A stretch of DNA of 64,000 bases from PVC group bacterium. Lineage in GTDB: Bacteria; Verrucomicrobiota; Kiritimatiellia; CAIKKV01; CAITUY01. Positions 1 through 64,000 of this stretch are shown here, piece after piece. Within the stretch, counting starts at the first letter, position 1; every line of letters starts with the position of its first letter. The notes under the pieces are model-generated. The model did no database searches and was not told the origin of the DNA. It worked only from the letters and a program-made list of their open reading frames with translations. Position numbers and translations under genes: made by a program. The stretch lies in the NCBI GenBank assembly GCA_945870225.1, contig CAMBRF010000009.1:16321-80320 (forward strand), written 5' to 3'.

Positions 1-117
1 AGCGCGCTGGACCGTATCCGCTCAGCAATGGAAAGCTTGTTCTTCACGGAGTTCAAAGTACCGCCCGGGCGCCCGGGTGTCCAGACTGGAAAAAAATCAG
101 GGATACCCCCACACCCG

Positions 118-136
118 AATCAGGGATTCCCTGATT
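118..136. promoter_or_regulatory. Perfect 19-bp palindrome aatcagggaTtccctgatt, with a half-site copy (aatcagggata) about 20 bp upstream at 95-105, roughly 100 bp upstream of the tandem-receiver gene; candidate operator
   Basis: Read directly from sequence; symmetric dyad with an adjacent half-site. Confidence 0.3.
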
Positions 137-236
137 GACGAAACACGGGGGGGCTCCTTTAATCAGAAGCATCAGATGAAGGACGGGGAACTTATGCGCC
201 CCTTCAAAAGCCGGGGATCACCTGCAGGAATTCAGC

Positions 237-995
237 ATGACCTATTCACGGGGTATAATCTTACTGGTGGATGATGATCCCGCCATCCTGCTCACCGTAG
301 GGGACCTGTTGCAGTTCAACGGGTATGAAGTGATCAAGGCGTCCACCGCCGAGCAGGCCCTGGATCAGCTATCCCGCCTATCTCCCGATCTGGTCATTCT
401 GGATATCAGTATGCCGGGAATGGGCGGCATGGGATTTCTACGGGAGATTACACACGACAGGGGAAAGCTGAAATATCCCGTTCTCGTCTTTACCGCCCGC
501 GGGGAACTGAACGACTTCTTCACCGGCATGGAGATCGAGGGATTTCTCGCGAAATTCAATAACCCGGAGACCCTTCTGGAAAAGGTCGGCCAGATCATCG
601 ACAAGAAATTCTGCACGCCATCCGAATCCGCCCGGGGCGTGAAAAAGCATCGGGTGCTTCTGGCTGAGGATGACGAAGACATTCGCAACGACCTCCTTAA
701 ACGCCTGCTCTATCACGGGCATGAGGCCTGGGGCGTCGGGAGCGGTTTATCCATTCTTGAGGCCGTTTTCACGCACCGCCCGAGCGTGGTCATGTTGAAG
801 TATATTCTGCCGCACATGAACGGGCCGGCCATTGCCCAAATGCTGGCGGGCATGCCCTCCACGCGCAATATTTCCGTGATTCTCTATGATGACAGCGGGC
901 TCCATTCCCCCTCGGCAACCTTCCCGCATGTGCGGGCCTTTGTGCCCACGGCGGAAGGAAATGCCCTGCTTAAGGCCGTTCAGGAAACGACGTAG
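237..995 (+). CDS. Response regulator with two receiver domains; the second is degenerate (the phospho-acceptor Asp position appears replaced)
   Basis: N-terminal ILLVDDDPAILL...VILDISMPGMGG matches a CheY-like REC domain. The second half, HRVLLAEDDEDIRNDL...VVMLKYILPHMNG, is REC-like but lacks the conserved Asp. No output domain. Confidence 0.7.
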   Translation: MTYSRGIILLVDDDPAILLTVGDLLQFNGYEVIKASTAEQALDQLSRLSPDLVILDISMPGMGGMGFLREITHDRGKLKYPVLVFTARGELNDFFTGMEIEGFLAKFNNPETLLEKVGQIIDKKFCTPSESARGVKKHRVLLAEDDEDIRNDLLKRLLYHGHEAWGVGSGLSILEAVFTHRPSVVMLKYILPHMNGPAIAQMLAGMPSTRNISVILYDDSGLHSPSATFPHVRAFVPTAEGNALLKAVQETT

Positions 996-1004
996 GGGCG
1001 CCGG

Positions 1005-2138
1005 CTAAATCCACTGGCATTTATCACGGACGGCCTGCTTGGGCTGGTCCTCTTCGACCACGCGTTGCCGGGCAATGTTCACCAGGACCCCCACGGCGAT
1101 CATCGACATGAGGAGGCTCGATCCCCCGTAACTGATGAACGGCAGCGGTAGCCCCTTGGTCGGCATGCAGCCCGTGACGACCCCGACATTGATCACCGCC
1201 TGGATCGTCGTCATCAGTGTGAACCCCGTGCCCAATAAGCGCCCGAACAGGTCGGGAGCCTGCAAACTGATCACCAGGCCGCAGATCAGAAACCCGGCGA
1301 AAAGAGCGATGACCATGCAGGTCACCACCAGCCCGAGTTCCTCGCCGATGATGGCGAGAATAAAATCCGTGTGCGCCTCCGGCAGGAAATACTGCTTCTG
1401 AAGACTCTCCCCGAGCCCCACCCCCCAAAACCCTCCCAACGTGAAAGCCTCCATGGATTGGTGCAACTGGTAAGCGGCCGCCGGATATTTTTCCGGCATG
1501 AGGAAGGCCAGAACGCGACCACGCCGCACATCGTCATACAAAATGGCGACGGCAAACCCGATCAATCCCACCGTGCCGCCGCCCAGCAGGTACGGTAACG
1601 GGCTGCCCGCCACAAACAGCAAAGCGCCTCCGACCCCCGCCACCAGCAACGTGGTGCCGAAGTCGGGTTCCAGGAAGATCAGCCCCACCATGACGACCAG
1701 CATCACACCGGGTTTCAGGATGCCATCCAGAAAAGTTGACGCCCTGCGCCCGACGCGCGTCGTCCAGGCACTGAGCATGATAACCACCGCGAATTTCGCC
1801 AGTTCCGAGGGCTGAAAACTGACAACGCCTATTTTGAGCCAGCGCCTGCTCCCCCCGATCCTGTAACCAATATGAGGAATCAACACCAGAACCAGCAGGG
1901 CGGCAGCCATCACCGCAAGGGGAATCCAGTACTCACGCCACTTGTGATAATCTACCGAAGCGGTGACCAATCCAGCCACCAGAGCCACCGCCAGCCACGC
2001 CATCTGGCGTTTCAGGAAGTAGCTCGGGTCATTGTGAGCATCGACCCCTTTAACAGAACTGGCGCTGGCCAACATAACGATGCCCAGCGCCAGCAACAAG
2101 AGGACGATACCCACCAGGATGGTGGGTGTCTTCCACAT
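1005..2138 (-). CDS. ftsW: Peptidoglycan glycosyltransferase / lipid II flippase FtsW (SEDS family)
   Basis: 10-TM protein with FtsW/RodA motifs (GESLQKQYFLPEAHTDFI, GLPLPFISYGGSSLL); last gene of the dcw cluster. Confidence 0.85.
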   Translation of the reverse strand: MWKTPTILVGIVLLLLALGIVMLASASSVKGVDAHNDPSYFLKRQMAWLAVALVAGLVTASVDYHKWREYWIPLAVMAAALLVLVLIPHIGYRIGGSRRWLKIGVVSFQPSELAKFAVVIMLSAWTTRVGRRASTFLDGILKPGVMLVVMVGLIFLEPDFGTTLLVAGVGGALLFVAGSPLPYLLGGGTVGLIGFAVAILYDDVRRGRVLAFLMPEKYPAAAYQLHQSMEAFTLGGFWGVGLGESLQKQYFLPEAHTDFILAIIGEELGLVVTCMVIALFAGFLICGLVISLQAPDLFGRLLGTGFTLMTTIQAVINVGVVTGCMPTKGLPLPFISYGGSSLLMSMIAVGVLVNIARQRVVEEDQPKQAVRDKCQWI

Positions 2139-2140
2139 TA

Positions 2141-2983
2141 TTATTCAACAGGGGGCGGAATCTTGATCGTCTGACCCACCCGCACGTCCGGAGACGTCAG
2201 GCTGTTGAGACGGATGATTTCCTCCGCGCGCACGCCGTACATCATGGCAATCGAGTTCAAATCCTGGTTCGGCTCGACCACATGCAGCACTTCGTTCGAC
2301 TTCGGAGCAACCACCGGGGCCACGGCATCGGAAGCACCAACCACCGGAGCCACGGCCATCTCATCAACCGGAGCCGGGCTGCCTTCTGTTGCCGCCACTT
2401 CCGGAGCGCTCACCGCCGCCGTACCCTTGGGCATCGCCAGCTTCTGGCCAATGCTGATCCGGTCGCTGGTCATGCTGTTAACCTGCTTGATCGCCTTGAC
2501 CGTCGTCTTGTGACGATAGGCAATGCCGCCCAGTGAATCGCCCGACACCACGGTGTACGAGCTACCGCCGGCCACGGCTGCGGGGGCCGCCTTGCGAGCC
2601 TTCCGTACCGGTTCCGGGGCATTCAGATTCACGTAACCGGGAAGCGTCAGCTTCTGGCCGATCCGGACCTTGTTCGGATCGCTGATCTTGTTGAGCTTCA
2701 TCAGGTCAGCGCGGGAAACATTGAAACGCTTCGCGATCACCGACAGGCTGTCGCCCGATTTCACCTTGTACGTCTTGGTCGACAACTCACGGGCCGGCGG
2801 AAGATCCATCTTCGGCGCAGGCGGCGGCATCACCACAGGCGGCTCAACCGGGGGCATGACCACAACCGGCACTTCCGCCGGAGGCGCCTGCTTCGTCGTT
2901 CCGCACCCACCACTCAACATCAACGCACCCACCATCACGCCATGTACCGCCACGATCGATCCGATTGCCCATACTTTTTTCAC
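2141..2983 (-). CDS. LysM-domain lipoprotein (three LysM repeats) inserted between murD and ftsW
   Basis: Signal peptide with lipobox (LSGGC); three LysM motifs (YKVKSGDSLSVIAKRF..., YTVVSGDSLGGIAYRH..., HVVEPNQDLNSIAMMYGV...). Confidence 0.8.
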   Translation of the reverse strand: MKKVWAIGSIVAVHGVMVGALMLSGGCGTTKQAPPAEVPVVVMPPVEPPVVMPPPAPKMDLPPARELSTKTYKVKSGDSLSVIAKRFNVSRADLMKLNKISDPNKVRIGQKLTLPGYVNLNAPEPVRKARKAAPAAVAGGSSYTVVSGDSLGGIAYRHKTTVKAIKQVNSMTSDRISIGQKLAMPKGTAAVSAPEVAATEGSPAPVDEMAVAPVVGASDAVAPVVAPKSNEVLHVVEPNQDLNSIAMMYGVRAEEIIRLNSLTSPDVRVGQTIKIPPPVE

Positions 2984-4335
2984 GCCAAGCCTCCTCTTTC
3001 AATCTCGTTTACAATGTTCAAAAACTGTTCGCCACGATCCTCAAAACTCTTAAACTGGTCAAAACTCGCACAACCCGGGGAAAGTAAAATTACCTCTCCT
3101 GATACGGCCTCCTTCCAGGCTTCATGAATGGCCTCCTTCAAGCCCGCACACATACAGCACGAAACGGCGTCTTGCCACGCCGAGGCCATGACCTGCGAAT
3201 ATTTACCGATAAGATAGACACGCTTCACCCGATTGACCAGTATTTTTTTTACCGGTTCTAAATCTTTTTCTTTCAGCAGTCCCCCGGCGATCAACCGCAC
3301 GGGTCCCTTCGCCATACGGATCCCCGCCTCCATGGCGGCCAGATTCGTGGCCTTGGAGTCATTAATGAACGTCACACCCCCGAGCGTGGCGGCCGTCTGC
3401 ATCCGGTGGGGCAGGCGCTCGAACGCCGCCGCCGCCGTCCCGACATGCTGCGGAGCCACGCCGCACCCCGCCAGCGCCGCGACACACGCCGACGCCGTCA
3501 GCCCCATGATGCCGTTGTCAAACGCGGTTCCTGCCACCGATACAGGTTCCGCCAGATAACGACTCTGAATCCGTCCACCCTCGTAACGGTAATCCGCGCC
3601 CGGACCCGCGCCGAACGTCCGGATGTTACACAATGAGGGAATGGCCGCGCGGACGGCCGCCGGCGCGTCCAACGGAAGCACCGCCGTCTGGCCCGCCGTC
3701 ATGCGGGCAAACAACCGCGCCTTGGCGGCCTGATAGCCTTCCATCGTCCCGTGCCGGTCCAGGTGATTGGGATTGAGGTTGAGCAGAATCCCCACCTCCG
3801 GGGCAAACCGGTCCACGGTCTCCAATTGAAAGGAACTGACCTCGGCGACAATCCAGTCGGGCACGGGTCGCTGCCGCGCCAGCGCGGAGACCGGGATCCC
3901 GTAATTCCCGCCCGCCACGGCGTTCAGCCCCGCTTTTTCCAAGGCCTCCCGGCACAATTTCACCAGGGTGCTCTTGCCGTTGGAACCCGTCACCGCCAGC
4001 ATCCGGCTGGAAGCGTAACGCCAACCCAGCTCAAGTTCGGACAGGATGGGCAGCCCCCGTTGCCGTGCCTGCCGCACCGCCGCATCCGTCAGGGGAATCC
4101 CCGGACTGATCACGCCGAGGTCAAACTCTCCCGGCGGCAGATCGCGGCTCCCGGTGTGGACGGTGACCCCTTCGGCCCTCAACGCCGCAGCTCGCGCCTC
4201 GATCGCGGGGGAGCCCCCCGCATCCATGATGGTCACGCGCACGCCCCGTTCCTGCAATAGCCGGGCGGCGGCTTCGCCGCTGGCGCCCAGCCCCATGATC
4301 AGGGCCGCTTGACAGGTGGGAACATCGTGAGTCAT
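2980..4335 (-). CDS. murD: UDP-N-acetylmuramoyl-L-alanine--D-glutamate ligase MurD
   Basis: Mur ligase motifs (VTGSNGKSTLVKL, DSKATN). The ORF extends to 4431, but the ATG at 4333-4335 (MTHDVPT) removes the overlap with mraY. Confidence 0.85.
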   Translation of the reverse strand: MTHDVPTCQAALIMGLGASGEAAARLLQERGVRVTIMDAGGSPAIEARAAALRAEGVTVHTGSRDLPPGEFDLGVISPGIPLTDAAVRQARQRGLPILSELELGWRYASSRMLAVTGSNGKSTLVKLCREALEKAGLNAVAGGNYGIPVSALARQRPVPDWIVAEVSSFQLETVDRFAPEVGILLNLNPNHLDRHGTMEGYQAAKARLFARMTAGQTAVLPLDAPAAVRAAIPSLCNIRTFGAGPGADYRYEGGRIQSRYLAEPVSVAGTAFDNGIMGLTASACVAALAGCGVAPQHVGTAAAAFERLPHRMQTAATLGGVTFINDSKATNLAAMEAGIRMAKGPVRLIAGGLLKEKDLEPVKKILVNRVKRVYLIGKYSQVMASAWQDAVSCCMCAGLKEAIHEAWKEAVSGEVILLSPGCASFDQFKSFEDRGEQFLNIVNEIERGGLA

Positions 4336-4343
4336 GACCGAAG

Positions 4344-5444
4344 CTACCGAATTTTCAGTGTCGCAATCCCCAGCAGGGCGAAAAGAATCGACAGGATCCA
4401 GAAGCGGATGGTGACCTGGGTCTCGCTCCATTTACGCAACTCGAAATGATGATGAATCGGGGCCATGGCAAAAATCCGCTTACCCCTCAACTTGAACGAG
4501 GCCACTTGGAGAATGACGCTCATCGCCTCCATGACGAACACGCCGCCCACGATCACCAGCACCAGTTCCTGCTTGGTGAGAATCGCCACCATGGCCAGGG
4601 CGCCGCCCAGGGCCAGACTGCCGGTATCGCCCATGAACACCTGGGCCGGGTGGCAGTTGTACCAGAGGAACCCCAGGCACCCGCCCAACAGGCAGCCACA
4701 AAAAACGGTCAGTTCGCCACAGCCGGGCACATAAGGGACAAACAGATATTCGGCAAAGGGCCGATGCCCGGCCACATAGGCCATCACCAGGTAGGCCAGG
4801 GCCACGGAACTGCTGCAGCCGATCGCCAGCCCGTCGAGGCCATCGGTCAGGTTGACGGCATTGGAGGCCCCGACCACAATCAACGTGATGAAAATCAGCG
4901 TCAGAACAATGCCCATGTCCACCACGGCGGGCGCCTTGAGAAACGGCACCATCAACTCGCGCACCTGCATTCGGGTTTCCGGCAGCCAGAGCAGAACCGC
5001 GCCAATCACCAACGCCCACAGGACCTGGAGTTTGAATTTGGCCCGGGCACTGAGCCCGGCGGCGCTCTTGCCCTTCAACTTGGCCGAGTCATCCATGCAA
5101 CCCACCGCCCCCATGAAGATGAAGGTGGACAAGGTGAGCCAGATAAAGGAACTGGTGGGTCTGGCCCACAACAGGGTGGACAGGGTCACGGACCCGATGA
5201 TCAGAAGGCCGCCCATCGTCGGGGTGCCCTCTTTTTTCCCATGCAGGACATGGAGTGGCGGGGCCTCCTCCTTGCGGACGTACTGCTGAACCTTGAGCCG
5301 TTTCAGTTGCCGGATCAGCCAGGGGCCAAGGATGACACTGAGCAGAAACGCGGTGGCCGCCCCACCCAGGGTGCGGACCGTGATGTATTTAAAGACGCGC
5401 AGTTCGGAGATCCAAAACCCGAGAAGATGCAAATAGTACAGCAT
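4344..5444 (-). CDS. mraY: Phospho-N-acetylmuramoyl-pentapeptide transferase MraY
   Basis: Polytopic membrane protein with MraY signature stretches (MGDTGSLALGG, NAVNLTDGLDGLA). Confidence 0.9.
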   Translation of the reverse strand: MLYYLHLLGFWISELRVFKYITVRTLGGAATAFLLSVILGPWLIRQLKRLKVQQYVRKEEAPPLHVLHGKKEGTPTMGGLLIIGSVTLSTLLWARPTSSFIWLTLSTFIFMGAVGCMDDSAKLKGKSAAGLSARAKFKLQVLWALVIGAVLLWLPETRMQVRELMVPFLKAPAVVDMGIVLTLIFITLIVVGASNAVNLTDGLDGLAIGCSSSVALAYLVMAYVAGHRPFAEYLFVPYVPGCGELTVFCGCLLGGCLGFLWYNCHPAQVFMGDTGSLALGGALAMVAILTKQELVLVIVGGVFVMEAMSVILQVASFKLRGKRIFAMAPIHHHFELRKWSETQVTIRFWILSILFALLGIATLKIR

Positions 5445-5445
5445 G

Positions 5446-6831
5446 TTACTTACCTGATCCTTGTTCCAGCCGGGCGACCACCTCTTCCAGATGCCGGCCC
5501 CGCGAGGCCTTCACCAGCACCCCATCGCCGGGGCGTATCCGTTCCAACAGACAGCCCGCCGCCTCATCCGTTGTGTGACACTTGAAAATCATTCCGGCCG
5601 CCATGCCGGATTCCATCGCGCCGTCCGCGATTTGCCCGCCCAGTCCTCCCACGGTGATAAGCCCCGCCCAGGAATGCCCCCCCACCAGCCGCCCGAGGGC
5701 CGCATGTTCCTCAACACCCGTCGGACCAAGCTCCAGCATATCCCCCAGCACCAACCATTTCCGTCCGGCCACGTCCAGTTCCTCGAACGTCCGGAGGGCG
5801 GCACGCATGCTGACGGGGTTGGCATTATACGCATCATTGATCACCGTGACACCCTGAATCTCGCGGCGTTCCCAGCGCATGGGCGGCGGCACAAACCGCA
5901 GCAGGGCTTCCCCAATCGCCGTCCAGGCGACGTCGAAACCCCGTGCCACCGCAATCGCCAGCAGAAGATTGTGCCGGTTGTGGGCGCCCGGCAACGACAG
6001 GTGGACCGTGACCCGGTCACCGGTCGCCTTTTCCATGATGGTGCATTCACCGAGCCGGGGGTCCTCCCGCACCAGCGTGTAATCGGCTTCGCCCCGCAGG
6101 GAGGTCGTCACGACCCGACACGGCGCCATTCCGGTCAACAGCCCGGCATGCGGCTCATCGCGGCTCAGCACGGCCACCCCGGCGGCAGGCAGATGACTGA
6201 ACAGCCGGCCCTTCTCGCGGGCAATGGCCTCGACGGTTTCAAAGAACTCCAGGTGCACCGGCCCAACATTGGTGATCACGCCCCAATCCGGCCCGGCAAT
6301 GCGGCACAGCGGGTCCATTTCGCCGGGATGGCTGATCCCGAGTTCCAGCACACCCGCGCGCGTATCGTCCGCCATGGCCAGCAGGCTCAGCGGCAGACCG
6401 ATCTCGTTGTTCCAGTTCCCCCGGGTCCGGGCGGTGGGCAGGGTGGTTTCCAGCAACGCGGCGATCAATTCCTTGACCGTCGTTTTCCCCGTACTCCCCG
6501 TAACCCCGACAATGGTTGGCGCCAGCCGGCGCCGGTAGCCCGCCGCGAGGTCGCGCAGGGCCAGCGCCGGATCCCTCACCACCAGCAACGGGACCGCCCC
6601 GGCCAATTCCCCTGCCCGCGCCGCGCTCACCAGGGCGCCGGCGGCATCGTTCGCAGCGGCCTGACGTACAAAATCGTGCCCGTCCACCCGGGTTCCTCCC
6701 AGGGCCACAAACAGCGCGCCGGGCCCGGCATTCCGGGCATCGTGGACAACGGAGGTGATCGCGAGGGGGGCGTGCGGCAACCATTCTCCGCCACACCACC
6801 GGGCCAGTTCCAGGGGATCAAAGCGCGGCAT
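5446..6831 (-). CDS. murF: UDP-N-acetylmuramoyl-tripeptide--D-alanyl-D-alanine ligase MurF
   Basis: Mur ligase P-loop GVTGSTGKTTVKE and DAYNANP motif; position in the dcw cluster. Confidence 0.85.
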   Translation of the reverse strand: MPRFDPLELARWCGGEWLPHAPLAITSVVHDARNAGPGALFVALGGTRVDGHDFVRQAAANDAAGALVSAARAGELAGAVPLLVVRDPALALRDLAAGYRRRLAPTIVGVTGSTGKTTVKELIAALLETTLPTARTRGNWNNEIGLPLSLLAMADDTRAGVLELGISHPGEMDPLCRIAGPDWGVITNVGPVHLEFFETVEAIAREKGRLFSHLPAAGVAVLSRDEPHAGLLTGMAPCRVVTTSLRGEADYTLVREDPRLGECTIMEKATGDRVTVHLSLPGAHNRHNLLLAIAVARGFDVAWTAIGEALLRFVPPPMRWERREIQGVTVINDAYNANPVSMRAALRTFEELDVAGRKWLVLGDMLELGPTGVEEHAALGRLVGGHSWAGLITVGGLGGQIADGAMESGMAAGMIFKCHTTDEAAGCLLERIRPGDGVLVKASRGRHLEEVVARLEQGSGK

Positions 6832-6836
6832 ACGGG

Positions 6837-8309
6837 TTATACCGCCTCCTTCCGCAACAAATTCCGCGCCACCACCCGGTCGTCAAAGGGCACGATCGTA
6901 TTGGCAAATTCCTGCGTGCTTTCATGGCCCTTGCCGGCGATGAGAATTACGTCGCCGTCACGGGCTTTCCCGAAGGCGGCGGCAATCGCGGCGGCGCGGT
7001 CCTCGACCACTTCGCCGCCCGCCCACCCTTCAAAGCCGGCCCGCACCTCCTCGATGATCTGCAGGGGGGCTTCACGCCGGGGATTGTCCGACGTCACCAC
7101 CGCCAGATCCGCCAGTTCCGCCACCACTTTCCCCATCAGCGGACGCTTGGAGTGATCCCGGTTTCCGCCGCACCCGAACACGACGATCAGGCGGCCCTCC
7201 GTAAATGTCCTGAGGGTTTTCAGCACGTTGGACATGGCGTCGTCCGTGTGCGCGTAGTCCACAAACACCCGCCATCCGCGACCGGTCGGGACTTCCTCCA
7301 GCCGGCCGGGCACGGTCCGGCACTTGGCCAGCACCTCAACCACCAGCCGCTCGTCAACGCCCAGAGCGCGGGCCGCCGTGTAGGCGGCCAGGGCATTTTC
7401 GACATTATACCGCCCCAGCAGCTCGAGACGGAGGCGACTTTCCCCCCATGGGCTCACAATCCGAAAGCGGCTCCCCTGCCGGTCGTAGACCACGTCCAGC
7501 GCACGCACCGAGGCCTCGTGGTCGATCCCCAAGGTCACGATTTCAGCGGTGATCGCGGGATCGGCGGCCAGACGGCGGCCGTACGGATCGTCGACATTGA
7601 TCACGGCGGCCGGCTTTTTCGCCCGGCGACCCAGCCCCAGAAACAACTTGCGCTTCGCCTCGTAATAACCGTCCATGGTCTTGTGATAGTCGAGATGATC
7701 GCGCGTCAGGTTGGTGAAGACCGCCACATCGAAATCGAGCCCGAACACCCGGTCCTGATCGAGCGCATGGGACGACACCTCCATCACCGCGCTCCCGCAA
7801 CCGGCATGCCGCATCTGATCCAGCAGGGCGTGGATATCCGGGGCCTCCGGGGTCGTGCGGCTGGCGGGAATGATGCGGGCGCCGACCTCATACTGGACCG
7901 TCCCGATCAACCCCGGGATCAGACCGGCCGCCGCGAGAATGTCCCGCAGCATGAACGTGGTGGTGGTCTTGCCGTTGGTCCCCGTGACGCCGACCAGTCG
8001 CAACCGGGCGTCGGGATGGTCATAAAAGGCCGCCGCCGCCTCGGCCAGGGCCCGCCGGGCGCCCTCCACCTGGACATGGGTGGCCTCACGGGATGAAAAA
8101 CGGGCCTGCTGCGACACGACGACGCCGGCCCCGCGCCGGAGGGCGTCCTCCGTGAAATCCATGCCGTCGCGATGCTCACCCGGCACGGCCACGAACAGGA
8201 AGCCTGGCTTCACCTGGCGTGAATCGTAGGCCACACCGGTCACCTGGACGTCGCGGTTGCCGCGGACCCCCAGGTGGGCCACGTTCTTCAAGAGTTCATC
8301 CAGTTTCAT
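6837..8309 (-). CDS. murE: UDP-N-acetylmuramoyl-L-alanyl-D-glutamate--2,6-diaminopimelate ligase MurE
   Basis: VGVTGTNGKTTTT P-loop and DYAHTDDA motif; position in the dcw cluster. Confidence 0.85.
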   Translation of the reverse strand: MKLDELLKNVAHLGVRGNRDVQVTGVAYDSRQVKPGFLFVAVPGEHRDGMDFTEDALRRGAGVVVSQQARFSSREATHVQVEGARRALAEAAAAFYDHPDARLRLVGVTGTNGKTTTTFMLRDILAAAGLIPGLIGTVQYEVGARIIPASRTTPEAPDIHALLDQMRHAGCGSAVMEVSSHALDQDRVFGLDFDVAVFTNLTRDHLDYHKTMDGYYEAKRKLFLGLGRRAKKPAAVINVDDPYGRRLAADPAITAEIVTLGIDHEASVRALDVVYDRQGSRFRIVSPWGESRLRLELLGRYNVENALAAYTAARALGVDERLVVEVLAKCRTVPGRLEEVPTGRGWRVFVDYAHTDDAMSNVLKTLRTFTEGRLIVVFGCGGNRDHSKRPLMGKVVAELADLAVVTSDNPRREAPLQIIEEVRAGFEGWAGGEVVEDRAAAIAAAFGKARDGDVILIAGKGHESTQEFANTIVPFDDRVVARNLLRKEAV

Positions 8310-10057
8310 GGCGTGACACGGGCTTGGGAGGCAATGGCCGACCGGTCCTCGATGGCGGGACCCGGCGGAAGAAGGCCCAGATAACGCGCCGCCTGTTCGG
8401 CGACCTCGCCGAAAACCGGCGCCGAAACGATTCCCCCGGTATGCAGGGGCTGGGGCTCATCCATCACGACGATCATGCCGAATTCAGGATCGTCCGCCGG
8501 CATGAACCCGACAAACGACGCCATGTAGTCCGTCTCCGAATAATGGCCCTTGACCGGTTTCTGGGCGGTCCCTGTTTTACCGGCCACCTTGAATCCCTCC
8601 ACCGCCGCCTTGGTGCCCGTCCCGCCGGGCTCGGTGACGTGCGCCAGAATCTCCCGCATCACGGCCGCCGTGTCGCTCCGGATACACCGGCCCAGCGCCT
8701 GCGGTTCGTGGCGGACCAGCACGGTGCCGTTGGGGGAGACGACCTCCTTGATGACATAGGGCCGCATCATGATGCCGTCATTGGCGATGCCGCACATGAT
8801 GCCCAGCATCTGGAGCGGGGTGACGGCCACACCCTGCCCGATCGCGATCCGGCTCGAACTGATGGAGGACCATTTCGAGGCCGGGGCCAGGATGCCCCCC
8901 TCCTCGCCCGGCAGATCGATGCCCAGGCGGCTCCCGATATTGAACCCGCGCAGATAGCGATCCAGGCGTTCGTCACCGAGCATGATGGCAATCTTTGCAG
9001 CCCCGATGTTGCTCGATTTCTTGATGATGTCCGCGACATTCAACTGCGAATACGGATGGTAATCACGCAGCACTTTTTTCTGGTAAAGCCACCGCCCGTT
9101 CTCCGTGTTGAACATGGTCGTGGGTGTCACGATGCCCTCGTTCAGGGCGGCGGCAATGACGGCCACCTTGAACGTCGAACCCGGTTCATAAACATAACCG
9201 ATGGCGCGGTTGAGTTTCTGCTCATCCGTCGCGGAGCGGAAGTCGTTCGGGTTGAATCCCGGCCGGTTCACCATCGCCAGAATTTCACCGGTTCGAACGC
9301 GCTGGATGATGGCGGAGGCCGCCTTGGCCCGGTGCTTCTCCATGGCGGCATCGATCGATTTTTCGAGCATGTACTGCAGGTTCTGGTCGATGGTCAGCAC
9401 CACATCGGCCCCGTCGCGGGGCTGAATCTCCTGGATGCGGCGGTCCAGCATCTCGCGCCGCCGGCCGTCCAGCTGGCTCTCCAGCAGGCCGGGTGTCCCC
9501 TTAAGATACTTGTCCATGCACTGTTCGATGCCCCAGGACCCGACACCGTCGTGATTTACAAACCCCAGAATATGGCAGAGCATTTCCCCCTGGGGATACG
9601 AACGGGTGGTGGTGTCCGACAAGTGGATACCCGGCAGTTTCAGCCGGGCCACGGCGTCGGCCTGTTCATCCGGGACGTACCGGGCGAGATAGACGAAACG
9701 ACGCCGCTCCTGATTCATCAGGGTGGCTGTCTCCGTCGGGTTCAGACCCAACACGGCGGCGACCTGGGACGCCACCACGCCGACCTTGTTGCTGGCGATC
9801 AGCACCGACGGGTCAGCCCAGACGTCCTTGGCCCCGACATTCGCCGCGAGAATATTGGCGGAGGGGCCACCGTCCAGGATCCGGCCCCGGGGAACCGCCA
9901 ACGTCTCCTTATACGTCCGGGTCTTGGAAGACATCGAGCGGGATTGCTCCCCCGCCCCAAGGTGCAGGAAAACAAGACGAACCGCCAGCCCCGTCATCGC
10001 CAGACTCAGCATGATGGCGAGGACGAAATATCTGGCCGATCCATGTTTCTCAGTCAT
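8306..10057 (-). CDS. ftsI: Peptidoglycan D,D-transpeptidase FtsI (class B PBP)
   Basis: N-terminal TM anchor, PBP dimerisation region and transpeptidase motifs (STFK, SSN, KTGT); position in the dcw cluster. Confidence 0.85.
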   Translation of the reverse strand: MTEKHGSARYFVLAIMLSLAMTGLAVRLVFLHLGAGEQSRSMSSKTRTYKETLAVPRGRILDGGPSANILAANVGAKDVWADPSVLIASNKVGVVASQVAAVLGLNPTETATLMNQERRRFVYLARYVPDEQADAVARLKLPGIHLSDTTTRSYPQGEMLCHILGFVNHDGVGSWGIEQCMDKYLKGTPGLLESQLDGRRREMLDRRIQEIQPRDGADVVLTIDQNLQYMLEKSIDAAMEKHRAKAASAIIQRVRTGEILAMVNRPGFNPNDFRSATDEQKLNRAIGYVYEPGSTFKVAVIAAALNEGIVTPTTMFNTENGRWLYQKKVLRDYHPYSQLNVADIIKKSSNIGAAKIAIMLGDERLDRYLRGFNIGSRLGIDLPGEEGGILAPASKWSSISSSRIAIGQGVAVTPLQMLGIMCGIANDGIMMRPYVIKEVVSPNGTVLVRHEPQALGRCIRSDTAAVMREILAHVTEPGGTGTKAAVEGFKVAGKTGTAQKPVKGHYSETDYMASFVGFMPADDPEFGMIVVMDEPQPLHTGGIVSAPVFGEVAEQAARYLGLLPPGPAIEDRSAIASQARVTP

Positions 10058-10439
10058 TCATCACAATCCTGTCAACTCGCGCCAACCGTCCCCCGGGCCG
10101 GGGTTCCGGCCCCATCAGGGTATCGATGGATCCATCCGCGCGCATACGCACAATCTGATCGCGACTGGGCCACGTCATCACCAGCCCGTGCTCCTTCAGG
10201 GCCTTCTCGACATTGGCCGGCGATTGCAGCCGGGCCCATTCGCACTGCTCCTTGATGACTTTTTCGCGCAGCTGATCGCGCTGGGCCTCAAGCTTTTTGA
10301 TCTCATGCCCCAATGCGGAGGTCCGGCTTTGTACGCACACGTAAATCAGGCTTACCCCCGCAACCGCCATCAGAACCAGGGCGAGCCGGGCCGGGAACAT
10401 GAGTCCAGTCTGTGTCTTCTTCCGATTACGTCGTGCCAT
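10050..10439 (-). CDS. ftsL: FtsL-like cell division protein (single TM plus coiled coil)
   Basis: 129 aa with one N-terminal TM helix and the heptad-rich stretch LGHEIKKLEAQRDQLREKVIKEQ; lies between rsmH and ftsI. Confidence 0.5.
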   Translation of the reverse strand: MARRNRKKTQTGLMFPARLALVLMAVAGVSLIYVCVQSRTSALGHEIKKLEAQRDQLREKVIKEQCEWARLQSPANVEKALKEHGLVMTWPSRDQIVRMRADGSIDTLMGPEPRPGGRLARVDRIVMND

Positions 10440-10440
10440 A

Positions 10441-11364
10441 CTAGTCTTTCCTTTCAGCCGCGCGCAGTTTCGCCGACCGCGCCCGCGGATTCATCTGACA
10501 TTCCTCTTCCGAGGCCATCACCGGCCTGCGGGTCAACACCTCAACCGGCGGTGTCAAGCCGACCCATTTCTGCCCGCCTTCGGGCAGGGATTCCCAGCGT
10601 CCCTGGTGTTCCGCGAAAAAGTGCTTCACGATCCGGTCCTCGAGACTGTGGAAGGAGATCACCACCATCCTTCCCCCGGGCGCCAGCAGCCCCAGCCCCG
10701 CTTCCAAACCCTTTTCCAATGCCTCCAACTCGCCATTCACGGCAATCCGCAGCGCCTGAAACGTCTGCGTGGCCGGATGGATCCGGCCGCGCCGGCCCCC
10801 GTACACCCGCATCACCAGGTCCGCCAACTGGGCTGTCCGGACGAACGGAGCCTGACTGCGCTCCTGAACCACCCGCCGCGCGATGGCGCGCGCGCGCGGT
10901 TCCTCGCCGTACCGCCTCAGCAGATCCGCCAGACCGCCCTCGGGCAGCGTGTTCAGCAAATCCGCCGCCGTCAGGGCCTTCCCGCGGTCCATGCGCATGT
11001 CCAGCGGACCATCCCTCATAAAGCTGAACCCGCGCCCGGGGTCATCCAACTGGTTCGACGAGATCCCGATATCGAGCAGAACACCGTCAACCTTTTCTAC
11101 TCCGCTGGCCGCCGCCGCCGCCGCCATATCCGCGAAACTCGACTGAACCAGCGTGCAGCGCTTTTCCCACTGGCCCAGCACCGCCCGTGCCCGAACCAGC
11201 GCCTCCGCATCCTGATCAAGGGCCAACAGGCGCCCTTCCGGACCTATCGCCTCGGCAATGACACCGGCATGCCCTCCGCCCCCCACGGTGCCATCCAGAT
11301 AGACACCGCCCCGTCGGGGCGCCAGCCAGTGCATCACCTCATTTGCCAGAACCGCCCGATGCAT
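10441..11364 (-). CDS. rsmH: 16S rRNA (cytosine1402-N4)-methyltransferase RsmH (MraW)
   Basis: MHRAVLANEV...LDGTVGGGGHAG...DLGISSNQLD signature; the ATG at 11362-11364 was checked against the sequence (the longer TTG ORF reaching 11418 is not needed). Confidence 0.85.
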   Translation of the reverse strand: MHRAVLANEVMHWLAPRRGGVYLDGTVGGGGHAGVIAEAIGPEGRLLALDQDAEALVRARAVLGQWEKRCTLVQSSFADMAAAAAASGVEKVDGVLLDIGISSNQLDDPGRGFSFMRDGPLDMRMDRGKALTAADLLNTLPEGGLADLLRRYGEEPRARAIARRVVQERSQAPFVRTAQLADLVMRVYGGRRGRIHPATQTFQALRIAVNGELEALEKGLEAGLGLLAPGGRMVVISFHSLEDRIVKHFFAEHQGRWESLPEGGQKWVGLTPPVEVLTRRPVMASEEECQMNPRARSAKLRAAERKD

Positions 11365-11599
11365 GGGCACTCTTTCCCATCCCGCCGGAGGGCGGGGAGC
11401 ACACCGCCGTGCTGGCAATCCGAAGCCCGCGATGCTCCGCCTGCCTCAATCCCAAGGCCGATCCCAAGGTGGCCGGACGCCCCTGTGGCAGTCGCAACCA
11501 GTGAAAGCCGCCATCCCGCCAACCCGTAATGGACCCGCTCATCTGCAAAAACTGCGTTACGGTCGATATTTTCATCAGGCATCCTCCGTCGTCACCAGC

Positions 11600-12053
11600 T
11601 CAGAAACCCACGTAGCGCGCGGCCTCACCCAGATCCGCCGATCCCGTGGAACCGACCTGCTTCCACAACTCCGGATTCCATAGTTCAAAGTGGTCAAAAA
11701 CCCCGATCAAGATCACTGAGTCGGTCAAATTCGCGTAACCGAGCAATTCATCCTTCACCCGGATCCGCCCCGCCGTGTCCCAGGGAGCCAACTGCGATTG
11801 CGAACCCAGAATGCGCGCAAACTGGCTGGCGCGGGCATCGGCAATTGAATGGTTCCGGATCGCTTGAAGACGACGAACCATCTCGCGGGCGGGAAACACC
11901 AACAGGAAATTGCGCTGCGCAATATCGGGGAGCACATAAAGACTGTTCGGAACACCTGTGTGTTCCCGCCATTCCGCGGGAATGGTCAGACGCCGTTTGG
12001 GATCCAGCGAATGGGCGAAATTGCCGACAAAAACGCCCTGCGCCTCTCCCAAC
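11600..12053 (-). CDS. mraZ: Transcriptional regulator MraZ
   Basis: Two MraZ/SpoVT-AbrB-like halves (FVGNFAHSLDPKRRLTIPAEWRE and IGVFDHFELWNPELW). Start uncertain: no ATG, the TTG at 12051-12053 is proposed, and the track ORF runs to 12085. Confidence 0.7.
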
Positions 12054-12208
12054 GATCCCAATCCTGTGTTCGTGATATCCACCAAGGCCCCACAATGGTT
12101 AACTTACGCGACACAATACAACACTTCGCCCCACCAGCAGTCAATAAAATTTGAATGTTTTTTTATGGGAGGATCTTATAACCCCAAAGGGGAATGGCTC
12201 GGACCCGG

Positions 12209-12290
12209 ACGGCTCATCGGGACGATTCGCCCCACCCAGTGGACGATAATGCGCCCACGTAAGGTAGGGCGAGTCGTCCCTGCCGGGCCG
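12209..12290. repeat. Inverted-repeat element, family C copy 1: about 19-27 bp arms (cgggacgattcgccccacc / ggtagggcgagtcgtccctgccg) around a 26-bp spacer
   Basis: The same arms recur at 56700-56790, but with a different spacer. Confidence 0.6.
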
Positions 12291-12299
12291 GGGGACGGA

Positions 12300-13292
12300 T
12301 CAAGGAGCGCGAACCTTCACCCACTGTCCCCCGTTTTCACGGGATTGCCGGGTTGCTTCACCGACTCTCAGCGTAGCCAGGGCGTCATCCACCCCGCAAG
12401 TGGGCTGGTCCCCGGTCCGGACGCACTGGGCAAACTCCATGAGTTCCGGAATATACCCGCGCAGATGAAGGTGCTGGATCTGCCCGTAGGGCAGGGAGAA
12501 GGTGGGCTGGTAGAAATCCCCCGAGGCGTCATCGAAAGACATTCTCATAGGGTGAATACTGCGGGAGGCATGATGAAACTTGAGGGAGCGCCCGTCCTCG
12601 GCCAGCAGCCAGCCGCTCTTATGCACAATCTCCATCTGCTCGTAGGGCGGCGACCAATTATTGAATCCGCATTCCCGGATGCTTCCAATGTCGCCGCTGG
12701 CGAACCGGAGGAGAGTGATCCCGCCTGCGCCTTCCGGCGCCGCCTGGTAAAGGGCGCTGTCGATGGGGCCGCCCAGATACATCATCAGGTTGCAAAAATG
12801 CCCCCCGGCAAAATAGTAGGCGGCGTTGAAGGTCCGCGCCCCGGGTTCTTTTTCGCGCCACTCGGCCAGCAGAAGCCGCATCTTCTGGTACACGGGCGCA
12901 TAGCGGAGACAGGAACCGATCAGATAGGTCAGCTTCTTTTCTTCGGCGAGTTGTTTGATGCGTGCCCCCCCCTCTTCCGAACGGATGGCGGGGGTCTCGT
13001 TAAAGACGGGCTTGCCGGCGGCGAGGGCGGCGAGGGCCGCCGCTTCATGATCGCCGCTGCTGGCTATCAGCACTGCGTCCACGTTCGGATCGGCGATCAG
13101 CTTTTCATAACCCACATGACAGGGAAGCCGGTAAAACTCACGGGCGGCCTGCGCGGTGGACTCGTGGGCCGTGGCCAGCGCCACCAGTCGCAGGGCGTCG
13201 GGAAGCTGGCTGATCCCCGGGATCAGCACCTCGCGGGCATGCGTCCCCACACCAATCAAACCGATTTTCAGAGGCGTTCCGGAAGAGGTCAT
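12300..13292 (-). CDS. Gfo/Idh/MocA-family NAD(P)-dependent oxidoreductase
   Basis: N-terminal Rossmann LKIGLIGVGTHAREVL plus conserved EKP-like region (KPVFNETP); the ATG at 13290-13292 has a GGAG RBS 7 nt upstream. Confidence 0.8.
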   Translation of the reverse strand: MTSSGTPLKIGLIGVGTHAREVLIPGISQLPDALRLVALATAHESTAQAAREFYRLPCHVGYEKLIADPNVDAVLIASSGDHEAAALAALAAGKPVFNETPAIRSEEGGARIKQLAEEKKLTYLIGSCLRYAPVYQKMRLLLAEWREKEPGARTFNAAYYFAGGHFCNLMMYLGGPIDSALYQAAPEGAGGITLLRFASGDIGSIRECGFNNWSPPYEQMEIVHKSGWLLAEDGRSLKFHHASRSIHPMRMSFDDASGDFYQPTFSLPYGQIQHLHLRGYIPELMEFAQCVRTGDQPTCGVDDALATLRVGEATRQSRENGGQWVKVRAP

Positions 13293-13470
13293 GCAAGGCT
13301 CCTTGTCAGGCTCACTCGTTGTTCGCATAAGAAATGAACATGGATGTACAGGATGAACAGGATAATTTGGGAATCAGAAAAACGGCAAGCCTGTTGAACT
13401 CCTGATATTATCCTGTATATCGATGTTAAATGAATCGGTTTCTTTGGGATCAGATTCAACAAGGGTAACG

Positions 13471-14691
13471 TTATCCAAAAACCTCATCGATCACCGTCCG
13501 GGTCAAGGCGACCCACGTCTTCACCCGTTCCGGATCCTTCTCGACCGTCTCGACGTCCTTCAAGGTGATGTCCACATGCGAGTCCCGGCAGGCCTCCAGA
13601 TCCCGCTTGAGCAGGGAGCGGACCCGGCCGGGGTCGAATCGATAACTCACCATATCGGCAGGGCTGGGCCGATAGCTGAGAACATAGTCCTTCCGGATTT
13701 GCGCCGCACACTTCGCGACATCGGCAAAGGGCGATACGGCGATGCGGCGGAGATTCGGAATCTGCCGCAGCATGTCGATCTTCCGGGTCAGGTCTTCACA
13801 GCAGCCGTAAGCCACCAGTCCGAATTTCTTGAGTATGGGCAACTGGTACTGCAGCATGAACTCATCGTGCATCTCCGGCGAGACGGCCGTGAATTCCTGA
13901 GCCGCCATGTAGCCCCACAGTTGACGGCGCTTGACCCCGTTTTGATTGGCGGCAGGATCTTCCAGTTCTTCCGCGTACGTCATCGCCTGATTCAGGTGGC
14001 AACTCAGCCCCCAGTCCCCGGCCGCTTCGGCTTCATCGTGGGTCTTCATCACGCCGTCACGCAGGAACCCGACCAGGCGATGCAGCCAGTCCGGGTTATC
14101 AAGCATGTCCATCATGATATGCTCAATCCCCCGCATGTAGCCCAGATCGGCCGACAAATCACCCGTCCACATGCGAAAGGCCGGCCCGCGGTCCACATTG
14201 ATCGTGAGGATATCCCCCACGGCACCCGACAAACGCTCGACGGTTTCCGCCGTCCTGACCTCGTCAATTTCGTGCCACGGCATGCGCAGCTTATCGACAT
14301 CAGACAGGGTTTTAATGGGATAATCCACCTTGAATGAACCTCCCGGCTCATCGGTGAAGTGGCATTTTCCGGAGACCCCCCACCCGGAGCAGGCGTACTG
14401 GGCCTGCACGGTGACCCACGGCTCAAAGACCGAATCGTCACCCAGGCTCGCCCAGAACAGGTGCCTCCTGAAATAATCCTCATAGTACCGGAACAGGGGG
14501 TCTTCACAAACACATTGAGCCTGGGGCATTTCCTTCCAGGCGAAAGCGCGCACATAGATCAAGGGACGGGTCGGCTTCAGGCTGTTGTGCTGCCGCCACA
14601 GCTTCCGCCGTTCCGCCTGCACAGGATCGCGGGAAACGTCGCGGTACAAACAGGCCAGATCACGCAGAATGATGGAGTCCTTGTTATTCAT
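13471..14691 (-). CDS. Uroporphyrinogen-decarboxylase (URO-D)-like family protein (function unknown, possibly sugar/methyl metabolism)
   Basis: About 400 aa with a URO-D-like TIM-barrel pattern (RKLW...PLIY...AYGCCED...RRIAVSP); family call from memory only. Confidence 0.4.
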   Translation of the reverse strand: MNNKDSIILRDLACLYRDVSRDPVQAERRKLWRQHNSLKPTRPLIYVRAFAWKEMPQAQCVCEDPLFRYYEDYFRRHLFWASLGDDSVFEPWVTVQAQYACSGWGVSGKCHFTDEPGGSFKVDYPIKTLSDVDKLRMPWHEIDEVRTAETVERLSGAVGDILTINVDRGPAFRMWTGDLSADLGYMRGIEHIMMDMLDNPDWLHRLVGFLRDGVMKTHDEAEAAGDWGLSCHLNQAMTYAEELEDPAANQNGVKRRQLWGYMAAQEFTAVSPEMHDEFMLQYQLPILKKFGLVAYGCCEDLTRKIDMLRQIPNLRRIAVSPFADVAKCAAQIRKDYVLSYRPSPADMVSYRFDPGRVRSLLKRDLEACRDSHVDITLKDVETVEKDPERVKTWVALTRTVIDEVFG

Positions 14692-14921
14692 GCTTCTTCC
14701 CATTCGCCCGTGCGATAACGATATCACAAACAGACCCAACTTTTTTCACCATGCTCTATTCGCAATTATCCAGCCTATTGTCCACCATTGAAATTCATGA
14801 AAAGCCCCGGAATTCCAACTGCTGAGAATACGGGGGTCTTTTTGCATTTTCGAGAAACAAAGCTTTAATCTTCGCTTGATCTTTCTTGCTTAACCTCGCA
14901 CTCTTCGCTTCGTTGCATTTT

Positions 14922-14938
14922 TGAGATGAATCGGCATG
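14922..14938 (+). promoter_or_regulatory. Candidate sigma-54 (-24/-12) promoter cGGCAtgaattcTGCtt, 58 nt upstream of the pseudopilin operon
   Basis: GG (14923-14924) and GC (14935-14936) have the canonical 12-nt spacing; several mismatches to TGGCACG-N4-TTGCW. Confidence 0.3.
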
Positions 14939-14995
14939 AATTCTGCTTAAATCATTGTAGGATATATTCTTGCAGGGCCGGAAGGGAGTAAAACA

Positions 14996-15412
14996 GTGAT
15001 TCTTAACGCCAAAAATCAGGGATTCACACTTGTCGAGGCTGTGATTAGTGCGGTTATTCTGGCTTTTGCCATTGCCGGCTCCTATGCGTTGATCATCAGG
15101 TCGGCATCCATGATTCGCGCCTCGCGCAACCATTATGTGGCCGTCAATCTTGCCAAGGACCGCATTGAGCGTGCCCGCAGCGTGCCCTATTCGCAACTTA
15201 TTCTACTGACCGAGAGCCGATTGGTAGTGGACGACAGCGGGACACCCTGTTCAACGGGCGATTTCTGCCGGACCACGACCGTCAACACCAACTATCAGTC
15301 CGGGGTGACCCTGATCACGGTGAATACCGAGGTCAAGAGCCTTAAGACCCGCAGCTTTGACGGGGAATCGGAGCCGGTTTCCTCCCTCTTCACGGAGTAC
15401 ATCGAATTATGA
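14996..15412 (+). CDS. Prepilin-type N-terminal cleavage/methylation domain protein (pseudopilin / minor pilin, GspH/FimT-like)
   Basis: GTG start after a GGAAGGGAG RBS; N-terminus KNQGFTLVEAVISAVILAFAIAG is a class III signal (G-F-T-L-x-E). Confidence 0.75.
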   Translation: MILNAKNQGFTLVEAVISAVILAFAIAGSYALIIRSASMIRASRNHYVAVNLAKDRIERARSVPYSQLILLTESRLVVDDSGTPCSTGDFCRTTTVNTNYQSGVTLITVNTEVKSLKTRSFDGESEPVSSLFTEYIEL

Positions 15413-17472
15413 AATCGCGCCATCCATCCGTATGCGGCTACTCGATGGTTGAGATGATGGTCTCACTGGCCATCGTCATCATCGCCGTCACGGCCGCCAC
15501 GGGGGGATGGCTCTTTGTTGTCAGGGGAGAGACGCTTAATGCGACCCAGATGAAGCTCGATCTCGAGGTCCGCAAAACCATGGAAAGACTGAGGCGCGAC
15601 CTGCGGTTGTCATCCATCGATAAGATTTTCTTTTACCCGCCAGGGCCGGGCCCTTACTCGGCCATCTGCTTTCCAATGGCCCATGACGATGACGGGGATG
15701 GGATCGTCGAGATGACCGATGACGGGATACACCCGGCGGCCAACGGATCAAATATCCTCTGGGACACAACGGTGATCTACCATGTCTTCACCGGCACCCC
15801 CTACCGGCTCATTCAGACCACCTTTAATCCCCGCGACAACTCCCTGTCCGACGCGCAACGGGTCGAGCAAATTGCCAGCGTCGTCCAGAGCGGACACGGC
15901 AAAAACACCTATGGCAGCTCGAACGCCGCCTCACACGAACTCTTCGCCAATCTCTTTACCTGGAGCATTGCCGGCAAGGGGGCCGCTTTCGACGGTTACA
16001 GTCCGACCTTGATGCGCGAAAATTTCCCCTTCGGATCGATCCTGCTCACGCCCGGCTCCCACGATTTCACTTTTTCGTCGAACGGTCGCAATGCCCTGAG
16101 CAGCAGTTACTACATCGGCCTGGACTCCGTGGTCGTCTCCCCCAGCGGGGATGAGCGGGAAGGTGAAGCGCAGACCCCCACCACCCAGACCGGTGCCACC
16201 GCCCAACGTGACTACAGGATGGGCGGATCATGGAGCGGGAACTACCAGCTGCTTTTTCCGGCCGCCACTTCCAATACCTCTTTCACCCTGAATCTTGAAA
16301 ATGACCGCTGGGAGGAAACCAATTTCCGCGGCCTCGGGGCGATCTGCAAACGAACCATTGTTTACTGGGACGAATACGCCAGCCCGAGGGACTTCGTCGT
16401 CAAACTGGAAGGGTGCGATTACAACTGGGACGTGGCGGCACAAACCGGCTCCACCAACGTCACCGACATCGCCGACAACTCGCTGACCAACTGCGCGTAC
16501 CGCGTACTCATCCGGGGCGGCGAGATGGAAAGCGGATCCAACCTCAGATTCGATGGACGCCACGTCTATTTCCTGTTCTACAGCGCCACCGCGGCACCCT
16601 TGAAAATCAAACACGCCTTCATCGCCCCGGCTGACAGTTCCACAAACTACACGGTCAATGCCACTGCAACCGGCACGCCCATCCTCTTTGGCTCCTCCGA
16701 AAGCATTATGATCGGTGCGAACAGTTATTGCTTCGGCTACACCGATAATTTCGTGATCGAAAAATCAAAAAGCTACCTCGTAACGTTCCTGGTGGACGAT
16801 TTTTACGGAAATGCACGTTCTTGGGAGGAGATGAACGTGGGTGCACCCGGCTGCTACAGGCTCCTCAACGCCAGCAAGAGCGACCTCAGTGATGCCAACT
16901 GGTCCTCCAAGGCCATCGAGCCCACCAACCGCGTCTTCGCCTTGGCCGGCCTCTACACCCTCTATCCCACCAACGGCCTCTTCACCTCGCAGATTCTGGA
17001 CACCAAACTGGCGGCTCCGGTTTATTCAACCATATCATGGTCGGCTGAAAAGCCATCGGGAACCAGCCTCAAAATAAAGGTGCGCACAGGGGATCAGTCA
17101 AATCTCTCCGATGCCCAGGCTTGGAGTAACATCACGGGAGCCGCTTCAGGCGGCACGATCAGCCCAGGCGCCAGACGCTTTATTCAATTTCAGGCGGACA
17201 TGGACCCCGACAGCGGCGGATGGAACACGCCCAAGCTGAAGGATGTTACGATTAAGTGGGCCGGCGAAACCAAAGTCGTTGATGTGGCCGCCATCATGAC
17301 TAAAGGGCCCAACTACGGGCTTTGCGAATTATCGGTGGATGGCAAACCCCTGCTGCGGGGCCTGAAGATCAATCTCAAGATTTTCGAGGATATCCCGGGC
17401 TGGGGACGCACCACCAAACAGGTTACGTCTGAGGGATCGGTTGAAGTCGAACCAAGAAACACAGGCAAGTAA
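15409..17472 (+). CDS. Large (687 aa) prepilin-domain protein, candidate PilW/PilY1-like minor pilin or tip-associated subunit
   Basis: Start overlaps the upstream stop (ATGA). N-terminus GYSMVEMMVSLAIVIIAV is prepilin-like, then about 650 aa of beta-rich sequence with no other recognisable domain. Confidence 0.6.
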   Translation: MKSRHPSVCGYSMVEMMVSLAIVIIAVTAATGGWLFVVRGETLNATQMKLDLEVRKTMERLRRDLRLSSIDKIFFYPPGPGPYSAICFPMAHDDDGDGIVEMTDDGIHPAANGSNILWDTTVIYHVFTGTPYRLIQTTFNPRDNSLSDAQRVEQIASVVQSGHGKNTYGSSNAASHELFANLFTWSIAGKGAAFDGYSPTLMRENFPFGSILLTPGSHDFTFSSNGRNALSSSYYIGLDSVVVSPSGDEREGEAQTPTTQTGATAQRDYRMGGSWSGNYQLLFPAATSNTSFTLNLENDRWEETNFRGLGAICKRTIVYWDEYASPRDFVVKLEGCDYNWDVAAQTGSTNVTDIADNSLTNCAYRVLIRGGEMESGSNLRFDGRHVYFLFYSATAAPLKIKHAFIAPADSSTNYTVNATATGTPILFGSSESIMIGANSYCFGYTDNFVIEKSKSYLVTFLVDDFYGNARSWEEMNVGAPGCYRLLNASKSDLSDANWSSKAIEPTNRVFALAGLYTLYPTNGLFTSQILDTKLAAPVYSTISWSAEKPSGTSLKIKVRTGDQSNLSDAQAWSNITGAASGGTISPGARRFIQFQADMDPDSGGWNTPKLKDVTIKWAGETKVVDVAAIMTKGPNYGLCELSVDGKPLLRGLKINLKIFEDIPGWGRTTKQVTSEGSVEVEPRNTGK

Positions 17473-17485
17473 AAGGAGGGGCATC

Positions 17486-18670
17486 ATGAACACGTTGTAC
17501 CAACATAATTGGCGTCAGGATAGAGCGGGATCAGCCCTGGTGGTCGTCATGGGTGTTGTCCTGCTCATTGCCATGGTCGCAGCCGGCATGATCGCCGTCG
17601 GTCGGCAGCAGATATTTTCGACGGAACGGCAGCGTGATTACGTGAAAGCCCAACTGATTGCGGAATCAGGCGCCAATCAGGCCTACAGTTTGCTGAAGAC
17701 TAACTTTGCGGCGCGAAATAATGCGGCCCTGTTCCCCCTTACCAGTTTTGATGAAGGCTCGTACGACGTCACGGTGATCTCGATCAGCAGCAACAAGGCC
17801 TCCATCATCTCCACGGGCTTCTGCGGCAACGTTTCCGCCGTCGCGAGGATGGACTGCAAGAATTATCCTCTGCCGCTTACCAATGCCCCGCCCCCGCCCG
17901 TGCCCGGCCTGAATGCCTACGGCTTCGCCATGCTGGCGGGCGGGAACCTGGGATGGGCAGGAAACTCGGACATGCAGATCAGCAACGGTTGGATGCACTG
18001 CAACGGCATCTACTCAGCCAATGGCGTCAACACCGTCAGAGGAAATGTGGAGGCCTGTGGCGGCATCAGCATGGTCGGAGGCGCCACCATCACCGGCACG
18101 GGCAAGGCTCCCTCCATTTCAGGAGGGACCATCGGGACACGGGTTGTCGCGGCGGTTCCTCTTGTGGCCATCCCCGACATTGACCTGACGCCGTATTACA
18201 GCACGGCACTGACCAATGGTCAGGTTTTCAGCGGTTCTAAATCGCTGTCCGGAACGGTCACACCCGCAGGAGGTATCATGTGGGTCAATGGCTCCCTGTC
18301 CTTCGGGAACGGCACGTACAACGGCTGCTTCATCGCCACGGGTGATATCGAACTCAAGACCACCGGCAACGGGACAATCACCCAGACGGCTGCGCAACGT
18401 TACCCCGTGCTGGTGTCCCGCGATGGCACCATCACCGTAAAACAGGCCAAAACGTGGACCTTCACCGGTCTCGTGTACTGCAAAACCGGATCTTTCGACA
18501 AACAGGGGAACGGCGATGTCTTTGGCAATGGCGCCATTATCGCGGCAGGGAATATTTCCAAGAACGGCGGATGGTCGGGCATGCTTTACAGTGATCCCAC
18601 ACCCATTCCGCCTGGGGGACTCAGCCCAACCATCGTGGATCGCGTCGTCATTACAGCCTGGCAGGATTAA
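17486..18670 (+). CDS. PilX/GspK-like pseudopilin with N-terminal TM helix and Gly-rich C-terminal region
   Basis: AGGAGG RBS before the ATG at 17486. N-terminus GSALVVVMGVVLLIAMVAAGMIAVGRQQIFSTERQRDYVKAQ resembles the PilX N-terminal domain. Confidence 0.6.
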   Translation: MNTLYQHNWRQDRAGSALVVVMGVVLLIAMVAAGMIAVGRQQIFSTERQRDYVKAQLIAESGANQAYSLLKTNFAARNNAALFPLTSFDEGSYDVTVISISSNKASIISTGFCGNVSAVARMDCKNYPLPLTNAPPPPVPGLNAYGFAMLAGGNLGWAGNSDMQISNGWMHCNGIYSANGVNTVRGNVEACGGISMVGGATITGTGKAPSISGGTIGTRVVAAVPLVAIPDIDLTPYYSTALTNGQVFSGSKSLSGTVTPAGGIMWVNGSLSFGNGTYNGCFIATGDIELKTTGNGTITQTAAQRYPVLVSRDGTITVKQAKTWTFTGLVYCKTGSFDKQGNGDVFGNGAIIAAGNISKNGGWSGMLYSDPTPIPPGGLSPTIVDRVVITAWQD

Positions 18671-18677
18671 TCTAACT

Positions 18678-19847
18678 ATGAACCGTTTATCGCAAACCAT
18701 GCGAATCGATATACCGCCGGATCTCAAGGATGATTTGCGCCGTGGCACCCGCCGTGTACGGACCGCTGCGCAAACCTCCAAGATTGAAATGGCCTCCCCT
18801 TCCCCGGGCGAAAGTCACCGCGTGGGCGACTCCGACTTCCAGGAACTCCTGCAAAGCGTCTACGACGCCGCCATCATCGCCAATCTTGACGGCGGCATTG
18901 TGGATGCCAATACGCGCGCCACGGAGTTCCTGCGGCTATCACATCATGAGCTGTGCAGCCTGAACCTGACCGCCATCATTTCCGGCGCCGATAACGACAC
19001 CCTCCAAACACTCCAGACGAGTGTGGAGAATGATCGGTTCATCCTCATCCAGGCCCATTGCACGCGCAGGGATGACTCCCTTTTCCCGGCGGAAATCGCC
19101 GTCAACCGGCTTCATGTAAGAGGAAAGCTCTACTTTTGCTGCTTCATCCGTGATGTCACCCTTCGCCAACAGGCCGAGGATATGCTGCGAACGGTGAATA
19201 ATGCCATCCGGAACGCATCAACCGGGATCGCCATCTCCAACCTCACTGGACAACTTAAATACGTGAACAAGGCAACCCTCGCCCTATGGGAAGTCGCCTC
19301 TGAAGAGGAATTGCTCAGTTACGATCTGCAGACCCTTATCCCCGACACCCAACAGGTCGACACCATGATCGCGACCGTGCAATCAGGAGAGGACTGGTCC
19401 GGAGAGAGCGTTATCCAGAGAAAGGATGGCTCCGCCCTCATGGTTCAGGTTTCCGTCGCCGGCAACCGGGATGCCGATGGTGAACTGGTCGGCATGGTCT
19501 TCTCCTTCCTGGATATCAGCGACCGGAAACGCGCCGAGGAGGCCGAAAAGCACGCCGAACGCCAGCGGGTCATGGTAGAGAGCATCGGGGCGGCCTGCCA
19601 TCACCTTGGTCAACCCGCCACCGTGATTCTGACCAGCCTTGAACTCCTTATGCGTCAGCCCGCCATTGAAGGACCGCTCAGCCGGTCGGAACTGCTCAAC
19701 TCGAGCATGGAGGCGGCTGAGTCGCTCCGCACCATGCTTCATCGGTTGAACGATATATCCGAATACCACACCGACTCCTATATCGATGCCAAGCCCGGCG
19801 CAGGGTATTCGGAAAGCCGGATCGTGGCGGTGGGCGAGGACGTTTAA
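18678..19847 (+). CDS. PAS-domain sensor protein with a HisKA-like dimerisation/H-box segment but no ATPase domain
   Basis: Two PAS-like segments (LLQSVYDAAIIANLDGGIVDAN... and NNAIRNASTGIAISNLTGQLKYVNKA...), then ESIGAACHHLGQPATVILTSLELL (H-box-like); no HATPase_c motifs seen. Confidence 0.55.
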   Translation: MNRLSQTMRIDIPPDLKDDLRRGTRRVRTAAQTSKIEMASPSPGESHRVGDSDFQELLQSVYDAAIIANLDGGIVDANTRATEFLRLSHHELCSLNLTAIISGADNDTLQTLQTSVENDRFILIQAHCTRRDDSLFPAEIAVNRLHVRGKLYFCCFIRDVTLRQQAEDMLRTVNNAIRNASTGIAISNLTGQLKYVNKATLALWEVASEEELLSYDLQTLIPDTQQVDTMIATVQSGEDWSGESVIQRKDGSALMVQVSVAGNRDADGELVGMVFSFLDISDRKRAEEAEKHAERQRVMVESIGAACHHLGQPATVILTSLELLMRQPAIEGPLSRSELLNSSMEAAESLRTMLHRLNDISEYHTDSYIDAKPGAGYSESRIVAVGEDV

Positions 19848-19858
19848 CTTCAGGCAAA

Positions 19859-20621
19859 CTAAATCAGGCGGTATAACACGTTCAGGGCACCGCAGTGCCC
19901 CAGGTGCAGGGCGAGATCCGTGAATTGCCCGGCGGTCGCATGACGACGCGCCGTTTGAAACGTCTCCCAGGCTGCCTTCCGGTAGGCCGCGCCGTTCTTC
20001 GACTGGGTATGCCAGCGGAAATTGGCCAGAAAAGCATCGATAAAGTGCGGTTCCCATTGCTTTCCCAAACGCAGCCAATAGTCGTAATCCATTGAATACA
20101 TCAGGTCACGGCTGATTTCACCGGTGGCACGGTAGGCGGCGGCCGAGAAAAAAGCCGACGGCTGCGAGATGAAGTCCCGACGCAACAGACGCCGGTAGGA
20201 GTACCGGCGGGACTGGGCCACCTTATAGCGGGTAATGAACTCCCGGATCGGACGATCCTCCTCGTCGATGATGCCGCAATGACCGAAACACCACTCAAAG
20301 GATGACCGCCGGTATTCCTCCGCCACGCGCGCCAGGGCCCCGGGCTGGTAGGTATCGTCCGAGTTCAACCAGCCCAGCACCTCGCCGGTCGCCATCCTGA
20401 ATCCCTTGTTCAGCGCGTCGCTCTGCCCGCCGTCGCGTTCCGAGATCCAGCGCAGCCGGGGCTCATACCGCCGTAAAATCGCCAGCGTGTCATCCGTGGA
20501 CCCGCCATCGATCACAAGATGCTCCAGCTCGAAATCACCCTGTTGCTCCAGAACACTGCGCACCGTCCGCTCAATATAGCGGCCCTGATTGAACGAGGGG
20601 GTGATGATGGATAGTTTCATA
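19859..20621 (-). CDS. Family 2 glycosyltransferase
   Basis: MKLSIITPSFNQGRYIERTVRSV...VIDGGSTDDT...SDDTY are GT-A/GT2 motifs (DxD-like). Confidence 0.75.
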
Positions 20622-22041
20622 CGCGCCGAACCGCATTCCTGAACGCACGAAACCCGCCCAGGACACCGGGAATCAGACTCGGATGGCGCAAGGTGTGCAG
20701 TCCTTGCCGCCACATCACGCCCGGCCGGAGGTAGAAGGCCTTCAAGATATCGCCGCGGGCCTGCTCCAATGCCTCACGGGTAAACCCGTGCGGCACAAAC
20801 ACGGTGTTCAGCACATTCATCCGGCGCCAGTCGCGGGTGAAGGTTCCGTATTGATCGGCTATGCCGAACAATTCACTACCCGGAAACGGGGTCATCTGCA
20901 TCACACTGATGTCATCCAGGGGCAGCGAACAGGCAAACGCCTTCGTCCGCTCCAGCGACGCCACCGTTTCGCCCGGAAAACCCACGATGAAAAACCCCTT
21001 GGTCCGCATGCCGCTGTCCCGGCTCCAGCGCACCGCCTGACGAATCTGATCGAGGTCCAGATGCTTGTGCATCGTCTTGAGAATGTCGGGGTCCCCGCTC
21101 TCGATCCCATATGAAATATGCCAGCACCCGGCTTTTCTCATCAGGGCCAACAGGTCCGGATCGACCCGGTCCGCGCGGCCCAGACAGGACCAGCTGAGCG
21201 CTATTTTTTCAGCCATCAGGCGTTCGCAAAACTCGCGCACCCGGTCCTTGGAGATCACGAACGTGTCATCCTCGATCAACAGCTCCCGCACACCGTACCG
21301 CCCGACCAGATCCTTCACAACGTTGAGGGCATAGGCCGGACTGTAAGCCCGGCACCGGTTGCCGAAAACGGACCGGTCACAGAACACGCACCGGTTGGGA
21401 CAGCCCCGCGTCAGGACAATCGAGGCGCAGGGCCAGCGTTTGATCCGCCCCGGCGAGGGACGGAACAGCCCCGGAAACCCCTCCAGCAAATCCCAGGCCG
21501 GCAGCGGCAGGTCATCGAGACTCGCGATCAACGCACGCGACGCGTGCCGCCGAAGGGTCCCGCCGTCGCGCGTGACCGTCCCGGCGATCCCGCCAGGCAC
21601 CCGCTCTCCGCCGGCCCGCTCGCGCAGGATCTCTCCCAGCGTCTCTTCACCTTCCCCGATGACCGCCATGTCAAAGGCGGGAAACGCCTCCAGCGTCTCT
21701 TCCGGAATGGCCGTCACATGGCAGCCGCCCACGATGGTCAGGATGTCCGGCCGGGCCTGCTTGATCCGGGCGGCCAGTTCCGCCGCCCTGACAATTTCGG
21801 AAGTGGTCGCCGTCAATCCCACCACATCGGGAGAAAAGGCCAGAACGTCACGCAGGGCGGACGGAAGGTCAAGATTCCGCGCCGAGGCCTCCACCACGGC
21901 AACATCGGCTCCGCTCCGCCGGGCGGAGGCGGCCAGGCACAACAACCCGAAGGAAGGCTCCGTGCTGCCCGCACCGGCAAAAACCCCGTAGCGTTCCTCG
22001 ACGCTGACCGGCGATGAAGCTAGAACCAGGCGCGGTGTCAT
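20617..22041 (-). CDS. B12-binding (class B) radical SAM protein
   Basis: N-terminal cobalamin-binding Rossmann-like domain plus radical SAM core CPNRCVFCD (CxxxCxxC). Confidence 0.8.
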   Translation of the reverse strand: MTPRLVLASSPVSVEERYGVFAGAGSTEPSFGLLCLAASARRSGADVAVVEASARNLDLPSALRDVLAFSPDVVGLTATTSEIVRAAELAARIKQARPDILTIVGGCHVTAIPEETLEAFPAFDMAVIGEGEETLGEILRERAGGERVPGGIAGTVTRDGGTLRRHASRALIASLDDLPLPAWDLLEGFPGLFRPSPGRIKRWPCASIVLTRGCPNRCVFCDRSVFGNRCRAYSPAYALNVVKDLVGRYGVRELLIEDDTFVISKDRVREFCERLMAEKIALSWSCLGRADRVDPDLLALMRKAGCWHISYGIESGDPDILKTMHKHLDLDQIRQAVRWSRDSGMRTKGFFIVGFPGETVASLERTKAFACSLPLDDISVMQMTPFPGSELFGIADQYGTFTRDWRRMNVLNTVFVPHGFTREALEQARGDILKAFYLRPGVMWRQGLHTLRHPSLIPGVLGGFRAFRNAVRRV

Positions 22042-22418
22042 GACCCCTTCCGGTCATCCCGCCCGGGGGACGTCGCGGCCGGCCCGGCCTCATTCTGCTC
22101 CAGTACCGCCAGTCGCTGTGTCAGGCGCTTGATCTGACGACGGTGCGTGGAAATGACCATCGAAAACTGGAGACACAACAGCAACACCATCAAAAACCCA
22201 AGCAGAAAAAGGGTGGTCGTGGGAGCCACCGCCCCGATCACGTCCGACAGTTTCAACAACCAGTCGTAGTGCAGAACCAGGAGCAACACCCCCAGGCCGA
22301 TGCCCAGCCACAGCCAGCAGTACGCAATATCCAGATGCCCCCGCTGCACCAATCGAACGATCAGCACCAGCAGGCACAGGGCGATCACCACCGAGGCTAT
22401 CAATTGTTTGGGAAACAT
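22038..22418 (-). CDS. DUF2304-like small membrane protein (commonly partnered with polyprenol-phosphate sugar synthase GT2s)
   Basis: 126 aa with 3-4 TM helices and a C-terminal RRQIKRLTQRLAVLEQ amphipathic tail; start overlaps the radical SAM stop. Confidence 0.5.
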   Translation of the reverse strand: MFPKQLIASVVIALCLLVLIVRLVQRGHLDIAYCWLWLGIGLGVLLLVLHYDWLLKLSDVIGAVAPTTTLFLLGFLMVLLLCLQFSMVISTHRRQIKRLTQRLAVLEQNEAGPAATSPGRDDRKGS

Positions 22419-22434
22419 GGTCTCTCCTTCCGCG

Positions 22435-23189
22435 TCATGCGGGCCCCAGCCGCCCGCGCCAGCCGCGCCACATAGGGGTGTTTAACAAAACGACAAACAC
22501 CGATAACAACATCTTGATGCCGTAGTACAGCGGCTTCCATCCGGAGTGAATGGAGACACCGCCGGAGCGAAGCGCCATCTTCACGGGCACTTCGCGGATG
22601 CGCAGACCGGCGAGATGTGCCATCAACAGCACGTCCGCATCGGGATAGTCACAGGGGAAAACCCCGCTCGCAAACAGTCGCAACGCGCGGCCGTTCAGCG
22701 CCTGGAATCCGCTGGTCGGGTCCGCGAACCACCGGCGCGTCAACACGAACAGAATTCCACCAAAAAAAAGCTGACCGAGCCGCCGGATCCATGGGGTTTG
22801 AAACGTCCCGCCGCCACTGTAACGCGACCCGATCACGATATCCGCCGTACCCGCCCTGAGCGGCGCCAACAGGGCCTCAAGCTCACCCGGCAGGTGCTGG
22901 CCGTCGGCATCCATCTGAACCACTCCGTCGTACCGCTGCTGCATGGCGAAGAAAAAGGCGGTTTCCAAACTGGCCCCATACCCCATGTTGACGGCATGGG
23001 TCAATACCTTGGCGCCCGCCGCCCGCGCCTCGTCGGCCGTCGCATCGGTGGAGGCATCGTTGACCACCGCCACATCCGCCGCCGGCAGCACGGCTTTCAC
23101 GCCGCGAATCACCGCCCCGATCCGCCCCTCCTCATTGTGGGCGGGCATGACGACCAGTATCCGTTTCACATGATCCGCTGCCTTCATCC
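22435..23189 (-). CDS. GT2 glycosyltransferase, polyprenol-phosphate mannose/glucose synthase-like (DPM1/GtrB-like)
   Basis: ILVVMPAHNEEGRIGAVI...VVNDASTDAT...QMDADGQH are DPM1-like motifs; the ATG at 23187-23189 avoids a long Arg/Cys-rich N-extension. Confidence 0.75.
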
Positions 23190-23222
23190 CGAACACCCTA
23201 ACCCGGCATCGCCGGGACCAAA

Positions 23223-23380
23223 ATGAAGAGTTTGAACAGAAGCCGCGAAGCACGCGAAGTGCTGCGGCGAAGACGCCGCAGCATGGATTGGGGACCCGGA
23301 ATTTCCTGCATGCGCGGCATCTTTGCCGCGCATGCCTTTGCGGCCTTGGCGACTTCTGTTCAAATACTCTTTCATCTCGA
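23223..23380. repeat. Nested palindromic element, about 155 bp. Terminal inverted repeats aagagtttgaacagaagccgc / gcgacttctgttcaaatactctt enclose two internal GC palindromes
   Basis: Read from sequence. Lies in the divergent promoter region between the GT2 and the TPR/GT-C gene; a partial related stretch (ttttaacagaagtcgcgaag) occurs at about 59475. Confidence 0.5.
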
Positions 23381-23509
23381 ATCCTAACCACGTCTCGACG
23401 AATTCAATTCGTAAGAAACTAAAACCTTTTTACAACACCAGCAGCAATGTATAAGGTTCAGCCGTTATCTTCCACCCTGAATTTACAATGGCGCACGCGG
23501 AGACATACC

Positions 23510-25540
23510 ATGCAAGACAACCTCGATCGAATCACCAAATGGTTTCCCCTCGCCCTTCTGGCTGCCGCCGTGGTGGCGTATGCCAACAGCTTTTCGGGCC
23601 CCTTCATCTTCGATGACTCCAGGGCCGTCACCAACAACCCCAACCTGTACACCTTGTGGCCCCCATGGAAAGCCGTGCAAGTGCCCACTCGCTTTGTCGC
23701 GGACCTGAGTTTTGCGGTGAACTTCGCCCTGAGCGACCTGACGGCCGCCGACTACCGGATCACCAATGTTTTGATTCATGTCCTCAACGGATGGCTGCTC
23801 TTCGGCATCGTATGGAGAACCCTTTCGCTCCCCCGCTTTGCAGGCCGGTTCGACGTCGCCGCCGTGCCCCTGGCCTTTGTCGTGTCCTTGCTATGGGTGG
23901 TCCACCCGCTCCAGACGGAAAGCGTCACCTACATTGCCCAACGCATCGAAGCCCTGATGGGACTGTTTTATCTGCTGATTTTTTACTGCTTCATCCGGGG
24001 GCTCACCTCCGCCCGCCCCCGGCTGTGGATGAACGCCTCCGTGGCCGCTTGCGCGATCGGCATGGGGACGAAAGAAATCATCGTCACCGCCCCCCTGATG
24101 CTATTTCTCTATGACAGCCTGATGGTGTCCTCCTCCTGGCGCGCCGCACTCCGGGTGCGATGGAAGGTTTACCTGGCGATGCTGCTGACCCTCGGGATCT
24201 TCGCCCTGTTGCTCCTGATGGGCATGGCCCAGGCCATGGAGGCGGGCGGCCTGTTTGAGCGGGCCATTACGCCGTGGCGGTACCTGCTGACCCAGGCCGG
24301 CGTGATCCCCCATTACCTTCGCCTGTGTTTTGTCCCGACCTCGCTCTGCCTGAGTTACCGCTGGCCTTTCGCGCAGTCCCTGGCCGAAGTCTGGCGTCCT
24401 GCCTTGGTGATCGTGGGCTTGCTGATCGTCACGCTCTGGGGCCTTATTCGGCGAAGGGCCTTCGCCTTCCCCCTGGCGTGGTTTTTTGTCATTCTGGCCC
24501 CGACCTCCAGCATCATGCCGCTCTCCGATGCCGCCTTTGAACACCGCATGTATCTGCCTCTGGCGGGGGTCATCGTGCTGGTCGTTCTGGGCGGGTATGT
24601 CGCGTCGGAACGTTTCCTCAAACGGCTCCCGCGTCCGGGGGCCTGGCACCCGGTGGCCGCCATTCTGCTCGCCGTCCTGGTCACCGTGTGGTTCGTCACG
24701 CTCACGCGGGCCCGCAACCTCGATTATCGCTCGGAAGACTCCATCTGGCGTGACGTGCTCAAGAAGCGGCCCAACAATTACAAGGTAGCGGTGGCCGTAT
24801 CCGGCGCCTTGATCGGGGAAAGCAAGTTCGACGAGGCCACGGCGCTCCTGACCAACCTGTTCGCCCGGCTACCTGACTTCGCCCGGATGTCGTTCGATGA
24901 CATTCAACGCCAGTACATTCAGAATCCATCCCTCCCCTGCGTGGAATATGCGATGGGACACAACAACCTCGGGGTCGTCTACCTGAATCAGTCGCGCTGG
25001 GAAGAGGCGAAGACAGAATTCCGCGAGGCCATGCGCGTGTTCCCCGCCAACTATATCGGTTATTTCAACACGGGCCGGATCGCCTTCTTCCAGGGTAACC
25101 GACATGATGCCATCCAGTGGTGGAAGCTCTCGTTGTTGAAAAAGAAGGATGACACCGACTGCCTGTCTCTCCTGGCCTCGACGTATGCCCTGCAAGGCGA
25201 TCAGACGAATGCCATCAAGTATTATCGCAACGTCCTGAAATGGAAACCCAACCATCCCTTTGCGCGTTCACAACTGGCCTGGACGCTGGCGACCTCCGCG
25301 GAGGCGCGGCTACGCGACGGAAAGGAAGCCCTGGCCCTGGCCCGTGACCTTCCCAGGATGAGCGGCGACGCCAGTGCGCGCGCCTATGACATTCTGGCGG
25401 CAGCACTGGCCGAAACCGGCCAGTTCGAGGAAGCCGTCGCCTGCGCCGGACAAGCCCTGCGCCTGGCCCCCGGCTCCGCCGACATCGAAAAACGCCTCAA
25501 GCTCTATCAACAACGCCAGCCCTACCACGAGTCCCGATGA
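23510..25540 (+). CDS. GT-C-fold membrane glycosyltransferase-like protein with C-terminal TPR repeats (TMTC/PMT-like putative protein O-mannosyltransferase)
   Basis: About 11 TM helices. A DD motif (PFIFDDSRAV) in the first extracytoplasmic loop is typical of GT-C enzymes. C-terminal ~250 aa carry TPR repeats (YNNLGVVYLNQSRWEEAKTEFREAMRV..., ALQGDQTNAIKYYRNVLK...). Confidence 0.6.
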   Translation: MQDNLDRITKWFPLALLAAAVVAYANSFSGPFIFDDSRAVTNNPNLYTLWPPWKAVQVPTRFVADLSFAVNFALSDLTAADYRITNVLIHVLNGWLLFGIVWRTLSLPRFAGRFDVAAVPLAFVVSLLWVVHPLQTESVTYIAQRIEALMGLFYLLIFYCFIRGLTSARPRLWMNASVAACAIGMGTKEIIVTAPLMLFLYDSLMVSSSWRAALRVRWKVYLAMLLTLGIFALLLLMGMAQAMEAGGLFERAITPWRYLLTQAGVIPHYLRLCFVPTSLCLSYRWPFAQSLAEVWRPALVIVGLLIVTLWGLIRRRAFAFPLAWFFVILAPTSSIMPLSDAAFEHRMYLPLAGVIVLVVLGGYVASERFLKRLPRPGAWHPVAAILLAVLVTVWFVTLTRARNLDYRSEDSIWRDVLKKRPNNYKVAVAVSGALIGESKFDEATALLTNLFARLPDFARMSFDDIQRQYIQNPSLPCVEYAMGHNNLGVVYLNQSRWEEAKTEFREAMRVFPANYIGYFNTGRIAFFQGNRHDAIQWWKLSLLKKKDDTDCLSLLASTYALQGDQTNAIKYYRNVLKWKPNHPFARSQLAWTLATSAEARLRDGKEALALARDLPRMSGDASARAYDILAAALAETGQFEEAVACAGQALRLAPGSADIEKRLKLYQQRQPYHESR

Positions 25541-25579
25541 GCGGGGACGCGGGACAGGCCGATTGTAATTGATTGCGCG

Positions 25580-26032
25580 ATGACGCTGGGTTTATTTCTG
25601 GCCGCCCTGTTAATGGGGTTGCTGGTTCTCGCGTGGATGCTGCCGGGACTGATCCTGGTGATCATCACGGCGCTGGCTGGCGCAACAAGCATGTTCAAGG
25701 GTGCAACGCCTTCCCCCGCGATCCTGCTCGTCCTCTTCCCTCTGGCGCTCCTGGCCATCATCCCGGCCATCCTCGCCCAGCTCCGGTACAGCATGACCTA
25801 CTTCGCGCTCGCGGAGGACCCGGCCCTCGGCTCCCTGAACGCCATCGGACGCAGCAAACAGTTGATGGACGGCAACAAGTGGAAATTCTTCTGCCTGCAA
25901 TGCCGGTTCATCGGCTGGGGCCTGCTCTGCATCCCCACGCTGGGCATCGGCTTTCGCTGGCTCGCCCCCTACTACTGGACCAGCATCGCACGGTTCTATG
26001 ACGACCTGCTCGCTGGCCAGCAGTCAGGCTGA
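25580..26032 (+). CDS. Small polytopic membrane protein (DUF975-like)
   Basis: 150 aa, four hydrophobic helices; weak family assignment. Confidence 0.35.
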   Translation: MTLGLFLAALLMGLLVLAWMLPGLILVIITALAGATSMFKGATPSPAILLVLFPLALLAIIPAILAQLRYSMTYFALAEDPALGSLNAIGRSKQLMDGNKWKFFCLQCRFIGWGLLCIPTLGIGFRWLAPYYWTSIARFYDDLLAGQQSG

Positions 26033-26036
26033 GGGA

Positions 26037-26438
26037 TCAGCCGTAGGTCTTGTGGAACTTGGGATCCTTCTCCGGCTGGGCCGGCGGAACTGCCGGCGTC
26101 GCCGCCGGGGAGGCGGCGGGAGCAGCCGGCTCGGCTTTGGCTTCCGGCTTGGACTCCTTGGCGGGCAGGGCCGCTGTTTCCACGTAATTCATCCGCAGGC
26201 TGGTGAGGGTGTTCGTCAACAGGCGTGTCTCATCCCGGTCAAGGTTGCCGCGGCTCTTGGCCTCCAGCATCTCCACCATGTCAATGGTGGCCTGAGCCGC
26301 CTCAAGATTGAGTTCCGCCTTGCCGGTAATCGGGTTGATGATTTTCCCGAGCTGCTGCATGGCAGATGACGACAGCATGAGAATTAACTCGATGAAATAG
26401 GCTTTGTGCGTCTCAGAACGAGGATCTTTTTCGGCCAT
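26037..26438 (-). CDS. DUF1844-like protein with Ala/Pro-rich C-terminal tail
   Basis: Core AYFIELILMLSSSAMQQLGKIINPITGK...; tail EAKAEPAAPAASPAATPAVPPAQPEKDPK. Confidence 0.45.
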   Translation of the reverse strand: MAEKDPRSETHKAYFIELILMLSSSAMQQLGKIINPITGKAELNLEAAQATIDMVEMLEAKSRGNLDRDETRLLTNTLTSLRMNYVETAALPAKESKPEAKAEPAAPAASPAATPAVPPAQPEKDPKFHKTYG

Positions 26439-26567
26439 AACATGCCTCCTTGAATCCATCCCGGTGATTTACATACGGCTCATGCGCCCCGGCAGGGAAA
26501 ACCCTTCCCTGCCATGGCCGCACCGGCCGGTCCAACCGGCCGTTTCCGCTTCAGGCTCCCGAAGCGA

Positions 26568-26948
26568 TCAAGCCTTCCTGCGGGCCCGCAAAACGAACTG
26601 GCCCGGGGATTCTTTCTTGAACGTCTTATCGGTGTACATCTTGACGTTCAAGGCGTTGATCGGTTCCTGCGACCGCCACTGGTAACCGGTCAGCAACGAA
26701 GCCTCGTAGAGCTCCGCGACGGACATGGGCCTGCCGGCCTTCTCCAGGATACCCCGGAGCATATCCCGCAGGTTCGGCTGAGCCTTCCGGGGGACCCGCA
26801 TATTCCGCACCGACACGCTCAACGCCGGAGCGCGCCTTTCGGCCTGCTTCAAAATGGTGGCCATTTCCATTTCGAGTATCTCGACCTTCTGGCGTATCTT
26901 CAAAATCTTCTTCAGGTCATCCGCGTGCAACTCATTTAAGTTAATCAT
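26568..26948 (-). CDS. Hypothetical protein (127 aa), possibly a winged-helix DNA-binding protein
   Basis: ORF with a basic C-terminus; no recognisable domain. Confidence 0.35.
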   Translation of the reverse strand: MINLNELHADDLKKILKIRQKVEILEMEMATILKQAERRAPALSVSVRNMRVPRKAQPNLRDMLRGILEKAGRPMSVAELYEASLLTGYQWRSQEPINALNVKMYTDKTFKKESPGQFVLRARRKA

Positions 26949-27117
26949 CGAAACTCCTCCCATTTCCTTGATTTGTTTAGGGATAGTACAGCTCTCTCCC
27001 GTTTAATCAAGTAGTTAATTGAGTGACGTCCCCTAGGCAACGTTTCATGATCACAACAACCCGTATTTGCTGATGATTTTGAAGCATTTTACGAAATCGT
27101 GATTATTGAAAGTTTGC

Positions 27118-27215
27118 TCATAATCTTAATCGTAATCTTAATCATAATCCATTCTTGAGCAATAGATTACAATTACGGTTAAGATTACGATTAGGATTTC
27201 TACGGGATGCTATTG
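27118..27215. repeat. AT-rich repeat element, family A copy 1: GATTACG-type tandem hexamers plus the conserved box attaggatttctacgggatgctattg, inside a ~300-bp AT-rich island
   Basis: A near-identical 42-54 bp core recurs at 46833-46874. A local imperfect dyad (aatcttaatcgtaatcttaatcataatcc versus ggttaagattacgattaggatt) is also present. Confidence 0.6.
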
Positions 27216-27276
27216 TAGTTAATTGAGTTGATTTATGGGATTGATTCCTGTTAGCAATAGGACGCGGAGGAACCCC

Positions 27277-28401
27277 ATGCCCAGACAACGTGTACTTTGT
27301 GTCATTGGAACCCGGCCTGAAGCCATCAAGGTGGCACCGGTCGTGCTTGAACTCAGACGCCATGCCGCCGATTTCGAAACCCAGGTCATGGTGACGGGAC
27401 AGCATCGTCAGTTGCTCGACCAGATGCTCACCGTGTTCGATCTGCACCCGGATGTCGACCTGAACCTCATGCAGCCGAACCAGACGCTGCAGGATGTCAC
27501 GTCCCTGGTGATGCACGGCATGGAGAAGTATCTGTCCGCGAATCGCCCGGACGTCGTTCTGGCGCAGGGCGACACCACCACCGTCATGGCAACGGCCGTC
27601 GCCTGTTTCTATGCCCATACGGCGTTTGGCCACATCGAGGCCGGGCTCCGGACCGGGGACTGCTGGGCGCCCTACCCCGAGGAATTCAATCGCCGGGTGG
27701 CCGGACTGGTGGCGCGCTATCATTTTGCCCCGACACGCGGCTCAGCCATGAATCTCCATCGTGAGGGCATGCCGCCCTCCTCACTCTACATCACCGGCAA
27801 CACGGTTATTGATGCGCTCACCCAGGTTCTCCACCGCACCCAACCGCCCCCCTGCCCCGTGCCCAAGGGGGCCCCCTACATCCTGATGACCTGTCATCGC
27901 CGTGAGATTTTTGGCGCGCCCGTCCGCGAGGTCTTCGAAACCGTCCGGGATTTTGCACGGGCCCACCGTGACGTCTATGTCTGGTATCCCGTTCACCCGA
28001 ATCCGAACGTGCGCGGCCCGGCGCAGGAAATCCTGTCGGGCGTGCCCAACGTCCTGCTCACGGAACCGCTGGACTATATCGCCTTTCTGCACGCCATGAA
28101 CGGTGCCTACCTGATCTTGTCCGACTCCGGCGGCGTTCAGGAAGAGGCTCCGGCATTGAAGAAGCCCGTGCTGGTCCTGCGCGATGTGACGGAACGACCG
28201 GAGGGGGTGGAGGCAGGAACCTGCTTGCTGGTCGGCCCCCATCGCGACCGGATCGAGGCCGCGCTGGATCAACTGTTCTCCGACCGCGCACTGTACAACC
28301 GAATGACGAATACGCCGAATCCCTACGGCGACGGATTGGCCGCAAGGCGCATTGCCGACATTCTGGCCGGCCGCGGTCAGGAATGGCTGCTCAAGCCCTA
28401 G
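27277..28401 (+). CDS. wecB: UDP-N-acetylglucosamine 2-epimerase (non-hydrolysing)
   Basis: VLCVIGTRPEAIKVAPV...HIEAGLRT...DSGGVQEEAPALKKPVLVLRDVTERPE is the WecB/MnaA signature. Confidence 0.85.
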   Translation: MPRQRVLCVIGTRPEAIKVAPVVLELRRHAADFETQVMVTGQHRQLLDQMLTVFDLHPDVDLNLMQPNQTLQDVTSLVMHGMEKYLSANRPDVVLAQGDTTTVMATAVACFYAHTAFGHIEAGLRTGDCWAPYPEEFNRRVAGLVARYHFAPTRGSAMNLHREGMPPSSLYITGNTVIDALTQVLHRTQPPPCPVPKGAPYILMTCHRREIFGAPVREVFETVRDFARAHRDVYVWYPVHPNPNVRGPAQEILSGVPNVLLTEPLDYIAFLHAMNGAYLILSDSGGVQEEAPALKKPVLVLRDVTERPEGVEAGTCLLVGPHRDRIEAALDQLFSDRALYNRMTNTPNPYGDGLAARRIADILAGRGQEWLLKP

Positions 28402-28413
28402 CCGCTTTTAAAA

Positions 28414-31400
28414 TCAAGGTGGCGGCCAGGCTTTCAGACGATAAAACCGCCGGGGCGCTAAGTCGGGCGACGGGCGGCCATCACCCCCGTAATCCACCCA
28501 TACATCCTGGCTTCCACTGCCAATCAGGTTGGTGGCCGGTTGAAACTCTGATCCGGTCAGGGATTCCGCCCACTCGATCCGGAAGTTGAGGCCCGAGGCC
28601 GAATTCCACCCGATCATCCAGGCGGCCTCTGTCAGCGGCGACAGATTGCTGAGCGAAACGGGTATTTTTTCGAACCGCCCGCTTCCGGAAATGGTGACAG
28701 AACCTGACCAGTCGGCATCATTGACGTAATACAGGACGGCCCCATCAGCCACCTCAATCGTCCCGCTCCCGCTGATCGCCCAGCTGTAGCAGACATTGGT
28801 CACGGTCACCGTGCCGCCAACTTCGAGCCTTCCCAACGCGCGATTGGTCACAAACCCCTCAAGCTCGACACCCTGATCACGGCAATTCAGATCAATCCTG
28901 TGCAAGGCGGAAGTTGAAAAAGCAAGGGTGACGCCAAGCAGGGTCAAATCCTGATTGGTACCGGAGCAACTGAAGTCACCGGCTAGATTCAGCACGGTGT
29001 TTGAAGCCCCGGACGGGAATTCAAACTGGCCGTTGGGTCCGATCACAAACGAGCCCGCCGTTAATGAGCCGCTCTCAATGCGCAGTTTGCCGTTAAGAAT
29101 GGTGACACCCCCCGGTCCGGCGGCGTTGCTGACAGTCAGACTTGAAGACGCCCCGGACAGAACGATCTCGTTGCCGCCCGCCGAGGCGTATTGACCAATG
29201 ACCACATTGCTGCAGACGACACGTGCGCCATCTTCAATAAGCAGACGGTTATACGCCCCGTCCACGCCCACAATAAGGTCACCCGTGACCAGCAGGGTTG
29301 ATGAGGAGTCTTTAATGCGCACCTCATTGGAGACAGCCAGACTGTAATCGCCGATGACGAGGGCGTCACAGCTCGCCAGGCCACCGCCGCTGATATCGAG
29401 CCGGTTCCCCGCCCCATCCACCCCGATGCACAGCCGGTGCGTATTGGTCCAGACGGTTCCCGCACCGGTCAGACTTACACGATTTGAGCAGGCGGTATGC
29501 CCGACTCCGACCAGGCCGAACGCGCTTTCCACCCTGCCGCCGTTCTGCAGCTCGAGAACATTCCCGCAGCCCCCATTGCCCACGACGAGATGGCTACCGA
29601 GCGCCCATACGGAACCGGTGTCCCCCACAAAAACAAGATTGGCCGAACCGGACGTTACGGCGCCCAGTTCCCCATAGCGGGACTGGAGCCGGCCCCCGCT
29701 CATCACATAGAGGGCGTTGGAGAGGCCCGCCTGGCCCACCGTCACCCCGTACCGGTTGCTCCACACCGAACCCTCACCCTTGATCACCACCCCGTTGAAC
29801 GCGGAGGATTCCATCATCCCAATGACGGTATCCATGGCATCAACCGCACCGTTGGTCATCACGCCGACCGCATTATGCCGGCCACCATATCCGACAAAAA
29901 AGGTTTGCGCCCCAACCCAGGTGGATCCGGAATCGCACACCAACACGGTATTCGAACCGGAGGACGCGTCGAGTCCGATCAACGCTTCCTCGTTTGACAC
30001 GATGGCTCCGCCGCGAATGGCGAGGGAGTTACTGCCAGCCAGGTCACCCAGTACGAGATCGGCCCCCAGATTGGTTGAGCCGACAACGAATAGGCGCGTC
30101 GCGCCGGATTCATGGGGAACGGGATTGGTATGAATCGTCACCGCCTCCTCACGCGACAGCGTTCCGGGCGCAGCAAAGGTGTATCCCAGGGCCTGCATCT
30201 CCGCCACAAGGTTGGTGATTGGTCCCACGTCGTATTGAGGATGGTAATAGAAGCCGGCAACCACATCACGAACCACCTTTAACTTGCGTGCATACTCCAC
30301 CTTGTTGGAGATCGAGTAAACCAACCCGTTGGAGTCCAACTGGTTGGTGTCCGATACGTAGCGATCCAGGTTTTCAGGCAGCGTGCGGGTCCCGAGATGA
30401 TTCTGATAGACGGTGTAAGGAAACCACCTTGTCGCCACATTGGAACTCACGGCGGAGATCGCATCCAACGCCGCCCGGGACAACCCCTCGGTGCGATAGC
30501 GATGCAGACACATCCGCTCATGGGCCACCCGATAAAGACTTGAAAAGACACTATAATCCACAAGCGAAGCCTGGTAGTGCGGCGTTTCCCAGCATTCAAC
30601 CGGAAGACCGGCGCTCAGGAATTCGTTGGCGGAGTTCGTGACGCGCCCTTCGGCCCACGCCCAATTATCGTTCGTCAGCGGGCTTCGGGCGGCGTAGTCC
30701 CAGAATTCCCAGCCCTCGGCGCTGACTTTATCACCACTCTCATGGGTGTAGCCGTGGGCGGCAATGAAGGCCCCGCCCCGGATCAACGAGCGAATCTGCC
30801 TCAAGAACGGACGGTTCTGCGTCATCGGCAGGTCGGCAGGAGCCTGATTGGTGTATTGACCAATGGGGTCCCGGTATCGGGGAATAACGCCGAAGGTTCC
30901 CGAGATACCGAGCGCGGTAAGACTGGCGGCGATGCGGACCACTTTGGAAGTAGAAGTCAGCGCCGGCGCAACATCCTCGATTCGCGCAAGCCCGCGAGGT
31001 CCTTGAACCCCTTTGGACCCCATGATGTCGTGCAATAGATCCGCCAGAACCAGGCTGCGGTCACAGAGCGTCGATCCTTGGAATGGATTATCCGCCATGT
31101 ACCAAAAATTAGAGGACTTCAAAACATACGGAACCGGCGCCCTGGCCGTGTTGACCCGCGAGGTAAACACAGCCAGAACCGTCACGTTATTTGTGGGCTC
31201 CATGACCATCAAATCGGTGTTGGAGGGGGCATACAACCAATCACCTTTATAGGCGACGGAATCAAACCCGTTGGTCGTGTGAAGATAGCGTAAGCCCAGA
31301 TGCGTCGTGTCATTGGAACTCCCCAACAGCTTCCAGATGTTGTAGTTCAGCCAGACCACGGTATTGGTCGCGGTGCTGATGTCGGCCAGAAAAGCCGCAG

Positions 31401-31692
31401 AGGGCGATGCGTAATAATAGGATCCAACGTAAAAAACAGCCTCGTACGCTCTCATCTGCCCTGCGGCATAAGCGTTGACCGGAATCATGTCCACGGACGT
31501 CTTGAAGTGCCCCAGGAGATTCTCAAGCGAAAGAGCGTCCGACACCCCGCGTGAGAACGTGTTGGTGGACTCATCATAATAGACCACCGTCCGCCCGTAA
31601 GGAATATCGGCGCGCAGACAAGCCGGCGTCAGACTGATGGCCGCCACCACACCCGCCAGTCCCAAAAGATACGACTTCATGTTGCCCCGCAT
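28414..31692 (-). CDS. Giant secreted protein: DUF2334/polysaccharide-deacetylase-like N-terminal domain, an array of autotransporter-associated beta-strand repeats, and a conserved C-terminal module
   Basis: Signal peptide (MKSYLLGLAGVVAAISLTPA). N-domain carries HGYTH...ETPHY motifs. About 500 aa of G-x-G/L-x-V repeat units (GSTWVGAQTFFVGYGG..., GSVWALGSHLVVGNGG...) are typical of the autotransporter-associated beta-strand repeat. C-terminus ends ...PRRFYRLKAWPPP. Confidence 0.6.
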   Translation of the reverse strand: MRGNMKSYLLGLAGVVAAISLTPACLRADIPYGRTVVYYDESTNTFSRGVSDALSLENLLGHFKTSVDMIPVNAYAAGQMRAYEAVFYVGSYYYASPSAAFLADISTATNTVVWLNYNIWKLLGSSNDTTHLGLRYLHTTNGFDSVAYKGDWLYAPSNTDLMVMEPTNNVTVLAVFTSRVNTARAPVPYVLKSSNFWYMADNPFQGSTLCDRSLVLADLLHDIMGSKGVQGPRGLARIEDVAPALTSTSKVVRIAASLTALGISGTFGVIPRYRDPIGQYTNQAPADLPMTQNRPFLRQIRSLIRGGAFIAAHGYTHESGDKVSAEGWEFWDYAARSPLTNDNWAWAEGRVTNSANEFLSAGLPVECWETPHYQASLVDYSVFSSLYRVAHERMCLHRYRTEGLSRAALDAISAVSSNVATRWFPYTVYQNHLGTRTLPENLDRYVSDTNQLDSNGLVYSISNKVEYARKLKVVRDVVAGFYYHPQYDVGPITNLVAEMQALGYTFAAPGTLSREEAVTIHTNPVPHESGATRLFVVGSTNLGADLVLGDLAGSNSLAIRGGAIVSNEEALIGLDASSGSNTVLVCDSGSTWVGAQTFFVGYGGRHNAVGVMTNGAVDAMDTVIGMMESSAFNGVVIKGEGSVWSNRYGVTVGQAGLSNALYVMSGGRLQSRYGELGAVTSGSANLVFVGDTGSVWALGSHLVVGNGGCGNVLELQNGGRVESAFGLVGVGHTACSNRVSLTGAGTVWTNTHRLCIGVDGAGNRLDISGGGLASCDALVIGDYSLAVSNEVRIKDSSSTLLVTGDLIVGVDGAYNRLLIEDGARVVCSNVVIGQYASAGGNEIVLSGASSSLTVSNAAGPGGVTILNGKLRIESGSLTAGSFVIGPNGQFEFPSGASNTVLNLAGDFSCSGTNQDLTLLGVTLAFSTSALHRIDLNCRDQGVELEGFVTNRALGRLEVGGTVTVTNVCYSWAISGSGTIEVADGAVLYYVNDADWSGSVTISGSGRFEKIPVSLSNLSPLTEAAWMIGWNSASGLNFRIEWAESLTGSEFQPATNLIGSGSQDVWVDYGGDGRPSPDLAPRRFYRLKAWPPP

Positions 31693-31756
31693 GTTCGGTA
31701 TACTACCACAAAGTAATGGTTAGGCAAAATGGCAAACGGTCAGTTTCCGGGGCAAT

Positions 31757-34700
31757 ATGACACGAAACTTCGTTTTCATGACTCTTTGCGCGCTCCTGAC
31801 TGGTGCGGGGCTCACAACCCGGGCCGCTGACCTTGTCTTCAGCGAACTCATGTACAACCCGCTGCCTTCGTCAACCAACGCGGCGGATGATGATCAATTT
31901 GAATTCCTGGAACTGAGGAACACCTCCGCCTCGCCCATCAATCTGGGAGGGGCTTATTTTTCCGCCGGAATTACCTTTACCTTCCCAGCCGGCACGAATC
32001 TCGCCGCAGGCGCCTATGGCTTGCTGGTCCGCAGTGTGGCCTCCATGACGAACCGGTACGGCAGCCTGACCAACATCCTCGGCGTCTATACCGGCAAACT
32101 GGCCAACGAGGGCGAAACGGTAACCCTGCGCAAGGGCGATGGAACGATTCTTTTTTCCACGACCTATGATGACACCTTTCCGTGGCCGGAGGCACCGGAC
32201 GGGGAAGGCGCCTCGCTCGTGCTGACCGCACCCAATGGCGACCCCAATAGCCCCGGAAGCTGGGCGGCCAGCGATGCGTTCCAGGGAACCCCCGGCCGGG
32301 CGGGAGGGGGCTCCGCACCGGATGTTGTGATCAACGAGATCCTCGCCCACACTGATCCGCCTGACATTGATTCGGTCGAGTTACTGAACACCTCCACGCA
32401 GGCGGTTTCGGTGCTGGGCTGGTATCTGAGCGATGATCCGGTCCAGCGCCGCAAGTACCAGCTCACCCACACGGACGCCATTCAACCTGGTGGATTCCTG
32501 GTGCTGACCACCAACCAGTTTGACAGCCCCTCCGCCGTGGCCAGCAACCGGTTCGCCCTGAGCGAACTAGGCGAGACCCTCTATCTCACCTCATCAAACC
32601 TGGTGCGGTTTGCCGACTACGTGAAATTCGGGGCATCCTCGAACGGCGTGTCGCTGGGGCGTTCACCCGACGGCTGGGGAGGATTCACCTTCATGGTCAC
32701 CAATACGCTGGGGGACTCGAACGGGCTCGCCAAGGTGGGGCCGGTGGTGATCAGCGAGATCATGTACCATCCGGCCAGCGACAATCCGGCGGAAGAGTTC
32801 ATTGAACTGCTGAACATCACCGCGAGCAACGCGCCGCTTTACGATTCCGAAAGACCAACCAATACCTGGAAACTGGCCTCGGCCGTAGATTACCTGTTCC
32901 CGACCAACATCACGGTACCGGCAGGCGGGCGCCTGCTGGTCACGGGGGCAACAAATCTTACGGCGTTCCGGACAGCTTACAGCATCCCGACCAACATCCC
33001 GATCTACGGCCCCTGGACGGGGCAACTGGATAACGCCGGGGACAGTGTCCGGCTCTACAAGCCGGGCATCCCGGAACCGACCGGCTTCGTGCCACAGATC
33101 CTGGTGGACCGGGTGGATTACCTGGACGCCGCCCCGTGGCCGACGGCACCGGATGGCAGCGGTCCCTCTCTGGAACGGCGGGTGGCGACCAATACCGCCA
33201 ACGGCGCCTCCAACTGGTTTGTCGGACCACCGGGCGGTTCGCCGGGCGCAGCTCCCGCCGGTGGTTTTTTCACGCCATTGATCACACCCGCCGCCCCCGC
33301 CACGATGCAAACCTTCACCGTCACCGTCGCGGTCGTGGCGCAACCGCTGCCGACCCAGGTCGTTTGCCGGACGGTGATCAACGGGGTTACGAATAATCGG
33401 GTGATGAATGATGCGGGGCTGACCGGCGATGCGGTCGCAAGCAACCAGGTCTACACGACGGTCGTCGCAGGGGGGCTGTCCAACGCCACCTGGATGTATT
33501 ACGCCTTCGACGGCTATTCCAGCAACGGGGCCGTGTTCAGCCTGCCGGAATCGGAGGTGGAGTATCTCCCGGCGCCGACGGTCACGCTCGAGATATGCAA
33601 CGACGGACTGGCCTCCACCGTGGCGCCACTGGCCCATTGGACCTCCTATATGACCACCGGACTGGTGACCCACGCCGATTGTTTTCAGGTGTATCTGAAC
33701 GGGCCGGGTGAAGTCCTGCTGGATGACGTCTATCTGGTGGATGGCGACGGAACGAACCACATCGGCAACAGCGACTTTTCCGCCGCCTTGCCGGGATCAG
33801 GCTGGCTGACCAACAGCGGCAATCACCAGGCCTCGGCCCAGGAAGTCCCCTGGGATGAGGCGGGCAACGGCGTCCTTCATGTCCGCGCCACGGGCGCGGG
33901 AAACACCCCTGGCCATTTTTACGATTCGCTCAGCGCTTTTTTTACCCCTGATGACATGCAGGTCGGAACGCCGGCAACACTCTATTTCCAGGCGCGGCAG
34001 GTCAGCCGGAAAGTCCTTCACTGGTCCTGGGTTCAGGTGGGCAGTCCGCCGCCCGATGTCATCCTCAATGAGGTCATGTACCATCCGGTGCAAACCAACG
34101 AAGCGGATTACGAGTATGTGGAGCTTTTCAACCCGGCGACCGTGGCGGTGGATGTATCCGGATGGGATATCGAGGGAACGGGGTTCATGCTGCCGGCTGG
34201 CACAAGCCTGGCCCCGACCGGCTACCTGGTCTGCGCGGCGAATACATCGGCCGTGATGACGCTTTACGGGATCACGAACACGATCGGGAATTGGACCGGC
34301 ACGCTCCAGAATGGCGGTGAGACACTGATCCTGAAGAATACCCAGGGACGGGAACTGGACCGGTTGACGTATGACGATCTTGAGCCCTGGCCCGTGGCCG
34401 CGGATGGATACGGCCCCTCACTGGAAAGGGTCAATCCTGCGGTGACCGGGAACACCAACCTGAACTGGGCGGCGTCCGCCGCGGATACAAACTGGCAGCA
34501 GGTGGTGCTTACCAATGCGGTGGGGACCAATGCGATTCTTTCCTTTTATCTGGATTACGACGGAAAATGCTGGGTGGACGATGTGTCGGTCAAGGCCGTC
34601 GGCAGCGCGGTCGAACTGACAAGCAACGGGACCTTCGAGACGGGAATGCAGGGATGGGTCGCCACCAATAATCACTCCCAATCCCGTACCGAAACGGGAA

Positions 34701-37507
34701 TGGGGCGCGGCGGCGGACAGGCCCTGGCCCTGGTCGGGAACGCCTCGCGCTGGACGCCCGGCGATCCGCCCCGTGAATTGATTCTTTATGGGGACGGGGC
34801 CAGCAACCGGGTTTATTCGACCCCTCTGGCCGCGCAGGCCGGAACAAATTATATCCTGTCATGGTGGGTTCGCCGGCAGGGACTCGGCGACAATGTGTAT
34901 GGCGTGGTCGGCGCAACCACGGGCAAGGTAGCGTTCACGACCCAAGGTTCGCCCGGCCGTCTTAACAGCGTCCATTCAGGACTGGCCCCGTTCGGCCTCG
35001 AGCAGGGTGCGCGATCCTTCGACGTCGGCACGGTGGGCTCCACCAACATCATCCGGGCCCGGATCACACCGGCCGGTGCCGCCACCAATGTGCAGTTCCG
35101 CTACCGGGAGGTGGGATCCAACACCTATCAGTTCAGCGACGCCCAGTACACCTCCCTCACCATGCGCGATGACGGGGTGGCGCCCGACAGCGTGGCCTCT
35201 GACGGGGAGTACGCCAGCGAAGGACCGCCCGCCACCTCGGCCTGGACCCTGGTTCGCTATCAGATCCTGGCCCTGGGCACCAACGGCGTGGTCGCCACCC
35301 GCCCGGCCCAGGACGATCCCAGCACCGATTACGCCTACTGGATTCAAGGGGTCGCCGTGCAAACGAATCTGCCCGACTGGCACATGATGATGGACGGCCA
35401 TCCCCTCGCCTACCCCTTTGTCCGACGCGCCTGTGCGGTCAGCCCGAACGGACAAGCCTTCACCGACGTTTCCGTCCGGCATCGCGGACGTATTGAATCC
35501 GGAAACACCTCCTTCCGGACGGGCGTGGCGGTCCGCATGCATCGCAGTCGGCTGTTGAACGCCTGGTTCGCCAACAAACAGGGCGGCATTAATTTCCGGA
35601 ACCGGATCTATAATACCTTCACCGATTACACCCGGGTGGTCAACGAATGGCTGGGCTACGACCTGCAGCGGGTGGTCGGTCTTCCCGCACCCCGAACCCG
35701 GCATGTCTGCCTCTGGCTCAACGGGGTGCCCACCATCACCGTGGAACTGGAGGATCCCGAGGAGGACTTCCTCAAGGGAAACGGAATTGATAAGAACGAT
35801 TACGTCAGCCGGGCGGGCTGGACCGGCCGCAACCTGACCGGGGGCGACTCCGCCCTGGACAATCTCAATGACGTCAACGCCCAGTTGGATAGCGCCACAG
35901 GGGCTGCCAAGAACGACCTTGTCCGCACCAACCTGTGGTATGAGTCCATTCAGCACAGTCTGGCGCTCCTTGCGATGACCGCCAATGCGGACCAGTTTTT
36001 CGTGTGGAACATGTTCCAGCATCGTCGTGCTGCCGACGGACGCTGGGAGCAATTCCCCTGGGATGTGGATATGAGTTTCCGCACCGACACCATCATCAGC
36101 GGCCCCAACACCAATGTCCTGCCGCAATTGCATCCCTATTATCAGAACCCGCTTCATCCCAGCATCTGGGACGACACCCCGCCCCCCAGCTCCGCCGCCA
36201 GCACGCTCGGCAAAACTCTTTTCTATCCTGAAAACGGGACCGGCTCGGAATTTACCCTTCCCTACCGCCACCGCCAGCAGATGACCTTGTGGCGGTATTT
36301 CCATACCCTTCAAACCACGAATTACCTGTTCCCCAAGCTCGATACTCTTCAGGCGCAACTGCTCCCCGCGTTTATCCAGCTGGGCATCTCCCGGACGGCG
36401 TTTACCAATCAGGTGATCTCCGTGAAACAGGCGATTCTGGACCGGCGCACCTTCCTCCAGAACGGAACCTGGTCCGACAAGAACACGACCCTCTGGAATC
36501 CCACCAACATCTATGTCACCACCAACGTGGTCATTAACGAGATCATGTGCGATCCGCCGGCCGGCGGGGAATACCTGGAGCTCTACAATCGCGGTGGCCA
36601 GGCCGTGGATCTAAGCCAGTGGACCCTGCAGGCGGGCAGTGAGTCCTATCGCCTGCCTTTCGGAACCATGTTGGGGGCCACGTCCTATCTGGTGGTGGCC
36701 GATGCCCAGCCGGTGCTCACGAATTATTACACGGAACTGGGCAACGGGACCGCCTTGATTCAGCGTTATCCGGAAACACCCATCTGGGATAGCCCGCTCG
36801 TCTGGACCTCGGCGACCGAGTATGCGAGCCGCGTGCTTGAGATTCCCTCGCTCACTCTGCCCAATGCCGGCGGTTCCCTCACACTCTCCGATCTCGCCGG
36901 AACCGTGATCGATGCGGTGACCTACGGCGTCACCCCGCCGTGGCCAACAAACCCGGCCGCCTCGTTTGAACTGATCGATGCCGGGACCAACAATAACACG
37001 GGAGCCGCCTGGCGTTCCTCGGCGCTGGTCGGGACCCCCGGCTGGGTCAACACCGCGGCAGCGGACCGGGATGCCGACACCCTTCCGGATGACTGGGAAC
37101 AAGGCATCGTCGATTCCAATCCCGGGGACGGGATCACCCACGTAACCGGGGTCCTGGGCGCGGATGATTTCGATGATGACGGAGCGCCCAATGTCGTGGA
37201 ATATGTGGCCGGAACCGATCCCACCCTCGACGATGCGGATACGCTGCGGTTACGGATCGACCAGTCAAACGGCGTGATCGCCGTGGAATTCGACACCCTG
37301 CCTATTCAGGGGGACGCCTATCTGGCATTCGATGCCCGGCGTTACACCCTTGATTGGCAGCCTCAGCTCCGCCTGACCAACAACTGGGACAGTGTCGCCA
37401 ACTTCGCCGGTCTGACCGGGATCGGGCAGACGATCCTCTACACGAACGCCCTCGTCCCACCCTCCGCTTTCTACCGGTACCGGATCGAATTGCATCCCAG
37501 GCGTTAA
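31757..37507 (+). CDS. Giant secreted protein with five lamin-tail domains (LTD), a CotH-kinase-like domain and C-terminal TSP3/dockerin-like Ca-binding repeats
   Basis: Signal peptide. Five LTD signatures (LVFSELMYNP..., VVINEILAHTDPPDIDSVELLN, VVISEIMYHPASDNPAEEFIELLN, VILNEVMYHPVQTNEADYEYVELFN, VVINEIMCDPPAGGEYLELYN). A globular region at about aa 1210-1560 is CotH-like (LWLNGVPTITVELEDPEE..., FPWDVDMSF). Acidic repeats DRDADTLPDDWEQG...DDFDDDGAPNVVEY follow. C-terminus ends ...SAFYRYRIELHPRR. Confidence 0.65.
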   Translation: MTRNFVFMTLCALLTGAGLTTRAADLVFSELMYNPLPSSTNAADDDQFEFLELRNTSASPINLGGAYFSAGITFTFPAGTNLAAGAYGLLVRSVASMTNRYGSLTNILGVYTGKLANEGETVTLRKGDGTILFSTTYDDTFPWPEAPDGEGASLVLTAPNGDPNSPGSWAASDAFQGTPGRAGGGSAPDVVINEILAHTDPPDIDSVELLNTSTQAVSVLGWYLSDDPVQRRKYQLTHTDAIQPGGFLVLTTNQFDSPSAVASNRFALSELGETLYLTSSNLVRFADYVKFGASSNGVSLGRSPDGWGGFTFMVTNTLGDSNGLAKVGPVVISEIMYHPASDNPAEEFIELLNITASNAPLYDSERPTNTWKLASAVDYLFPTNITVPAGGRLLVTGATNLTAFRTAYSIPTNIPIYGPWTGQLDNAGDSVRLYKPGIPEPTGFVPQILVDRVDYLDAAPWPTAPDGSGPSLERRVATNTANGASNWFVGPPGGSPGAAPAGGFFTPLITPAAPATMQTFTVTVAVVAQPLPTQVVCRTVINGVTNNRVMNDAGLTGDAVASNQVYTTVVAGGLSNATWMYYAFDGYSSNGAVFSLPESEVEYLPAPTVTLEICNDGLASTVAPLAHWTSYMTTGLVTHADCFQVYLNGPGEVLLDDVYLVDGDGTNHIGNSDFSAALPGSGWLTNSGNHQASAQEVPWDEAGNGVLHVRATGAGNTPGHFYDSLSAFFTPDDMQVGTPATLYFQARQVSRKVLHWSWVQVGSPPPDVILNEVMYHPVQTNEADYEYVELFNPATVAVDVSGWDIEGTGFMLPAGTSLAPTGYLVCAANTSAVMTLYGITNTIGNWTGTLQNGGETLILKNTQGRELDRLTYDDLEPWPVAADGYGPSLERVNPAVTGNTNLNWAASAADTNWQQVVLTNAVGTNAILSFYLDYDGKCWVDDVSVKAVGSAVELTSNGTFETGMQGWVATNNHSQSRTETGMGRGGGQALALVGNASRWTPGDPPRELILYGDGASNRVYSTPLAAQAGTNYILSWWVRRQGLGDNVYGVVGATTGKVAFTTQGSPGRLNSVHSGLAPFGLEQGARSFDVGTVGSTNIIRARITPAGAATNVQFRYREVGSNTYQFSDAQYTSLTMRDDGVAPDSVASDGEYASEGPPATSAWTLVRYQILALGTNGVVATRPAQDDPSTDYAYWIQGVAVQTNLPDWHMMMDGHPLAYPFVRRACAVSPNGQAFTDVSVRHRGRIESGNTSFRTGVAVRMHRSRLLNAWFANKQGGINFRNRIYNTFTDYTRVVNEWLGYDLQRVVGLPAPRTRHVCLWLNGVPTITVELEDPEEDFLKGNGIDKNDYVSRAGWTGRNLTGGDSALDNLNDVNAQLDSATGAAKNDLVRTNLWYESIQHSLALLAMTANADQFFVWNMFQHRRAADGRWEQFPWDVDMSFRTDTIISGPNTNVLPQLHPYYQNPLHPSIWDDTPPPSSAASTLGKTLFYPENGTGSEFTLPYRHRQQMTLWRYFHTLQTTNYLFPKLDTLQAQLLPAFIQLGISRTAFTNQVISVKQAILDRRTFLQNGTWSDKNTTLWNPTNIYVTTNVVINEIMCDPPAGGEYLELYNRGGQAVDLSQWTLQAGSESYRLPFGTMLGATSYLVVADAQPVLTNYYTELGNGTALIQRYPETPIWDSPLVWTSATEYASRVLEIPSLTLPNAGGSLTLSDLAGTVIDAVTYGVTPPWPTNPAASFELIDAGTNNNTGAAWRSSALVGTPGWVNTAAADRDADTLPDDWEQGIVDSNPGDGITHVTGVLGADDFDDDGAPNVVEYVAGTDPTLDDADTLRLRIDQSNGVIAVEFDTLPIQGDAYLAFDARRYTLDWQPQLRLTNNWDSVANFAGLTGIGQTILYTNALVPPSAFYRYRIELHPRR

Positions 37508-38793
37508 GCCGGGCCGCCTAACGCCGCCGGGGCGTGCTTCCAGCGATAGAGGATTTCGCCCGCCCGCCGCACACAGAGGATGCCCTCCGCCTCGCGGTTC
37601 TCGTAGTCGCTGATCCTGATCGAGCGCGGATCCAGATAACCGAGGTTTACCCGGCGACAGACGGACTCGGGAATGGAGGTGGCCAGAATGACCTCGACGC
37701 GCGGCTTCTCCACGCCATTCTCGTAAGTCCCGATGCCCTTCACATGCGTCGAGTGCGCCACCACCCCCCAGGGATAATCCTTGTACTTGTCCCACTGCTT
37801 CAGGAAGAAATCCCGCGTGTGGTAGCCGATCTTCTCCAGCACGGCGCCGTGCACCGAGGACAGCTCCGTGATGTGCGGGGCATAGATGATCACCTTGCCG
37901 CCGTCCGACACCACGGGCTCAATCTTGTACATGCACTTTCCGCCGGTCCAGATGTCATCATACATTTCCGGCGCGCAGGACAAAACCGTGTGGAACGGCT
38001 TCTCCGAATAATGGGTGTGGATCTGACTGGAAAGATCCGCCGCCGCCGACCAGGCTTCCTCCGGGGTCCCGGCATAGAGACCGGCCAGTTCGTGGTTCTG
38101 GACCACCATGCAGAACGCCTTCTGCTCGATCTTCAACATGGCCGCCGCGCGATCCACCACCCGCCGCACGGGCGTCCACTTGTTGCCAATGATCACCGGA
38201 TTCGTGATCACGGCCCCGAGCCAGTGGAAGAAATCGATGATTTCCTGCCCTGCAATGCCCGGGAAGAGGTATTTTCCGCCTCCCGAGAAACCGACCACCT
38301 CGTGGGGGAATACCGGACCGATGATGACCAGCACATCGTAGTCCATCACCATCCGGTTACAGGTGATCCGCACATCCATTTCAAAACGCCCCTCCGTGAT
38401 CTCACGGACGTCGGATCGGGTAAACCGCCCCACTTCCACCAGTTGATCGGGGTTCTTCCATTCATGATTGAAAAAGCGCGCCTTGGGATAGCTCTGCGCA
38501 TGCTCGGCGGCGGTGATTCCCATTCGCTTGTGGATCTGCTCCAAGGTCAGCGGCGGGTGGGTCCCCAAAGCGATCAGGAAATCCATGAGTTTGACGCGCC
38601 CGGCCAGCCGTTCGTACAGCAGGCGGAACATCTGATCCATCGGGCAGGTCCGGGACAGGTCCGGAACAACAAACAGGACCCGCTTGCCGTCAAGGGCCCA
38701 CCGCGCCACGGCCTGATCGCAAATGGCGGCAACGTCTTTCTCAGTCAACAGGCCGTTTCGGGAACCGGCCCCCAGAAGGGTTGGGTCACTCAT
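37504..38793 (-). CDS. LarA-like protein (nickel-pincer-nucleotide-dependent lactate racemase family / DUF2088)
   Basis: About 430 aa; VVGFSGGGKYLFPGIAG and FHWLGAV-like stretches are typical of LarA homologues. No larB/larC/larE nearby. Confidence 0.55.
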   Translation of the reverse strand: MSDPTLLGAGSRNGLLTEKDVAAICDQAVARWALDGKRVLFVVPDLSRTCPMDQMFRLLYERLAGRVKLMDFLIALGTHPPLTLEQIHKRMGITAAEHAQSYPKARFFNHEWKNPDQLVEVGRFTRSDVREITEGRFEMDVRITCNRMVMDYDVLVIIGPVFPHEVVGFSGGGKYLFPGIAGQEIIDFFHWLGAVITNPVIIGNKWTPVRRVVDRAAAMLKIEQKAFCMVVQNHELAGLYAGTPEEAWSAAADLSSQIHTHYSEKPFHTVLSCAPEMYDDIWTGGKCMYKIEPVVSDGGKVIIYAPHITELSSVHGAVLEKIGYHTRDFFLKQWDKYKDYPWGVVAHSTHVKGIGTYENGVEKPRVEVILATSIPESVCRRVNLGYLDPRSIRISDYENREAEGILCVRRAGEILYRWKHAPAALGGPA

Positions 38794-39030
38794 AATCTGT
38801 TCTTTCTTTCATTTAGGCCCGGGTCTCCGGAACCGGCGGAACCAACACCAGATCCAGAATGCCAGACGAAGGTGAACCGGCAGCGGTGGCTCCGCCCCCG
38901 CCCGGCCCGGAACGTCCCTGTCCGGGCGCATATACTCTCTTTCATACAGCGACATCAGGAAATAAGCATAACCTCTGCACTCCGGAACCGCAAGCCGAGT
39001 TCAAAACCCGGGCAACACGGCGGGGCAATT

Positions 39031-39100
39031 CGCGACCCCGCGACCTCGTGTCGCGGGCCGCACAAATTTCAGGCACCTGCCGCGCAAGGCGGCAGGGAAC
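39031..39100. repeat. Double-hairpin repeat element, family B copy (single unit), inverted relative to the copy at 54860-55000
   Basis: Its reverse complement is about 92% identical over ~70 bp to 54935-55000 (cctgccgc-cttg-gcggcagg hairpin followed by cccgcgac-acgag-gtcgcggg hairpin). Confidence 0.6.
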
Positions 39101-39205
39101 CTAAAACCCAGGGACGCGGGCGGCTTGACTTTCCTCCCCCTCTTGGCAGAGAATGCAGCCGTGACAAACGACGGCATCAGCCAACCCAATGGCGGTAAAA
39201 AGGGC

Positions 39206-40981
39206 ATGACTACGGTTCCGCATGGATTGAGATTTACGGATGTCCTCCTTAAACGGGGAGCCATCAGTGAAGAGGTGTTGCATCAGGCCCAGGAGAAAGC
39301 CCACGGTCTCTCCGTGCGCCTGGAAAAGTACCTGCTGGATAATAAGCTGATCGCGCCGGCGGACATCACCCTGGGACTGGCCGAGTACCTGCACATGTCC
39401 CCCATCACCCTCTCCCAATTCTCGCCCAATCCCCAACTCATCGAGTCTTTTCCGGCCGACGTCCTGAAAAAGCATCAGGCGCTACCCCTCATGAAAATCG
39501 GCGGAACGCTGGTGGTGGCGCTGGGAGACCCGTTCGACATCGTGGCGGTGGATGAACTGCACGTCCTGACCGGACTGAACGTCACGCCCCTGGTCGCCAG
39601 TGAAAAGGAACTTCAGGACACCCTGGCCAAGGTGCTGGCAGTGCCAGAAGCCCAGCAGGATATCGACCTGGAAGACATCATGAAAGGCCCTGACAGCGAG
39701 GTCGAGGTCGGACATGATGAGAAAAACGAAGTCAGCCTTGAAGAAATGATGGAACGCGCGGAAGGTGCCCCGGTCATCCGCATGGTGAACATGATTCTGG
39801 TGGAGGCACTGAGGACACGGGCCAGTGACATTCATATTGAACCGCAGGATAAAACCTTGCGCGTACGGTACCGGCTCGACGGCGGCATGGTGGAACGGCC
39901 CAGTCCTGCCAAGAGTTTTCACGCCGCCATTGTTTCCCGTATCAAGATCATGTCGGATCTGGACATCGCGGAACGGCGCGTCCCCCAGGACGGCCGCTTC
40001 AGGATCAAGGCGCTGGGCAAAGAGGTGGACATCCGCGTCAGTATTCTCCCCTCCATCTTCGGCGAGAAAATCGTCATGCGTGTGCTGGATAAAAGCGCCC
40101 TTTTCCCCAGTTTGAGCGGATTGGGTCTGGATGAAGTTTCGTTCAAGGCCTTGTCCTACGCCATTGACCAACCACACGGCATCATCCTGGTGACCGGTCC
40201 CACGGGAAGCGGTAAGACGACCACCCTCTATTCCTGTCTTCAGGAATTGAACAAGCCCGATGTCAACATCGTGACCTGCGAGGATCCCGTTGAATACCAG
40301 TTGCTGGGACTCACCCAAGTCCAGGTGAACGCCCATGTCGGGCTGACTTTTTCCGCCGCCTTGCGGTCCATCTTACGGCAGGATCCCGATATTGTGCTGG
40401 TCGGTGAGATCCGCGATACCGAAACGGCGGAAATCGCTGTCAAGGCGGCGCTCACCGGACATCTGGTGCTCAGCACGCTGCACACCAATGATGCAGCGGG
40501 CGCCATTGCCCGATTGATCGACATGGGCATCCCGCCCTTCCTGCTCTCGTCCTCCTTGGTCCTGTCCCAAGCCCAGCGTCTTTACCGGAAATTGTGCCTT
40601 GCCTGCCGCCAGGAGGTGGCCCTGCCTGTGGATGTCCTGACGGCGAACAAAATCGATCCTGCCTTTTTCCTGCGCCAGACCGGGAAGGGAACAGAGGGCA
40701 CCGGCTCGCCGAAGGTCGCCGCTGGATATACGCCCATCTACCGGGCGGTGGGCTGCCCGAAATGCAACGGCACAGGGTACAAGGGACGAGGCGCCATCAT
40801 GGAAGTGCTCCCCATGGATGATGAGATCAAGCAGATGATCATGAAAGGCGCCACGAGCGGAGAAATCCGGACAGTCGCCCGCACCAAAGGGATGATCACC
40901 CTCAAGGAAAGCGGGCTTCAGAAGGTCAAAGAAGGGATCACGTCCCTCGAAGCGGCCCTTGAGATGACAGGCGGAGAATGA
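39206..40981 (+). CDS. Type II secretion / type IV pilus assembly ATPase (GspE/PilB family)
   Basis: T2SSE N-terminal domain, Walker A VTGPTGSGKTT, Asp box, Walker B, and a tetracysteine motif (CLACRQ...CPKCNGTGY). The ATG at 39206 is preferred over the TTG-initiated longer ORF. Confidence 0.85.
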   Translation: MTTVPHGLRFTDVLLKRGAISEEVLHQAQEKAHGLSVRLEKYLLDNKLIAPADITLGLAEYLHMSPITLSQFSPNPQLIESFPADVLKKHQALPLMKIGGTLVVALGDPFDIVAVDELHVLTGLNVTPLVASEKELQDTLAKVLAVPEAQQDIDLEDIMKGPDSEVEVGHDEKNEVSLEEMMERAEGAPVIRMVNMILVEALRTRASDIHIEPQDKTLRVRYRLDGGMVERPSPAKSFHAAIVSRIKIMSDLDIAERRVPQDGRFRIKALGKEVDIRVSILPSIFGEKIVMRVLDKSALFPSLSGLGLDEVSFKALSYAIDQPHGIILVTGPTGSGKTTTLYSCLQELNKPDVNIVTCEDPVEYQLLGLTQVQVNAHVGLTFSAALRSILRQDPDIVLVGEIRDTETAEIAVKAALTGHLVLSTLHTNDAAGAIARLIDMGIPPFLLSSSLVLSQAQRLYRKLCLACRQEVALPVDVLTANKIDPAFFLRQTGKGTEGTGSPKVAAGYTPIYRAVGCPKCNGTGYKGRGAIMEVLPMDDEIKQMIMKGATSGEIRTVARTKGMITLKESGLQKVKEGITSLEAALEMTGGE

Positions 40982-41018
40982 TCCCGGAATGTGACAATAC
41001 TGACAGGGAGAACAGGAA

Positions 41019-42200
41019 ATGAGTCCAGCCATTGGTCCCGCGAGCCCTTCTCGCACACCTGCCCAGAAAAGCGCCCGCCCGTCCTCCGCCCCGAAAAGAC
41101 CCGCGGCTCCTTCGCAAAAATCCGCCCGGCCGCTCCACAATAAGCGGGTCCGCGGGGCTAATAAGATTGTCAACAAGGACTTGCCTTCTTTCTCGCGCCA
41201 GATGGCCGCCATGCTGGCAGCGGGCATGCCCATCGTCGCATCCCTTGAAACCCTCGAGGAACAGGCGGTCAACCCAAACTTCAAGATGGTCCTATCGGAG
41301 GTCAGAAAAAGCATCGAGGGTGGGGCCTCCTTCTCCGAGAGCCTGGCGCAAATACCTGACGTTTTCGAGGTGCTTTACGTCAACATGGTCCGCGCCGGGG
41401 AACAGAGCGGACAGTTTGCCGAAACCATGAAGCGTATCGGAGACCTGCTTGAGGCCAACGCCAAGCTCAAACGTAAGGTCAAATCAGCCCTGACTTATCC
41501 GGTGGTGGTTCTGTCCATGTCCCTGATCATTGCGGCAGGCATGATCATCTTCATCGTGCCGGTCTTTGCGAGCATGTATAAGGATTTCGGTTCGGCCTTG
41601 CCCGGGCCCACCCAGTTCCTGGTCGATCTAAGTGATGGGGCCAAGAAATACAGTCCCATCATTATCCCGGCCATCTTGGCAGCGGTGTGGATGTTCAAGC
41701 GCTGGAAGAAAACAGACGCCGGCGCCTGGGTCATGGACGGGTTTGCACTCAAGGCCCCCGTCATCGGCGGCCTGGTCCAAAAAGTGGCCATCGCCCGATT
41801 CTCCCGAACTCTGGCCCAACTCGTTCAAAGCGGCGTCCCCATCTTGAATGCCATGGAAATTGTCGCCAAGGCCGCCGGAAACCGGGTGATCGAGGCTGCC
41901 ATCATGGAGGCACGCCAGTCGGTTGAACATGGCGACACGCTGTCTGTCGGCTTATCCAACAAGGCCTGCATCCCCACTCTCGTCGTCCGAATGATGGCCG
42001 CCGGAGAGAAAACAGGAAAAGTGGACGAAATGCTGAGTAGCGTGGCCGACACCTTCGACGATGAGGTGGAAACCATGCTGGCGTCGCTGACCTCCCTGCT
42101 CGAACCCCTGCTTATGGTCTTCCTCGGCGTCGTGATCGGCGGCATCGTAATCTGCATGTTCCTGCCGATCTTTAAGATGAGCGAAGTCATCAATAAATAA
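41019..42200 (+). CDS. Type II secretion / type IV pilus platform protein (GspF/PilC family) with a low-complexity basic N-terminus
   Basis: Two GspF domains (LSRQMAAMLAAGMPIV...; ARFSRTLAQLVQSGVPILNAME...) and three TM helices; AGGGAG RBS. Confidence 0.8.
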   Translation: MSPAIGPASPSRTPAQKSARPSSAPKRPAAPSQKSARPLHNKRVRGANKIVNKDLPSFSRQMAAMLAAGMPIVASLETLEEQAVNPNFKMVLSEVRKSIEGGASFSESLAQIPDVFEVLYVNMVRAGEQSGQFAETMKRIGDLLEANAKLKRKVKSALTYPVVVLSMSLIIAAGMIIFIVPVFASMYKDFGSALPGPTQFLVDLSDGAKKYSPIIIPAILAAVWMFKRWKKTDAGAWVMDGFALKAPVIGGLVQKVAIARFSRTLAQLVQSGVPILNAMEIVAKAAGNRVIEAAIMEARQSVEHGDTLSVGLSNKACIPTLVVRMMAAGEKTGKVDEMLSSVADTFDDEVETMLASLTSLLEPLLMVFLGVVIGGIVICMFLPIFKMSEVINK

Positions 42201-42242
42201 GGACGCCTCGCACGGTCCACTCAAGCAGGACGAAGAAAACAC

Positions 42243-42568
42243 TTCACCACCCGCTTCGCTTGAGACACGGAGACACAGAGAAGAAAATGCAAATGTGGCG
42301 TTTGTTTCGTCCACGGAAATACCGTGGCCAAAATAAACGCCACGGTTTCCCGGAGGAATTCATAGAGAGGGACGAGGCCGCCCTAACCCTCTTCTTTCTC
42401 CTGAATGGCTCCAAGAGACGTTGCGGGAATTTTAGGTGCGGCTTGCCCGCCGGAGCCTTGGCGCAGGTGGGTACTCCGCAGCTTAAATGCCTGCAAACTT
42501 TCTTCTCTTCTCGGTGTCTCCGTATCTCCAGCTTGCCCGCCTGAGGCGGGCGAAGCGGGTGGTGAATC
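42243..42568. repeat. Large nested inverted-repeat element (~325 bp) in the pilC / sigma54-activator intergenic region
   Basis: A 17-bp perfect IR (ttcaccacccgcttcgc / gcgaagcgggtggtgaa) plus adjacent ~25-bp imperfect IR arms enclose a ~210-bp interior that itself holds a near-perfect hairpin (gtggcgtttgtttcgtccacgg / ccgtggccaaaataaacgccacgg). Confidence 0.55.
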
Positions 42569-42790
42569 TTCCTTTTGGAGGTGTTAAGGCGGTCAAGCCT
42601 GGGCGGACATAGCCCCCGTCATTTAGGAGACTCTACACTGGATGACTTGCCGCTCCAGGGAGTTCCCGGCCACAACTCTGCCCTTCAGCAGGTCCATATT
42701 CCCGTCTTCGAGAAATTGAGAAATTTATTGCCTTTTAACGGGAATGAAAGTACCATCTGGGCCAGTATTGATGATTCAGAAAGGCAAATC

Positions 42791-44167
42791 ATGGCGCGGA
42801 TTCTCCTTGTTGACGACGAACCCCGAATGCTGAGCCTCATGAACAGCCTTCTCAAGGCTGAAGGCTACGACGTCATGTCGGTTCAGGACGGGAACAAGGC
42901 TCGGGACCTCCTGAATACGGAGATTTTCGACCTGATGATTTCCGACATCCGCATGACCCCCATCAACGGGATGGAACTCCTGAAGATATCCCGCGGGGTT
43001 CGCCCGACCATGCCGGTTATCATTCTGACGGCCTTCGGCTCGGTGGAAACAGCCATTGAGGCCATGAAACTGGGGACATTCGACTACGTCACCAAGCCCT
43101 TCAAGATGGACGAACTCCTGATCACCATTCAACGGGCGCTGGAATACAGCCGCGCTTTGTCCGAAAATCTGGAACTTAAAGAGGAACTCGTCGGCCGGTA
43201 CAAATTTGAGAATATCGTGGCCGAAAGTCCCGCCATGCGCCACGTATGCGAGATGATTAAACGCGTGGCCCCGGCCGACACCACGGTTCTGATCACCGGC
43301 GAAAGCGGAACGGGGAAGGAACTGGTCGCCAAGGCGATCCATGCCTACAGCCGCCGCAAGGACAAGCGGTTTCTAGCCGTCAACTGCGCCGCCCTGCCCG
43401 AGGCCCTCCTGGAATCAGAAATGTTCGGCCATATGAAGGGCTCTTTTACGGGCGCATCCGCCAACAAGGAAGGCCTTTTCGAGACGGCCAGCGGCGGCAC
43501 CCTTTTCCTGGATGAAATTTCGTCCATGCCGATCGGAATCCAGGGAAAACTGCTCCGCGTCCTTCAGGAAAAAGAAATCCGGCGAGTGGGAGGGAACGAC
43601 GACATTTCCATCGATGTGCGCGTCATTGCCGCCACCAATACCAGCCTGGAATCGTTGATCCAGCAAGGAAAGTTCAGGGAAGACCTCTACTACCGGCTGA
43701 GTGTTATCCCCATTGAAATCAAGCCCCTGCGCGACCGCCAGGATGATATCCTCCCCCTCGTCTATCACATTTTACGCCATGAGACCCCGGAAGGAAAGGA
43801 TCTGCCCAAACTGCTCCCGGAAACCAAGGACATGTTGGAGCGGTATACCTGGCCCGGCAATGTTCGCGAACTCGAAAATGCCGTTAAACACGCCATCACC
43901 TTCTCAGTGGAAGGCAAAATTACCCCCGACGTTCTTCCCCCGAGAATCCTGAATCAGATCCAACCTCTGGCCAAGCCCAACGCCTCAACCGACCCCGCCA
44001 GTGATCCTTATCGCAATAAATCGTTGAAATCCTTCCTGCGCGAACGGGAACGGGAGTATCTGGAACAGGTTCTCTCCCTTTCGAAGGGTGATAAGGAGCA
44101 GGCCGCCAAATCCCTGAAGATCAGTCTCGCCACGCTCTACCGTAAACTCCCCGGGGCACCGGAATGA
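42791..44167 (+). CDS. Sigma-54-dependent response regulator (NtrC/PilR family enhancer-binding protein)
   Basis: REC domain (ILLVDDEPRMLSL...DLMISDIRMTPINGMELL), AAA+ sigma54-interaction domain (GESGTGKELVAKAIH, GAFTGA-like ESEMFGHMKGSFTGA) and a C-terminal HTH; ATG at 42791. Confidence 0.85.
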   Translation: MARILLVDDEPRMLSLMNSLLKAEGYDVMSVQDGNKARDLLNTEIFDLMISDIRMTPINGMELLKISRGVRPTMPVIILTAFGSVETAIEAMKLGTFDYVTKPFKMDELLITIQRALEYSRALSENLELKEELVGRYKFENIVAESPAMRHVCEMIKRVAPADTTVLITGESGTGKELVAKAIHAYSRRKDKRFLAVNCAALPEALLESEMFGHMKGSFTGASANKEGLFETASGGTLFLDEISSMPIGIQGKLLRVLQEKEIRRVGGNDDISIDVRVIAATNTSLESLIQQGKFREDLYYRLSVIPIEIKPLRDRQDDILPLVYHILRHETPEGKDLPKLLPETKDMLERYTWPGNVRELENAVKHAITFSVEGKITPDVLPPRILNQIQPLAKPNASTDPASDPYRNKSLKSFLREREREYLEQVLSLSKGDKEQAAKSLKISLATLYRKLPGAPE

Positions 44168-44293
44168 GAGTTTTTAAGAAATTTCCGGCCTGCTTTGCAA
44201 AAACGAGAATAACGAGGGGCCGATATTCAGGGATTCTGGCTATTTTTGACATTTTTTGATGTTTTTGCGACAGTAAATCGGTTTTGAGATCAT

Positions 44294-44309
44294 TGGCACG
44301 ACGTGTGCT
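44294..44309 (+). promoter_or_regulatory. Canonical sigma-54 promoter TGGCACgacgtgTGCTt (-24 GG / -12 GC) about 50 nt upstream of the pilin gene
   Basis: Exact GG-N10-GC spacing with a TGGCAC -24 box; lies immediately downstream of the sigma54 activator gene. Confidence 0.55.
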
Positions 44310-44359
44310 TAATATCATACCTGTGGTTGGGAATGAGTAGAGAAAGAAAAAACAAGGAG

Positions 44360-44707
44360 ATGAAAATGAAGAAGATGAGTAAAAAGGGATTCACGTTGGT
44401 TGAGATCATGATCGTGGTAGCCATTATCGGTTTGTTGGCGGCTATCGCCATTCCTTCGTTTATGAAGGCCAGAACAACGTCGCAGCAGAAAGCCTGCATC
44501 AACAACCTGCGTCAGATCGAAGCGGGTAAAGAGCAGTGGGCGTTGGCTGAAAAGAAGGCTCAGGGCGACCTCGCTGATGAGACAGAGGTCAACAAGTATA
44601 TGAAGACCTCTCCCTCTTGCCCCGCGAGTGGCACCTATGACTACCTCACGATCGGTACGGATGCAACCTGCACGATCACGGATCCGTTGCTCCATAAGCT
44701 GAACTAA
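44360..44707 (+). CDS. Type IV pilin / pseudopilin (prepilin-type N-terminal methylation domain)
   Basis: AAGGAG RBS; N-terminus MKKMSKKGFTLVEIMIVVAIIGLLAAIAIPSF is a class III signal peptide; short Cys-containing C-terminal region. Confidence 0.75.
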   Translation: MKMKKMSKKGFTLVEIMIVVAIIGLLAAIAIPSFMKARTTSQQKACINNLRQIEAGKEQWALAEKKAQGDLADETEVNKYMKTSPSCPASGTYDYLTIGTDATCTITDPLLHKLN

Positions 44708-44735
44708 GACACCTGAATACGTTCTCGTGTTAGGA

Positions 44736-44768
44736 CCAACCCTGGGGAAACTCAGGGTTGGTTTTTTC
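44736..44768. terminator. Bidirectional intrinsic terminator: accaaccctg-gggaaact-cagggttgg followed by TTTTTT (an A-run on the other side)
   Basis: 9-bp GC-rich stem with an 8-nt loop and a T6 tract; sits between the convergent pilin and phosphoesterase genes and overlaps the last codons of the latter. Confidence 0.6.
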
Positions 44769-45612
44769 GTTTGGACACGGAACGATCCAGGTAGATCGTC
44801 CAATAGCTCAGCCGACCATCCCGATACTCGTATAAACGGAAGGAGGGCTGACGTTCCCAGAACGGGGCCAGGGAGGACGCCACGTAGACCGGAACCGACC
44901 GGATCCAGTGCAATTCATCGCGATGGAAGTGACCGGCCACCACGGCCTTGATTCCCGGATGTTGATCGAAAAGTTGAGCCCACCGGGGGTGATAACTTTC
45001 CTTTTCCCATGCCTCGGACTGGCTCTCCGTCAGAATATCCTGAACCGGCGGCTTGTGCATGAATACCAGAACCGGCCGGTTACCGACGTCCCGCAGTTGA
45101 TCTTCCACCCACTCACGCTGGATATGCCCCGGACTCCGGTTATCACTTTTCGGTGACTCCGTGCAGGCAAAGAGGCAAACCACCCCTTTGATCTCCACGC
45201 GTCCGCTCAAAGCCCCAAAATACTGCTCGAACAAGCGGGCTGATTTCTTGTAGTCATCCTTCAGGACATCGTGATTCCCGGGGAGATAGTACACGGGAGC
45301 CTTGATCGCCTTCATGGCCTCCAGACCGTCCCGCACCACGCGCTCATCCCCAATCCTATCAGCCAGCACATCGCCGGTATGCACGACAAATTCGATTGGC
45401 ACAGGTAGCTTATTGATCATGGCCACGGCGCTCCGGGTCAGGCTCACGGTGTCGCCGGCCCCCCAGTGCGTGTCGGTGATCTGGGCAAAGTAGAAACGAA
45501 CAGGGACGTCAGCCTCCCGCTCGGCGCGCGCACAGCCGGGAAGCATCGTGAGCAAACCCACGCACCACAGAACAGTCGCCAGAAGGATCGGGGTTCTCTT
45601 GGACGGCCTCAT
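44752..45612 (-). CDS. Calcineurin-like metallophosphoesterase (lipoprotein)
   Basis: Signal peptide/lipobox (LLTMLPGCA); metallophosphatase motifs GDVLAD...GNHDV...GHFHRD. Confidence 0.75.
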   Translation of the reverse strand: MRPSKRTPILLATVLWCVGLLTMLPGCARAEREADVPVRFYFAQITDTHWGAGDTVSLTRSAVAMINKLPVPIEFVVHTGDVLADRIGDERVVRDGLEAMKAIKAPVYYLPGNHDVLKDDYKKSARLFEQYFGALSGRVEIKGVVCLFACTESPKSDNRSPGHIQREWVEDQLRDVGNRPVLVFMHKPPVQDILTESQSEAWEKESYHPRWAQLFDQHPGIKAVVAGHFHRDELHWIRSVPVYVASSLAPFWERQPSFRLYEYRDGRLSYWTIYLDRSVSKRKNQP

Positions 45613-46730
45613 TCCTGCACCCCCCTGGGCTTTGCGGGCAGGGCGGCCGCAATCCGCTCTTTGAGCACCGCCATCCCTTCGTTCTGTAGGGCCGAAACAG
45701 CAATCGCCCCGGGAAACACCTTCATCAATTCAGGCAACGCCCGCTGCGCTTCCGGTCGGTCACACTTGTTCAAAACCAACAGATACGGCACGTCCCTGGC
45801 CCCGATCTCGGACAGCGTATCAAACACCACCTCGCAATGCTCCCGGACGTAGGGATGCCCGGCATCCGCAACGTGCAACAATAAGTCCGCCTCAGCCACC
45901 TCCTGAAGAGTTGACCGGAAGGAAGCCACCAGCCCATGGGGTAGATGGCGGATGAATCCAACGGTGTCGGTCAACAGAACATCCCGTTCATCGGGCAGGC
46001 GTACCAGGCGGCTTTTTGTGTCTAATGTGGCAAAAAGACGATCATCCACATAGGCCTCCGACGATGACAACGTGTTCAGGACCGTCGATTTACCTGCATT
46101 GGTGTAGCCCACCAGACTGACGGCCGACCACGGGCGCCGGGAACGCGTGCGTTCACGGCGCTGCTGAATGGCCTCCAATTTATGCTCAAGGTCCCGGATA
46201 CGCCGGCGCATGGGTTCGTTCCGGAGCTTCAGCGGACTTTCGCCCGGCCCCTTCATCCCGATCCCGCCCGTAAACCGTGCCTGCTTTTCGGAAACAGGCA
46301 GGCGCGAGACAAGATACTGCAACTGCGCCAGCTCCACCTGAATCTGCGCCTCTGCAGAACGAGCACGTCGCGCAAATATCTGAAGGATCACCTCGGTCCG
46401 GTCAATGACCTTGATCCCGAGGGCCATATCGAGATGGTTGACCTGGCCTGGGGAAAGATCGTTGTCAAAAATGACAAGATTGGCCGAAGCCTCTTTGCAA
46501 GCGAGGATGATTTCCTCCAGTTTGCCCTCCCCAATGAACGTTCTAGGCGTCGGCGCCTGCCGGTTCTGCGAAAGGGTGCCAACAACGACCGCCCCGGCGG
46601 TGTCCGCCAGGCGTTCCAATTCCTCGAGGGAATCCCGAGCCACGTCACGACCGGCCCGCCCGATAATAACCTGGACAAGCAAGGCGCGTTCCTGCGCCAC
46701 ATGGGTCATTTTTGCCGCCTGTGCACTCAT
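45609..46730 (-). CDS. hflX: GTPase HflX
   Basis: HflX N-domain and G-domain motifs (VGYTNAGKSTVLNTL, DTVGF, NKCD). Confidence 0.85.
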   Translation of the reverse strand: MSAQAAKMTHVAQERALLVQVIIGRAGRDVARDSLEELERLADTAGAVVVGTLSQNRQAPTPRTFIGEGKLEEIILACKEASANLVIFDNDLSPGQVNHLDMALGIKVIDRTEVILQIFARRARSAEAQIQVELAQLQYLVSRLPVSEKQARFTGGIGMKGPGESPLKLRNEPMRRRIRDLEHKLEAIQQRRERTRSRRPWSAVSLVGYTNAGKSTVLNTLSSSEAYVDDRLFATLDTKSRLVRLPDERDVLLTDTVGFIRHLPHGLVASFRSTLQEVAEADLLLHVADAGHPYVREHCEVVFDTLSEIGARDVPYLLVLNKCDRPEAQRALPELMKVFPGAIAVSALQNEGMAVLKERIAAALPAKPRGVQE

Positions 46731-46832
46731 GGTCTCATTGCCCTATCATCACGCTCGCCTCCCATCATATCCCGCCGTGCCTCTCCCTTGCCACCAAAAA
46801 GGCAACCCCTCCCTTCCCCAGGGCGTGGGCGA

Positions 46833-46895
46833 TAGATTACGATTACGATTAGGATTTCTGTGGGATGCTACTGATTAATATTACGATTACGACAA
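46833..46895. repeat. AT-rich repeat element, family A copy 2 (atagattacgattacgattaggatttctgtgggatgctactg plus extra attacg hexamers)
   Basis: Near-identical to 27162-27215; located in the divergent hflX / 848-aa exoprotein promoter region. Confidence 0.6.
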
Positions 46896-46997
46896 ACCCC
46901 TGCTATGCGCCGTAACCGGCCCGATTCCTGCTAAAGTCTATGGGCAAGATCCTGTTTTCATGGCATAATAGTGCCGTCATAAATGCTTGGGGGGGCT

Positions 46998-49529
46998 ATG
47001 CGAACTCGTCTTCTTTTCACATCATGGTTGGTGGCTGCCAGTCTTGTTATGGGTACATCTGTTCTCGCCGCCCCTTCGCTCCCCATCACCAAACCCCCAG
47101 TCTCCGGCACTGACACCGGACCTGATGCCGACCCCCACTCTGCCCGGGGTCAGTGGTTCTCCGATACCAACACGGTTGTGTTTGACTTCCGCTCGCACGA
47201 ATTTTACGACAATACCGCCGAACAAGCTGGTGGAACCAACCAGCACCGGGCCATCACGGGGTATATCACAGATATTAAATATGATAGCGAGTTTCCCATC
47301 CCCCCTCCCAAGATCACGAGCTTCAGCATCATAGCCACCATTTCGAACGACACGCCGTCCCTCCAAACGGGATGGGCCGGGGCCACCAATTCCCACGTCG
47401 AGGCTCTCAGTACCACGAATCAATGGAACGGAACGCTCTTCAGCGTGGTCCTGACGGCGGAATTCGCCTGGAATAATATCCGCTCCGGACCAACTGAGTT
47501 CAATTATCCCTACATTTTTGCCGCCAACGTGGACGTGAATGCCGTCAATGAGGATTTGTGGGCCTGGTATTGCTGGAATCCCTCCAGCTTTCCAACTCGC
47601 CCCGGCGGCTGGTTCGTGCCCGCTTGGAATTTCGGTGATATTCCTAAAGGAATGGGAGCAACCCGTGTGTTGAATTTTTCTTTCCAAATACCCCTGCCCT
47701 CCGAAGCGCCTCTTTATAGCGCTCTTAAAACATGGCAAATGAACGGCACGGATGTGTTCGCCAATCGTTCGACTTCCCTTAAAATTGAGTCCTGGCTGAA
47801 CAATATGGAAGCCGACTCACCGGCTGACCCCCTTGACTATGTAAATGTAACCAATAGTGTCTCCGTCTTTCACAACATCACCCCCCCCATCTCCCCGCTG
47901 GTCGAGACCAACGCCCCGGGGCTCAAGTGGAGCCAGTTTCCCGATCTCCAGTATGGGGTCAATGTCGAGTCGTGGGGCATCGGCACCTCAACGCAGAATT
48001 GGGTCTCTGCCTTCAAGGTAGCGGATGATTGGCTATGTGACGGGCGCCCGGTTGCCGGCGTTCGCTGGTGGGGCTCTTTCAAGGGCTATCTCTCAGGTGA
48101 CTACCACGAGCAACCCTCCCCGGCGTTTCAGCCTGTCGCCTTTCTTTTAACGTGGCATACCGATGTGCCGGCGACTCTGGAGGTCCCCTATTCCCGCCCC
48201 GGATCGATTCTTGCAAGGGAACTGTATCCACTCTCGGACCCCGCCGTCAGCAATCCGCCCCCGGGCCTCGTGGCGGGTCGGCACTACACCTCCGTCATCC
48301 TGAATAGCTTCATGCCCTCGCCGTATTATGAACATGTGTACGAATACACGGTGGATTTTCCCGCCGACAGGATCTGGAACGAGAAGGAAGGCCAGGTCTA
48401 TTGGCTCGCCATCGAGGCCGTCTACACCAACACGCCGACAGGAACACCCTGGGGATGGGAAACAACGGATCCCCTCCGGAACTGGAACGACGCGGCCGTC
48501 CTCATCACGAATTCCACCACCAATGCCCTGTTCCACCCGCCGCCCGGCTGGCCGACCAATGCCCTGTACGTCAACCAACCCGTCAACATGGCCTTTCAAC
48601 TGATCTCGTCCGTGGAAGGCCGGCGCGCCAAGAAATGGGCCCAGCCGCTGGATCCGACCAACGGAACCAGCCTGGCCTCCTATCGGGTACAGAATGTGGC
48701 CACACTCCTGCGGGCGGACGACTTCCTTTCCGACGGACGGCGCATTACCGACCTTCACTGGTGGGGCTCGTATCTGGGCTACAAAACCAATTTCCCCGGC
48801 CCGGTTCTCCCCCCGACGAACATGGCTGTCAAGCCGCTCGGATTTGATCTCGGCTGGTGGCAGGACATCCCCCAGGAGGGAGCGACTCCCAGCCACCCGG
48901 GCCTGTTGCTGACCAACGTCTTCGTGTCGATATCCAACTGCTACGAAGTCTACTACAGCACCCTTTCCCCGGGCGCCTCCCTCTATGATCACAAATTCCA
49001 GTACTACGTGGACCTGTTGAATGTCGCCACGCCCTGGCTCGCCAGTTCCGGAACCATCTATTGGGTGAGCATTCAAGCCGTCTTCCCCGGCTCCATGGAA
49101 CTTGGCGGGGCGGGCAGTGACGCCCTGTCCGGCTGGTCGTGGGCACTGACACCTCCGGACTATCAGTGGAACGATTTCTCCGTGTTTTCAGAAGACCTGG
49201 GACAAACCAACTGGCTGTATGGAAACCCCGCCCCGGTCGACCTCGCCTTTGAGCTCACCACGGATGAGTTAGGTGGTCCCAATGCCTGGCATGAACCGGT
49301 TATGATCAAGGAGATTCTAAGGAACAACCGCTTGTCGCAAACTTCGTTGAAATCGGTTGGAGATCTCGGGACCGGCGTCCAGATCATTCAGTTCTGCATC
49401 AGCCTCGTCACCTCGAACTGGGTTGATCTGGCCACCAACCCTGTCCCCCTGCCCGCACCCCGTACCAATTTCTGGGGGAACTTCACGCTGTCCGAAACCA
49501 GCACCTTCTTCAGGATCATCCAGAAATAA
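46998..49529 (+). CDS. Large secreted protein (about 843 aa) built from an internally duplicated ~300-aa domain, with a conserved C-terminal module
   Basis: Signal peptide (MRTRLLFTSWLVAASLVMGTSVLA). Duplicated segments DDWLCDGRPVAGVRWWGSFKGY / DDFLSDGRRITDLHWWGSYLGY and YWLAIEAVY / YWVSIQAVF. C-terminus ends ...TFFRIIQK. Confidence 0.55.
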   Translation: MRTRLLFTSWLVAASLVMGTSVLAAPSLPITKPPVSGTDTGPDADPHSARGQWFSDTNTVVFDFRSHEFYDNTAEQAGGTNQHRAITGYITDIKYDSEFPIPPPKITSFSIIATISNDTPSLQTGWAGATNSHVEALSTTNQWNGTLFSVVLTAEFAWNNIRSGPTEFNYPYIFAANVDVNAVNEDLWAWYCWNPSSFPTRPGGWFVPAWNFGDIPKGMGATRVLNFSFQIPLPSEAPLYSALKTWQMNGTDVFANRSTSLKIESWLNNMEADSPADPLDYVNVTNSVSVFHNITPPISPLVETNAPGLKWSQFPDLQYGVNVESWGIGTSTQNWVSAFKVADDWLCDGRPVAGVRWWGSFKGYLSGDYHEQPSPAFQPVAFLLTWHTDVPATLEVPYSRPGSILARELYPLSDPAVSNPPPGLVAGRHYTSVILNSFMPSPYYEHVYEYTVDFPADRIWNEKEGQVYWLAIEAVYTNTPTGTPWGWETTDPLRNWNDAAVLITNSTTNALFHPPPGWPTNALYVNQPVNMAFQLISSVEGRRAKKWAQPLDPTNGTSLASYRVQNVATLLRADDFLSDGRRITDLHWWGSYLGYKTNFPGPVLPPTNMAVKPLGFDLGWWQDIPQEGATPSHPGLLLTNVFVSISNCYEVYYSTLSPGASLYDHKFQYYVDLLNVATPWLASSGTIYWVSIQAVFPGSMELGGAGSDALSGWSWALTPPDYQWNDFSVFSEDLGQTNWLYGNPAPVDLAFELTTDELGGPNAWHEPVMIKEILRNNRLSQTSLKSVGDLGTGVQIIQFCISLVTSNWVDLATNPVPLPAPRTNFWGNFTLSETSTFFRIIQK

Positions 49530-49537
49530 CCTCTGCC

Positions 49538-49678
49538 CCGATCACAGATCGGTGCTACATTTCCAGTTTCAAGCTCTATCCGATGTAGCACCGATCTGTG
49601 ATCGGTTCCCGAGCGCACAGCGCGGTGATCCATTTCCATCCTCACATTCCATCCGATGTAGCACCGATCTGTGATCGG
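49538..49678. repeat. Three copies (one inverted, two direct) of a 23-28 bp unit atgtagcaccgatctgtgatcgg, each containing the internal palindrome ccgatc-tgt-gatcgg
   Basis: Read from sequence at 49538-49560 (reverse complement), 49583-49605 and 49655-49677. Immediately downstream of the 848-aa gene and upstream of a hypothetical/rdgC pair. Confidence 0.6.
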
Positions 49679-49832
49679 TAACCCACCACTATTCTGATCA
49701 TCCTGTTAATCCTGTCAAAAATCCCCGGATAGCCGAATCTATTGATGCGTCTGCCCTGGCGGGGCCGCCGCTGCGCGTTGACAGGCCACGCGCATTCTGG
49801 AATACTCCATCGAACTTCATGGGAGCGGGTGG

Positions 49833-50315
49833 ATGTCTATACAATTGACCGATGACCAGAAAAAAACGGTTGCCCAGTGGGTTAAGGATGGAAGCACTTT
49901 GTCGGATATCCAGCGCCGGTTGTCCGAGGAATTCAAGCTGAAGCTGGCCTATATCGATGTCCGCTTCCTGGTGATTGATCTGGGTCTGGCACTCAAGGAG
50001 CAAAACAAGCCCTCGGCCCCCATTCAGGACCTCAGCGCGCCTCCGCCTCCCCTGCCCGGCGATGATCCGGCGGCCTTCGAACCCGAATCCGCCCCCGGCG
50101 GAGTCAAAGTCGAGCTCGACCGCCTCGTCCGCCCCGGCAGCATGGTCAGCGGCACCGCCGTCTTCTCAGACGGCGTGAAGGCCCATTGGGCGCTGGACCA
50201 GATGGGACGCCTGTCCCTGGGTGCCGACAAGAAGGATTACCGCCCCAGCGCCGAGGATGTACAGGCCTTCCAGCAGGCCATAACCCACGAACTCAAAAAA
50301 GCCGGGTACGCCTGA
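49833..50315 (+). CDS. Hypothetical protein (160 aa)
   Basis: ORF with plausible start; Pro-rich central linker; no recognisable domain. Confidence 0.4.
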   Translation: MSIQLTDDQKKTVAQWVKDGSTLSDIQRRLSEEFKLKLAYIDVRFLVIDLGLALKEQNKPSAPIQDLSAPPPPLPGDDPAAFEPESAPGGVKVELDRLVRPGSMVSGTAVFSDGVKAHWALDQMGRLSLGADKKDYRPSAEDVQAFQQAITHELKKAGYA

Positions 50316-50337
50316 CGGACGACCGGGGAGATCAGCC

Positions 50338-51438
50338 ATGTCGTTCGAAAGCGGAAATATAACCTTCCGGATGTTTTACCTGCCGCAGCCCCTCCCCCGG
50401 GACTATGTGGAACGCTTCGCCGCGCGGGCCGCGCCGCCCATCACCACCCTCGGCTCCGAACCGATCCACGGCTGGGTTACCGGCCGGCATCTGCTCGACA
50501 CTCACATCACGGCTGAGACCGCCCTTTTCGCCGGCTTTCTGCGAATGACCTTGATGCGCGCCGAGCGCAAGATCCCCGAATCCCTGCTGCGGGCCGAGTG
50601 CCGCATGGAGGAATTGGTCAGGATGCAGGCGGAGGGCCGCGCCGAGATCGATCGCCGTACCCGCAGCGAAATCCGCAAGGAAATCTCCGACCGCCTGCTC
50701 CCCACCATGCCGCCTCAACTGAAGGGCATGGCCCTCGTCCACCTCCCCAAAAGCCAGGTCCTTTACGCCGAGGCCGTCTCGGATAAGCAGATGGATGCGC
50801 TGGAGGCCAGTTTCCGCGAAACCATGGGGTTTGGGTTGATCCCTGTCTCCCCCGTCTATGCCGCCGCCCACCGCCTGAAAGTCGATGTGCGGGATATCGC
50901 GCCCGCCAGTTTTTCGCCGGATTGCGAGGACGAGACCGCCGGGGACAGTATCGGCCAGGACTTCCTGACCTGGCTCTGGTTTTATTCGGAAGCACGCGGC
51001 GGCATGATCCGTGTGCCGGACCGCGGCGATTTCGGCATCATGGTCGAAGGGCCGCTCATGTTCGTGCTGGAAGGACAGGGCGCTCACGAAACCGTCCTCC
51101 GCCGCGGCACCCCCGAACTCAGCGTCGAGGCCAAAATCGCCCTCCTGAGCGGCAAGAAACTCCGCCGCGCCAAACTGCTTCTGGCCCGCGGCCAGGATAC
51201 CTGGCAGGTCACGCTCGATGCCGACCTGTTTACCTTCCGGGGCCTGAAACTCCCCGAAGCGGAGAAACTGGAACCGGTCAGCCGGTTCCAGGAACGCATG
51301 ACGTCCCTCGACACCTTCACCGGGACGTTTTTCGATATCTACGATCGGTTCATTAAGGAGCGCACCGACGCAAAGGTCTGGGAGAAAACCCGGACCGAAA
51401 TCCATCGCTGGGTAAGTGAACGGTCCGCCCGGAAATAG
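50338..51438 (+). CDS. rdgC: Recombination-associated protein RdgC-like
   Basis: The N-terminus (NITFRMFYLPQPL...GWV...RKIPESLL...LLPTMPP) lines up with the E. coli RdgC N-terminus as recalled from memory (MLWFKNLMVYRL...GWVPP...KILPSPVI...LLPRAF). Confidence 0.5.
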   Translation: MSFESGNITFRMFYLPQPLPRDYVERFAARAAPPITTLGSEPIHGWVTGRHLLDTHITAETALFAGFLRMTLMRAERKIPESLLRAECRMEELVRMQAEGRAEIDRRTRSEIRKEISDRLLPTMPPQLKGMALVHLPKSQVLYAEAVSDKQMDALEASFRETMGFGLIPVSPVYAAAHRLKVDVRDIAPASFSPDCEDETAGDSIGQDFLTWLWFYSEARGGMIRVPDRGDFGIMVEGPLMFVLEGQGAHETVLRRGTPELSVEAKIALLSGKKLRRAKLLLARGQDTWQVTLDADLFTFRGLKLPEAEKLEPVSRFQERMTSLDTFTGTFFDIYDRFIKERTDAKVWEKTRTEIHRWVSERSARK

Positions 51439-51480
51439 CGCCCGGTTACGAATACACCCCGGCCTTAGCGGAGAGCAACG

Positions 51481-52176
51481 ATGAAACTTTCAGTCGTCAT
51501 TCCGGTCTACAACGAATCCACAACGATACGCGACATCGTCAAACTCGTCATGGAGTCGAACCCCCAGATCGAGAAGGAACTGATCCTCGTGGATGACTGC
51601 TCGAAGGACGGTACGCGAAACATCCTGAAGGAGATGTCCGTCGAACATCCCGAATGGCGGGTCCTGTTCCATGAGCGGAATCGGGGCAAGGGCGCCGCCC
51701 TGCGAACCGGGTTTGCCGCCGCCACCGGCGATATCATCATCATCCAGGACGCCGATATGGAATACGATCCGAAGGAATACCCGATCCTGCTGGGCCCCAT
51801 CCTCGAAGGCCGGGCGGACGTCGTCTTCGGCTCACGGTTCCTCGGCGGAGGCTCCCACCGCGTGTGCTATTTCTGGCATTACATGGGGAATAAACTGCTG
51901 ACCACGCTCTCCAACATGGCCACAAACCTCAACCTCACCGATATGGAAGTCTGCTACAAGGTCTTCCGCCGCGAGGTTCTTCAGGGCCTCGTCATCCAGG
52001 AGGAGCGCTTTGGCTTTGAAGTGGAGATCACCGCCAAGGTCGCCCACGAGAAATGGCGGATCTACGAGGTGCCCATTTCCTATTACGGCCGATCCTACGA
52101 GGAAGGCAAAAAAATCACCTGGCGCGACGGCTTCCGCGCCTTGTGGTGCATCTTGAAGTACCGGTTTGTCCGGTAA
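51481..52176 (+). CDS. GT2 glycosyltransferase, dolichol/polyprenol-phosphate mannosyltransferase-like
   Basis: [16 protein letters not shown]...[10 protein letters not shown]...[11 protein letters not shown] are DPM1-like motifs. Confidence 0.8.
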
Positions 52177-52191
52177 GAGACTCCGCCCGGC

Positions 52192-53256
52192 TCACATACC
52201 CGGGATGAATTTCTGCGCCGGATCGAAATCCACCAGGAACTCCGCCAGCAACTTGGACGCATTGTCCAGATCGTCCAGTGAAATAACTTCCACCGGTGTA
52301 TGCATATACCGGTTCGGCACGCTCAGCAGGGCGGCCGCCACGCCTGCCCGGTTGACCTGGATCGCGTTGGCATCGGTTCCCGTTGCCCGCGGCTCCGCCG
52401 TCACCTGGAAGGGTATCTTCCGCTTTTTAGCCGTCGCCTCAAGCAACCGCCCCAGAACAGGGTTGATATTCGGGCCGCGATGAAGGGTCGGCCCCTTGCC
52501 GAGATGGCACTCGCCCGTGCGCTTCGGGTCTGACCCAGGGAAATCGGAGGCAAAGCCCACGTCCACCGCAATCCCCACGTGCGGGTCAATGCTGAACGCA
52601 CTGGTCTGGGCCCCGCGCAGGCCGATCTCCTCCTGCACGCTGGTCACCCCGTATACCCCCACCTTGACCTTGCGCCCCTTCAAACGCCGCAACGTCTCCG
52701 TGACGACAAACGCGCCAGCCCGGTCGTCAAAGCCGCGACCGGCCACCAGGTTGTTCATCATCACCTCAAGCCCCACGTCGATGGTCACGTAATCCCCCAC
52801 CGCCACATGGCGCTCGGCCTCTTTCTTCTTTTTGGCCCCGATATCGATGAACAGTTCATGCATCTTCACCGGCTTGCCGCGTTCTTCCTGCTCGAGAAGA
52901 TGAATCGGCTTGCGCCCGATCACCCCGAACACCGCGCCGCCGGCGGCATGAACCTTTACCCGCTGACCGCTGATCACCGCCGTATCCACTCCGCCCACCG
53001 ACGAGAAGTAGAGATACCCGCGGTCATCAATGTGCATGATCATCAGACCGATTTCATCGCAATGCCCCGATAACATCACGCGGACCTTCGCCTGGGGATT
53101 GATCACCCCGATGACGTTACCGTGGACATCGGCGCGAATCTCGTCACAGGTGGCACGCATCCGGCGTTTGAGGACTTCCTGAATCCCCCACTCGAATCCG
53201 GAGGGACTCGCAATACCGATCAGCTGCCGCAGAAAATCGAGGGAATCTTTTTGCAT
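52192..53256 (-). CDS. M42-family metallo-aminopeptidase (FrvX/cellulase-M-like)
   Basis: LRQLIGIASPSGFE...HGNVIGV...GHCDEIG...GRGFDDRAG are M42 signatures. Confidence 0.8.
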   Translation of the reverse strand: MQKDSLDFLRQLIGIASPSGFEWGIQEVLKRRMRATCDEIRADVHGNVIGVINPQAKVRVMLSGHCDEIGLMIMHIDDRGYLYFSSVGGVDTAVISGQRVKVHAAGGAVFGVIGRKPIHLLEQEERGKPVKMHELFIDIGAKKKKEAERHVAVGDYVTIDVGLEVMMNNLVAGRGFDDRAGAFVVTETLRRLKGRKVKVGVYGVTSVQEEIGLRGAQTSAFSIDPHVGIAVDVGFASDFPGSDPKRTGECHLGKGPTLHRGPNINPVLGRLLEATAKKRKIPFQVTAEPRATGTDANAIQVNRAGVAAALLSVPNRYMHTPVEVISLDDLDNASKLLAEFLVDFDPAQKFIPGM

Positions 53257-53378
53257 GGTAAACAGTCCTTATTGAGTAATCTCCAAGAACTTAACACGAG
53301 CAGGCGAATCGTCAACCCCCAAGCCAACATCCGAAATTTTCTATTGCGGTGCGTGCCGTTCTGCGCCTATATGCGTCC

Positions 53379-54044
53379 ATGACCAGCGCGCTTGAACGGA
53401 AAACCCTTATCACCTTTGTTCACCGAGGCATCCGGCGGCATTTCGAGACCCACCCTTCCCCGGTCGCTGATTTCATGGCCGTTCGCACCCTCGCGCCATT
53501 CCGCGTCCTGGTCGCCACCATCCTGAGCGCCCGGACCAGGGACCAGACCACTTCCGCCGTTTCCGAACGCTTGTTCAAGACGGTAAAGGACCTCGAGGAT
53601 CTAAGCAGGATATCCCTCGCCGACCTGACCAACCTCATCCACCCCGTCGGCTTCTACCGCACTAAGGCGCGCCTACTAAAAGAACTGCCCGATGCAGTGA
53701 CAACCCTTTTCGCCGGACGGATCCCCGACACCGTCGAGGATCTGGTCCGTCTGCCGGGCGTCGGCCGCAAAACGGCCAATCTTGTGGTCTCGGAGGCGTT
53801 CGATAAACCCGGCATCTGCGTCGATGTTCATGTTCATCGTATTTCCAACCGGCTCGGCCTGATCCGGACCCGGACCCCGCTGGAGACGGAAACGACCCTC
53901 CGCCGCATTCTCCCCGCGCGCTATTGGAAAACCTGGAACCGCTACCTGGTAGCCTTTGGACAAACCCTCTGCACCCCGCGTAATCCCCAGTGTGCCGACT
54001 GTCCGCTCCGACCCCGCTGCCGGCGAGTCGGCGTCAAGGCCTGA
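53379..54044 (+). CDS. nth: Endonuclease III (HhH-GPD DNA glycosylase with 4Fe-4S cluster)
   Basis: HhH motif LPGVGRKTANLV, catalytic Asp region, and a C-terminal C-x6-C-x2-C-x5-C cluster (CTPRNPQCADCPLRPRC). Confidence 0.8.
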   Translation: MTSALERKTLITFVHRGIRRHFETHPSPVADFMAVRTLAPFRVLVATILSARTRDQTTSAVSERLFKTVKDLEDLSRISLADLTNLIHPVGFYRTKARLLKELPDAVTTLFAGRIPDTVEDLVRLPGVGRKTANLVVSEAFDKPGICVDVHVHRISNRLGLIRTRTPLETETTLRRILPARYWKTWNRYLVAFGQTLCTPRNPQCADCPLRPRCRRVGVKA

Positions 54045-54053
54045 TCCGTTCCT

Positions 54054-54812
54054 TCAGCGCAGGGACAACTGGGTACCCTTTTTTTCCTGCAACACCGTGA
54101 ACAGCCCCGGCCATTGGGTGCTGGCGAGCGGATCGTTGCTTGTCGACCAATTGGTGGAGACGGAAATCGCCCGGAGCAATCGCACGGCGGTGCCCGTTCG
54201 GATTCCGGCGTAAAACCCGCTATCACGGGAGTCCACATGCACGGCCGTCCACTGGCTGGTGCTGAGGCCCGGCGGCACAAAGCTCGTCGTCGTCCCGCCT
54301 CCCGTGACATTATCCCAGCCCCCATTGGCAAAGTTCAGCCCGTATATCATCGTCGCGTCAAGGGCAAGCCCGCGCCAGGTCGTGACCTCGCCTTCCTGCG
54401 TGGAAACCGTGCCGGTGTAGACAAACAATTGATCCCCGTCCACTGACAGGGATGGCCATCCTCCGGAATACGTTCCCACACTCCATTCGCGCACGGTTCT
54501 ACCTCTCCAGGCCACGACGGTCCCCGCCGGAAGATCATGGGTATGGGTCCAGGTCAGCGGACCCGGCAGAACCGCATCCCCCAGGTGCTCGCTCCAGCGG
54601 AAGAACCCGTTACTGACCGAGGAATCCGTAAAGCAAACCCTGGTGTTTGCCGGAATCGCACGGAGGGCCACCCAGGCAAAATCATCGTCTTCATCCGTGT
54701 TGAAGGCCACCACGGCGATATCCCCCGCCGCCAGGGGACCCCCGGCGGAAGCGCCCCACCCCGCGAACAGCACAATCCAGACCGCCATGGTTCTTTTGAA
54801 AAAATGAAACAT
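54054..54812 (-). CDS. Secreted hypothetical protein (252 aa)
   Basis: Signal peptide (MAVWIVLFAGWGASA); beta-rich; no assignable domain. Confidence 0.4.
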   Translation of the reverse strand: MFHFFKRTMAVWIVLFAGWGASAGGPLAAGDIAVVAFNTDEDDDFAWVALRAIPANTRVCFTDSSVSNGFFRWSEHLGDAVLPGPLTWTHTHDLPAGTVVAWRGRTVREWSVGTYSGGWPSLSVDGDQLFVYTGTVSTQEGEVTTWRGLALDATMIYGLNFANGGWDNVTGGGTTTSFVPPGLSTSQWTAVHVDSRDSGFYAGIRTGTAVRLLRAISVSTNWSTSNDPLASTQWPGLFTVLQEKKGTQLSLR

Positions 54813-54859
54813 AACTACTAATTAGTAGTTAAGTATCACGATAAAACCAAACCCGTCAA

Positions 54860-55000
54860 CAGGCAATTACCCGGGAGTTACGGATGGCTCCCTGCCGCCT
54901 TGTGCGGCAGGCAATTACTGGGAGTGACAGGATGGCTCCCTGCCGCCTTGTGCGGCAGGTGCCTAAAATTTGCGCGACCCGCGACACGAGGTCGCGGGGA
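54860..55000. repeat. Family B repeat: tandem ~49-bp duplication (…ggatggctccctgccgccttgtgcggcagg ×2) followed by a second hairpin (cccgcgacacgaggtcgcggg)
   Basis: Direct tandem units at 54860-54910 and 54909-54959; an inverted related copy lies at 39031-39100. Downstream of the DEAD-box helicase gene. Confidence 0.6.
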
Positions 55001-55018
55001 CGCTAAGGCAGGCCCGAA

Positions 55019-56614
55019 TCAGCGCGGACGGGAACTACCACCCATGCCGCCCCGGCGGGGTCCGGACGGACGGCCAGCATAGCGCGCCGGCGCGGGCCGG
55101 CGATGGCTTTCGTGAGCCCCCAGCGCAGGCGGCCGAACCAGCAGGGCTGGCTCAGGATTCTCGTAGTCCAGGGAACGCCCGATATACTTCTCGATCTCGG
55201 GCATGGAGAACGCCTCGTTTTCACAGGCAAACGTATAGGCCACCCCGGTAGCACCCGCCCGACCGGTACGCCCGATCCGGTGCACATAATCTTCCGCATC
55301 AAAAGGAATGTCGTAGTTGATCACATGCGTGATCCCGTCGACGTGCAGACCCCGTCCGGCCACGTCCGTCGCCACCAGAACCCGGATCGTACCGTCACGA
55401 AAACCTTCCAGAACCTGTAACCGCTTCTTCTGGGGAACCGCACCCGACAACAGGGCGGCGCTGATCCCACACCGCTCCATCATCCACATCACGCGCTCGG
55501 TCTCATCCCGCCGGTTGCAGAACATCAGGAGGCGTTCAGGATTGTCCCGCTGCAACAGGTTATAGAACAACGAGAACCGGTCCTTGGACGAAACCGTATA
55601 AATCACCTGCTTGATGGAATCCACCGTCACCTTTTCCGGCTCCACCTCCACCGTGACCGGCGCATTCATCCAGCGCGAGGCCAGCCGCATGATATCCTCC
55701 GTCAGCGTGGCGCTGAAAAGAAGCGTCTGGCGCAATTGGCAATTTGGCATGGAGTGCACGATCGTCCGCACATCGGGAATAAAGCCCATGTCCAGCATCC
55801 GGTCGGCTTCATCAATCACCAGAATCTCAACGTGGCGGAGATCCAGAATCCCGCCCCGCCTGAAATCCAGCAGCCGGCCCGGGGTCGCCACGATGATATC
55901 GGGACTGGTATTGATCAACTGGGTCTGCTGCTTCTCGTAATCCATGCCGCCGTAAACACCCAGCACCTTGCACCCGCAGTACTTGCCGATCAACTTGGCA
56001 TCGTGCTCGATCTGGATCACCAGTTCACGGGTCGGGGCGAGAATCAGGGCGCGAGGTGCCCCCATCTTCCCGGGTGCCACACGCGGCTTGCGCAGGAAAT
56101 GAGTGAAAACCGTGACCAGGAACGCCGCCGTCTTGCCGGTTCCCGTCTGGGCACGACCCGTAACATCCTTGCCTTCCAGCGCCGGGGGAATCGCACGCGC
56201 CTGGACCGTCGTACAATACTGGAATTCGAGGTCCGCAATCGCATGCAGAATCGGCTCCGCCAGGTTCAGGTCGTGAAACCGTGTCTTTCCCTCGGCGGGT
56301 GGCACAACATATTGATCCGCCGACCATTTTTCCACAGGTTTGACGGCGACAGGCGCCTTGGCAACAGGCTTGTGGGCGGCCGTCGCCGGCTTGGCTGCCG
56401 CAGGAGCCGCCCGGCTTGCGGCACGCGCCGGTGGCTGCCGGACGTAAGGCGCACGGGCCGAGGAGACAGGCGCACGGGCCACGGCTTGTGAACGGGCTGG
56501 CGCCGATGCGGGCAAAGGCTTCGCGAGAGAGGTATCCTTGGCCCGCGGAACAGCGGACCGGCGACCAAGGCGTTTAATCTGATGACTGATTTTTTGAAGT
56601 AATCTACGTACCAT
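55019..56614 (-). CDS. DEAD-box ATP-dependent RNA helicase with Ala/Pro/Lys-rich N-terminal and RG-rich C-terminal extensions
   Basis: Q-motif, Walker A AQTGTGKTAAF, DEAD (VIDEADRMLDMGF), SAT, HRIGRTGRAG; about 110-aa low-complexity N-terminus. Confidence 0.85.
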   Translation of the reverse strand: MVRRLLQKISHQIKRLGRRSAVPRAKDTSLAKPLPASAPARSQAVARAPVSSARAPYVRQPPARAASRAAPAAAKPATAAHKPVAKAPVAVKPVEKWSADQYVVPPAEGKTRFHDLNLAEPILHAIADLEFQYCTTVQARAIPPALEGKDVTGRAQTGTGKTAAFLVTVFTHFLRKPRVAPGKMGAPRALILAPTRELVIQIEHDAKLIGKYCGCKVLGVYGGMDYEKQQTQLINTSPDIIVATPGRLLDFRRGGILDLRHVEILVIDEADRMLDMGFIPDVRTIVHSMPNCQLRQTLLFSATLTEDIMRLASRWMNAPVTVEVEPEKVTVDSIKQVIYTVSSKDRFSLFYNLLQRDNPERLLMFCNRRDETERVMWMMERCGISAALLSGAVPQKKRLQVLEGFRDGTIRVLVATDVAGRGLHVDGITHVINYDIPFDAEDYVHRIGRTGRAGATGVAYTFACENEAFSMPEIEKYIGRSLDYENPEPALLVRPPALGAHESHRRPAPARYAGRPSGPRRGGMGGSSRPR

Positions 56615-56699
56615 AAGCGCAAGAGGTTACGCTTTCCATTTAGCCAATACAAGCCCCGATGTCAGCCCTCAAAACGGCGCACCATCGTGTGAAGCGATG

Positions 56700-56790
56700 G
56701 GGCAAAGCGGCGGCTCACCGGGACGGTTCGCCCTACCCCCTGAAAATTCAAGCAACACTAGATTTTAATCAGGTAGGGCGAACCGTCCCT
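56700..56790. repeat. Inverted-repeat element, family C copy 2: arms cgggacggttcgccctacc / ggtagggcgaaccgtccctgccg around a 36-bp AT-rich spacer
   Basis: Arms are nearly identical to copy 1 at 12209-12290; the spacer is unrelated. Confidence 0.6.
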
Positions 56791-56835
56791 GCCGAGCCGT
56801 CTTGAGTCTGAACATTCTGTCAAAATATCCGGTCA

Positions 56836-57162
56836 CTACCGGATCATGATCAACAGCATCTTGAAGCGTTCCACCGCCCTCACGGAATGCGGAATGTTCG
56901 CTGGCATGATAAATAACTGACCGGCTGTAACCGTATGGGGCGTCCCTCCGACAACCAGTTCCGCCACACCATCCACCACCTGGACGGTCGCATCAAAGGG
57001 CGCGGTGTGCTCGCTCAGTCCCTGCCCCTTATCAAAGGCGAACAAGGTCAATGTCCCGGTCTTCTTGTCCAGGATGGTCTTGCTCACCACCGAACCCGCC
57101 GCGTACTCAACCCCGCCCGCCAGCTCAATCACCTTCCCCTTATGTTCATCGCCTTGGCTCAT
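56836..57162 (-). CDS. Cupin-domain protein
   Basis: Small beta-barrel with a cupin-like motif (LSEHTAPFDATVQVVDGVAELVVGG...HSV); start could alternatively be 57189. Confidence 0.55.
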   Translation of the reverse strand: MSQGDEHKGKVIELAGGVEYAAGSVVSKTILDKKTGTLTLFAFDKGQGLSEHTAPFDATVQVVDGVAELVVGGTPHTVTAGQLFIMPANIPHSVRAVERFKMLLIMIR

Positions 57163-57196
57163 CTTAATCACCTTTTTCTGCCAACCCACAACCCAA

Positions 57197-57245
57197 AACC
57201 ATCAACCATCAACCATCAACCATCAACGATTAACCATTAACCATT
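57197..57245. repeat. Heptanucleotide tandem repeat (aaccatc)x4 + aacgatt + (aaccatt)x2
   Basis: Seven consecutive 7-bp units read from sequence, directly upstream of the cupin gene start and downstream of the 4Fe-4S gene. Confidence 0.7.
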
Positions 57246-57246
57246 C

Positions 57247-58092
57247 TCACACCCACTCTTCCTTGAGGATCCCACCCTGAATGCCGACCACCACGCATTT
57301 GATCGGAACCTTCCGCTTGGCCGCCGCTGCGGCCTGCTTGGCAAGATGAAGCAGTCCCCCGCAGCAGGGCACCTGCATGATCATCACCGTCAGCGTGTTG
57401 ATCCCGGCCTCATCAATCAAGGCGGTGATCTTCTCAACGTAAACCTCCTGCTCGGAATCCAGCTTGGGACAGGCAATGGCCAGGGCTTTTCCCTTGAGGT
57501 AATCCTTATGGAAATCACCCAGCGCGTACGCCGTACAGTCGGCCGCCAATAACAGGTCGCACCCCTTGAAATGAGGAGCCTGCGGCGATACCAGATGCAG
57601 CTGGACCGGCCAATGGGTAAGTTGCGAAGGCCGGGTCCCCGGCGCCGCGTCAACCGGCGCCGCCGCCGTGGCCCCAAAGGTCATGATCCGCGACCCAGGG
57701 CAACCGGAAGGCGCGTGCCCCCCTGAAGGCTTTGCCGCCACCAGCGGATTAGGGATGCCCTGCGCATTCAGATACTGCACCGCCTGCTGCAAATACTCCT
57801 GCTGGTTGTGATCCCGCAGATGCTCCAGATGGGCTTGGATGGTGTTAGCTCCAGCCTTGACGATGTTCACCATCACCCGCGCCTCGTCGTAGGGAGCCGC
57901 TTCACGCTCTTCAATGACAATCGCGCCCTCCGGGCAATGCCCCAGGCAGGCCCCCAATCCGTCACAAAAGAGATCACTGATCAATCGGGCCTTGCCGTCA
58001 ATCACCTGAATCGCACCCTCCGGACAATTGGGAATGCATAACCCGCATCCCGTACACTTATCTTCCACTATCTTGATGATTTTCCGTTTCAT
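57247..58092 (-). CDS. 4Fe-4S dicluster ferredoxin-domain protein with a Cys-rich C-terminal domain
   Basis: Two CxxCxxCxxxCP motifs (CTGCGLCIPNCP; CDGLGACLGHCP) at the N-terminus; C-terminal CCGG motif. Confidence 0.6.
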   Translation of the reverse strand: MKRKIIKIVEDKCTGCGLCIPNCPEGAIQVIDGKARLISDLFCDGLGACLGHCPEGAIVIEEREAAPYDEARVMVNIVKAGANTIQAHLEHLRDHNQQEYLQQAVQYLNAQGIPNPLVAAKPSGGHAPSGCPGSRIMTFGATAAAPVDAAPGTRPSQLTHWPVQLHLVSPQAPHFKGCDLLLAADCTAYALGDFHKDYLKGKALAIACPKLDSEQEVYVEKITALIDEAGINTLTVMIMQVPCCGGLLHLAKQAAAAAKRKVPIKCVVVGIQGGILKEEWV

Positions 58093-58173
58093 ATAAGTCC
58101 TTCTCCGTTCTGATGGGACCATCCTGTCATGCTTCGCCCGGGATCACCTTGATGTGCGTCAAGGAAACGGAAT

Positions 58174-59304
58174 TTACCGGCGCGTGATGGCAAGCAGGGT
58201 CAGATCGTCCTCCAGATGAATGCCGGCCGAATAGGTGAGCAGTTTCTCCTCCAGCACGTCGAGCCGGGGAACACCCTCGCACAGGACATCCGGGCGGGCC
58301 AGCAGGCCAATCAAACCTTCCTCTCCCAGTTCCACGCCTTCCGCGCTGGCGATTTCGATCGCGCCATCCGTATAGAGCAGCAGGGACTCTCCGGGGGCCA
58401 TCATCAGGCGTTCGCTGGTGTAGACAGCGTCCTCAATCATCCCCAGCGCCGGTTGCGGCGTGCCGGCCGGACGGGCACGCCCACCCTGCCCGATATGCAG
58501 GGGCGCAGGATGACCGGCGCGCACATAGTCAACAACGCCCGTGGCCGGATTGATCGTCAGGCAGATCGCCGTCGCAAAATAGCCGGCATCCCCGGCCAGG
58601 GTGTGCAACTGGCGGCTGACATGCGTCACGAAACGTGCCGGGTCCCCGGACCCCTCCCGCCAGTCCTCCCAAAGCGAGCGCAGTTGCATGGTGTACAGGG
58701 CGGAGGCCACACCATGCCCCATGACGTCCGCGATCATCACCCCGAGTAAATCGGGATACAGCATTTCGTAATGGTAGAAATCGCCGCCAACAACTTCGTT
58801 CGGAGTGTAGCGGACAGCCACCGTCAGGCGCGGATCGAGGTTCGCATGACCCGCCATGGCCGTGGTCTGGATCAGGTGGGCCCGTTCCATATCCTTCACG
58901 CTGTCGGTCAGATCCCGGAACAGCTCGATTCCACCCACAATCCTGCCTGCGGAATCGCGAATGGGGGCCACCGACACCTCCACGGGGATCCGATCGCCTG
59001 AACGGTGCTTGGCATAGACCAGAATCGGCTCCTGGCTCGGCTGCCCGGTGATGATGCTGCGGTGCAGCGGACACTCTTCCTTGCCGCACAACTCATGGCC
59101 ATCCTTGTCGACATGGACCAGAATGTTGTCACCGCAACTGTGCCCGGTCACCTCGGAGTCCGACCAGCCGGCAATACGCTCGGCCGCCTTGTTCCAGAAA
59201 AGGATATTGCGATCCACATCCGTGATGTACGCACCATCGGGAAGAGCATTGAGAATGGTTGGCGCACCCAGATGCCTGATGGCGTTACGCGACAGCGTTT
59301 TCAT
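58174..59304 (-). CDS. PAS-domain PP2C-type serine phosphatase (RsbU/SpoIIE-like)
   Basis: PAS region (LPDGAYITDVDRNILFWNKAAERIAGW) followed by a PP2C/SpoIIE domain (GGDFYHY...DVMGHGVASAL...TDGAIE). Confidence 0.7.
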   Translation of the reverse strand: MKTLSRNAIRHLGAPTILNALPDGAYITDVDRNILFWNKAAERIAGWSDSEVTGHSCGDNILVHVDKDGHELCGKEECPLHRSIITGQPSQEPILVYAKHRSGDRIPVEVSVAPIRDSAGRIVGGIELFRDLTDSVKDMERAHLIQTTAMAGHANLDPRLTVAVRYTPNEVVGGDFYHYEMLYPDLLGVMIADVMGHGVASALYTMQLRSLWEDWREGSGDPARFVTHVSRQLHTLAGDAGYFATAICLTINPATGVVDYVRAGHPAPLHIGQGGRARPAGTPQPALGMIEDAVYTSERLMMAPGESLLLYTDGAIEIASAEGVELGEEGLIGLLARPDVLCEGVPRLDVLEEKLLTYSAGIHLEDDLTLLAITRR

Positions 59305-59740
59305 AAAATCGCCCTCCGCTGCATAGCGTGTCACGATAGTCGAAAAAGGCAAGCCGCAATCACGGGCTCCCCACAGGGACGCCCGGGCTGAATCGATTCA
59401 GGCTTCAGGCCATCAGCCCCTTACGGCTTGAATGCGTCGACTTATGGCAAGGAATTGGGACGGAGAAGAATTTTAACAGAAGTCGCGAAGATCGCAAAGG
59501 AGTCTAATTGTTCCGCCGGAGGCGGTACTAACATGGTTCCCCCGATCCGCCTTGATACGCGTCCAGGAAATGAAAACATCATCACCCTGCAAGCGGGTTT
59601 AGTTTTATTACCGGTCTTGACCTTCGCTCCAGATTGCTACATGCTTCCAGCCCGGAAAACGATGGTTTAGGGCGGTCTCAACGAGCATATGCCCGTACCA
59701 CCAAATATCGGTTTCTTATCCTTTAAAAGAGGCCCGAACG

Positions 59741-61111
59741 ATGGACAAAGCGTATATCGAAAAATATATCAATCGCACATTTATTGATTTCATGCCCGGC
59801 CAGGAGTTCATGAAGTATCCAGTGGTGTTTACGCAGGGCAAGGGCGTGTATCTATGGGATACGGAGGGAAAACAATATTTCGACGCCATCGGTGGAATTT
59901 TCGTGGCATCCCTCGGACACCGGCATCCCCGTATTATTGCGGCGATGAAAGAGCAAATGGACCGTCTTACAATGGTCCCGCCCCTGCACAGCATTTCCGA
60001 TGTGACATTGAAATTCATCGAAACGCTGGGAAAGGTCACGCCGGGGAACCTCAACTATATTAAATCATTTTCCGGAGGTTCGGAGTCCATCGAGGCCGCC
60101 ATCAAATTCACCCGGCAGTATTTCCGGCAGAACGGTCAGCCGGACAAGATGAAAGTACTATCGAATTATCTGAGCTATCATGGAGCGACGTTCGGGGCGA
60201 TGTCCGCCAGCGGCTCTCCGCGCAAGATCAAATTCGAACCGCAGATGCCGGGCTTCGTAAAAGTTTATTCCCCGAAACAGCTGCGGGATGATTTCGTCAC
60301 ATGGGAGGAGACCTGCCGGTATGCGGCAAAGCTTGTTCGGCGCACAATCGAGGCGGAACGGCCGGAGACCGTGGGAGTGTTCCTGGTGGAGCCGATCTGC
60401 AACACCGCCGGAATCATCACCCCGACGGAAGAGTATTTTCACATGTTGAGGGACACCTGCAACGAATACGGTGTCATTCTGATCTTCGACGAAGTTCTGA
60501 CCGGGTTTGGCAAGACGGGGGATATGTTCGCCGCACAGACTTTCGGGGTGACACCGGATATCATCTGTTCGGGTAAAGGACTGTCCTCCGGTCTGATTCC
60601 GGTGGGTGCCATGATCGCAAGGGAGGACCTGGCGCAGGGATTCAACGCCGGAACCGAAGCGAACGGGCAAAATTTCATGCATGGCCACACCTTTGCCAAT
60701 TTCCCCTTGGCGGATGCGGTGGCGACAGCCGTGATCAATGTGATGACCGAAGAGAAACTTCCGGAACGGGCCCGGGCGCTCGGAAAGTACATCCGTGGTC
60801 GGCTGGAAGGACTGAAGAAATACGGTGTCATCCGCGAAGTCCGTGGCAAAGGGATTCTGCTCGGGGTGGAACTGGTGGAAGATCCGGTGACAAACCGGCC
60901 TTTCCCGGAAGGCCGGAAACTTGGAACCGCGCTGAAACGGACCGCATTGGATAACGGCATCATCCTGCGGATCGACGCGGACTGGTTTGCCATGGCGCCG
61001 CCGCTGGTGACAACGGACGATCAGGCCGCCGAAATGTGCGATAAGATTGAAGCAAGCCTGAAACAGGCCATGGATATAGTCAGCAAATCACGGAGTGTTT
61101 TGCATGCTTGA
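59741..61111 (+). CDS. Class III (omega) PLP-dependent aminotransferase
   Basis: AT-III fold with the PLP-lysine region (DEVLTGFGKTGDMFA); 456 aa. Confidence 0.85.
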   Translation: MDKAYIEKYINRTFIDFMPGQEFMKYPVVFTQGKGVYLWDTEGKQYFDAIGGIFVASLGHRHPRIIAAMKEQMDRLTMVPPLHSISDVTLKFIETLGKVTPGNLNYIKSFSGGSESIEAAIKFTRQYFRQNGQPDKMKVLSNYLSYHGATFGAMSASGSPRKIKFEPQMPGFVKVYSPKQLRDDFVTWEETCRYAAKLVRRTIEAERPETVGVFLVEPICNTAGIITPTEEYFHMLRDTCNEYGVILIFDEVLTGFGKTGDMFAAQTFGVTPDIICSGKGLSSGLIPVGAMIAREDLAQGFNAGTEANGQNFMHGHTFANFPLADAVATAVINVMTEEKLPERARALGKYIRGRLEGLKKYGVIREVRGKGILLGVELVEDPVTNRPFPEGRKLGTALKRTALDNGIILRIDADWFAMAPPLVTTDDQAAEMCDKIEASLKQAMDIVSKSRSVLHA

Positions 61112-62876
61112 CATCCTGATCAGAAACGCCTGGATCATCGACGGTACAGGGGAGCCGGAATTCATCGGCAGTATCGGGATCAAAAGCGGACGCATTGTTT
61201 TTGTTTCCAAAGGGACGAAGGAGTCGGATGCGATAAAAACAATCGACGGCACAGGACTTTTCGTCTGCCCGGGCTTCATTGATGCACACAGCCATGTGGA
61301 CCTGACCTTGGATTCCGACCGGGCGACTGACAATTTTCTCATGCAGGGCATCACAACCAGTGTTGGCGGGCATTGCGGAACCGGGTATGCACCGGTTGGA
61401 GAGACGGATTTTGTAAAAAAAATCGCGGCCGACTGGAATTGCACCCTCCGCTGGAGCACATTCGGGAATTGGATGGACCATATTGAATCCCTTGGCGGAA
61501 CCGGGATCAATTATGTCTCACTGGTCCCGCATAATTCGCTGCGCGGGGCGGTGCTCGGATCAAACTTCACCCGCGAGTCGACGCCGGCAGAAATCGAAAA
61601 AATCACAGCCTTTCTTCGCGAGTCACTGGATGCGGGGGCTTTCGGCATGTCGGCAAGCCTTGACGCGGGCGTACCGGGACATTTCGCAGGGAAAACCGAA
61701 ATTCTGGAACTGTTGCGTCTGCTGACAGAGTACGACGCGGTATTCGCCCCCCATACACGCCACCACCAGAACCAATGGCCGTCGAACGGCCCGGAGGAAA
61801 CGGCATACGGACTCTACAACGGCCCCCAGGGAGAGACAGTCACAGGCCGGTATCACGGGCTGCTCGAAGTCCTCGAATACGCCATGGCCGTTCCGGGGAC
61901 CAATCTGATGATCTCCCATCTGACTCCCCTCTATCTCGTTCCGCACCCGCATCCGGCTTATGTCGACGATGCCATCCGCCGTGCAACGCTGGAGGAGATC
62001 ATCGACCGTCCGAGTGCACAAGGTGTGCGGGTATCATTCAATGCACTGACCCTGCCGTATTCCATCAGCTTCGAGATGAATATCGCCGACGCGTTCCGGC
62101 CTGAGCGGATGATCCTGCCGGAATGGCTCCGGGGTCTTTCCCGCGAAGCGTTCATCCGCAAGCTGGAAGACACCGACTACAGAGAAAAGCTGACCGGATT
62201 TCTGATCTCGGGGCGGTTTAAATTCGATATGGTATGTCCTGCAACCGATCCTTACTGGTGTAAGGAATTTGTGATCCAGCATTGCAGGAACAAGGCGGTT
62301 GAAGGCAGGACCCCCTACGAACTCGCCCTCGAAAAGAGCCCTCACGACCGGGCCGAAGCGCTTTACCATACCGTCTTTGAGATCCTTTATGACATCATCC
62401 GCGACGATCCTTCCGCCACCTGGCATTTCATCGAGGACCGGCGGGTGGACATCGGACAGCTGGCCCATCCGATGGGGATGGTCGCCACGGATGTCTGCGG
62501 ATTCCCCGGGAAGTTTCCGGAAGGACGTCCGCTACCCGGGGAAAAGGTCAGCGTCTGTGCCTACAATTCCGTCCCGTATTATCTTGAGAAACTGGTAAAA
62601 ACCGACAGGGCCATGTCGCTCTTCGAAGCGGTACGCAAGCTTTCCAGCCTTCCGGCGGACATACTCGGGATCACAGAGCGCGGCAGGCTGCAAGAGGGAT
62701 ACTGGGCGGATATCACCATCATCGATTGGGACAATTTTAAAACGTCGCATGATTTCGACGCCCCGGCCACACCTACCCGTGGCATGGAATATGTCATCGT
62801 GAACGGTCGTATCGCCTACGAAAAAGGGGAGTTGACCAAAGTCTGCTCAGGGAAGCTTTTGCGCAAGAAACATTGA
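61107..62876 (+). CDS. Amidohydrolase-superfamily N-acyl-D-amino-acid deacylase (D-aminoacylase)-like
   Basis: N-terminus ILIRNAWIIDGTGEP...PGFIDAHSHVD is typical of the D-aminoacylase/dihydroorotase-like metal-binding HxH motif; start overlaps the upstream stop (ATGCTTGA). Confidence 0.7.
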   Translation, partial: LDILIRNAWIIDGTGEPEFIGSIGIKSGRIVFVSKGTKESDAIKTIDGTGLFVCPGFIDAHSHVDLTLDSDRATDNFLMQGITTSVGGHCGTGYAPVGETDFVKKIAADWNCTLRWSTFGNWMDHIESLGGTGINYVSLVPHNSLRGAVLGSNFTRESTPAEIEKITAFLRESLDAGAFGMSASLDAGVPGHFAGKTEILELLRLLTEYDAVFAPHTRHHQNQWPSNGPEETAYGLYNGPQGETVTGRYHGLLEVLEYAMAVPGTNLMISHLTPLYLVPHPHPAYVDDAIRRATLEEIIDRPSAQGVRVSFNALTLPYSISFEMNIADAFRPERMILPEWLRGLSREAFIRKLEDTDYREKLTGFLISGRFKFDMVCPATDPYWCKEFVIQHCRNKAVEGRTPYELALEKSPHDRAEALYHTVFEILYDIIRDDPSATWHFIEDRRVDIGQLAHPMGMVATDVCGFPGKFPEGRPLPGEKVSVCAYNSVPYYLEKLVKTDRAMSLFEAVRKLSSLPADILGITERGRLQEGYWADITIIDWDNFKTSHDFDAPATPTRGMEYVIVNGRIAYEKGELTKVCSGKLLRKKH

Positions 62877-62908
62877 CCAGTGATGAGTAAATCAAGATCT
62901 CGAAAAGG

Positions 62909-63715
62909 ATGATTGTTGAGATGCTTTTAGAAAAACCAGTAGCCCTCGTCACCGGAGCATCCCGCGGCATCGGCCGCAGCATCGCGCTGCAGCTGGCACG
63001 CGACGGATATACCGTGATCATCCATTCCCGGACCGCGCAGGACCCGTCCAATCCGACCAAAGGGCCGGACGAAGTAAAACGCGCCATCGAGGAACAAGGC
63101 GGGAAAGCGGTCCTGTGCGCCAGCGATATCGCGACACCGGAAGGCCGATCCAGGCTGATTGATTTTGTGGACCGGGAAGTCGGCCGGGTAGACCTGCTGG
63201 TCAATAATGCCGGCATCGAACCTGTTTCAGTGGACATCCTCAAGGTGAAAGAAGAGGATGTCCGGCATGTGCTCGATGTCAATCTGATCGGGCCTTATTT
63301 CATCACCCAGCAGATTACTTCCCGGATGATCCAATGGCGGGCGGCCGGCATCATCCAAAAGGGTCGTGTCGTTTTCATCACCTCGGTCCAGGCATACCGG
63401 ACGGCGACCTTCGGTTCCGGGTATGGCATGTCGAAAGCGGCATTGCATATGGCCGTGCAGCAATTCGCCGCGCGTCTTGGCGAAGCGGACATCCCGGTCG
63501 TCGAGATCCGCCCCGGCGTGATTCCCACGGATATGTCGCTTGTCCATAAAGAAGGGATCGACCGCAAACTTGCCGAAGGGTGGGCGCCGACACGGAGATG
63601 GGGATCGCTGGAAGAGATGGCGAACATGGTTTCCTGCGTCGGTAAGGGTGTTTTTGACTATTCCACGGGCGCGGCGATCGATGTAAGCGGCGGAATGAAC
63701 ATTTTCAAGCTTTGA
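62909..63715 (+). CDS. Short-chain dehydrogenase/reductase (SDR)
   Basis: TGASRGIGRSIA Rossmann motif, NNAG, and a YxxxK catalytic pair (YGMSKAAL). Confidence 0.85.
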   Translation: MIVEMLLEKPVALVTGASRGIGRSIALQLARDGYTVIIHSRTAQDPSNPTKGPDEVKRAIEEQGGKAVLCASDIATPEGRSRLIDFVDREVGRVDLLVNNAGIEPVSVDILKVKEEDVRHVLDVNLIGPYFITQQITSRMIQWRAAGIIQKGRVVFITSVQAYRTATFGSGYGMSKAALHMAVQQFAARLGEADIPVVEIRPGVIPTDMSLVHKEGIDRKLAEGWAPTRRWGSLEEMANMVSCVGKGVFDYSTGAAIDVSGGMNIFKL

Positions 63716-63744
63716 CGGGCATTGATCTGAACGGAGGTTTCCTG

Positions 63745-64000
63745 ATGCAGAAATATAACGCACAACTGGTTCTGGACGCCCATGCCGTACTTGGCGAGGG
63801 CCCCGTCTGGGACACGGAGAAGAGACAGCTTTACTGGGTGGATATCCTCCAGGGACAAATCCATCGATTCGATCCCGCAAGCGGCAGGGACGCACAGGTT
63901 TTGGTTGGGAAAACGGTCGGCGCGGTGGCGCTTAGGACAAATGGCGGATTGGTGGCGGCGCTTGCCGACGGATTTTACCTTATCGACTCTTTGGACACTC
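63745..64000 (+). CDS. SMP-30/gluconolactonase/LRE-like protein (5' partial, continues beyond window)
   Basis: GGAGG RBS; N-terminus LVLDAHAVLGEGPVWDTEKRQLYWVDI is characteristic of SMP-30/gluconolactonase. Confidence 0.55.
   Translation, partial: MQKYNAQLVLDAHAVLGEGPVWDTEKRQLYWVDILQGQIHRFDPASGRDAQVLVGKTVGAVALRTNGGLVAALADGFYLIDSLDT

Follow-up and report, generated by a model that had tools for sequence, protein, structure and literature searches.

The window analysed here, a stretch of DNA of 64,000 nucleotides, lies on a contig of a metagenome assembly (ENA ERZ27280308). Housekeeping genes such as those of the dcw cluster, HflX and a helicase make up most of the window, which contains three giant open reading frames, referred to below as genes A, B and C, which the first-pass annotation had singled out as encoding unrelated proteins with a common C-terminal ending. 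The ORF list and a Pfam/NCBIfam scan bear out both the existence of the three genes and the mutual unrelatedness of their passenger parts. Gene A (positions 28414–31692, reverse strand; 1092 aa) encodes a passenger made up of a DUF2334 domain (residues 235–494) and the T5SS/PEP-CTERM-associated repeats TIGR04393 in five stretches. Its hydrophobic N-terminus was read by eye as a putative Sec signal peptide, MRGNMKSYLLGLAGVVAAISLTPACLRA (31609–31692, reverse strand), and at the other end the last ~85 residues (28417–28671, reverse strand, the bounds being those of the union HMM envelope, which lies at the end of the ORF) form the FN3-like ‘FYR’ module with which this study is concerned, the protein finishing in RRFYRLKAWPPP. 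An identification of A as an autotransporter (T5SS) was considered on account of its TIGR04393 passenger repeats, but was rejected, as no Pfam or NCBIfam model of an autotransporter beta-domain (beta-barrel) matched the protein and just ~85 aa lie downstream of the repeats. With protein A as the query of genome contigs no relatives were found, and its tail as the query of a word-indexed search gave one candidate and zero matches.

Gene B (31757–37507, forward strand; 1916 aa) encodes five LTD (lamin-tail) domains, CotH and choice-of-anchor X, together with a TSP3-like D-rich linker (EYVAGTDP), behind a hydrophobic N-terminus that was likewise judged by eye to be a putative Sec signal peptide, MTRNFVFMTLCALLTGAGLTTRA (31757–31825, forward strand). 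Its module, approximately the last 93 aa (37226–37504, forward strand; union HMM envelope), ends in SAFYRYRIELHPRR and contains an extra hairpin (GDAYLAFDARR) in the interval between strands 2 and 3. This type of tail is kept in all 16 orthologues (P0064–P0079), and a metagenome scan with the C-terminal 500 aa of B returned one full-length relative only. Gene C had been placed correctly but for its start, 46998, which is an internal Met; the longest ORF runs from 46983 to 49529 on the forward strand and encodes 848 aa, with two DUF7901 domains as the passenger and a putative Sec signal peptide, MLGGAMRTRLLFTSWLVAASLVMGTSVLA (46983–47069, forward strand), again a by-eye reading of a hydrophobic N-terminus. 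The module of C comprises its last 81 aa (49284–49526, forward strand), with six predicted strands, and ends in TFFRIIQK. The C family numbers 63 matches, the named homologues coming from Kiritimatiellae and Verrucomicrobia metagenome-assembled genomes, and 55 of the 63 carry a tail of ~75 aa ending in [FY]YR[VI]. These tails fall into two subtypes: sub1, which is C-like (SVGDxGAGVQxLQxxTNLxxxxW...FYRIxQK), and sub2, which ends in FYRVvAPyxPPPP and is resembled by the tail of A with its ending RFYRLKAWPPP.

Among the real genes of the window, only A, B and C have [FYW][FYW]R in their last 25 residues. The same ending is also present on two spurious antisense ORFs of the window. The placing of F-[YF]-R within about 10 residues of the stop was upheld, the Arg being followed by 7 residues in A, 10 in B and 4 in C, and a conserved Trp does precede the motif; however, the interval between the two is 18–29 residues rather than 25–45, and the module as a whole measures about 80–93 aa rather than 50–70 aa. 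Pairwise BLASTP among the three tails gave nothing significant, a MAFFT alignment of the three alone was poor, and HMMs built from a single subtype (sub1 or sub2) failed to detect A, B or the other subtype. Profile–profile comparison related sub1 to sub2 (95%, E 4e-8), the tail of A to sub1 (86%, E 5e-6) and the B family to sub1 (84%, E 7e-6), with the motifs in register in every pairing of tails and subtypes, and in the comparisons involving the A tail, the B family, sub1 and sub2 the maxima of 60 column-shuffled controls were 15–21, against 26–44 observed. The first-pass annotation had named the lack of any profile alignment among the tails as evidence against a shared module, and this is contradicted by the significant profile–profile scores.

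The tail of A and those of the B and C families, 58 in all, were combined in one profile for an exhaustive search of 1.84 billion cluster representatives. At E≤1e-3 this gave 4117 proteins, of which 152 also passed E≤1e-10, with up to 11 matched stretches in the best proteins. The canonical unit of these proteins is ITSIxxxNGxAxITWxSxxGQxYRLQYKxxLxDxxWxDxxPxVTATGxxTxxTNxxGxxxQRFYRV, typical units also reading ITWNS for ITWxS and WQD for WxD, and the units are arranged head-to-tail with short Pro-rich linkers. Thirty units from the best matches, supplied by different proteins and with A, B, C and their homologues left out, constitute a canonical reference profile. When compared by hhalign with this profile, whose units had been retrieved by a profile including the three tails and are hence not a fully independent sample, the tail of A alone gave 96.7% (E 3.7e-10, 73 columns), the tails of the B-orthologue family 95.5% (E 1.4e-8, 70 columns), the C-type sub1 tails 95.2% (E 2.6e-8, 77 columns) and sub2 99.4% (E 3.8e-21, 76 columns). 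The tail of B alone gave 77% (E 2e-5, 53 columns), and that of C alone was not significant (5.7%, 19 columns). Forty column-shuffled controls did not exceed 15.6 score units, against 46–108 observed, and hmmsearch of all ORFs of 34 loci with the canonical HMM detected the tail of A (E 7e-6) as well as the tail of a C orthologue. Because these profile–profile scores (95–97% for the three genes or their families against the canonical profile) are far above those of the shuffles and the alignments span nearly the whole domain, the proposal of a shared C-terminal module is confirmed at the level of profile comparison, by which the last 80–93 residues of A, B and C are divergent copies of one domain family; as judged from sequence, the own tail of C is tied to the family only via its homologues. 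With B and C represented by their families, all three proteins combine a profile match over most of the unit with an aromatic–aromatic–Arg final strand near the C-terminus.

The best 150 of the 4117 proteins were inspected, a set biased to multi-copy, high-scoring proteins, and a local re-scan covered the 140 new proteins among them. Tandem arrays of 2–11 copies were present in 103 of these 140 best-matching proteins, and in 136 of the 140 the last copy lay no more than 12 residues from the protein end, long sequence beyond the last copy being seen in three. A TM-like stretch in the last 35 residues was found in 0 of 140. The aromatic–Arg motif was followed by 4–7 residues in 102 of 127 proteins, and the final residue was Pro in 92 of the same number. 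With respect to the middle copies, which share an identity of 0.58 among themselves, the terminal copy is more divergent (0.42) than the first copy (0.53), and the last copy had the lower identity of the two in 18 of 25 arrays, a difference that may simply come from lying at the edge of the array. That the canonical unit has a subtype confined to terminal copies was considered and rejected, as clustering mixes terminal with internal copies. The passengers of the carrier proteins include S8 subtilases with P-domains, PPC, Big_9/cadherin/MBG, LRR with PATR, YDG, FG-GAP, and DUF7901 with GEVED; where an organism is named, for a handful of proteins from metagenome-assembled genomes, it belongs to the Verrucomicrobiota (Pedosphaera, Luteolibacter, Verrucomicrobiia) or the Kiritimatiellae. 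P0091 as the query of genome contigs led to two loci only.

The structure of the module was approached by modelling the tail of C in AlphaFold2 with 42 family tails, which gave a pLDDT of 89.6 and a pTM of 0.76. Six strands are predicted in this tail (MIKEILRN, QTSLKSVG, QIIQFC, VDLATN, NFWGNFT and FFRIIQ), with the conserved Trp ahead of strand 4 and F-F-R within the last strand. The top fold matches of the module were FN3 domains, in keeping with an FN3-like/Ig-like beta-sandwich, and a Foldseek search of the PDB gave none that were significant (best E 0.06). The tail of A, modelled with the alignment of the C family, reached a pLDDT of only 58, and no confident model was obtained. The C-tail model shows the module, at about 75–90 residues, as a predicted FN3-like beta-sandwich of six strands. 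It had been suggested that the aromatic–Arg motif serves as a terminal sorting signal, and an equal occurrence at internal positions had been named beforehand as speaking against this. Indeed, the motif is found in 71 of 80 internal copies of the arrays versus 74 of 80 terminal copies. Being equally kept in internal copies, F-[YF]-R is therefore structural; it is the core of the last strand in every copy and not a terminal tag. A sorting or anchoring role of the module itself is plausible.

Endings of the ‘...RFYRL’ type are familiar on proteins of Pedosphaera and Chthoniobacter, and we know of no named family for them. No Pfam or NCBIfam model matched the last ~80 residues of A, B or C, the canonical units gave only scattered sub-threshold noise against the same collections, no PDB sequence matching the module was found, and a full-text search of the literature for the module produced nothing relevant; the family is thus one for which the copies of Pfam-A and NCBIfam that were searched hold no model. 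A number of known families were considered individually and rejected. Pfam fn3 (PF00041) gave no match on the modules, whether the threshold was E≤0.1 or E≤1, and its match in P0089 lies in another, N-terminal region. The T9SS C-terminal domain (CTD) models PF18962/TIGR04183 and PF13585/TIGR04131 were without a match on A, B and C at E≤0.1; CHU_C, the positive control, scored 30.8–36.5 bits (cutoff 27) when applied to LTD-protein tails of other contigs. A scan of the greater part of the ORFs of the window showed no T9SS core genes (PorV, Sov/SprA, PorU and others). The single copy expected of a T9SS CTD is also at variance with the arrays, since among the 140 re-scanned proteins the end position holds in 136, yet 103 carry 2–11 copies. 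The original judgement that the endings are not PEP-CTERM, LPXTG or T9SS CTDs therefore stands: for PEP-CTERM, LPXTG and tripartite signals there was no HMM match and no TM-like stretch, and the tails consist of a beta-strand followed by 4–10 polar or Pro residues. Dockerin type I (PF00404) had no match on A, B or C.

The other genes of the window were of interest as candidate machinery, as the first-pass annotation had pointed to two T2SS/type-IV-pilus-like gene sets as possible partners of the module. An ATPase gene (39125–40981) reaches neither the PilB nor the GspE cutoff and is ambiguous between the two; PilC/GspF, a sigma-54 regulator and pilins are also present, and a scan of most ORFs of the window did not detect a secretin. 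The contig of the closest relative keeps the order B – ATPase – PilC – regulator – pilin – Metallophos – HflX, without gene C, and no pilus genes were found within 10 kb of the more distant homologues of B and C. As synteny is not conserved beyond this closest relative, a link of the module to the pilus/T2SS-like gene sets was rejected as unsupported. A and the homologues of B are located near GT2/TPR/deacetylase genes of exopolysaccharide type.

Relatives that lack the module give an indication of what its position in the protein is used for. Five DUF7901 homologues, of which one is a named Phycisphaerae protein, end instead in D-x-N-x-D-G repeats, and Dockerin_1 matches three of the four such tails tested (best 23.5 bits versus a cutoff of 22.9); in LTD proteins encoded on other metagenome contigs, the C-terminus is formed by the CHU_C T9SS signal domain. 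The same logic of swapping within one slot has identified sorting signals before. Dockerin-like and CHU_C tails in the slot of the module are circumstantial evidence that fits a localisation role, and a surface tether better than an export signal. Our current working hypothesis, in which we place about as much belief as doubt, is that the domain or array would be a cell-surface localisation module, a stalk or tether. The carrier would be exported by Sec and would then cross the outer membrane; the domain or array would hold the passenger (protease, adhesin repeats, LTD–CotH, deacetylase or DUF7901) at the cell surface; and the last copy may contact an envelope component, by analogy with the way in which dockerins, SLH repeats and the processed T9SS CTD place proteins elsewhere.

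What counts against a tether is that FN3-like domains are often plain spacers. A generic FN3-like linker or stalk, whose C-terminal position would be a by-product of tandem duplication at the 3′ end of the gene, would account for the fold, for tandem arrays with short Pro-rich linkers, for a structural motif present in all copies and for the resemblance of the terminal tail to the start of an inter-repeat linker. However, spacers normally lie between modules, yet 136 of the 140 best-matching arrays reach the C-terminus; the single-copy cases (A, B, C and 70-odd homologues) have nothing to space; and other lineages place localisation modules in this C-terminal slot. We consider a mere spacer somewhat unlikely. 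It is less likely still that the domain is a dedicated secretion signal, the terminal copy acting, by analogy with the T9SS, as the CTD for a lineage-specific outer-membrane translocon and possibly being cleaved later. The strict C-terminal position with its stereotyped tail of 4–7 residues and usually a final Pro, the CHU_C T9SS domains in the same slot in other lineages, a size and beta-sandwich fold resembling T9SS CTDs, and the greater divergence of the terminal copy are all consistent with such a signal, but it is difficult to reconcile with 2–11 near-identical tandem copies that all have the motif, arrays of this kind being absent from known export signals. There is, moreover, no T9SS-type HMM match and no candidate machinery nearby, the pilus/T2SS-like genes not being conserved neighbours and no secretin having been detected among the ORFs scanned. 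That the module is CBM-like and binds extracellular polysaccharide or the cell's own exopolysaccharide rather than the cell envelope is very unlikely: CBMs commonly occur as C-terminal tandem repeats of a beta-sandwich, canonical units give faint sub-threshold echoes of CBM31 in Pfam, and A and the homologues of B adjoin the exopolysaccharide-type genes, but neither sequence nor fold gave a significant CBM match, FN3 domains being the top fold matches, and most passengers are proteases and adhesin-like repeats and not glycoside hydrolases.

The domain looks to be among the commonest that large secreted proteins carry in environmental Verrucomicrobia, a weak profile having retrieved at least 4117 clusters at 50% identity. 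With a curated HMM, thousands of giant proteins now called ‘hypothetical’ would gain a C-terminal annotation, and the likely surface or secreted proteome of these polysaccharide-degrading and poorly studied phyla could be approached in silico. The end-of-protein rule, the Pro terminus and the exchange with dockerin-like and T9SS tails make a C-terminal localisation system of the PVC bacteria's own a directly testable proposition. More speculatively, and with a probability that we judge to be low, the terminal copy may be a functional analogue of the T9SS CTD, marking cargo for a secretion-and-attachment pathway of the Verrucomicrobiota/Kiritimatiellota that is as yet undescribed and has its own outer-membrane machinery, in which case F-Y-R-[VIL]-x3-Pro-COOH would be a recognition or processing site and the domain would define the surface proteome of these phyla. 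If the domain is only a stalk repeat, the finding is one of ordinary domain bookkeeping.

A comparison with known systems places the module close to several of them. From Pfam fn3 it differs in having six rather than seven predicted strands, in the position of its Trp ahead of strand 4, in Q-R-F-Y-R-V within the last strand and in its strict C-terminal placement. With the Haft-type sorting signals (PEP-CTERM/exosortase, LPXTG/sortase and GlyGly-CTERM) there is an association through the passengers, TIGR04393 in A and choice-of-anchor X in B being named after alternative anchors, whereas the module is without their succession of motif, TM helix and basic cluster. Dockerin, SLH, CWB2 and GW modules are unrelated to it in sequence and fold, and no cohesin or secondary cell-wall polymer partner can be proposed for the module, but these too are repeats at the C-terminus of secreted proteins, and a dockerin-like tail replaces the module in some DUF7901 homologues. 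The T9SS CTDs have conserved motifs other than those of this family, in which there are tandem arrays with internal copies, and the named carriers of the family are Verrucomicrobiota/Kiritimatiellae and not Bacteroidota; nevertheless, T9SS CTDs and the module have in common that a beta-sandwich of ~70–100 aa forms the very end of multidomain proteins that are exported by Sec and vary greatly in their passengers, and in homologues of the LTD protein they occupy the same slot.

The proteins that end in the C-terminal FN3-like domain with an aromatic-Arg motif in its last strand (family set P0084–P0223) have a stereotyped stop point, with only 4–7 residues separating the aromatic-Arg from the C-terminus. 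In 92 of 127 such proteins the final residue is proline, and the tail of gene A from the window ends in PPP directly before the stop codon (28417–28425). This terminal proline may be merely the first proline of a linker, or else it may represent a processing or protection feature. Where family members carry several copies of the domain (for example P0085, P0087, P0092 and P0135), the last copy is the more divergent, its identity to the middle copies being 0.42 as against 0.53 for the first copy and 0.58 for middle copies compared with each other. This divergence could be an edge effect or could reflect a specialised terminal copy. Further variation is seen within the tails of gene C homologues, one branch of which (including P0013, P0015, P0016, P0018 and P0019) has STG[YH]CGCG in place of SVGDxGAG; the Cys-x-Cys, which is conserved in this branch and lies in the loop preceding strand 3, is possibly a disulfide or metal site.

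Elsewhere in the window, the dcw cluster of cell-division and cell-wall genes is present in full at 1005–12085 on the minus strand (mraZ, rsmH, ftsL-like, ftsI, murE, murF, mraY, murD, a LysM protein gene and ftsW). Three pseudopilin-like genes are found at 14996–18670, encoding a PilV-like protein of 138 aa, an unusually large protein of 687 aa with an N-methylation motif, and a 409 aa protein weakly resembling GspK. The last of the three genes runs into the beginning of the ORF for a PAS histidine kinase at 18516. The ORFs at 13471–14739 (minus strand), 49833–50315 (plus), 54054–54812 (minus) and 42260–42544 (plus) gave no Pfam match, and the first and last of these no NCBIfam match either; their GC3 is coding-like.

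The contig of the closest relative, which carries the gene B orthologue P0064, shares with the window the gene order LTD protein, ATPase, PilC, regulator, pilin, Metallophos, HflX, 157 aa gene, RdgC and GT2. Because this order is kept without gene C (46983–49529, plus strand) between HflX and the 157 aa gene, gene C is a variable insertion; the LarA-like gene (37504–38793) is also absent from that contig. At another locus, L031, the gene C orthologue adjoins a giant PATR-repeat protein of 4803 aa (15547–22592, minus strand), the end of which lacks the FN3-like module and reads PPDVPGSTFGIR up to the stop.

Gene A, for a deacetylase-like DUF2334 protein, lies beside gene B, for an LTD-CotH protein, in divergent orientation, and GT2, TPR and UDP-GlcNAc 2-epimerase genes adjoin the two (22435–37507). 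A gene B homologue at a second locus (L033, 1622–17371) likewise adjoins genes for a PilZ-GT2 synthase and a giant TPR protein, as well as one of the Polysacc_deac_1/DUF2334 type. These neighbourhoods suggest an exopolysaccharide-related locus.

Follow-up and report, generated by a model that had tools for sequence, protein, structure and literature searches.

What might a secreted CotH-type protein do in a bacterium that does not form spores, and what could serve as its phosphate donor outside the cell? Both questions are raised by a gene in a 64,000-nucleotide stretch of contig CAMBRF010000009.1 from a PVC group bacterium (the window). Judged from its sequence, the 1916-aa protein that it encodes is most likely a matrix- or exopolysaccharide-associated extracellular phosphotransferase. 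The locus adds leads on both questions and answers neither. A sequence-only reading of this DNA had proposed the open reading frame, a set of five lamin-tail domains (LTDs) and a CotH-like core. The coordinates of the reading frame proved exact, and its N-terminus can be read as an export signal:

31757-37507, + strand: LTD-CotH exoprotein ORF, ATG start, 1916 aa
31757-31825, + strand: putative Sec signal peptide, aa 1-23, cleavage after TRA, read by eye

By eye, the putative signal peptide consists of MTR, NFVFMTLCALLTGAGLTT and RA-AD, with LTD1 directly after it, and the relatives described below likewise have a hydrophobic N-terminus followed at once by LTD1. An extracellular location would agree with this putative signal peptide and with the LTD, carbohydrate-binding-module (CBM)-like and TSP3-like modules that follow.

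An exact-sequence look-up of the protein returned no record, and a direct sequence search of the whole protein against the PDB gave no match, so that a family profile was needed. A word-indexed homologue search gave one truncated relative (P0001); an exhaustive search revealed a family, in which 17 relatives of 1479-2827 aa align with the 1916-aa protein over its full length at 42-60% identity. Within this group E-values lie below 1e-100, and the next matches are at 1e-12 or worse. Each of the 22 genome loci belongs to a metagenome-assembled genome that is of PVC lineage or unclassified, among them a Pontiella genome (L012), and the family architecture comprises five LTDs in fixed order plus a C-terminal domain of its own. 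On these sequence comparisons, the protein is a member of a small divergent CotH subfamily, so far seen only in PVC-superphylum assemblies. Literature searches for published work on an LTD-CotH family in PVC bacteria found nothing relevant.

The proposal of five LTDs was borne out. Pfam finds the LTD family (PF00932) in five stretches with an E-value of 2.5e-71 for the whole protein, and every copy exceeds the gathering score of 34.3 bits when the segments are scanned separately:

31823-32167, + strand: LTD1, aa 23-137, PF00932, 50.4 bits
32315-32599, + strand: LTD2, aa 187-281, PF00932, 44.8 bits
32735-33082, + strand: LTD3, aa 327-442, PF00932, 38.3 bits
34043-34375, + strand: LTD4, aa 763-873, PF00932, 66.8 bits
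36518-36928, + strand: LTD5, aa 1588-1724, PF00932, 64.1 bits

Beta-sandwich modules together make up about 80% of the protein. Three further regions lie to either side of LTD4:

33242-34036, + strand: region X1, aa 496-760, conserved in 13 of 17 relatives at 38-54% identity
34445-34966, + strand: CBM-like region X2, aa 897-1070 (CWVDDVSVKAV ... LTSNGTFETGMQGW), profile match to 4mgq_A
34979-35296, + strand: region X3, aa 1075-1180, with a choice-of-anchor-X motif (DDGVAPDSVASDGEYAS), NCBIfam NF041940

A Pfam scan of X1 gave nothing at E below 0.04. This region carries a NDAGLTGDAVASNQVY motif similar to one in X3, and an X2-like junction (...LLDDVYLVD / IGNSDFSAALPGSGW). For X2, the family profile (A7) matches PDB entry 4mgq_A, a 168-aa chain deposited under the title 'Glycosyl hydrolase family 10', with an E-value of 7.9e-8 over aa 897-975. 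Three of 18 relatives show CBM_4_9 (PF02018) at the same position, with sub-threshold scores (21.9-25.3 versus 25.9 bits), and a Pfam scan of X2 of the 1916-aa protein itself yielded no match. The NF041940 match in X3 covers aa 1134-1153 with 27.4 bits, where the cut-off is 25.

The sequence-only reading had also described a C-terminal region of acidic D-x-D-x-DG repeats. Motifs of this kind are present, but there are only two, with neither an array nor a Pfam TSP3 match. They precede a terminal domain:

37064-37204, + strand: two TSP3/EF-like acidic motifs, aa 1770-1781 and 1803-1816, read from sequence
37244-37504, + strand: C-terminal beta-sandwich domain, aa 1830-1916, ending ...FYRYRIELHPRR, AlphaFold2 (AF2) model

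The two acidic motifs read DRDADTLPDDWE (aa 1770-1781) and DDFDDDGAPNVVEY (aa 1803-1816), with family consensus DxDGDGLxDxWEQ and DDFDGDGxxNxxEF. Pfam TSP3 (PF18884) gives no match in aa 1762-1916 even at E<=1; TSP3_bac matches four of 18 full-length relatives. Among 16 C-terminal segments of relatives, six match MtsD and four match CglD, both thrombospondin-type models of NCBIfam. The terminal domain (family consensus ...YTN......FYRxxxxLxPxR) was modeled with a pLDDT of 80 and a pTM of 0.75, and Foldseek returns generic FN3/Ig-like matches that are weak (E 0.1 or worse). We considered this domain as a known sorting signal and rejected the idea, as no sorting domain of NCBIfam or Pfam matches it.

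The core of the protein is a CotH kinase-like domain:

35312-36496, + strand: CotH kinase-like domain, aa 1186-1580, from Pfam PF08757, PDB profile, AF2 model and Foldseek
35987-36010, + strand: catalytic-loop motif A-D1412-Q1413-F-F-V-W-N1418, from alignment with B. cereus CotH and the family
36053-36079, + strand: metal-binding WDxD motif F-P-W1435-D1436-V-D1438-M-S-F, from alignment with B. cereus CotH

Three lines of evidence uphold the CotH assignment of this central region. The Pfam CotH model, like the LTD model, scores above threshold: PF08757 reaches 35.1 bits in the whole protein and 39.8 bits in the isolated segment (cut-off 23.8), aligning aa 1286-1466 with positions 41-242 of the 322-position profile, and it also matches 18 of 18 full-length relatives. 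Searched against the PDB, the family profile has B. cereus CotH (5jd9, E 2.5e-8) as its sole match. Structure prediction likewise recovers a CotH fold in which D1412, N1418 and WDxD are kept: the AF2 model (pLDDT 71.9, pTM 0.78) matches 5jda and 5jd9 in Foldseek with E 4.7e-15, probability 1.0 and TM 0.64/0.71 over ~400 columns, and the best matches after CotH, PI3K and HipA, have E-values above 1e-3. The motifs that had first suggested a CotH domain, LWLNGV (aa 1319-1324), ELEDPEE (aa 1330-1336) and FPWDVDMSF (aa 1433-1441), are where they were quoted and sit on CotH-wide conserved columns.

Could this domain be an active enzyme? The counterpart of D1412 is D224 in B. cereus and D228 in B. 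subtilis. Of 15 family members, 14 retain this catalytic Asp, and P0013 has Ser in its place. W1435-D1436-V-D1438 aligns gap-free with B. cereus W246-D247-Y-D249, where D247 corresponds to B. subtilis D251, and WDxD is invariant in 15/15 family members; across 77 generic CotH domains its conservation is 94-100%. The B. subtilis CotH mutants D228Q and D251A have no catalytic activity (PMC7821199). Residues N1418, W1435, D1436, D1438, E1332, G1308, G1323 and R1243 are kept in all 15 family members. These positions and D1412 match conserved residues of B. cereus CotH and of the generic CotH set, with R1243, E1332 and G1323 falling on generically conserved CotH columns. Other features depart from the canonical pattern. 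Q1413 is invariant in the family where canonical CotH has G, and the catalytic loop is one residue longer (D-x5-N versus the canonical D-G-F-x-x-N, that is, D-x4-N). The family also has D1348 in place of G and R1352 in place of K, and the 'EKKT' stretch is absent. No Lys is invariant in the family's CotH domain, and no ATP-binding lysine is assignable. The AF2 pLDDT falls below 50 at aa 1411-1415, exactly the catalytic loop. At only 47-55% identity, the (near-)invariance of D, N and WDxD is the pattern expected from purifying selection on an active site, and the invariance of Q1413 and of many arginines suggests a conserved ligand pocket, not decay. Of the two outcomes that the sequence-only reading had set as refutations, a central region without a CotH match and loss of the catalytic residues, neither occurred. 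On this conservation, we regard the CotH domain as probably catalytically competent.

The gene stands beside a second large exoprotein gene. The proposed divergent pairing of the two across a 64-bp spacer holds at the nucleotide level:

28414-31692, - strand: partner exoprotein, 1092 aa, C-terminus ...RRFYRLKAWPPP, with signal peptide, DUF2334 and T5SS/PEP-CTERM-associated repeats
31693-31756, no strand: divergent intergenic spacer, 64 bp, between the partner and the LTD-CotH gene

The partner contains DUF2334 (PF10096) at aa 235-494 (E 2.5e-33) and T5SS/PEP-CTERM-associated repeats (TIGR04393, E 2e-18). We take DUF2334 to be deacetylase-like, on motif resemblance and its Pfam clan; its motifs RxEDV, HGYTH and WETPHY are invariant in three of three copies. 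The partner's DUF2334 domain had no match when searched by sequence against the PDB, and literature searches did not turn up relevant functional studies of DUF2334 or DUF4956. Pairing of the LTD-CotH gene with a DUF2334 exoprotein gene, seen also in the closest relative, and fusion of the two elsewhere are new observations. At locus L001 the same divergent pair occurs, with a partner at 44% identity and a similarly short spacer of about 52 bp. At locus L023 the partner is fused to the LTD-CotH protein (39% identity over 1073 aa): P0015, on NCBI contig JANIFD010002186.1 from a metagenome-assembled genome, is a single 2827-aa ORF that joins LTD-CotH to the mature DUF2334 protein. The fusion points to a glycan-modifying pair. 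Overall, only 2 of 23 loci show the pairing and one shows the fusion, which speaks against a firm link. As to regulation of the LTD-CotH gene, we dropped the idea of sigma-54 control: the 300 bp upstream hold no GG-N10-GC site, and those in L014 and L017 are weak candidates only. A sigma-54 activator gene does lie at 42575-44167, and similar ones adjoin family members in L011 and L014.

The wider window contains, among other genes, two GT2 genes, a TPR protein gene and the following:

27235-28401, + strand: UDP-GlcNAc 2-epimerase, PF02350, E 1.4e-107
39125-42200, + strand: T2SS/T4P-type ATPase (MshEN + T2SSE) and T2SS F-type platform protein, Pfam scan

A pseudopilin-like 687-aa ORF lies at 15409-17472. 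T2SS/T4P-type genes also adjoin family members in L022 (72-81% identity) and L024. Most family neighbourhoods are heterogeneous. Genes that would fit an exopolysaccharide context are, besides the epimerase, GT2 and TPR genes of the window, those of several other loci: L026 and L027 have GT2+MshEN (NfrB-like), TPR+NfrA_C, GGDEF and GDSL genes, L024 has AlgX/GDSL, and L007, L013 and L019 have GDP-mannose-dehydratase-type and LysM genes. Seven related loci carry VTC, DUF4956, membrane-fusion protein (MFP) or TolC-like (OEP) genes adjoining the LTD-CotH gene, also a new observation; VTC and DUF4956 are adjacent in L010, L014, L017, L020 and L031, and L001 and L002 have MFP/OEP only. In the window, the VTC, DUF4956, HlyD and OEP proteins of related loci, searched by tblastn against its whole length, had no match at E below 0.2. 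Between 10.4 and 49.5 kb, Pfam scans of the genes revealed no Pel families, and found GT2, radical SAM, TPR, DUF975, epimerase and DUF2334.

We suggest, with a little more confidence than doubt, that the protein modifies matrix or exopolysaccharide through a probably competent CotH kinase core and works with its DUF2334 partner. In a PVC-superphylum bacterium of Verrucomicrobiota, Kiritimatiellia or Lentisphaeria type, the multi-module LTD-CotH protein would be exported by Sec to the cell exterior. There, the five LTDs, at least one CBM-like module, the two Ca-binding-type motifs and the FN3/Ig-like C-terminus may tether the enzyme to a polymer, most likely the exopolysaccharide or matrix that the cell itself makes. 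The DUF2334 partner, with its deacetylase-like domain and a predicted beta-helical repeat stalk, would deacetylate a matrix component, and the CotH domain would phosphorylate one.

An alternative reading, which we consider unlikely, is that the protein is a non-catalytic adhesin or scaffold whose CotH domain is a pseudokinase serving as a binding module in an Ig-like surface or matrix fibre. The predominance of beta-sandwich modules would suit such a fibre, as would the atypical catalytic loop with its inserted residue and Q for G, the low model confidence at that loop, the lack of an invariant Lys and the Ser of P0013; in addition, fungal CotH proteins reportedly serve as host-receptor ligands (PMC9973265). 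The preservation of D, N and WDxD across such divergent sequences argues against it, as does the conserved ligand pocket that the invariance of Q1413 and of many arginines suggests.

Two other readings keep the protein extracellular and change its target. The protein could be an accessory of polysaccharide degradation or foraging that binds foreign algal or plant glycans and leaves the cell's own matrix unmodified. The relation of the CBM-like module to a GH10 xylanase module speaks for this, as do the C. thermocellum cellulosomal proteins, among them CseP (CotH) and Cthe_0239 (PMC6083626), the occurrence of the family in PVC lineages known for polysaccharide degradation (PMC7356697), and the presence of a rhamnosidase at locus L031 and of a CBM9 protein at L028. 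However, no glycoside hydrolase or sulfatase gene adjoins the LTD-CotH gene of the window, and the recurrent neighbours (DUF2334 fusion, epimerase, GT2, NfrAB-like, VTC/DUF4956/MFP/OEP) belong to biosynthesis, export and modification; we judge this reading quite improbable. Even slimmer is the chance that the protein is a secreted kinase of surface proteins or pili, without a glycan role, in the manner of B. subtilis CotH on CotB/CotG. The CotH enzymes characterised biochemically so far are all Ser/Thr protein kinases (PMC7821199). In the window, as in L022 and L024, the family member adjoins T2SS/T4P-type ATPase genes, and the window also holds the pseudopilin-like ORF. Yet no CotB/CotG-like gene of Ser/Lys/Arg-rich repeats is adjacent to the LTD-CotH gene, and the deacetylase-like fusion and the CBM-like module point to glycans.

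The preferred reading of a matrix-modifying exoprotein can be extended to the source of phosphate, although we hold this extension to be speculative and rather improbable. LTD-CotH would then be the extracellular arm of a trans-envelope phosphoryl supply: the VTC-like polymerase and DUF4956 would make and translocate polyphosphate, in diderm PVC bacteria the MFP and TolC-like channel would carry it over the outer membrane, and CotH would use it instead of ATP to (poly)phosphorylate the DUF2334-deacetylated exopolysaccharide. The CotH pocket would, on this proposal, be lined with invariant arginines beside an altered catalytic loop.

The architecture alone does not set the protein apart. The sequence-only reading had called its size unusual; its size and domain mix are in fact ordinary for CotH proteins, with LTDs in 36 of 60 generic relatives and a similar layout in one of them, P0019 (LTD x3 + CBM_4_9 + CotH + TSP3_bac). 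The novelty lies in the genetic link to a deacetylase-like partner and in the PVC operon context, and the fusion and the PVC operons provide concrete hypotheses for matrix phosphorylation. Generic LTD-CotH exoproteins such as P0019 and Cthe_0239 follow a modular plan like that of the 1916-aa protein, built from several LTDs, a CBM or CBM-like module, CotH and TSP3-type Ca motifs. Their CotH domains are canonical: P0019 reaches 215 bits with PF08757, and the 1916-aa protein 35 bits. C. thermocellum Cthe_0239 is laid out as LTD-LTD-Fn3-CotH (PMC6083626).

Bacillus CotH (B. subtilis; B. cereus 5JD9/5JDA) shares the Pfam family, the atypical kinase fold and the catalytic Asp, Asn and WDxD. It differs in being a single ~360-aa domain at 16% identity, with the shorter catalytic loop, whereas the PVC protein has 1916 aa and a putative signal peptide; moreover, it acts on CotB/CotG in the mother cell of a spore former, and the 1916-aa protein comes from a non-sporulating diderm lineage. 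The Fam20 kinases are eukaryotic Golgi proteins, of which Fam20C is a protein kinase and Fam20B a xylose kinase. They resemble the 1916-aa protein in having an atypical kinase fold that works outside the cytoplasm, with Fam20B as a precedent for a glycan substrate; there is no detectable sequence or Foldseek match between them. CotH is distantly related to Fam20C (PMC7821199).

The closest parallel in gene content may be found in Gram-positive Pel loci. For secreted CotH proteins, the only genetics that we know of are Pel-linked aggregation phenotypes in Streptococcus intermedius. Genes for CotH, a VTC polyP-polymerase and DUF4956 adjoin pelDEADAFG in Gram-positive bacteria (bioRxiv 10.1101/768473), and both aggregation and Pel levels fall when SIR_1594, which encodes the secreted CotH, is deleted (PMC12345266). 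The accessory genes are SIR_1594 (secreted CotH), SIR_1593 (VTC polyP-polymerase) and SIR_1592 (DUF4956/MgtC-ACT), a CotH-VTC-DUF4956 set that the PVC loci, by analogy, appear to echo. In both cases a secreted CotH is genetically tied to exopolysaccharide genes, including one for a deacetylase or deacetylase-like protein, which is PelA in Pel loci and the DUF2334 protein in the PVC pair. SIR_1594, unlike the 1916-aa protein, combines CotH with FN3 and has no LTDs, and the PVC operons, unlike the Gram-positive Pel loci, also contain genes for a membrane-fusion protein and for a TolC-like outer-membrane factor, and so extend the CotH-VTC-DUF4956 trio by outer-membrane export components.

The gene starts at an ATG and occupies 31757-37507 (+), encoding 1916 aa, exactly where the sequence-only reading had placed it. 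Pfam analysis of the whole protein returned the lamin-tail domain (LTD; PF00932) in five stretches and the CotH kinase-like domain (PF08757) once. When the protein was split into ten segments that were each scanned separately, all five claimed LTDs scored individually above the 34.3-bit PF00932 gathering score, and the CotH claim was likewise borne out, with 39.8 bits against the PF08757 cut-off of 23.8.

Features of the LTD-CotH protein (amino-acid positions, strand of the gene)
aa 23-137 (+): LTD1, PF00932, 50.4 bits in the segment scan
aa 187-281 (+): LTD2, PF00932, 44.8 bits in the segment scan
aa 327-442 (+): LTD3, PF00932, 38.3 bits in the segment scan
aa 496-760 (+): region without domain assignment
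aa 763-873 (+): LTD4, PF00932, 66.8 bits in the segment scan
aa 1588-1724 (+): LTD5, PF00932, 64.1 bits in the segment scan
aa 1770-1781 (+): acidic motif 1, DRDADTLPDDWE, read from the sequence
aa 1803-1816 (+): acidic motif 2, DDFDDDGAPNVVEY, read from the sequence

MTR, then a hydrophobic stretch ending in TRA/AD, forms a putative Sec signal peptide that directly precedes LTD1, a layout shared by relatives of the protein. Because all 1916 aa can be aligned to relatives of 1479-2827 aa, the architecture is conserved from end to end as one unit. Between LTD4 and the CotH domain, the family profile over aa 897-1070 matches 4mgq_A ("Glycosyl hydrolase family 10", a 168-residue chain; E 7.9e-8), and relatives show near-threshold CBM_4_9 matches at the equivalent position; we read this segment as a putative carbohydrate-binding-module-like domain. 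An NCBIfam choice-of-anchor-X motif is matched at aa 1134-1153. The proposed C-terminal D-x-D-x-DG repeat region stands only as the two acidic motifs: there is no repeat array, and the segment scan gave no Pfam TSP3 match in this copy's C-terminal region. Pfam TSP3_bac was found in four of 18 relatives, and NCBIfam thrombospondin-type models matched up to six of 16 of their C-terminal segments. An AlphaFold2 model of the last 167 aa (pLDDT 80) comprises two short helical segments bearing the acidic motifs and a β-sandwich with generic FN3/Ig matches only (Foldseek, E 0.1 or worse).

Three signal-peptide-bearing proteins of the window share an aromatic-aromatic-Arg-hydrophobic motif near the C-terminus:
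28414-28460 (-): C-terminal motif, ends ...RRFYRLKAWPPP
37460-37504 (+): C-terminal motif, ends ...SAFYRYRIELHPRR
49490-49526 (+): C-terminal motif, ends ...STFFRIIQK, in a DUF7901 protein
This terminus matched no known sorting domain; these bacteria might use it as a common C-terminal signal for sorting or anchoring proteins.

When 5.8 billion proteins were searched through a word index, one truncated relative was the sole match. Exhaustive searching with HMMER against 1.84 billion cluster representatives recovered 14 near-full-length relatives (E < 1e-100, 47-55% identity) and an additional 520-aa fragment (E 9e-54). Below the fragment comes a gap, and the next entries are generic CotH proteins with 25-30% identity and E values no better than 1e-12, so that the family forms a small divergent CotH subfamily. 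Its profile matched a single PDB entry pair, Bacillus cereus CotH (5JD9/5JDA; E 2.5e-8). An AlphaFold2 model of aa 1180-1585 (pLDDT 71.9, pTM 0.78) supported a CotH fold for the central region, matching 5JDA with a Foldseek E of 4.7e-15, probability 1.0 and TM 0.64/0.71; the runners-up (PI3K, HipA and tyrosine kinases) had E above 1e-3.

We read the B. cereus reference residues off a printed alignment (...QNFD224GFVHN229Y...IPW246D247YD249). The D224-D247 distance is 23 residues, which matches B. subtilis D228 and D251; mutating either B. subtilis residue inactivates the kinase (PMC7821199). In a MAFFT alignment of 15 family CotH domains, 77 generic CotH domains and B. cereus CotH, D1412 aligns with D224 and is kept in 14 of 15 family members, and W1435-D1436-x-D1438 aligns with W246-D247-x-D249 in all 15. 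E124, G99, G114, F130/L131 and R51 (B. cereus numbering) are also kept. The catalytic-loop Asn is displaced by one residue, the family having D-Q-F-F-V-W-N against the canonical D-G-F-x-x-N, with Q1413 and N1418 invariant; AlphaFold2 confidence is lowest exactly at this loop. The family domain has many invariant arginines and no invariant lysine. From this alignment we conclude that the catalytic core is under selective conservation. The domain is likely a competent phosphotransferase, a call that we do not make firmly because the loop is atypical. In one relative, P0013, Ser stands at the position of D1412, but the Asn, WDxD and remaining conserved residues are intact; this family member may be a naturally occurring pseudokinase.

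The domain combination is not unusual: LTDs occur in 36 of 60 generic CotH relatives. P0019 (1681 aa), for example, carries three LTDs, CBM_4_9, a canonical CotH domain and two TSP3_bac repeats, and Clostridium thermocellum Cthe_0239 is annotated LTD-LTD-Fn3-CotH (PMC6083626). The protein is a further example of a known, common kind.

As had been noted, the gene is paired divergently, across 64 bp, with that of another large exoprotein. This partner (28414-31692 (-), 1092 aa) has a signal-peptide-like N-terminus, and its T5SS/PEP-CTERM-associated repeats come after a DUF2334 domain (E 2.5e-33). L001, whose CotH domain is the closest to that of the window gene, has the same divergent pair, and there too the spacer is similarly short. 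In P0015 (L023 1021-9504; NCBI GCA_024712225.1) an LTD-CotH and a DUF2334 protein are joined in one 2827-aa ORF, uninterrupted on the MAG contig JANIFD010002186.1. The LTD-CotH part ends directly behind LTD5, its Ca motifs and C-terminal domain having been lost, and continues into the partner from the latter's mature N-terminus onward; the fusion keeps exactly one aromatic-aromatic-Arg-hydrophobic terminus. Its DUF2334 part is 39% identical to the window partner over 1073 aa. That the two window genes would function together is best supported by this fusion. All three DUF2334 copies (window, L001 and P0015) carry the motifs RxEDV, HGYTH and WETPHY without variation; we see in them a likeness to the Asp/His-His metal motifs of CE4 deacetylases, and DUF2334 presumably belongs to the deacetylase clan.

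A scan of 185,579 species, one genome each, gave 22 family loci, every one in a metagenome-assembled genome, encoding proteins of 1175-2621 aa. Nineteen are labelled Verrucomicrobiota (including a Spartobacteria bin), Kiritimatiellia, Pontiella, Victivallales or Lentisphaerae; three are unlabelled. Similarity to two of them is mosaic: L022 6452-12172 is 72-81% identical to the window gene over aa 1-500 and 33-66% beyond, and L001 6410-12211 is 63-74% identical in the CotH region (aa 1201-1500) and 37-66% outside. This mosaicism suggests recombination or gene conversion among family members.

Near the window gene lie genes for a UDP-GlcNAc 2-epimerase, two GT2 proteins, a radical-SAM protein and a TPR protein, with T2SS/T4P E and F genes at 39125-42200. 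A 687-aa ORF at 15409-17472 (+) has a prepilin/pseudopilin-type N-terminus (…CGYSMVEMMVSLAIVIIAV…); neither it nor the next ORF, 17441-18670, matched Pfam. Long ORFs at 37504-38793 (-) and 37534-39198 (+) overlap on opposite strands; since the former matches LarA_N (lactate racemase N-terminal domain) and an L022 gene (80% identity), the latter, of 554 aa, is probably spurious. The LarA_N/T2SS-E/T2SS-F genes sit downstream of the window copy, and the L022 copy is placed downstream of the same genes. T2SS-E-type ATPases bearing MshEN, a c-di-GMP-binding domain, adjoin family members in three loci (window 39125-40981 (+); L022 3310-5130; L024 15845-20358, with three consecutively) and may be connected with how these exoproteins are exported or regulated. 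Sigma-54-dependent response regulators also lie close to family genes in three loci (window 42575-44167 (+); L011 3494-4927; L014 2159-3523), in L011 and L014 with a PAS histidine kinase as partner, immediately adjacent to the LTD-CotH gene or operon; we found no convincing sigma-54 promoter upstream of the window gene.

Other family loci have exopolysaccharide genes as neighbours. P0007 (L026/L027 15839-25835) is accompanied by a GDSL-type gene, a response-regulator-GGDEF-HD protein, DUF4434, a 1129-aa TPR+NfrA_C protein and an NfrB-like GT2 with a weak MshEN match, a set that we take to resemble an NfrA/NfrB-type c-di-GMP-controlled exopolysaccharide system. An AlgX/GDSL gene adjoins the L024 member, and a sugar-nucleotide dehydratase those of L007, L013 and L019.

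On the reading with the best support, the protein would be a CotH-family phosphotransferase that is exported and attached to polymer, where it and its deacetylase-like DUF2334 partner would together modify a component of the extracellular matrix, probably an exopolysaccharide of amino sugars. The earlier observation is confirmed, and its interpretation as an extracellular kinase-like CotH enzyme is supported. Weaker is the view that it is a pseudokinase serving as adhesin or scaffold, as are those of a foraging accessory comparable to cellulosomal CotH modules and of a pure protein kinase.

The proposed matrix-modifying phosphotransferase can be compared with a known system. Seven loci (L001, L002, L010, L014, L017, L020 and L031) contain some or all of the genes for VTC (polyphosphate-polymerase-like), DUF4956, a membrane-fusion protein (MFP) and a TolC-like outer-membrane protein (OEP), usually in tight co-directional operons (L014 3618-12145; L017 417-10823; L020 5591-15693; L031 10001-19827). 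The L031 order is LTD-CotH, VTC (4-bp overlap), DUF4956, MFP-like, OEP; none of the four neighbour genes was found in the window. In streptococci, clostridia and bifidobacteria, cotH, a polyP polymerase and DUF4956 are accessory genes contiguous with pelDEADAFG (bioRxiv 10.1101/768473 = PMC7112168), and in Streptococcus intermedius loss of the secreted CotH gene or of a DUF4956-type gene gives less Pel and less aggregation (PMC12345266). We found no literature on such operons with export genes in PVC bacteria, or beyond the Gram-positive work. The DUF2334 fusion and these operons offer modest new leads on the role of extracellular CotH proteins: the PVC operons share the CotH-VTC-DUF4956 trio with Gram-positive bacteria, but add the outer-membrane export components MFP and OEP.

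Follow-up and report, generated by a model that had tools for sequence, protein, structure and literature searches.

The DNA considered here is a 64,000-nucleotide stretch from a PVC group bacterium (the window), in which a pilC-like gene for a T2SS/T4P platform protein (41019-42200, plus strand; Pfam domain T2SSF; stop codon TAA at 42198-42200) is followed, after a spacer of 590 bp, by the gene of a response regulator/sigma-54 activator resembling PilR (42791-44167, plus strand). Starting directly behind the pilC stop codon, most of this spacer is occupied by one copy of a palindromic repeat of ~440 bp (~42201-42642), and between this copy and the activator gene lie ~150 bp of promoter-proximal spacer that are intact in the window and kept in relatives. 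The original prediction had placed an inverted-repeat element at 42243-42568, and these limits hold for the inverted-repeat-bounded core, a structure of 325 bp, but not for the full unit, because homology to an independent copy (L024) spans 42229-42642 (84.5% identity over 414 bp by BLAST), so that the repeat unit is ~75 bp longer on the right and somewhat longer on the left. Its left limit is firm from 42229 and appears to lie at ~42201, with 42201-42228 probably belonging to the element as well.

All features described in the following are given on the plus strand. The left tail (42201-42242) has a degenerate or truncated terminus, contains CCACTCAA, which is common to the tails of other copies, and at 42203-42222 resembles, by eye, the interior of the left terminal repeat of L024. 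The core then opens with the 17-bp inverted repeat that had been noticed at the outset, which is indeed perfect (17/17 between 42243-42259 and 42550-42566). Its left arm, TTCACCACCCGCTTCGC, is kept in copies at other loci, for which the consensus reads (GA)TTYACCAC, with or without CCGCTTCGC or a small hairpin with a GAGTAC loop, and the terminal pair covaries, being C-G in eight copies and U-A in five; its right arm is GCGAAGCGGGTGGTGAA. The imperfect arms that had also been described are recovered as 30-nt segments (42258-42287 and 42503-42532) with 87% complementarity, the left one being made up of purine-rich GAGRCACN repeats (GAGACACGGAGACACAGAGAAGAAAA, 42260-42287) and its partner lying in a pyrimidine-rich right arm (TTTCTTCTCTTCTCGGTGTCTCCGTATCTCCAGC, 42499-42532), and both the arm pairs and the terminal pairs are retained across 15 copies.

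Between these arms lie three hairpins, of which hairpin A (42295-42343) contains the near-perfect interior hairpin of the original prediction (42295-42316 / 42322-42343, 86% complementary) and consists of an outer stem of 13 bp (GTGGCGTTTGTTT / AAATAAACGCCAC) and an inner stem of 6 bp (CCACGG / CCGTGG), which are separated by the internal loop CGT / CCA and capped by the loop AAATA. It is the most conserved module of the family, and the window hairpin scores 84 bits with the covariance model R1 of hairpin A. Hairpin H2 (42352-42412), taken from the MFE structure, has a purine-rich 5' side (GGAGG...GAGAGGGACGAGG) and a pyrimidine-rich 3' side (...CCCTCTTCTTTCTCC...GGCTCC), and the same module is found in other copies with a sequence that differs from copy to copy. 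Hairpin B (42420-42498) combines an outer stem (GTTGCGGGAATTT / AAATGCCTGCAA(A)C) with the core GTGCGG-insert-GTACT-CCGCAG; in the window its loop is reversed relative to hairpin A (GTACT) and its stem is different, and it gives a weak minus-strand match to R1 (14.6 bits, E = 0.77), while its equivalents in other copies reach 38-84 bits on the strand opposite to hairpin A. The insert is a 30-nt sequence, GCTTGCCCGCCGGAGCCTTGGCGCAGGTGG (~42440-42469), which L024 lacks and which is similar to a module in the arms of two further copies, L032 and L038. The GC hairpin that had been reported in the 3' arm, GCCCGCC-TGAG-GCGGGC, does lie there (42535-42551) and is a variable module inserted in the right arm, since other copies have GCCGAGTACGGC or GCCTGGAGTACCAGGC at its position. 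Finally, the right tail (42567-42642) opens with a T-rich run, TCTTCCTTTT, and ends in the terminal repeat GGAGACTCTACACTGG (42626-42641), the only intact outer terminus of the window copy, whose reverse complement matches the left terminus of L024, CCAGTGTAGCGTCTCA.

Folding and the reading frame through the element

That the element is highly structured is borne out by folding, as the RNA of 42235-42575 reaches an MFE of -185.7 kcal/mol, where dinucleotide shuffles give -113.0 +/- 5.3 (z = -13.75, with 0/100 shuffles as good), and the minus strand of the same segment is nearly as stable (z = -11.98). When folded as single-stranded DNA with DNA parameters, 42201-42645 also gives z = -8.3. The predicted shape is a cloverleaf formed by hairpins A, H2 and B and closed by the long purine/pyrimidine stem together with the 17-bp terminal stem. 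The comparison with Rfam matched no known RNA family: with gathering thresholds the whole window gave 0 matches, and with the limit relaxed to E <= 10 the spacer gave only generic, chance-level hairpins (best E = 0.5-9). A simple consensus scan of 42100-42850 found no canonical intrinsic terminator, the T-rich run after the closing stem being suggestive only. If co-transcribed with pilC, the very stable RNA cloverleaf with the U-rich run behind it would probably act as a 3' stabiliser or bring about partial termination ahead of the activator gene.

The 94-aa ORF inside the element (42260-42544) had been suspected of being spurious, and this suspicion proved justified, for it has no Pfam match and its apparent homologues keep DNA motifs in different reading frames. 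A protein-database search with this ORF returned 13 'proteins', all of which are ORFs called in other copies of the repeat, and in their alignment the stretch encoded by hairpin A is near-invariant. Because the right arm is conserved in two different frames of these spurious ORFs (as AKRVVN and as EAGGES), conservation acts at the nucleotide and not at the protein level.

A dispersed family of mosaic repeats

By searching with the spurious ORF at the protein level and with the conserved hairpin core at the nucleotide level, ~40 distinct copies were found in unrelated gene neighbourhoods, and the element is thus not specific to this locus, uniqueness in the genome being one of the conditions that the original prediction had named against itself. 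The family resides in MAGs and metagenomes of freshwater PVC, Verrucomicrobiota and Kiritimatiellia bacteria, and its hosts are uncultured freshwater organisms of the PVC/Verrucomicrobiota type. An exact-pattern scan with the hairpin core gave 14 loci in six MAGs (2-4 per MAG; labelled Verrucomicrobiota, PVC group and Kiritimatiellia, and all from lakes), many of them near contig ends, and a metagenome scan with the core pattern gave ~35 true family loci, the remaining matches being chance occurrences in coding sequence. With R1, 89 hairpin sites with 57 distinct sequences were found among the best 150 matches in 387 kb of fetched DNA, and the 64-kb window itself holds only this one element. 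The copies in L024, L025, L026 (which has two) and L027 all have different flanking genes, and on the contigs reached through the spurious ORFs these unrelated neighbours include genes for RsgA, an ABC-F ATPase and an aminoglycoside phosphotransferase-like protein (APH). The window shares its sample of origin with L024 and L027, and L027 is identical to L040, a contig of the MAG CAMDCX (PVC group bacterium MiH-14oct19-100) that also holds L029; the window is therefore probably part of CAMDCX as well, which would then carry at least four copies (window, L024, L027 = L040 and L029). Plasmid and phage collections gave no blastn match to the element.

Several of these loci deserve a mention of their own. 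In one contig (L077) an element sits in each of three consecutive intergenic gaps (551-861, 2038-2347 and 3570-3894, the last being L052), only 10-40 nt from the genes, and another (L067) has three elements (3262-3581, 4887-5216 and 8958-9135), so that such saturated lake metagenome contigs, with up to three copies in 6 kb, are far denser than the genome of the window, where 64 kb contain a single copy. In L027, ~4.6 kb away from the complete copy, there is also a lone piece of an arm (14784-14816; 31-33 nt with 88-90% identity to the left arm), which is possibly a decayed copy. The arm alone proved to be an unsafe search key: the 17-mer TTCACCACCCGCTTCGC recurs in viral contigs of IMG/VR (L002-L023), within a conserved coding region (peptide ...FTTRFA...), and all 22 of these matches are single arms inside coding sequence that were dismissed as chance and unrelated.

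Across the family the same layout returns, beginning with a tail, an arm (TTYACCAC type followed by GAGRCACN repeats), AAATGT, hairpin A and GGTTTCTTGGAG, and continuing with H2, CTCCAAGAG, hairpin B, ACATTT, the complementary arm, GTGGTRAATC with its T-rich run, and a second tail. Hairpin A follows the pattern GTGGCGTTTATTT-CGT-CCACGG-RAATA-CCGTGG-CCA-AAATAAACGCCAC, and hairpin B has a related outer stem (GTTGCGGGAATTT...) with its core or loop in the opposite orientation, so that in most elements the two match R1 on opposite strands. The tails are of several types and the ends are heterogeneous, the outer termini including GGGGTRTCCNTTT... and CCAGTGTAGNGTCTC. One mini-module of 22-24 nt, CCCTTCGACnnnGCTCAGGGCAGG, occurs in either orientation in some copies and is missing from near-identical ones (L035 vs L080; L041 vs L055), and one such mini-module can sit inside another, as it does in L067 and L093.

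What is kept in the hairpins is the pairing rather than the sequence of the stems. In an alignment of hairpin A from 22 copies, 98% of the cells are paired, four pairs show double changes, and 35 double-change cells are observed where shuffles give 12.9 +/- 2.3. The outer stem covaries as GTGGCG/CGCCAC, GTTGCG/CGCAAC, GTAGCG/CGCTAC, TTTA/TAAA, GGGA/TCCC and GAGA/TCTC, and the inner stems are almost freely variable and still complementary (CCACGG, CCATGG, TCCCGCG, GACAGGG, GATGCGGG and TTTTGGG with their partners, among the 57 distinct hairpin sequences). The terminal arms change together in the same way, TTCACCAC with GTGGTGAA and TTTACCAC with GTGGTAAA. By contrast with these variable stems, the hairpin loop is constant across the wider set (GAGTAC or RAATAC) and the internal-loop bases CGT...CCA are fixed, and these constant loops may serve as recognition sites for a protein. 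When whole elements were aligned with MAFFT, RNAalifold found the arms and hairpin A again but missed H2 and hairpin B owing to indels, so that covariation figures for the whole element are incomplete.

Empty sites, termini and duplications

The behaviour of the repeat at single loci was followed by recovering orthologous pilC-activator loci through their PilC homologues. The spacer is only 214 bp long in L105 (PilC 84% identical) and in L109 and L110 (91%), and it is 224 bp long in the P0023 contig (PilC 95% identical), where the length comes from gene coordinates only; no match to the family was found in any of these. The relatives with an empty spacer retain the promoter-proximal ~150 bp that are also present in the window, and this counts, together with the empty Rfam result, against the 5' leader or sRNA specific to this locus that the original prediction had proposed as one possibility; for the pilus locus the element is an insertion that lies outside the conserved regulation. 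Other relatives (L106-108, PilC 83% identical) have a 530-bp spacer with a different variant of the family, and since the closer relatives, three in number, have no element there, independent gains in the window and L106 lineages are the simplest account. The spacers of L105 and L109 are too diverged from the window for the insertion boundaries to be placed.

The clearest traces of insertion come from other copies. At L079:703-1088 a 386-bp element with the termini AAGGGGTGTCCCTTTGA... / ...TCAAAGGGATAGCCCTT has TAAAACAA on both sides, an 8-bp target-site duplication, and the orthologous site in L027, whose flanks share 92-94% identity, is empty and shows TAAAATAA once. In L106 (4195-4578; also in L107 and L108) the element is bounded on both sides by a 10/10 direct repeat, AAATAGGGAA, that includes the pilC stop codon, and this insertion suggests a preference for A-rich sequence at gene ends. 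The termini of the L079 and L106 elements share the form GGGGTRTCC... / ...GGAYASCCC, and those of L024 match each other by eye at 14/17 positions (CCAGTGTAGCGTCTCA / TGAGACACTACACTAG). Duplications of this kind, for which the flanks of 42243 and 42568 had been singled out, were not found around the window copy, whose left end is degenerate and abuts the pilC stop codon, and none was found at L024, its closest relative. Given the heterogeneous ends, the termini that bear duplications could belong to an outer element inside which the inverted-repeat-bounded core is nested.

The copies are probably moved in trans by a transposase, most plausibly of DDE type to judge by the terminal repeats and duplications; a non-exhaustive look through ~650 kb of fetched loci noticed neither a transposase nor an autonomous partner with matching termini. 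Foreign sequence inside the hairpins of L054 and L028 was considered as such a partner and rejected, as it is a group II intron with reverse transcriptase and maturase. This intron lies inside a family hairpin at L054:1-2115 (minus strand), right after ...CCGTGGCCGAAAT and with the 5' end GTGCGCTGGGCATGACTGAG, its ORF (L054:202-1698) carries RVT_1 and GIIM maturase domains, and the same junction recurs in a second, different copy (L028:~52), which suggests that the group II intron homes to family hairpins. Another pair of loci, L025 (~9900) and L026 (~9452), is 99.5% identical rightwards from the left terminus of the element (GGGCGcATATGAGCTC...) and unrelated leftwards, so that the break in synteny coincides exactly with the element end.

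Weighing the readings against known elements

Taken together, the feature in the window is likely one copy of a dispersed, non-coding, mosaic palindromic repeat that behaves as a MITE-like non-autonomous mobile element, which was one of the two possibilities that the original prediction had offered. The element is small (<~600 bp), non-coding and multi-copy, has terminal inverted repeats and is polymorphic in presence; its copies stand in many unrelated contexts, orthologous loci are filled or empty, and complete relatives combine terminal inverted repeats with target-site duplications. The family is apparently undescribed, as the literature searched on Verrucomicrobia with REP, MITE or REPIN, and on the sequence motifs themselves, gave no description of it, although the kind of element is familiar and it is not a new kind of RNA gene. 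If this is correct, uncultured freshwater bacteria of Verrucomicrobiota-like type are rich in a repeat family absent from Rfam and from the literature searched, which accounts for contig breaks and for spurious small ORFs in their MAGs, offers a marker for strain-level variation, and, through the filled and empty pair with 92-94% flank identity, shows recent transposition among close relatives. Readings of the feature as a retron, an attC site or a CRISPR were dropped, there being no RT or integrase, no array structure, or the element being multi-copy.

Among the alternatives, a regulatory structure specific to the pilus genes, either a leader of the activator gene or a dedicated terminator of pilC, would fit the position between pilC and a PilR-like activator and the very stable fold, yet the same element stands beside genes as unrelated as those for RsgA, the ABC-F ATPase and APH, and relatives whose PilC is 84-95% identical lack it in the corresponding spacer, which contradicts this reading and makes it extremely improbable. 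More can be said for the view that the repeat is primarily a functional structured RNA module, either a multi-copy cis-acting element that stabilises mRNA 3' ends, terminates transcription or marks processing sites, or a small RNA, whose secondary structure selection on the transcript would maintain and whose spread as a repeat would be secondary, a view that overlaps with the MITE-like reading. Strong covariation, a 14:2 orientation bias and an asymmetry in G-U pairs are unexpected for a purely selfish DNA repeat: stems undergo compensatory changes around constant loops, the strand on which hairpin A reads forward is the more stable RNA in 17/23 non-redundant copies and has more G-U pairs (171 vs 125), hairpin A is co-oriented with co-directional flanking genes in 14/16 cases (by rough gene calls, and with a few of the loci being orthologous), and a U-rich run follows the closing stem. 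However, either strand of this near-symmetric unit folds (z = -13.8 and -12.0), Rfam offers nothing at E <= 10 beyond chance-level hairpins, copies lie 10-100 nt from genes on both sides with no conserved promoter seen, they occur in co-directional (22), convergent (7) and divergent (7) spacers alike, their module content varies freely, and at the pilC-activator locus the closest relatives lack the element. The strand asymmetry itself could stem from transcription- or replication-linked mutation bias, and the copies are not independent samples. I therefore regard the RNA module as a rather unlikely primary identity, while the transcribed repeat may still have a role at the RNA level, given its conserved structure, its orientation bias and its G-U asymmetry. 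Selection on the transcript has been proposed for REPs and ERICs, and here the strand constraint could reflect such selection or equally a strand-biased insertion or mutation. Its strong covariation around fixed loops and its orientation bias make the family a reasonable test case for RNA-level selection on MITE-like or REP-like repeats. A bolder combination, in which a bacterial SINE-like RNA module spreads in the manner of a MITE, keeps its three-hairpin fold by selection on the transcript, binds a dedicated protein through its fixed GAGUAC/RAAUAC and CGU/CCA loops, and lends its hairpins to group II introns as homing sites, is quite unlikely; were it true, there would be genome-wide cis-acting RNA elements between the genes of uncultured freshwater PVC bacteria.

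It is similarly doubtful, and a good deal less probable than the MITE-like reading, that the inverted-repeat-bounded core is of REP/REPIN/BIME type and that a RAYT-like HUH tyrosine transposase, instead of a DDE enzyme working on terminal repeats, mobilises it in the form of single-stranded DNA hairpins. The inner hairpin CGT-CCACGG-AAATA-CCGTGG-CCA can be read as a CGTC-type tag and a CCA tail around a short stem-loop, which is the architecture described for CGTC REPs (Di Nocera et al. 2013, PMC3733652). In the manner of head-to-head REP dimers, the core or loop points one way in hairpin A and the other way in hairpin B, the copies keep strictly to intergenic sites and may occupy each gap along a row of genes, and neither the window copy nor that in L024 shows a duplication. 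Against this, the units, at 185-470 bp, are 5-10 times larger, REPs having 20-40 bp and REPINs ~100 bp, complete relatives have target duplications of 8-10 bp that REPINs do not make, and CGTC REPs are themselves reported to have no known dedicated transposase (PMC3733652). The tag and tail comparison is likewise divided, as the window core fits CGT...CCA, but the tag sits inside a longer helix (13-bp outer stem) and not at a free end, the inner stems have 6 bp and not 8-9 bp, and many copies have other tags.

Placed beside known systems, the MITE-like family resembles the large structured non-coding RNAs of Rfam in its size of ~300-400 nt, its extreme folding z-score and its covarying helices, and differs from them by its many copies, its near symmetry between the strands, its polymorphic presence and its changing module content, with no family match. 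With REP, BIME and REPIN elements such as the CGTC REPs (PMC3733652) it shares the CGT(C)/CCA-flanked stem-loop, head-to-head hairpins, mosaics of modules, a strictly extragenic location and a very high density in some genomes. Unlike them, it has a much larger unit, a tag within a longer helix, shorter inner stems and, in complete copies, target-site duplications. Structured modular MITEs are known from several bacteria, including ERIC/IRU of enterobacteria, Correia elements of Neisseria, BOX and RUP of pneumococci and Nezha of cyanobacteria. The present family has no sequence similarity to ERIC, Correia, BOX, RUP or Nezha and stands apart from them in its uncultured freshwater PVC hosts, in the three-hairpin cloverleaf closed by GAGRCAC-repeat arms, in stems that covary around fixed loops and in its heterogeneous termini; what it has in common with them is a small, non-coding unit present in many intergenic copies, terminal inverted repeats, target-site duplications where copies are complete, a presence that differs between close genomes, size variants formed through internal insertions and a probable co-transcription with its neighbours.
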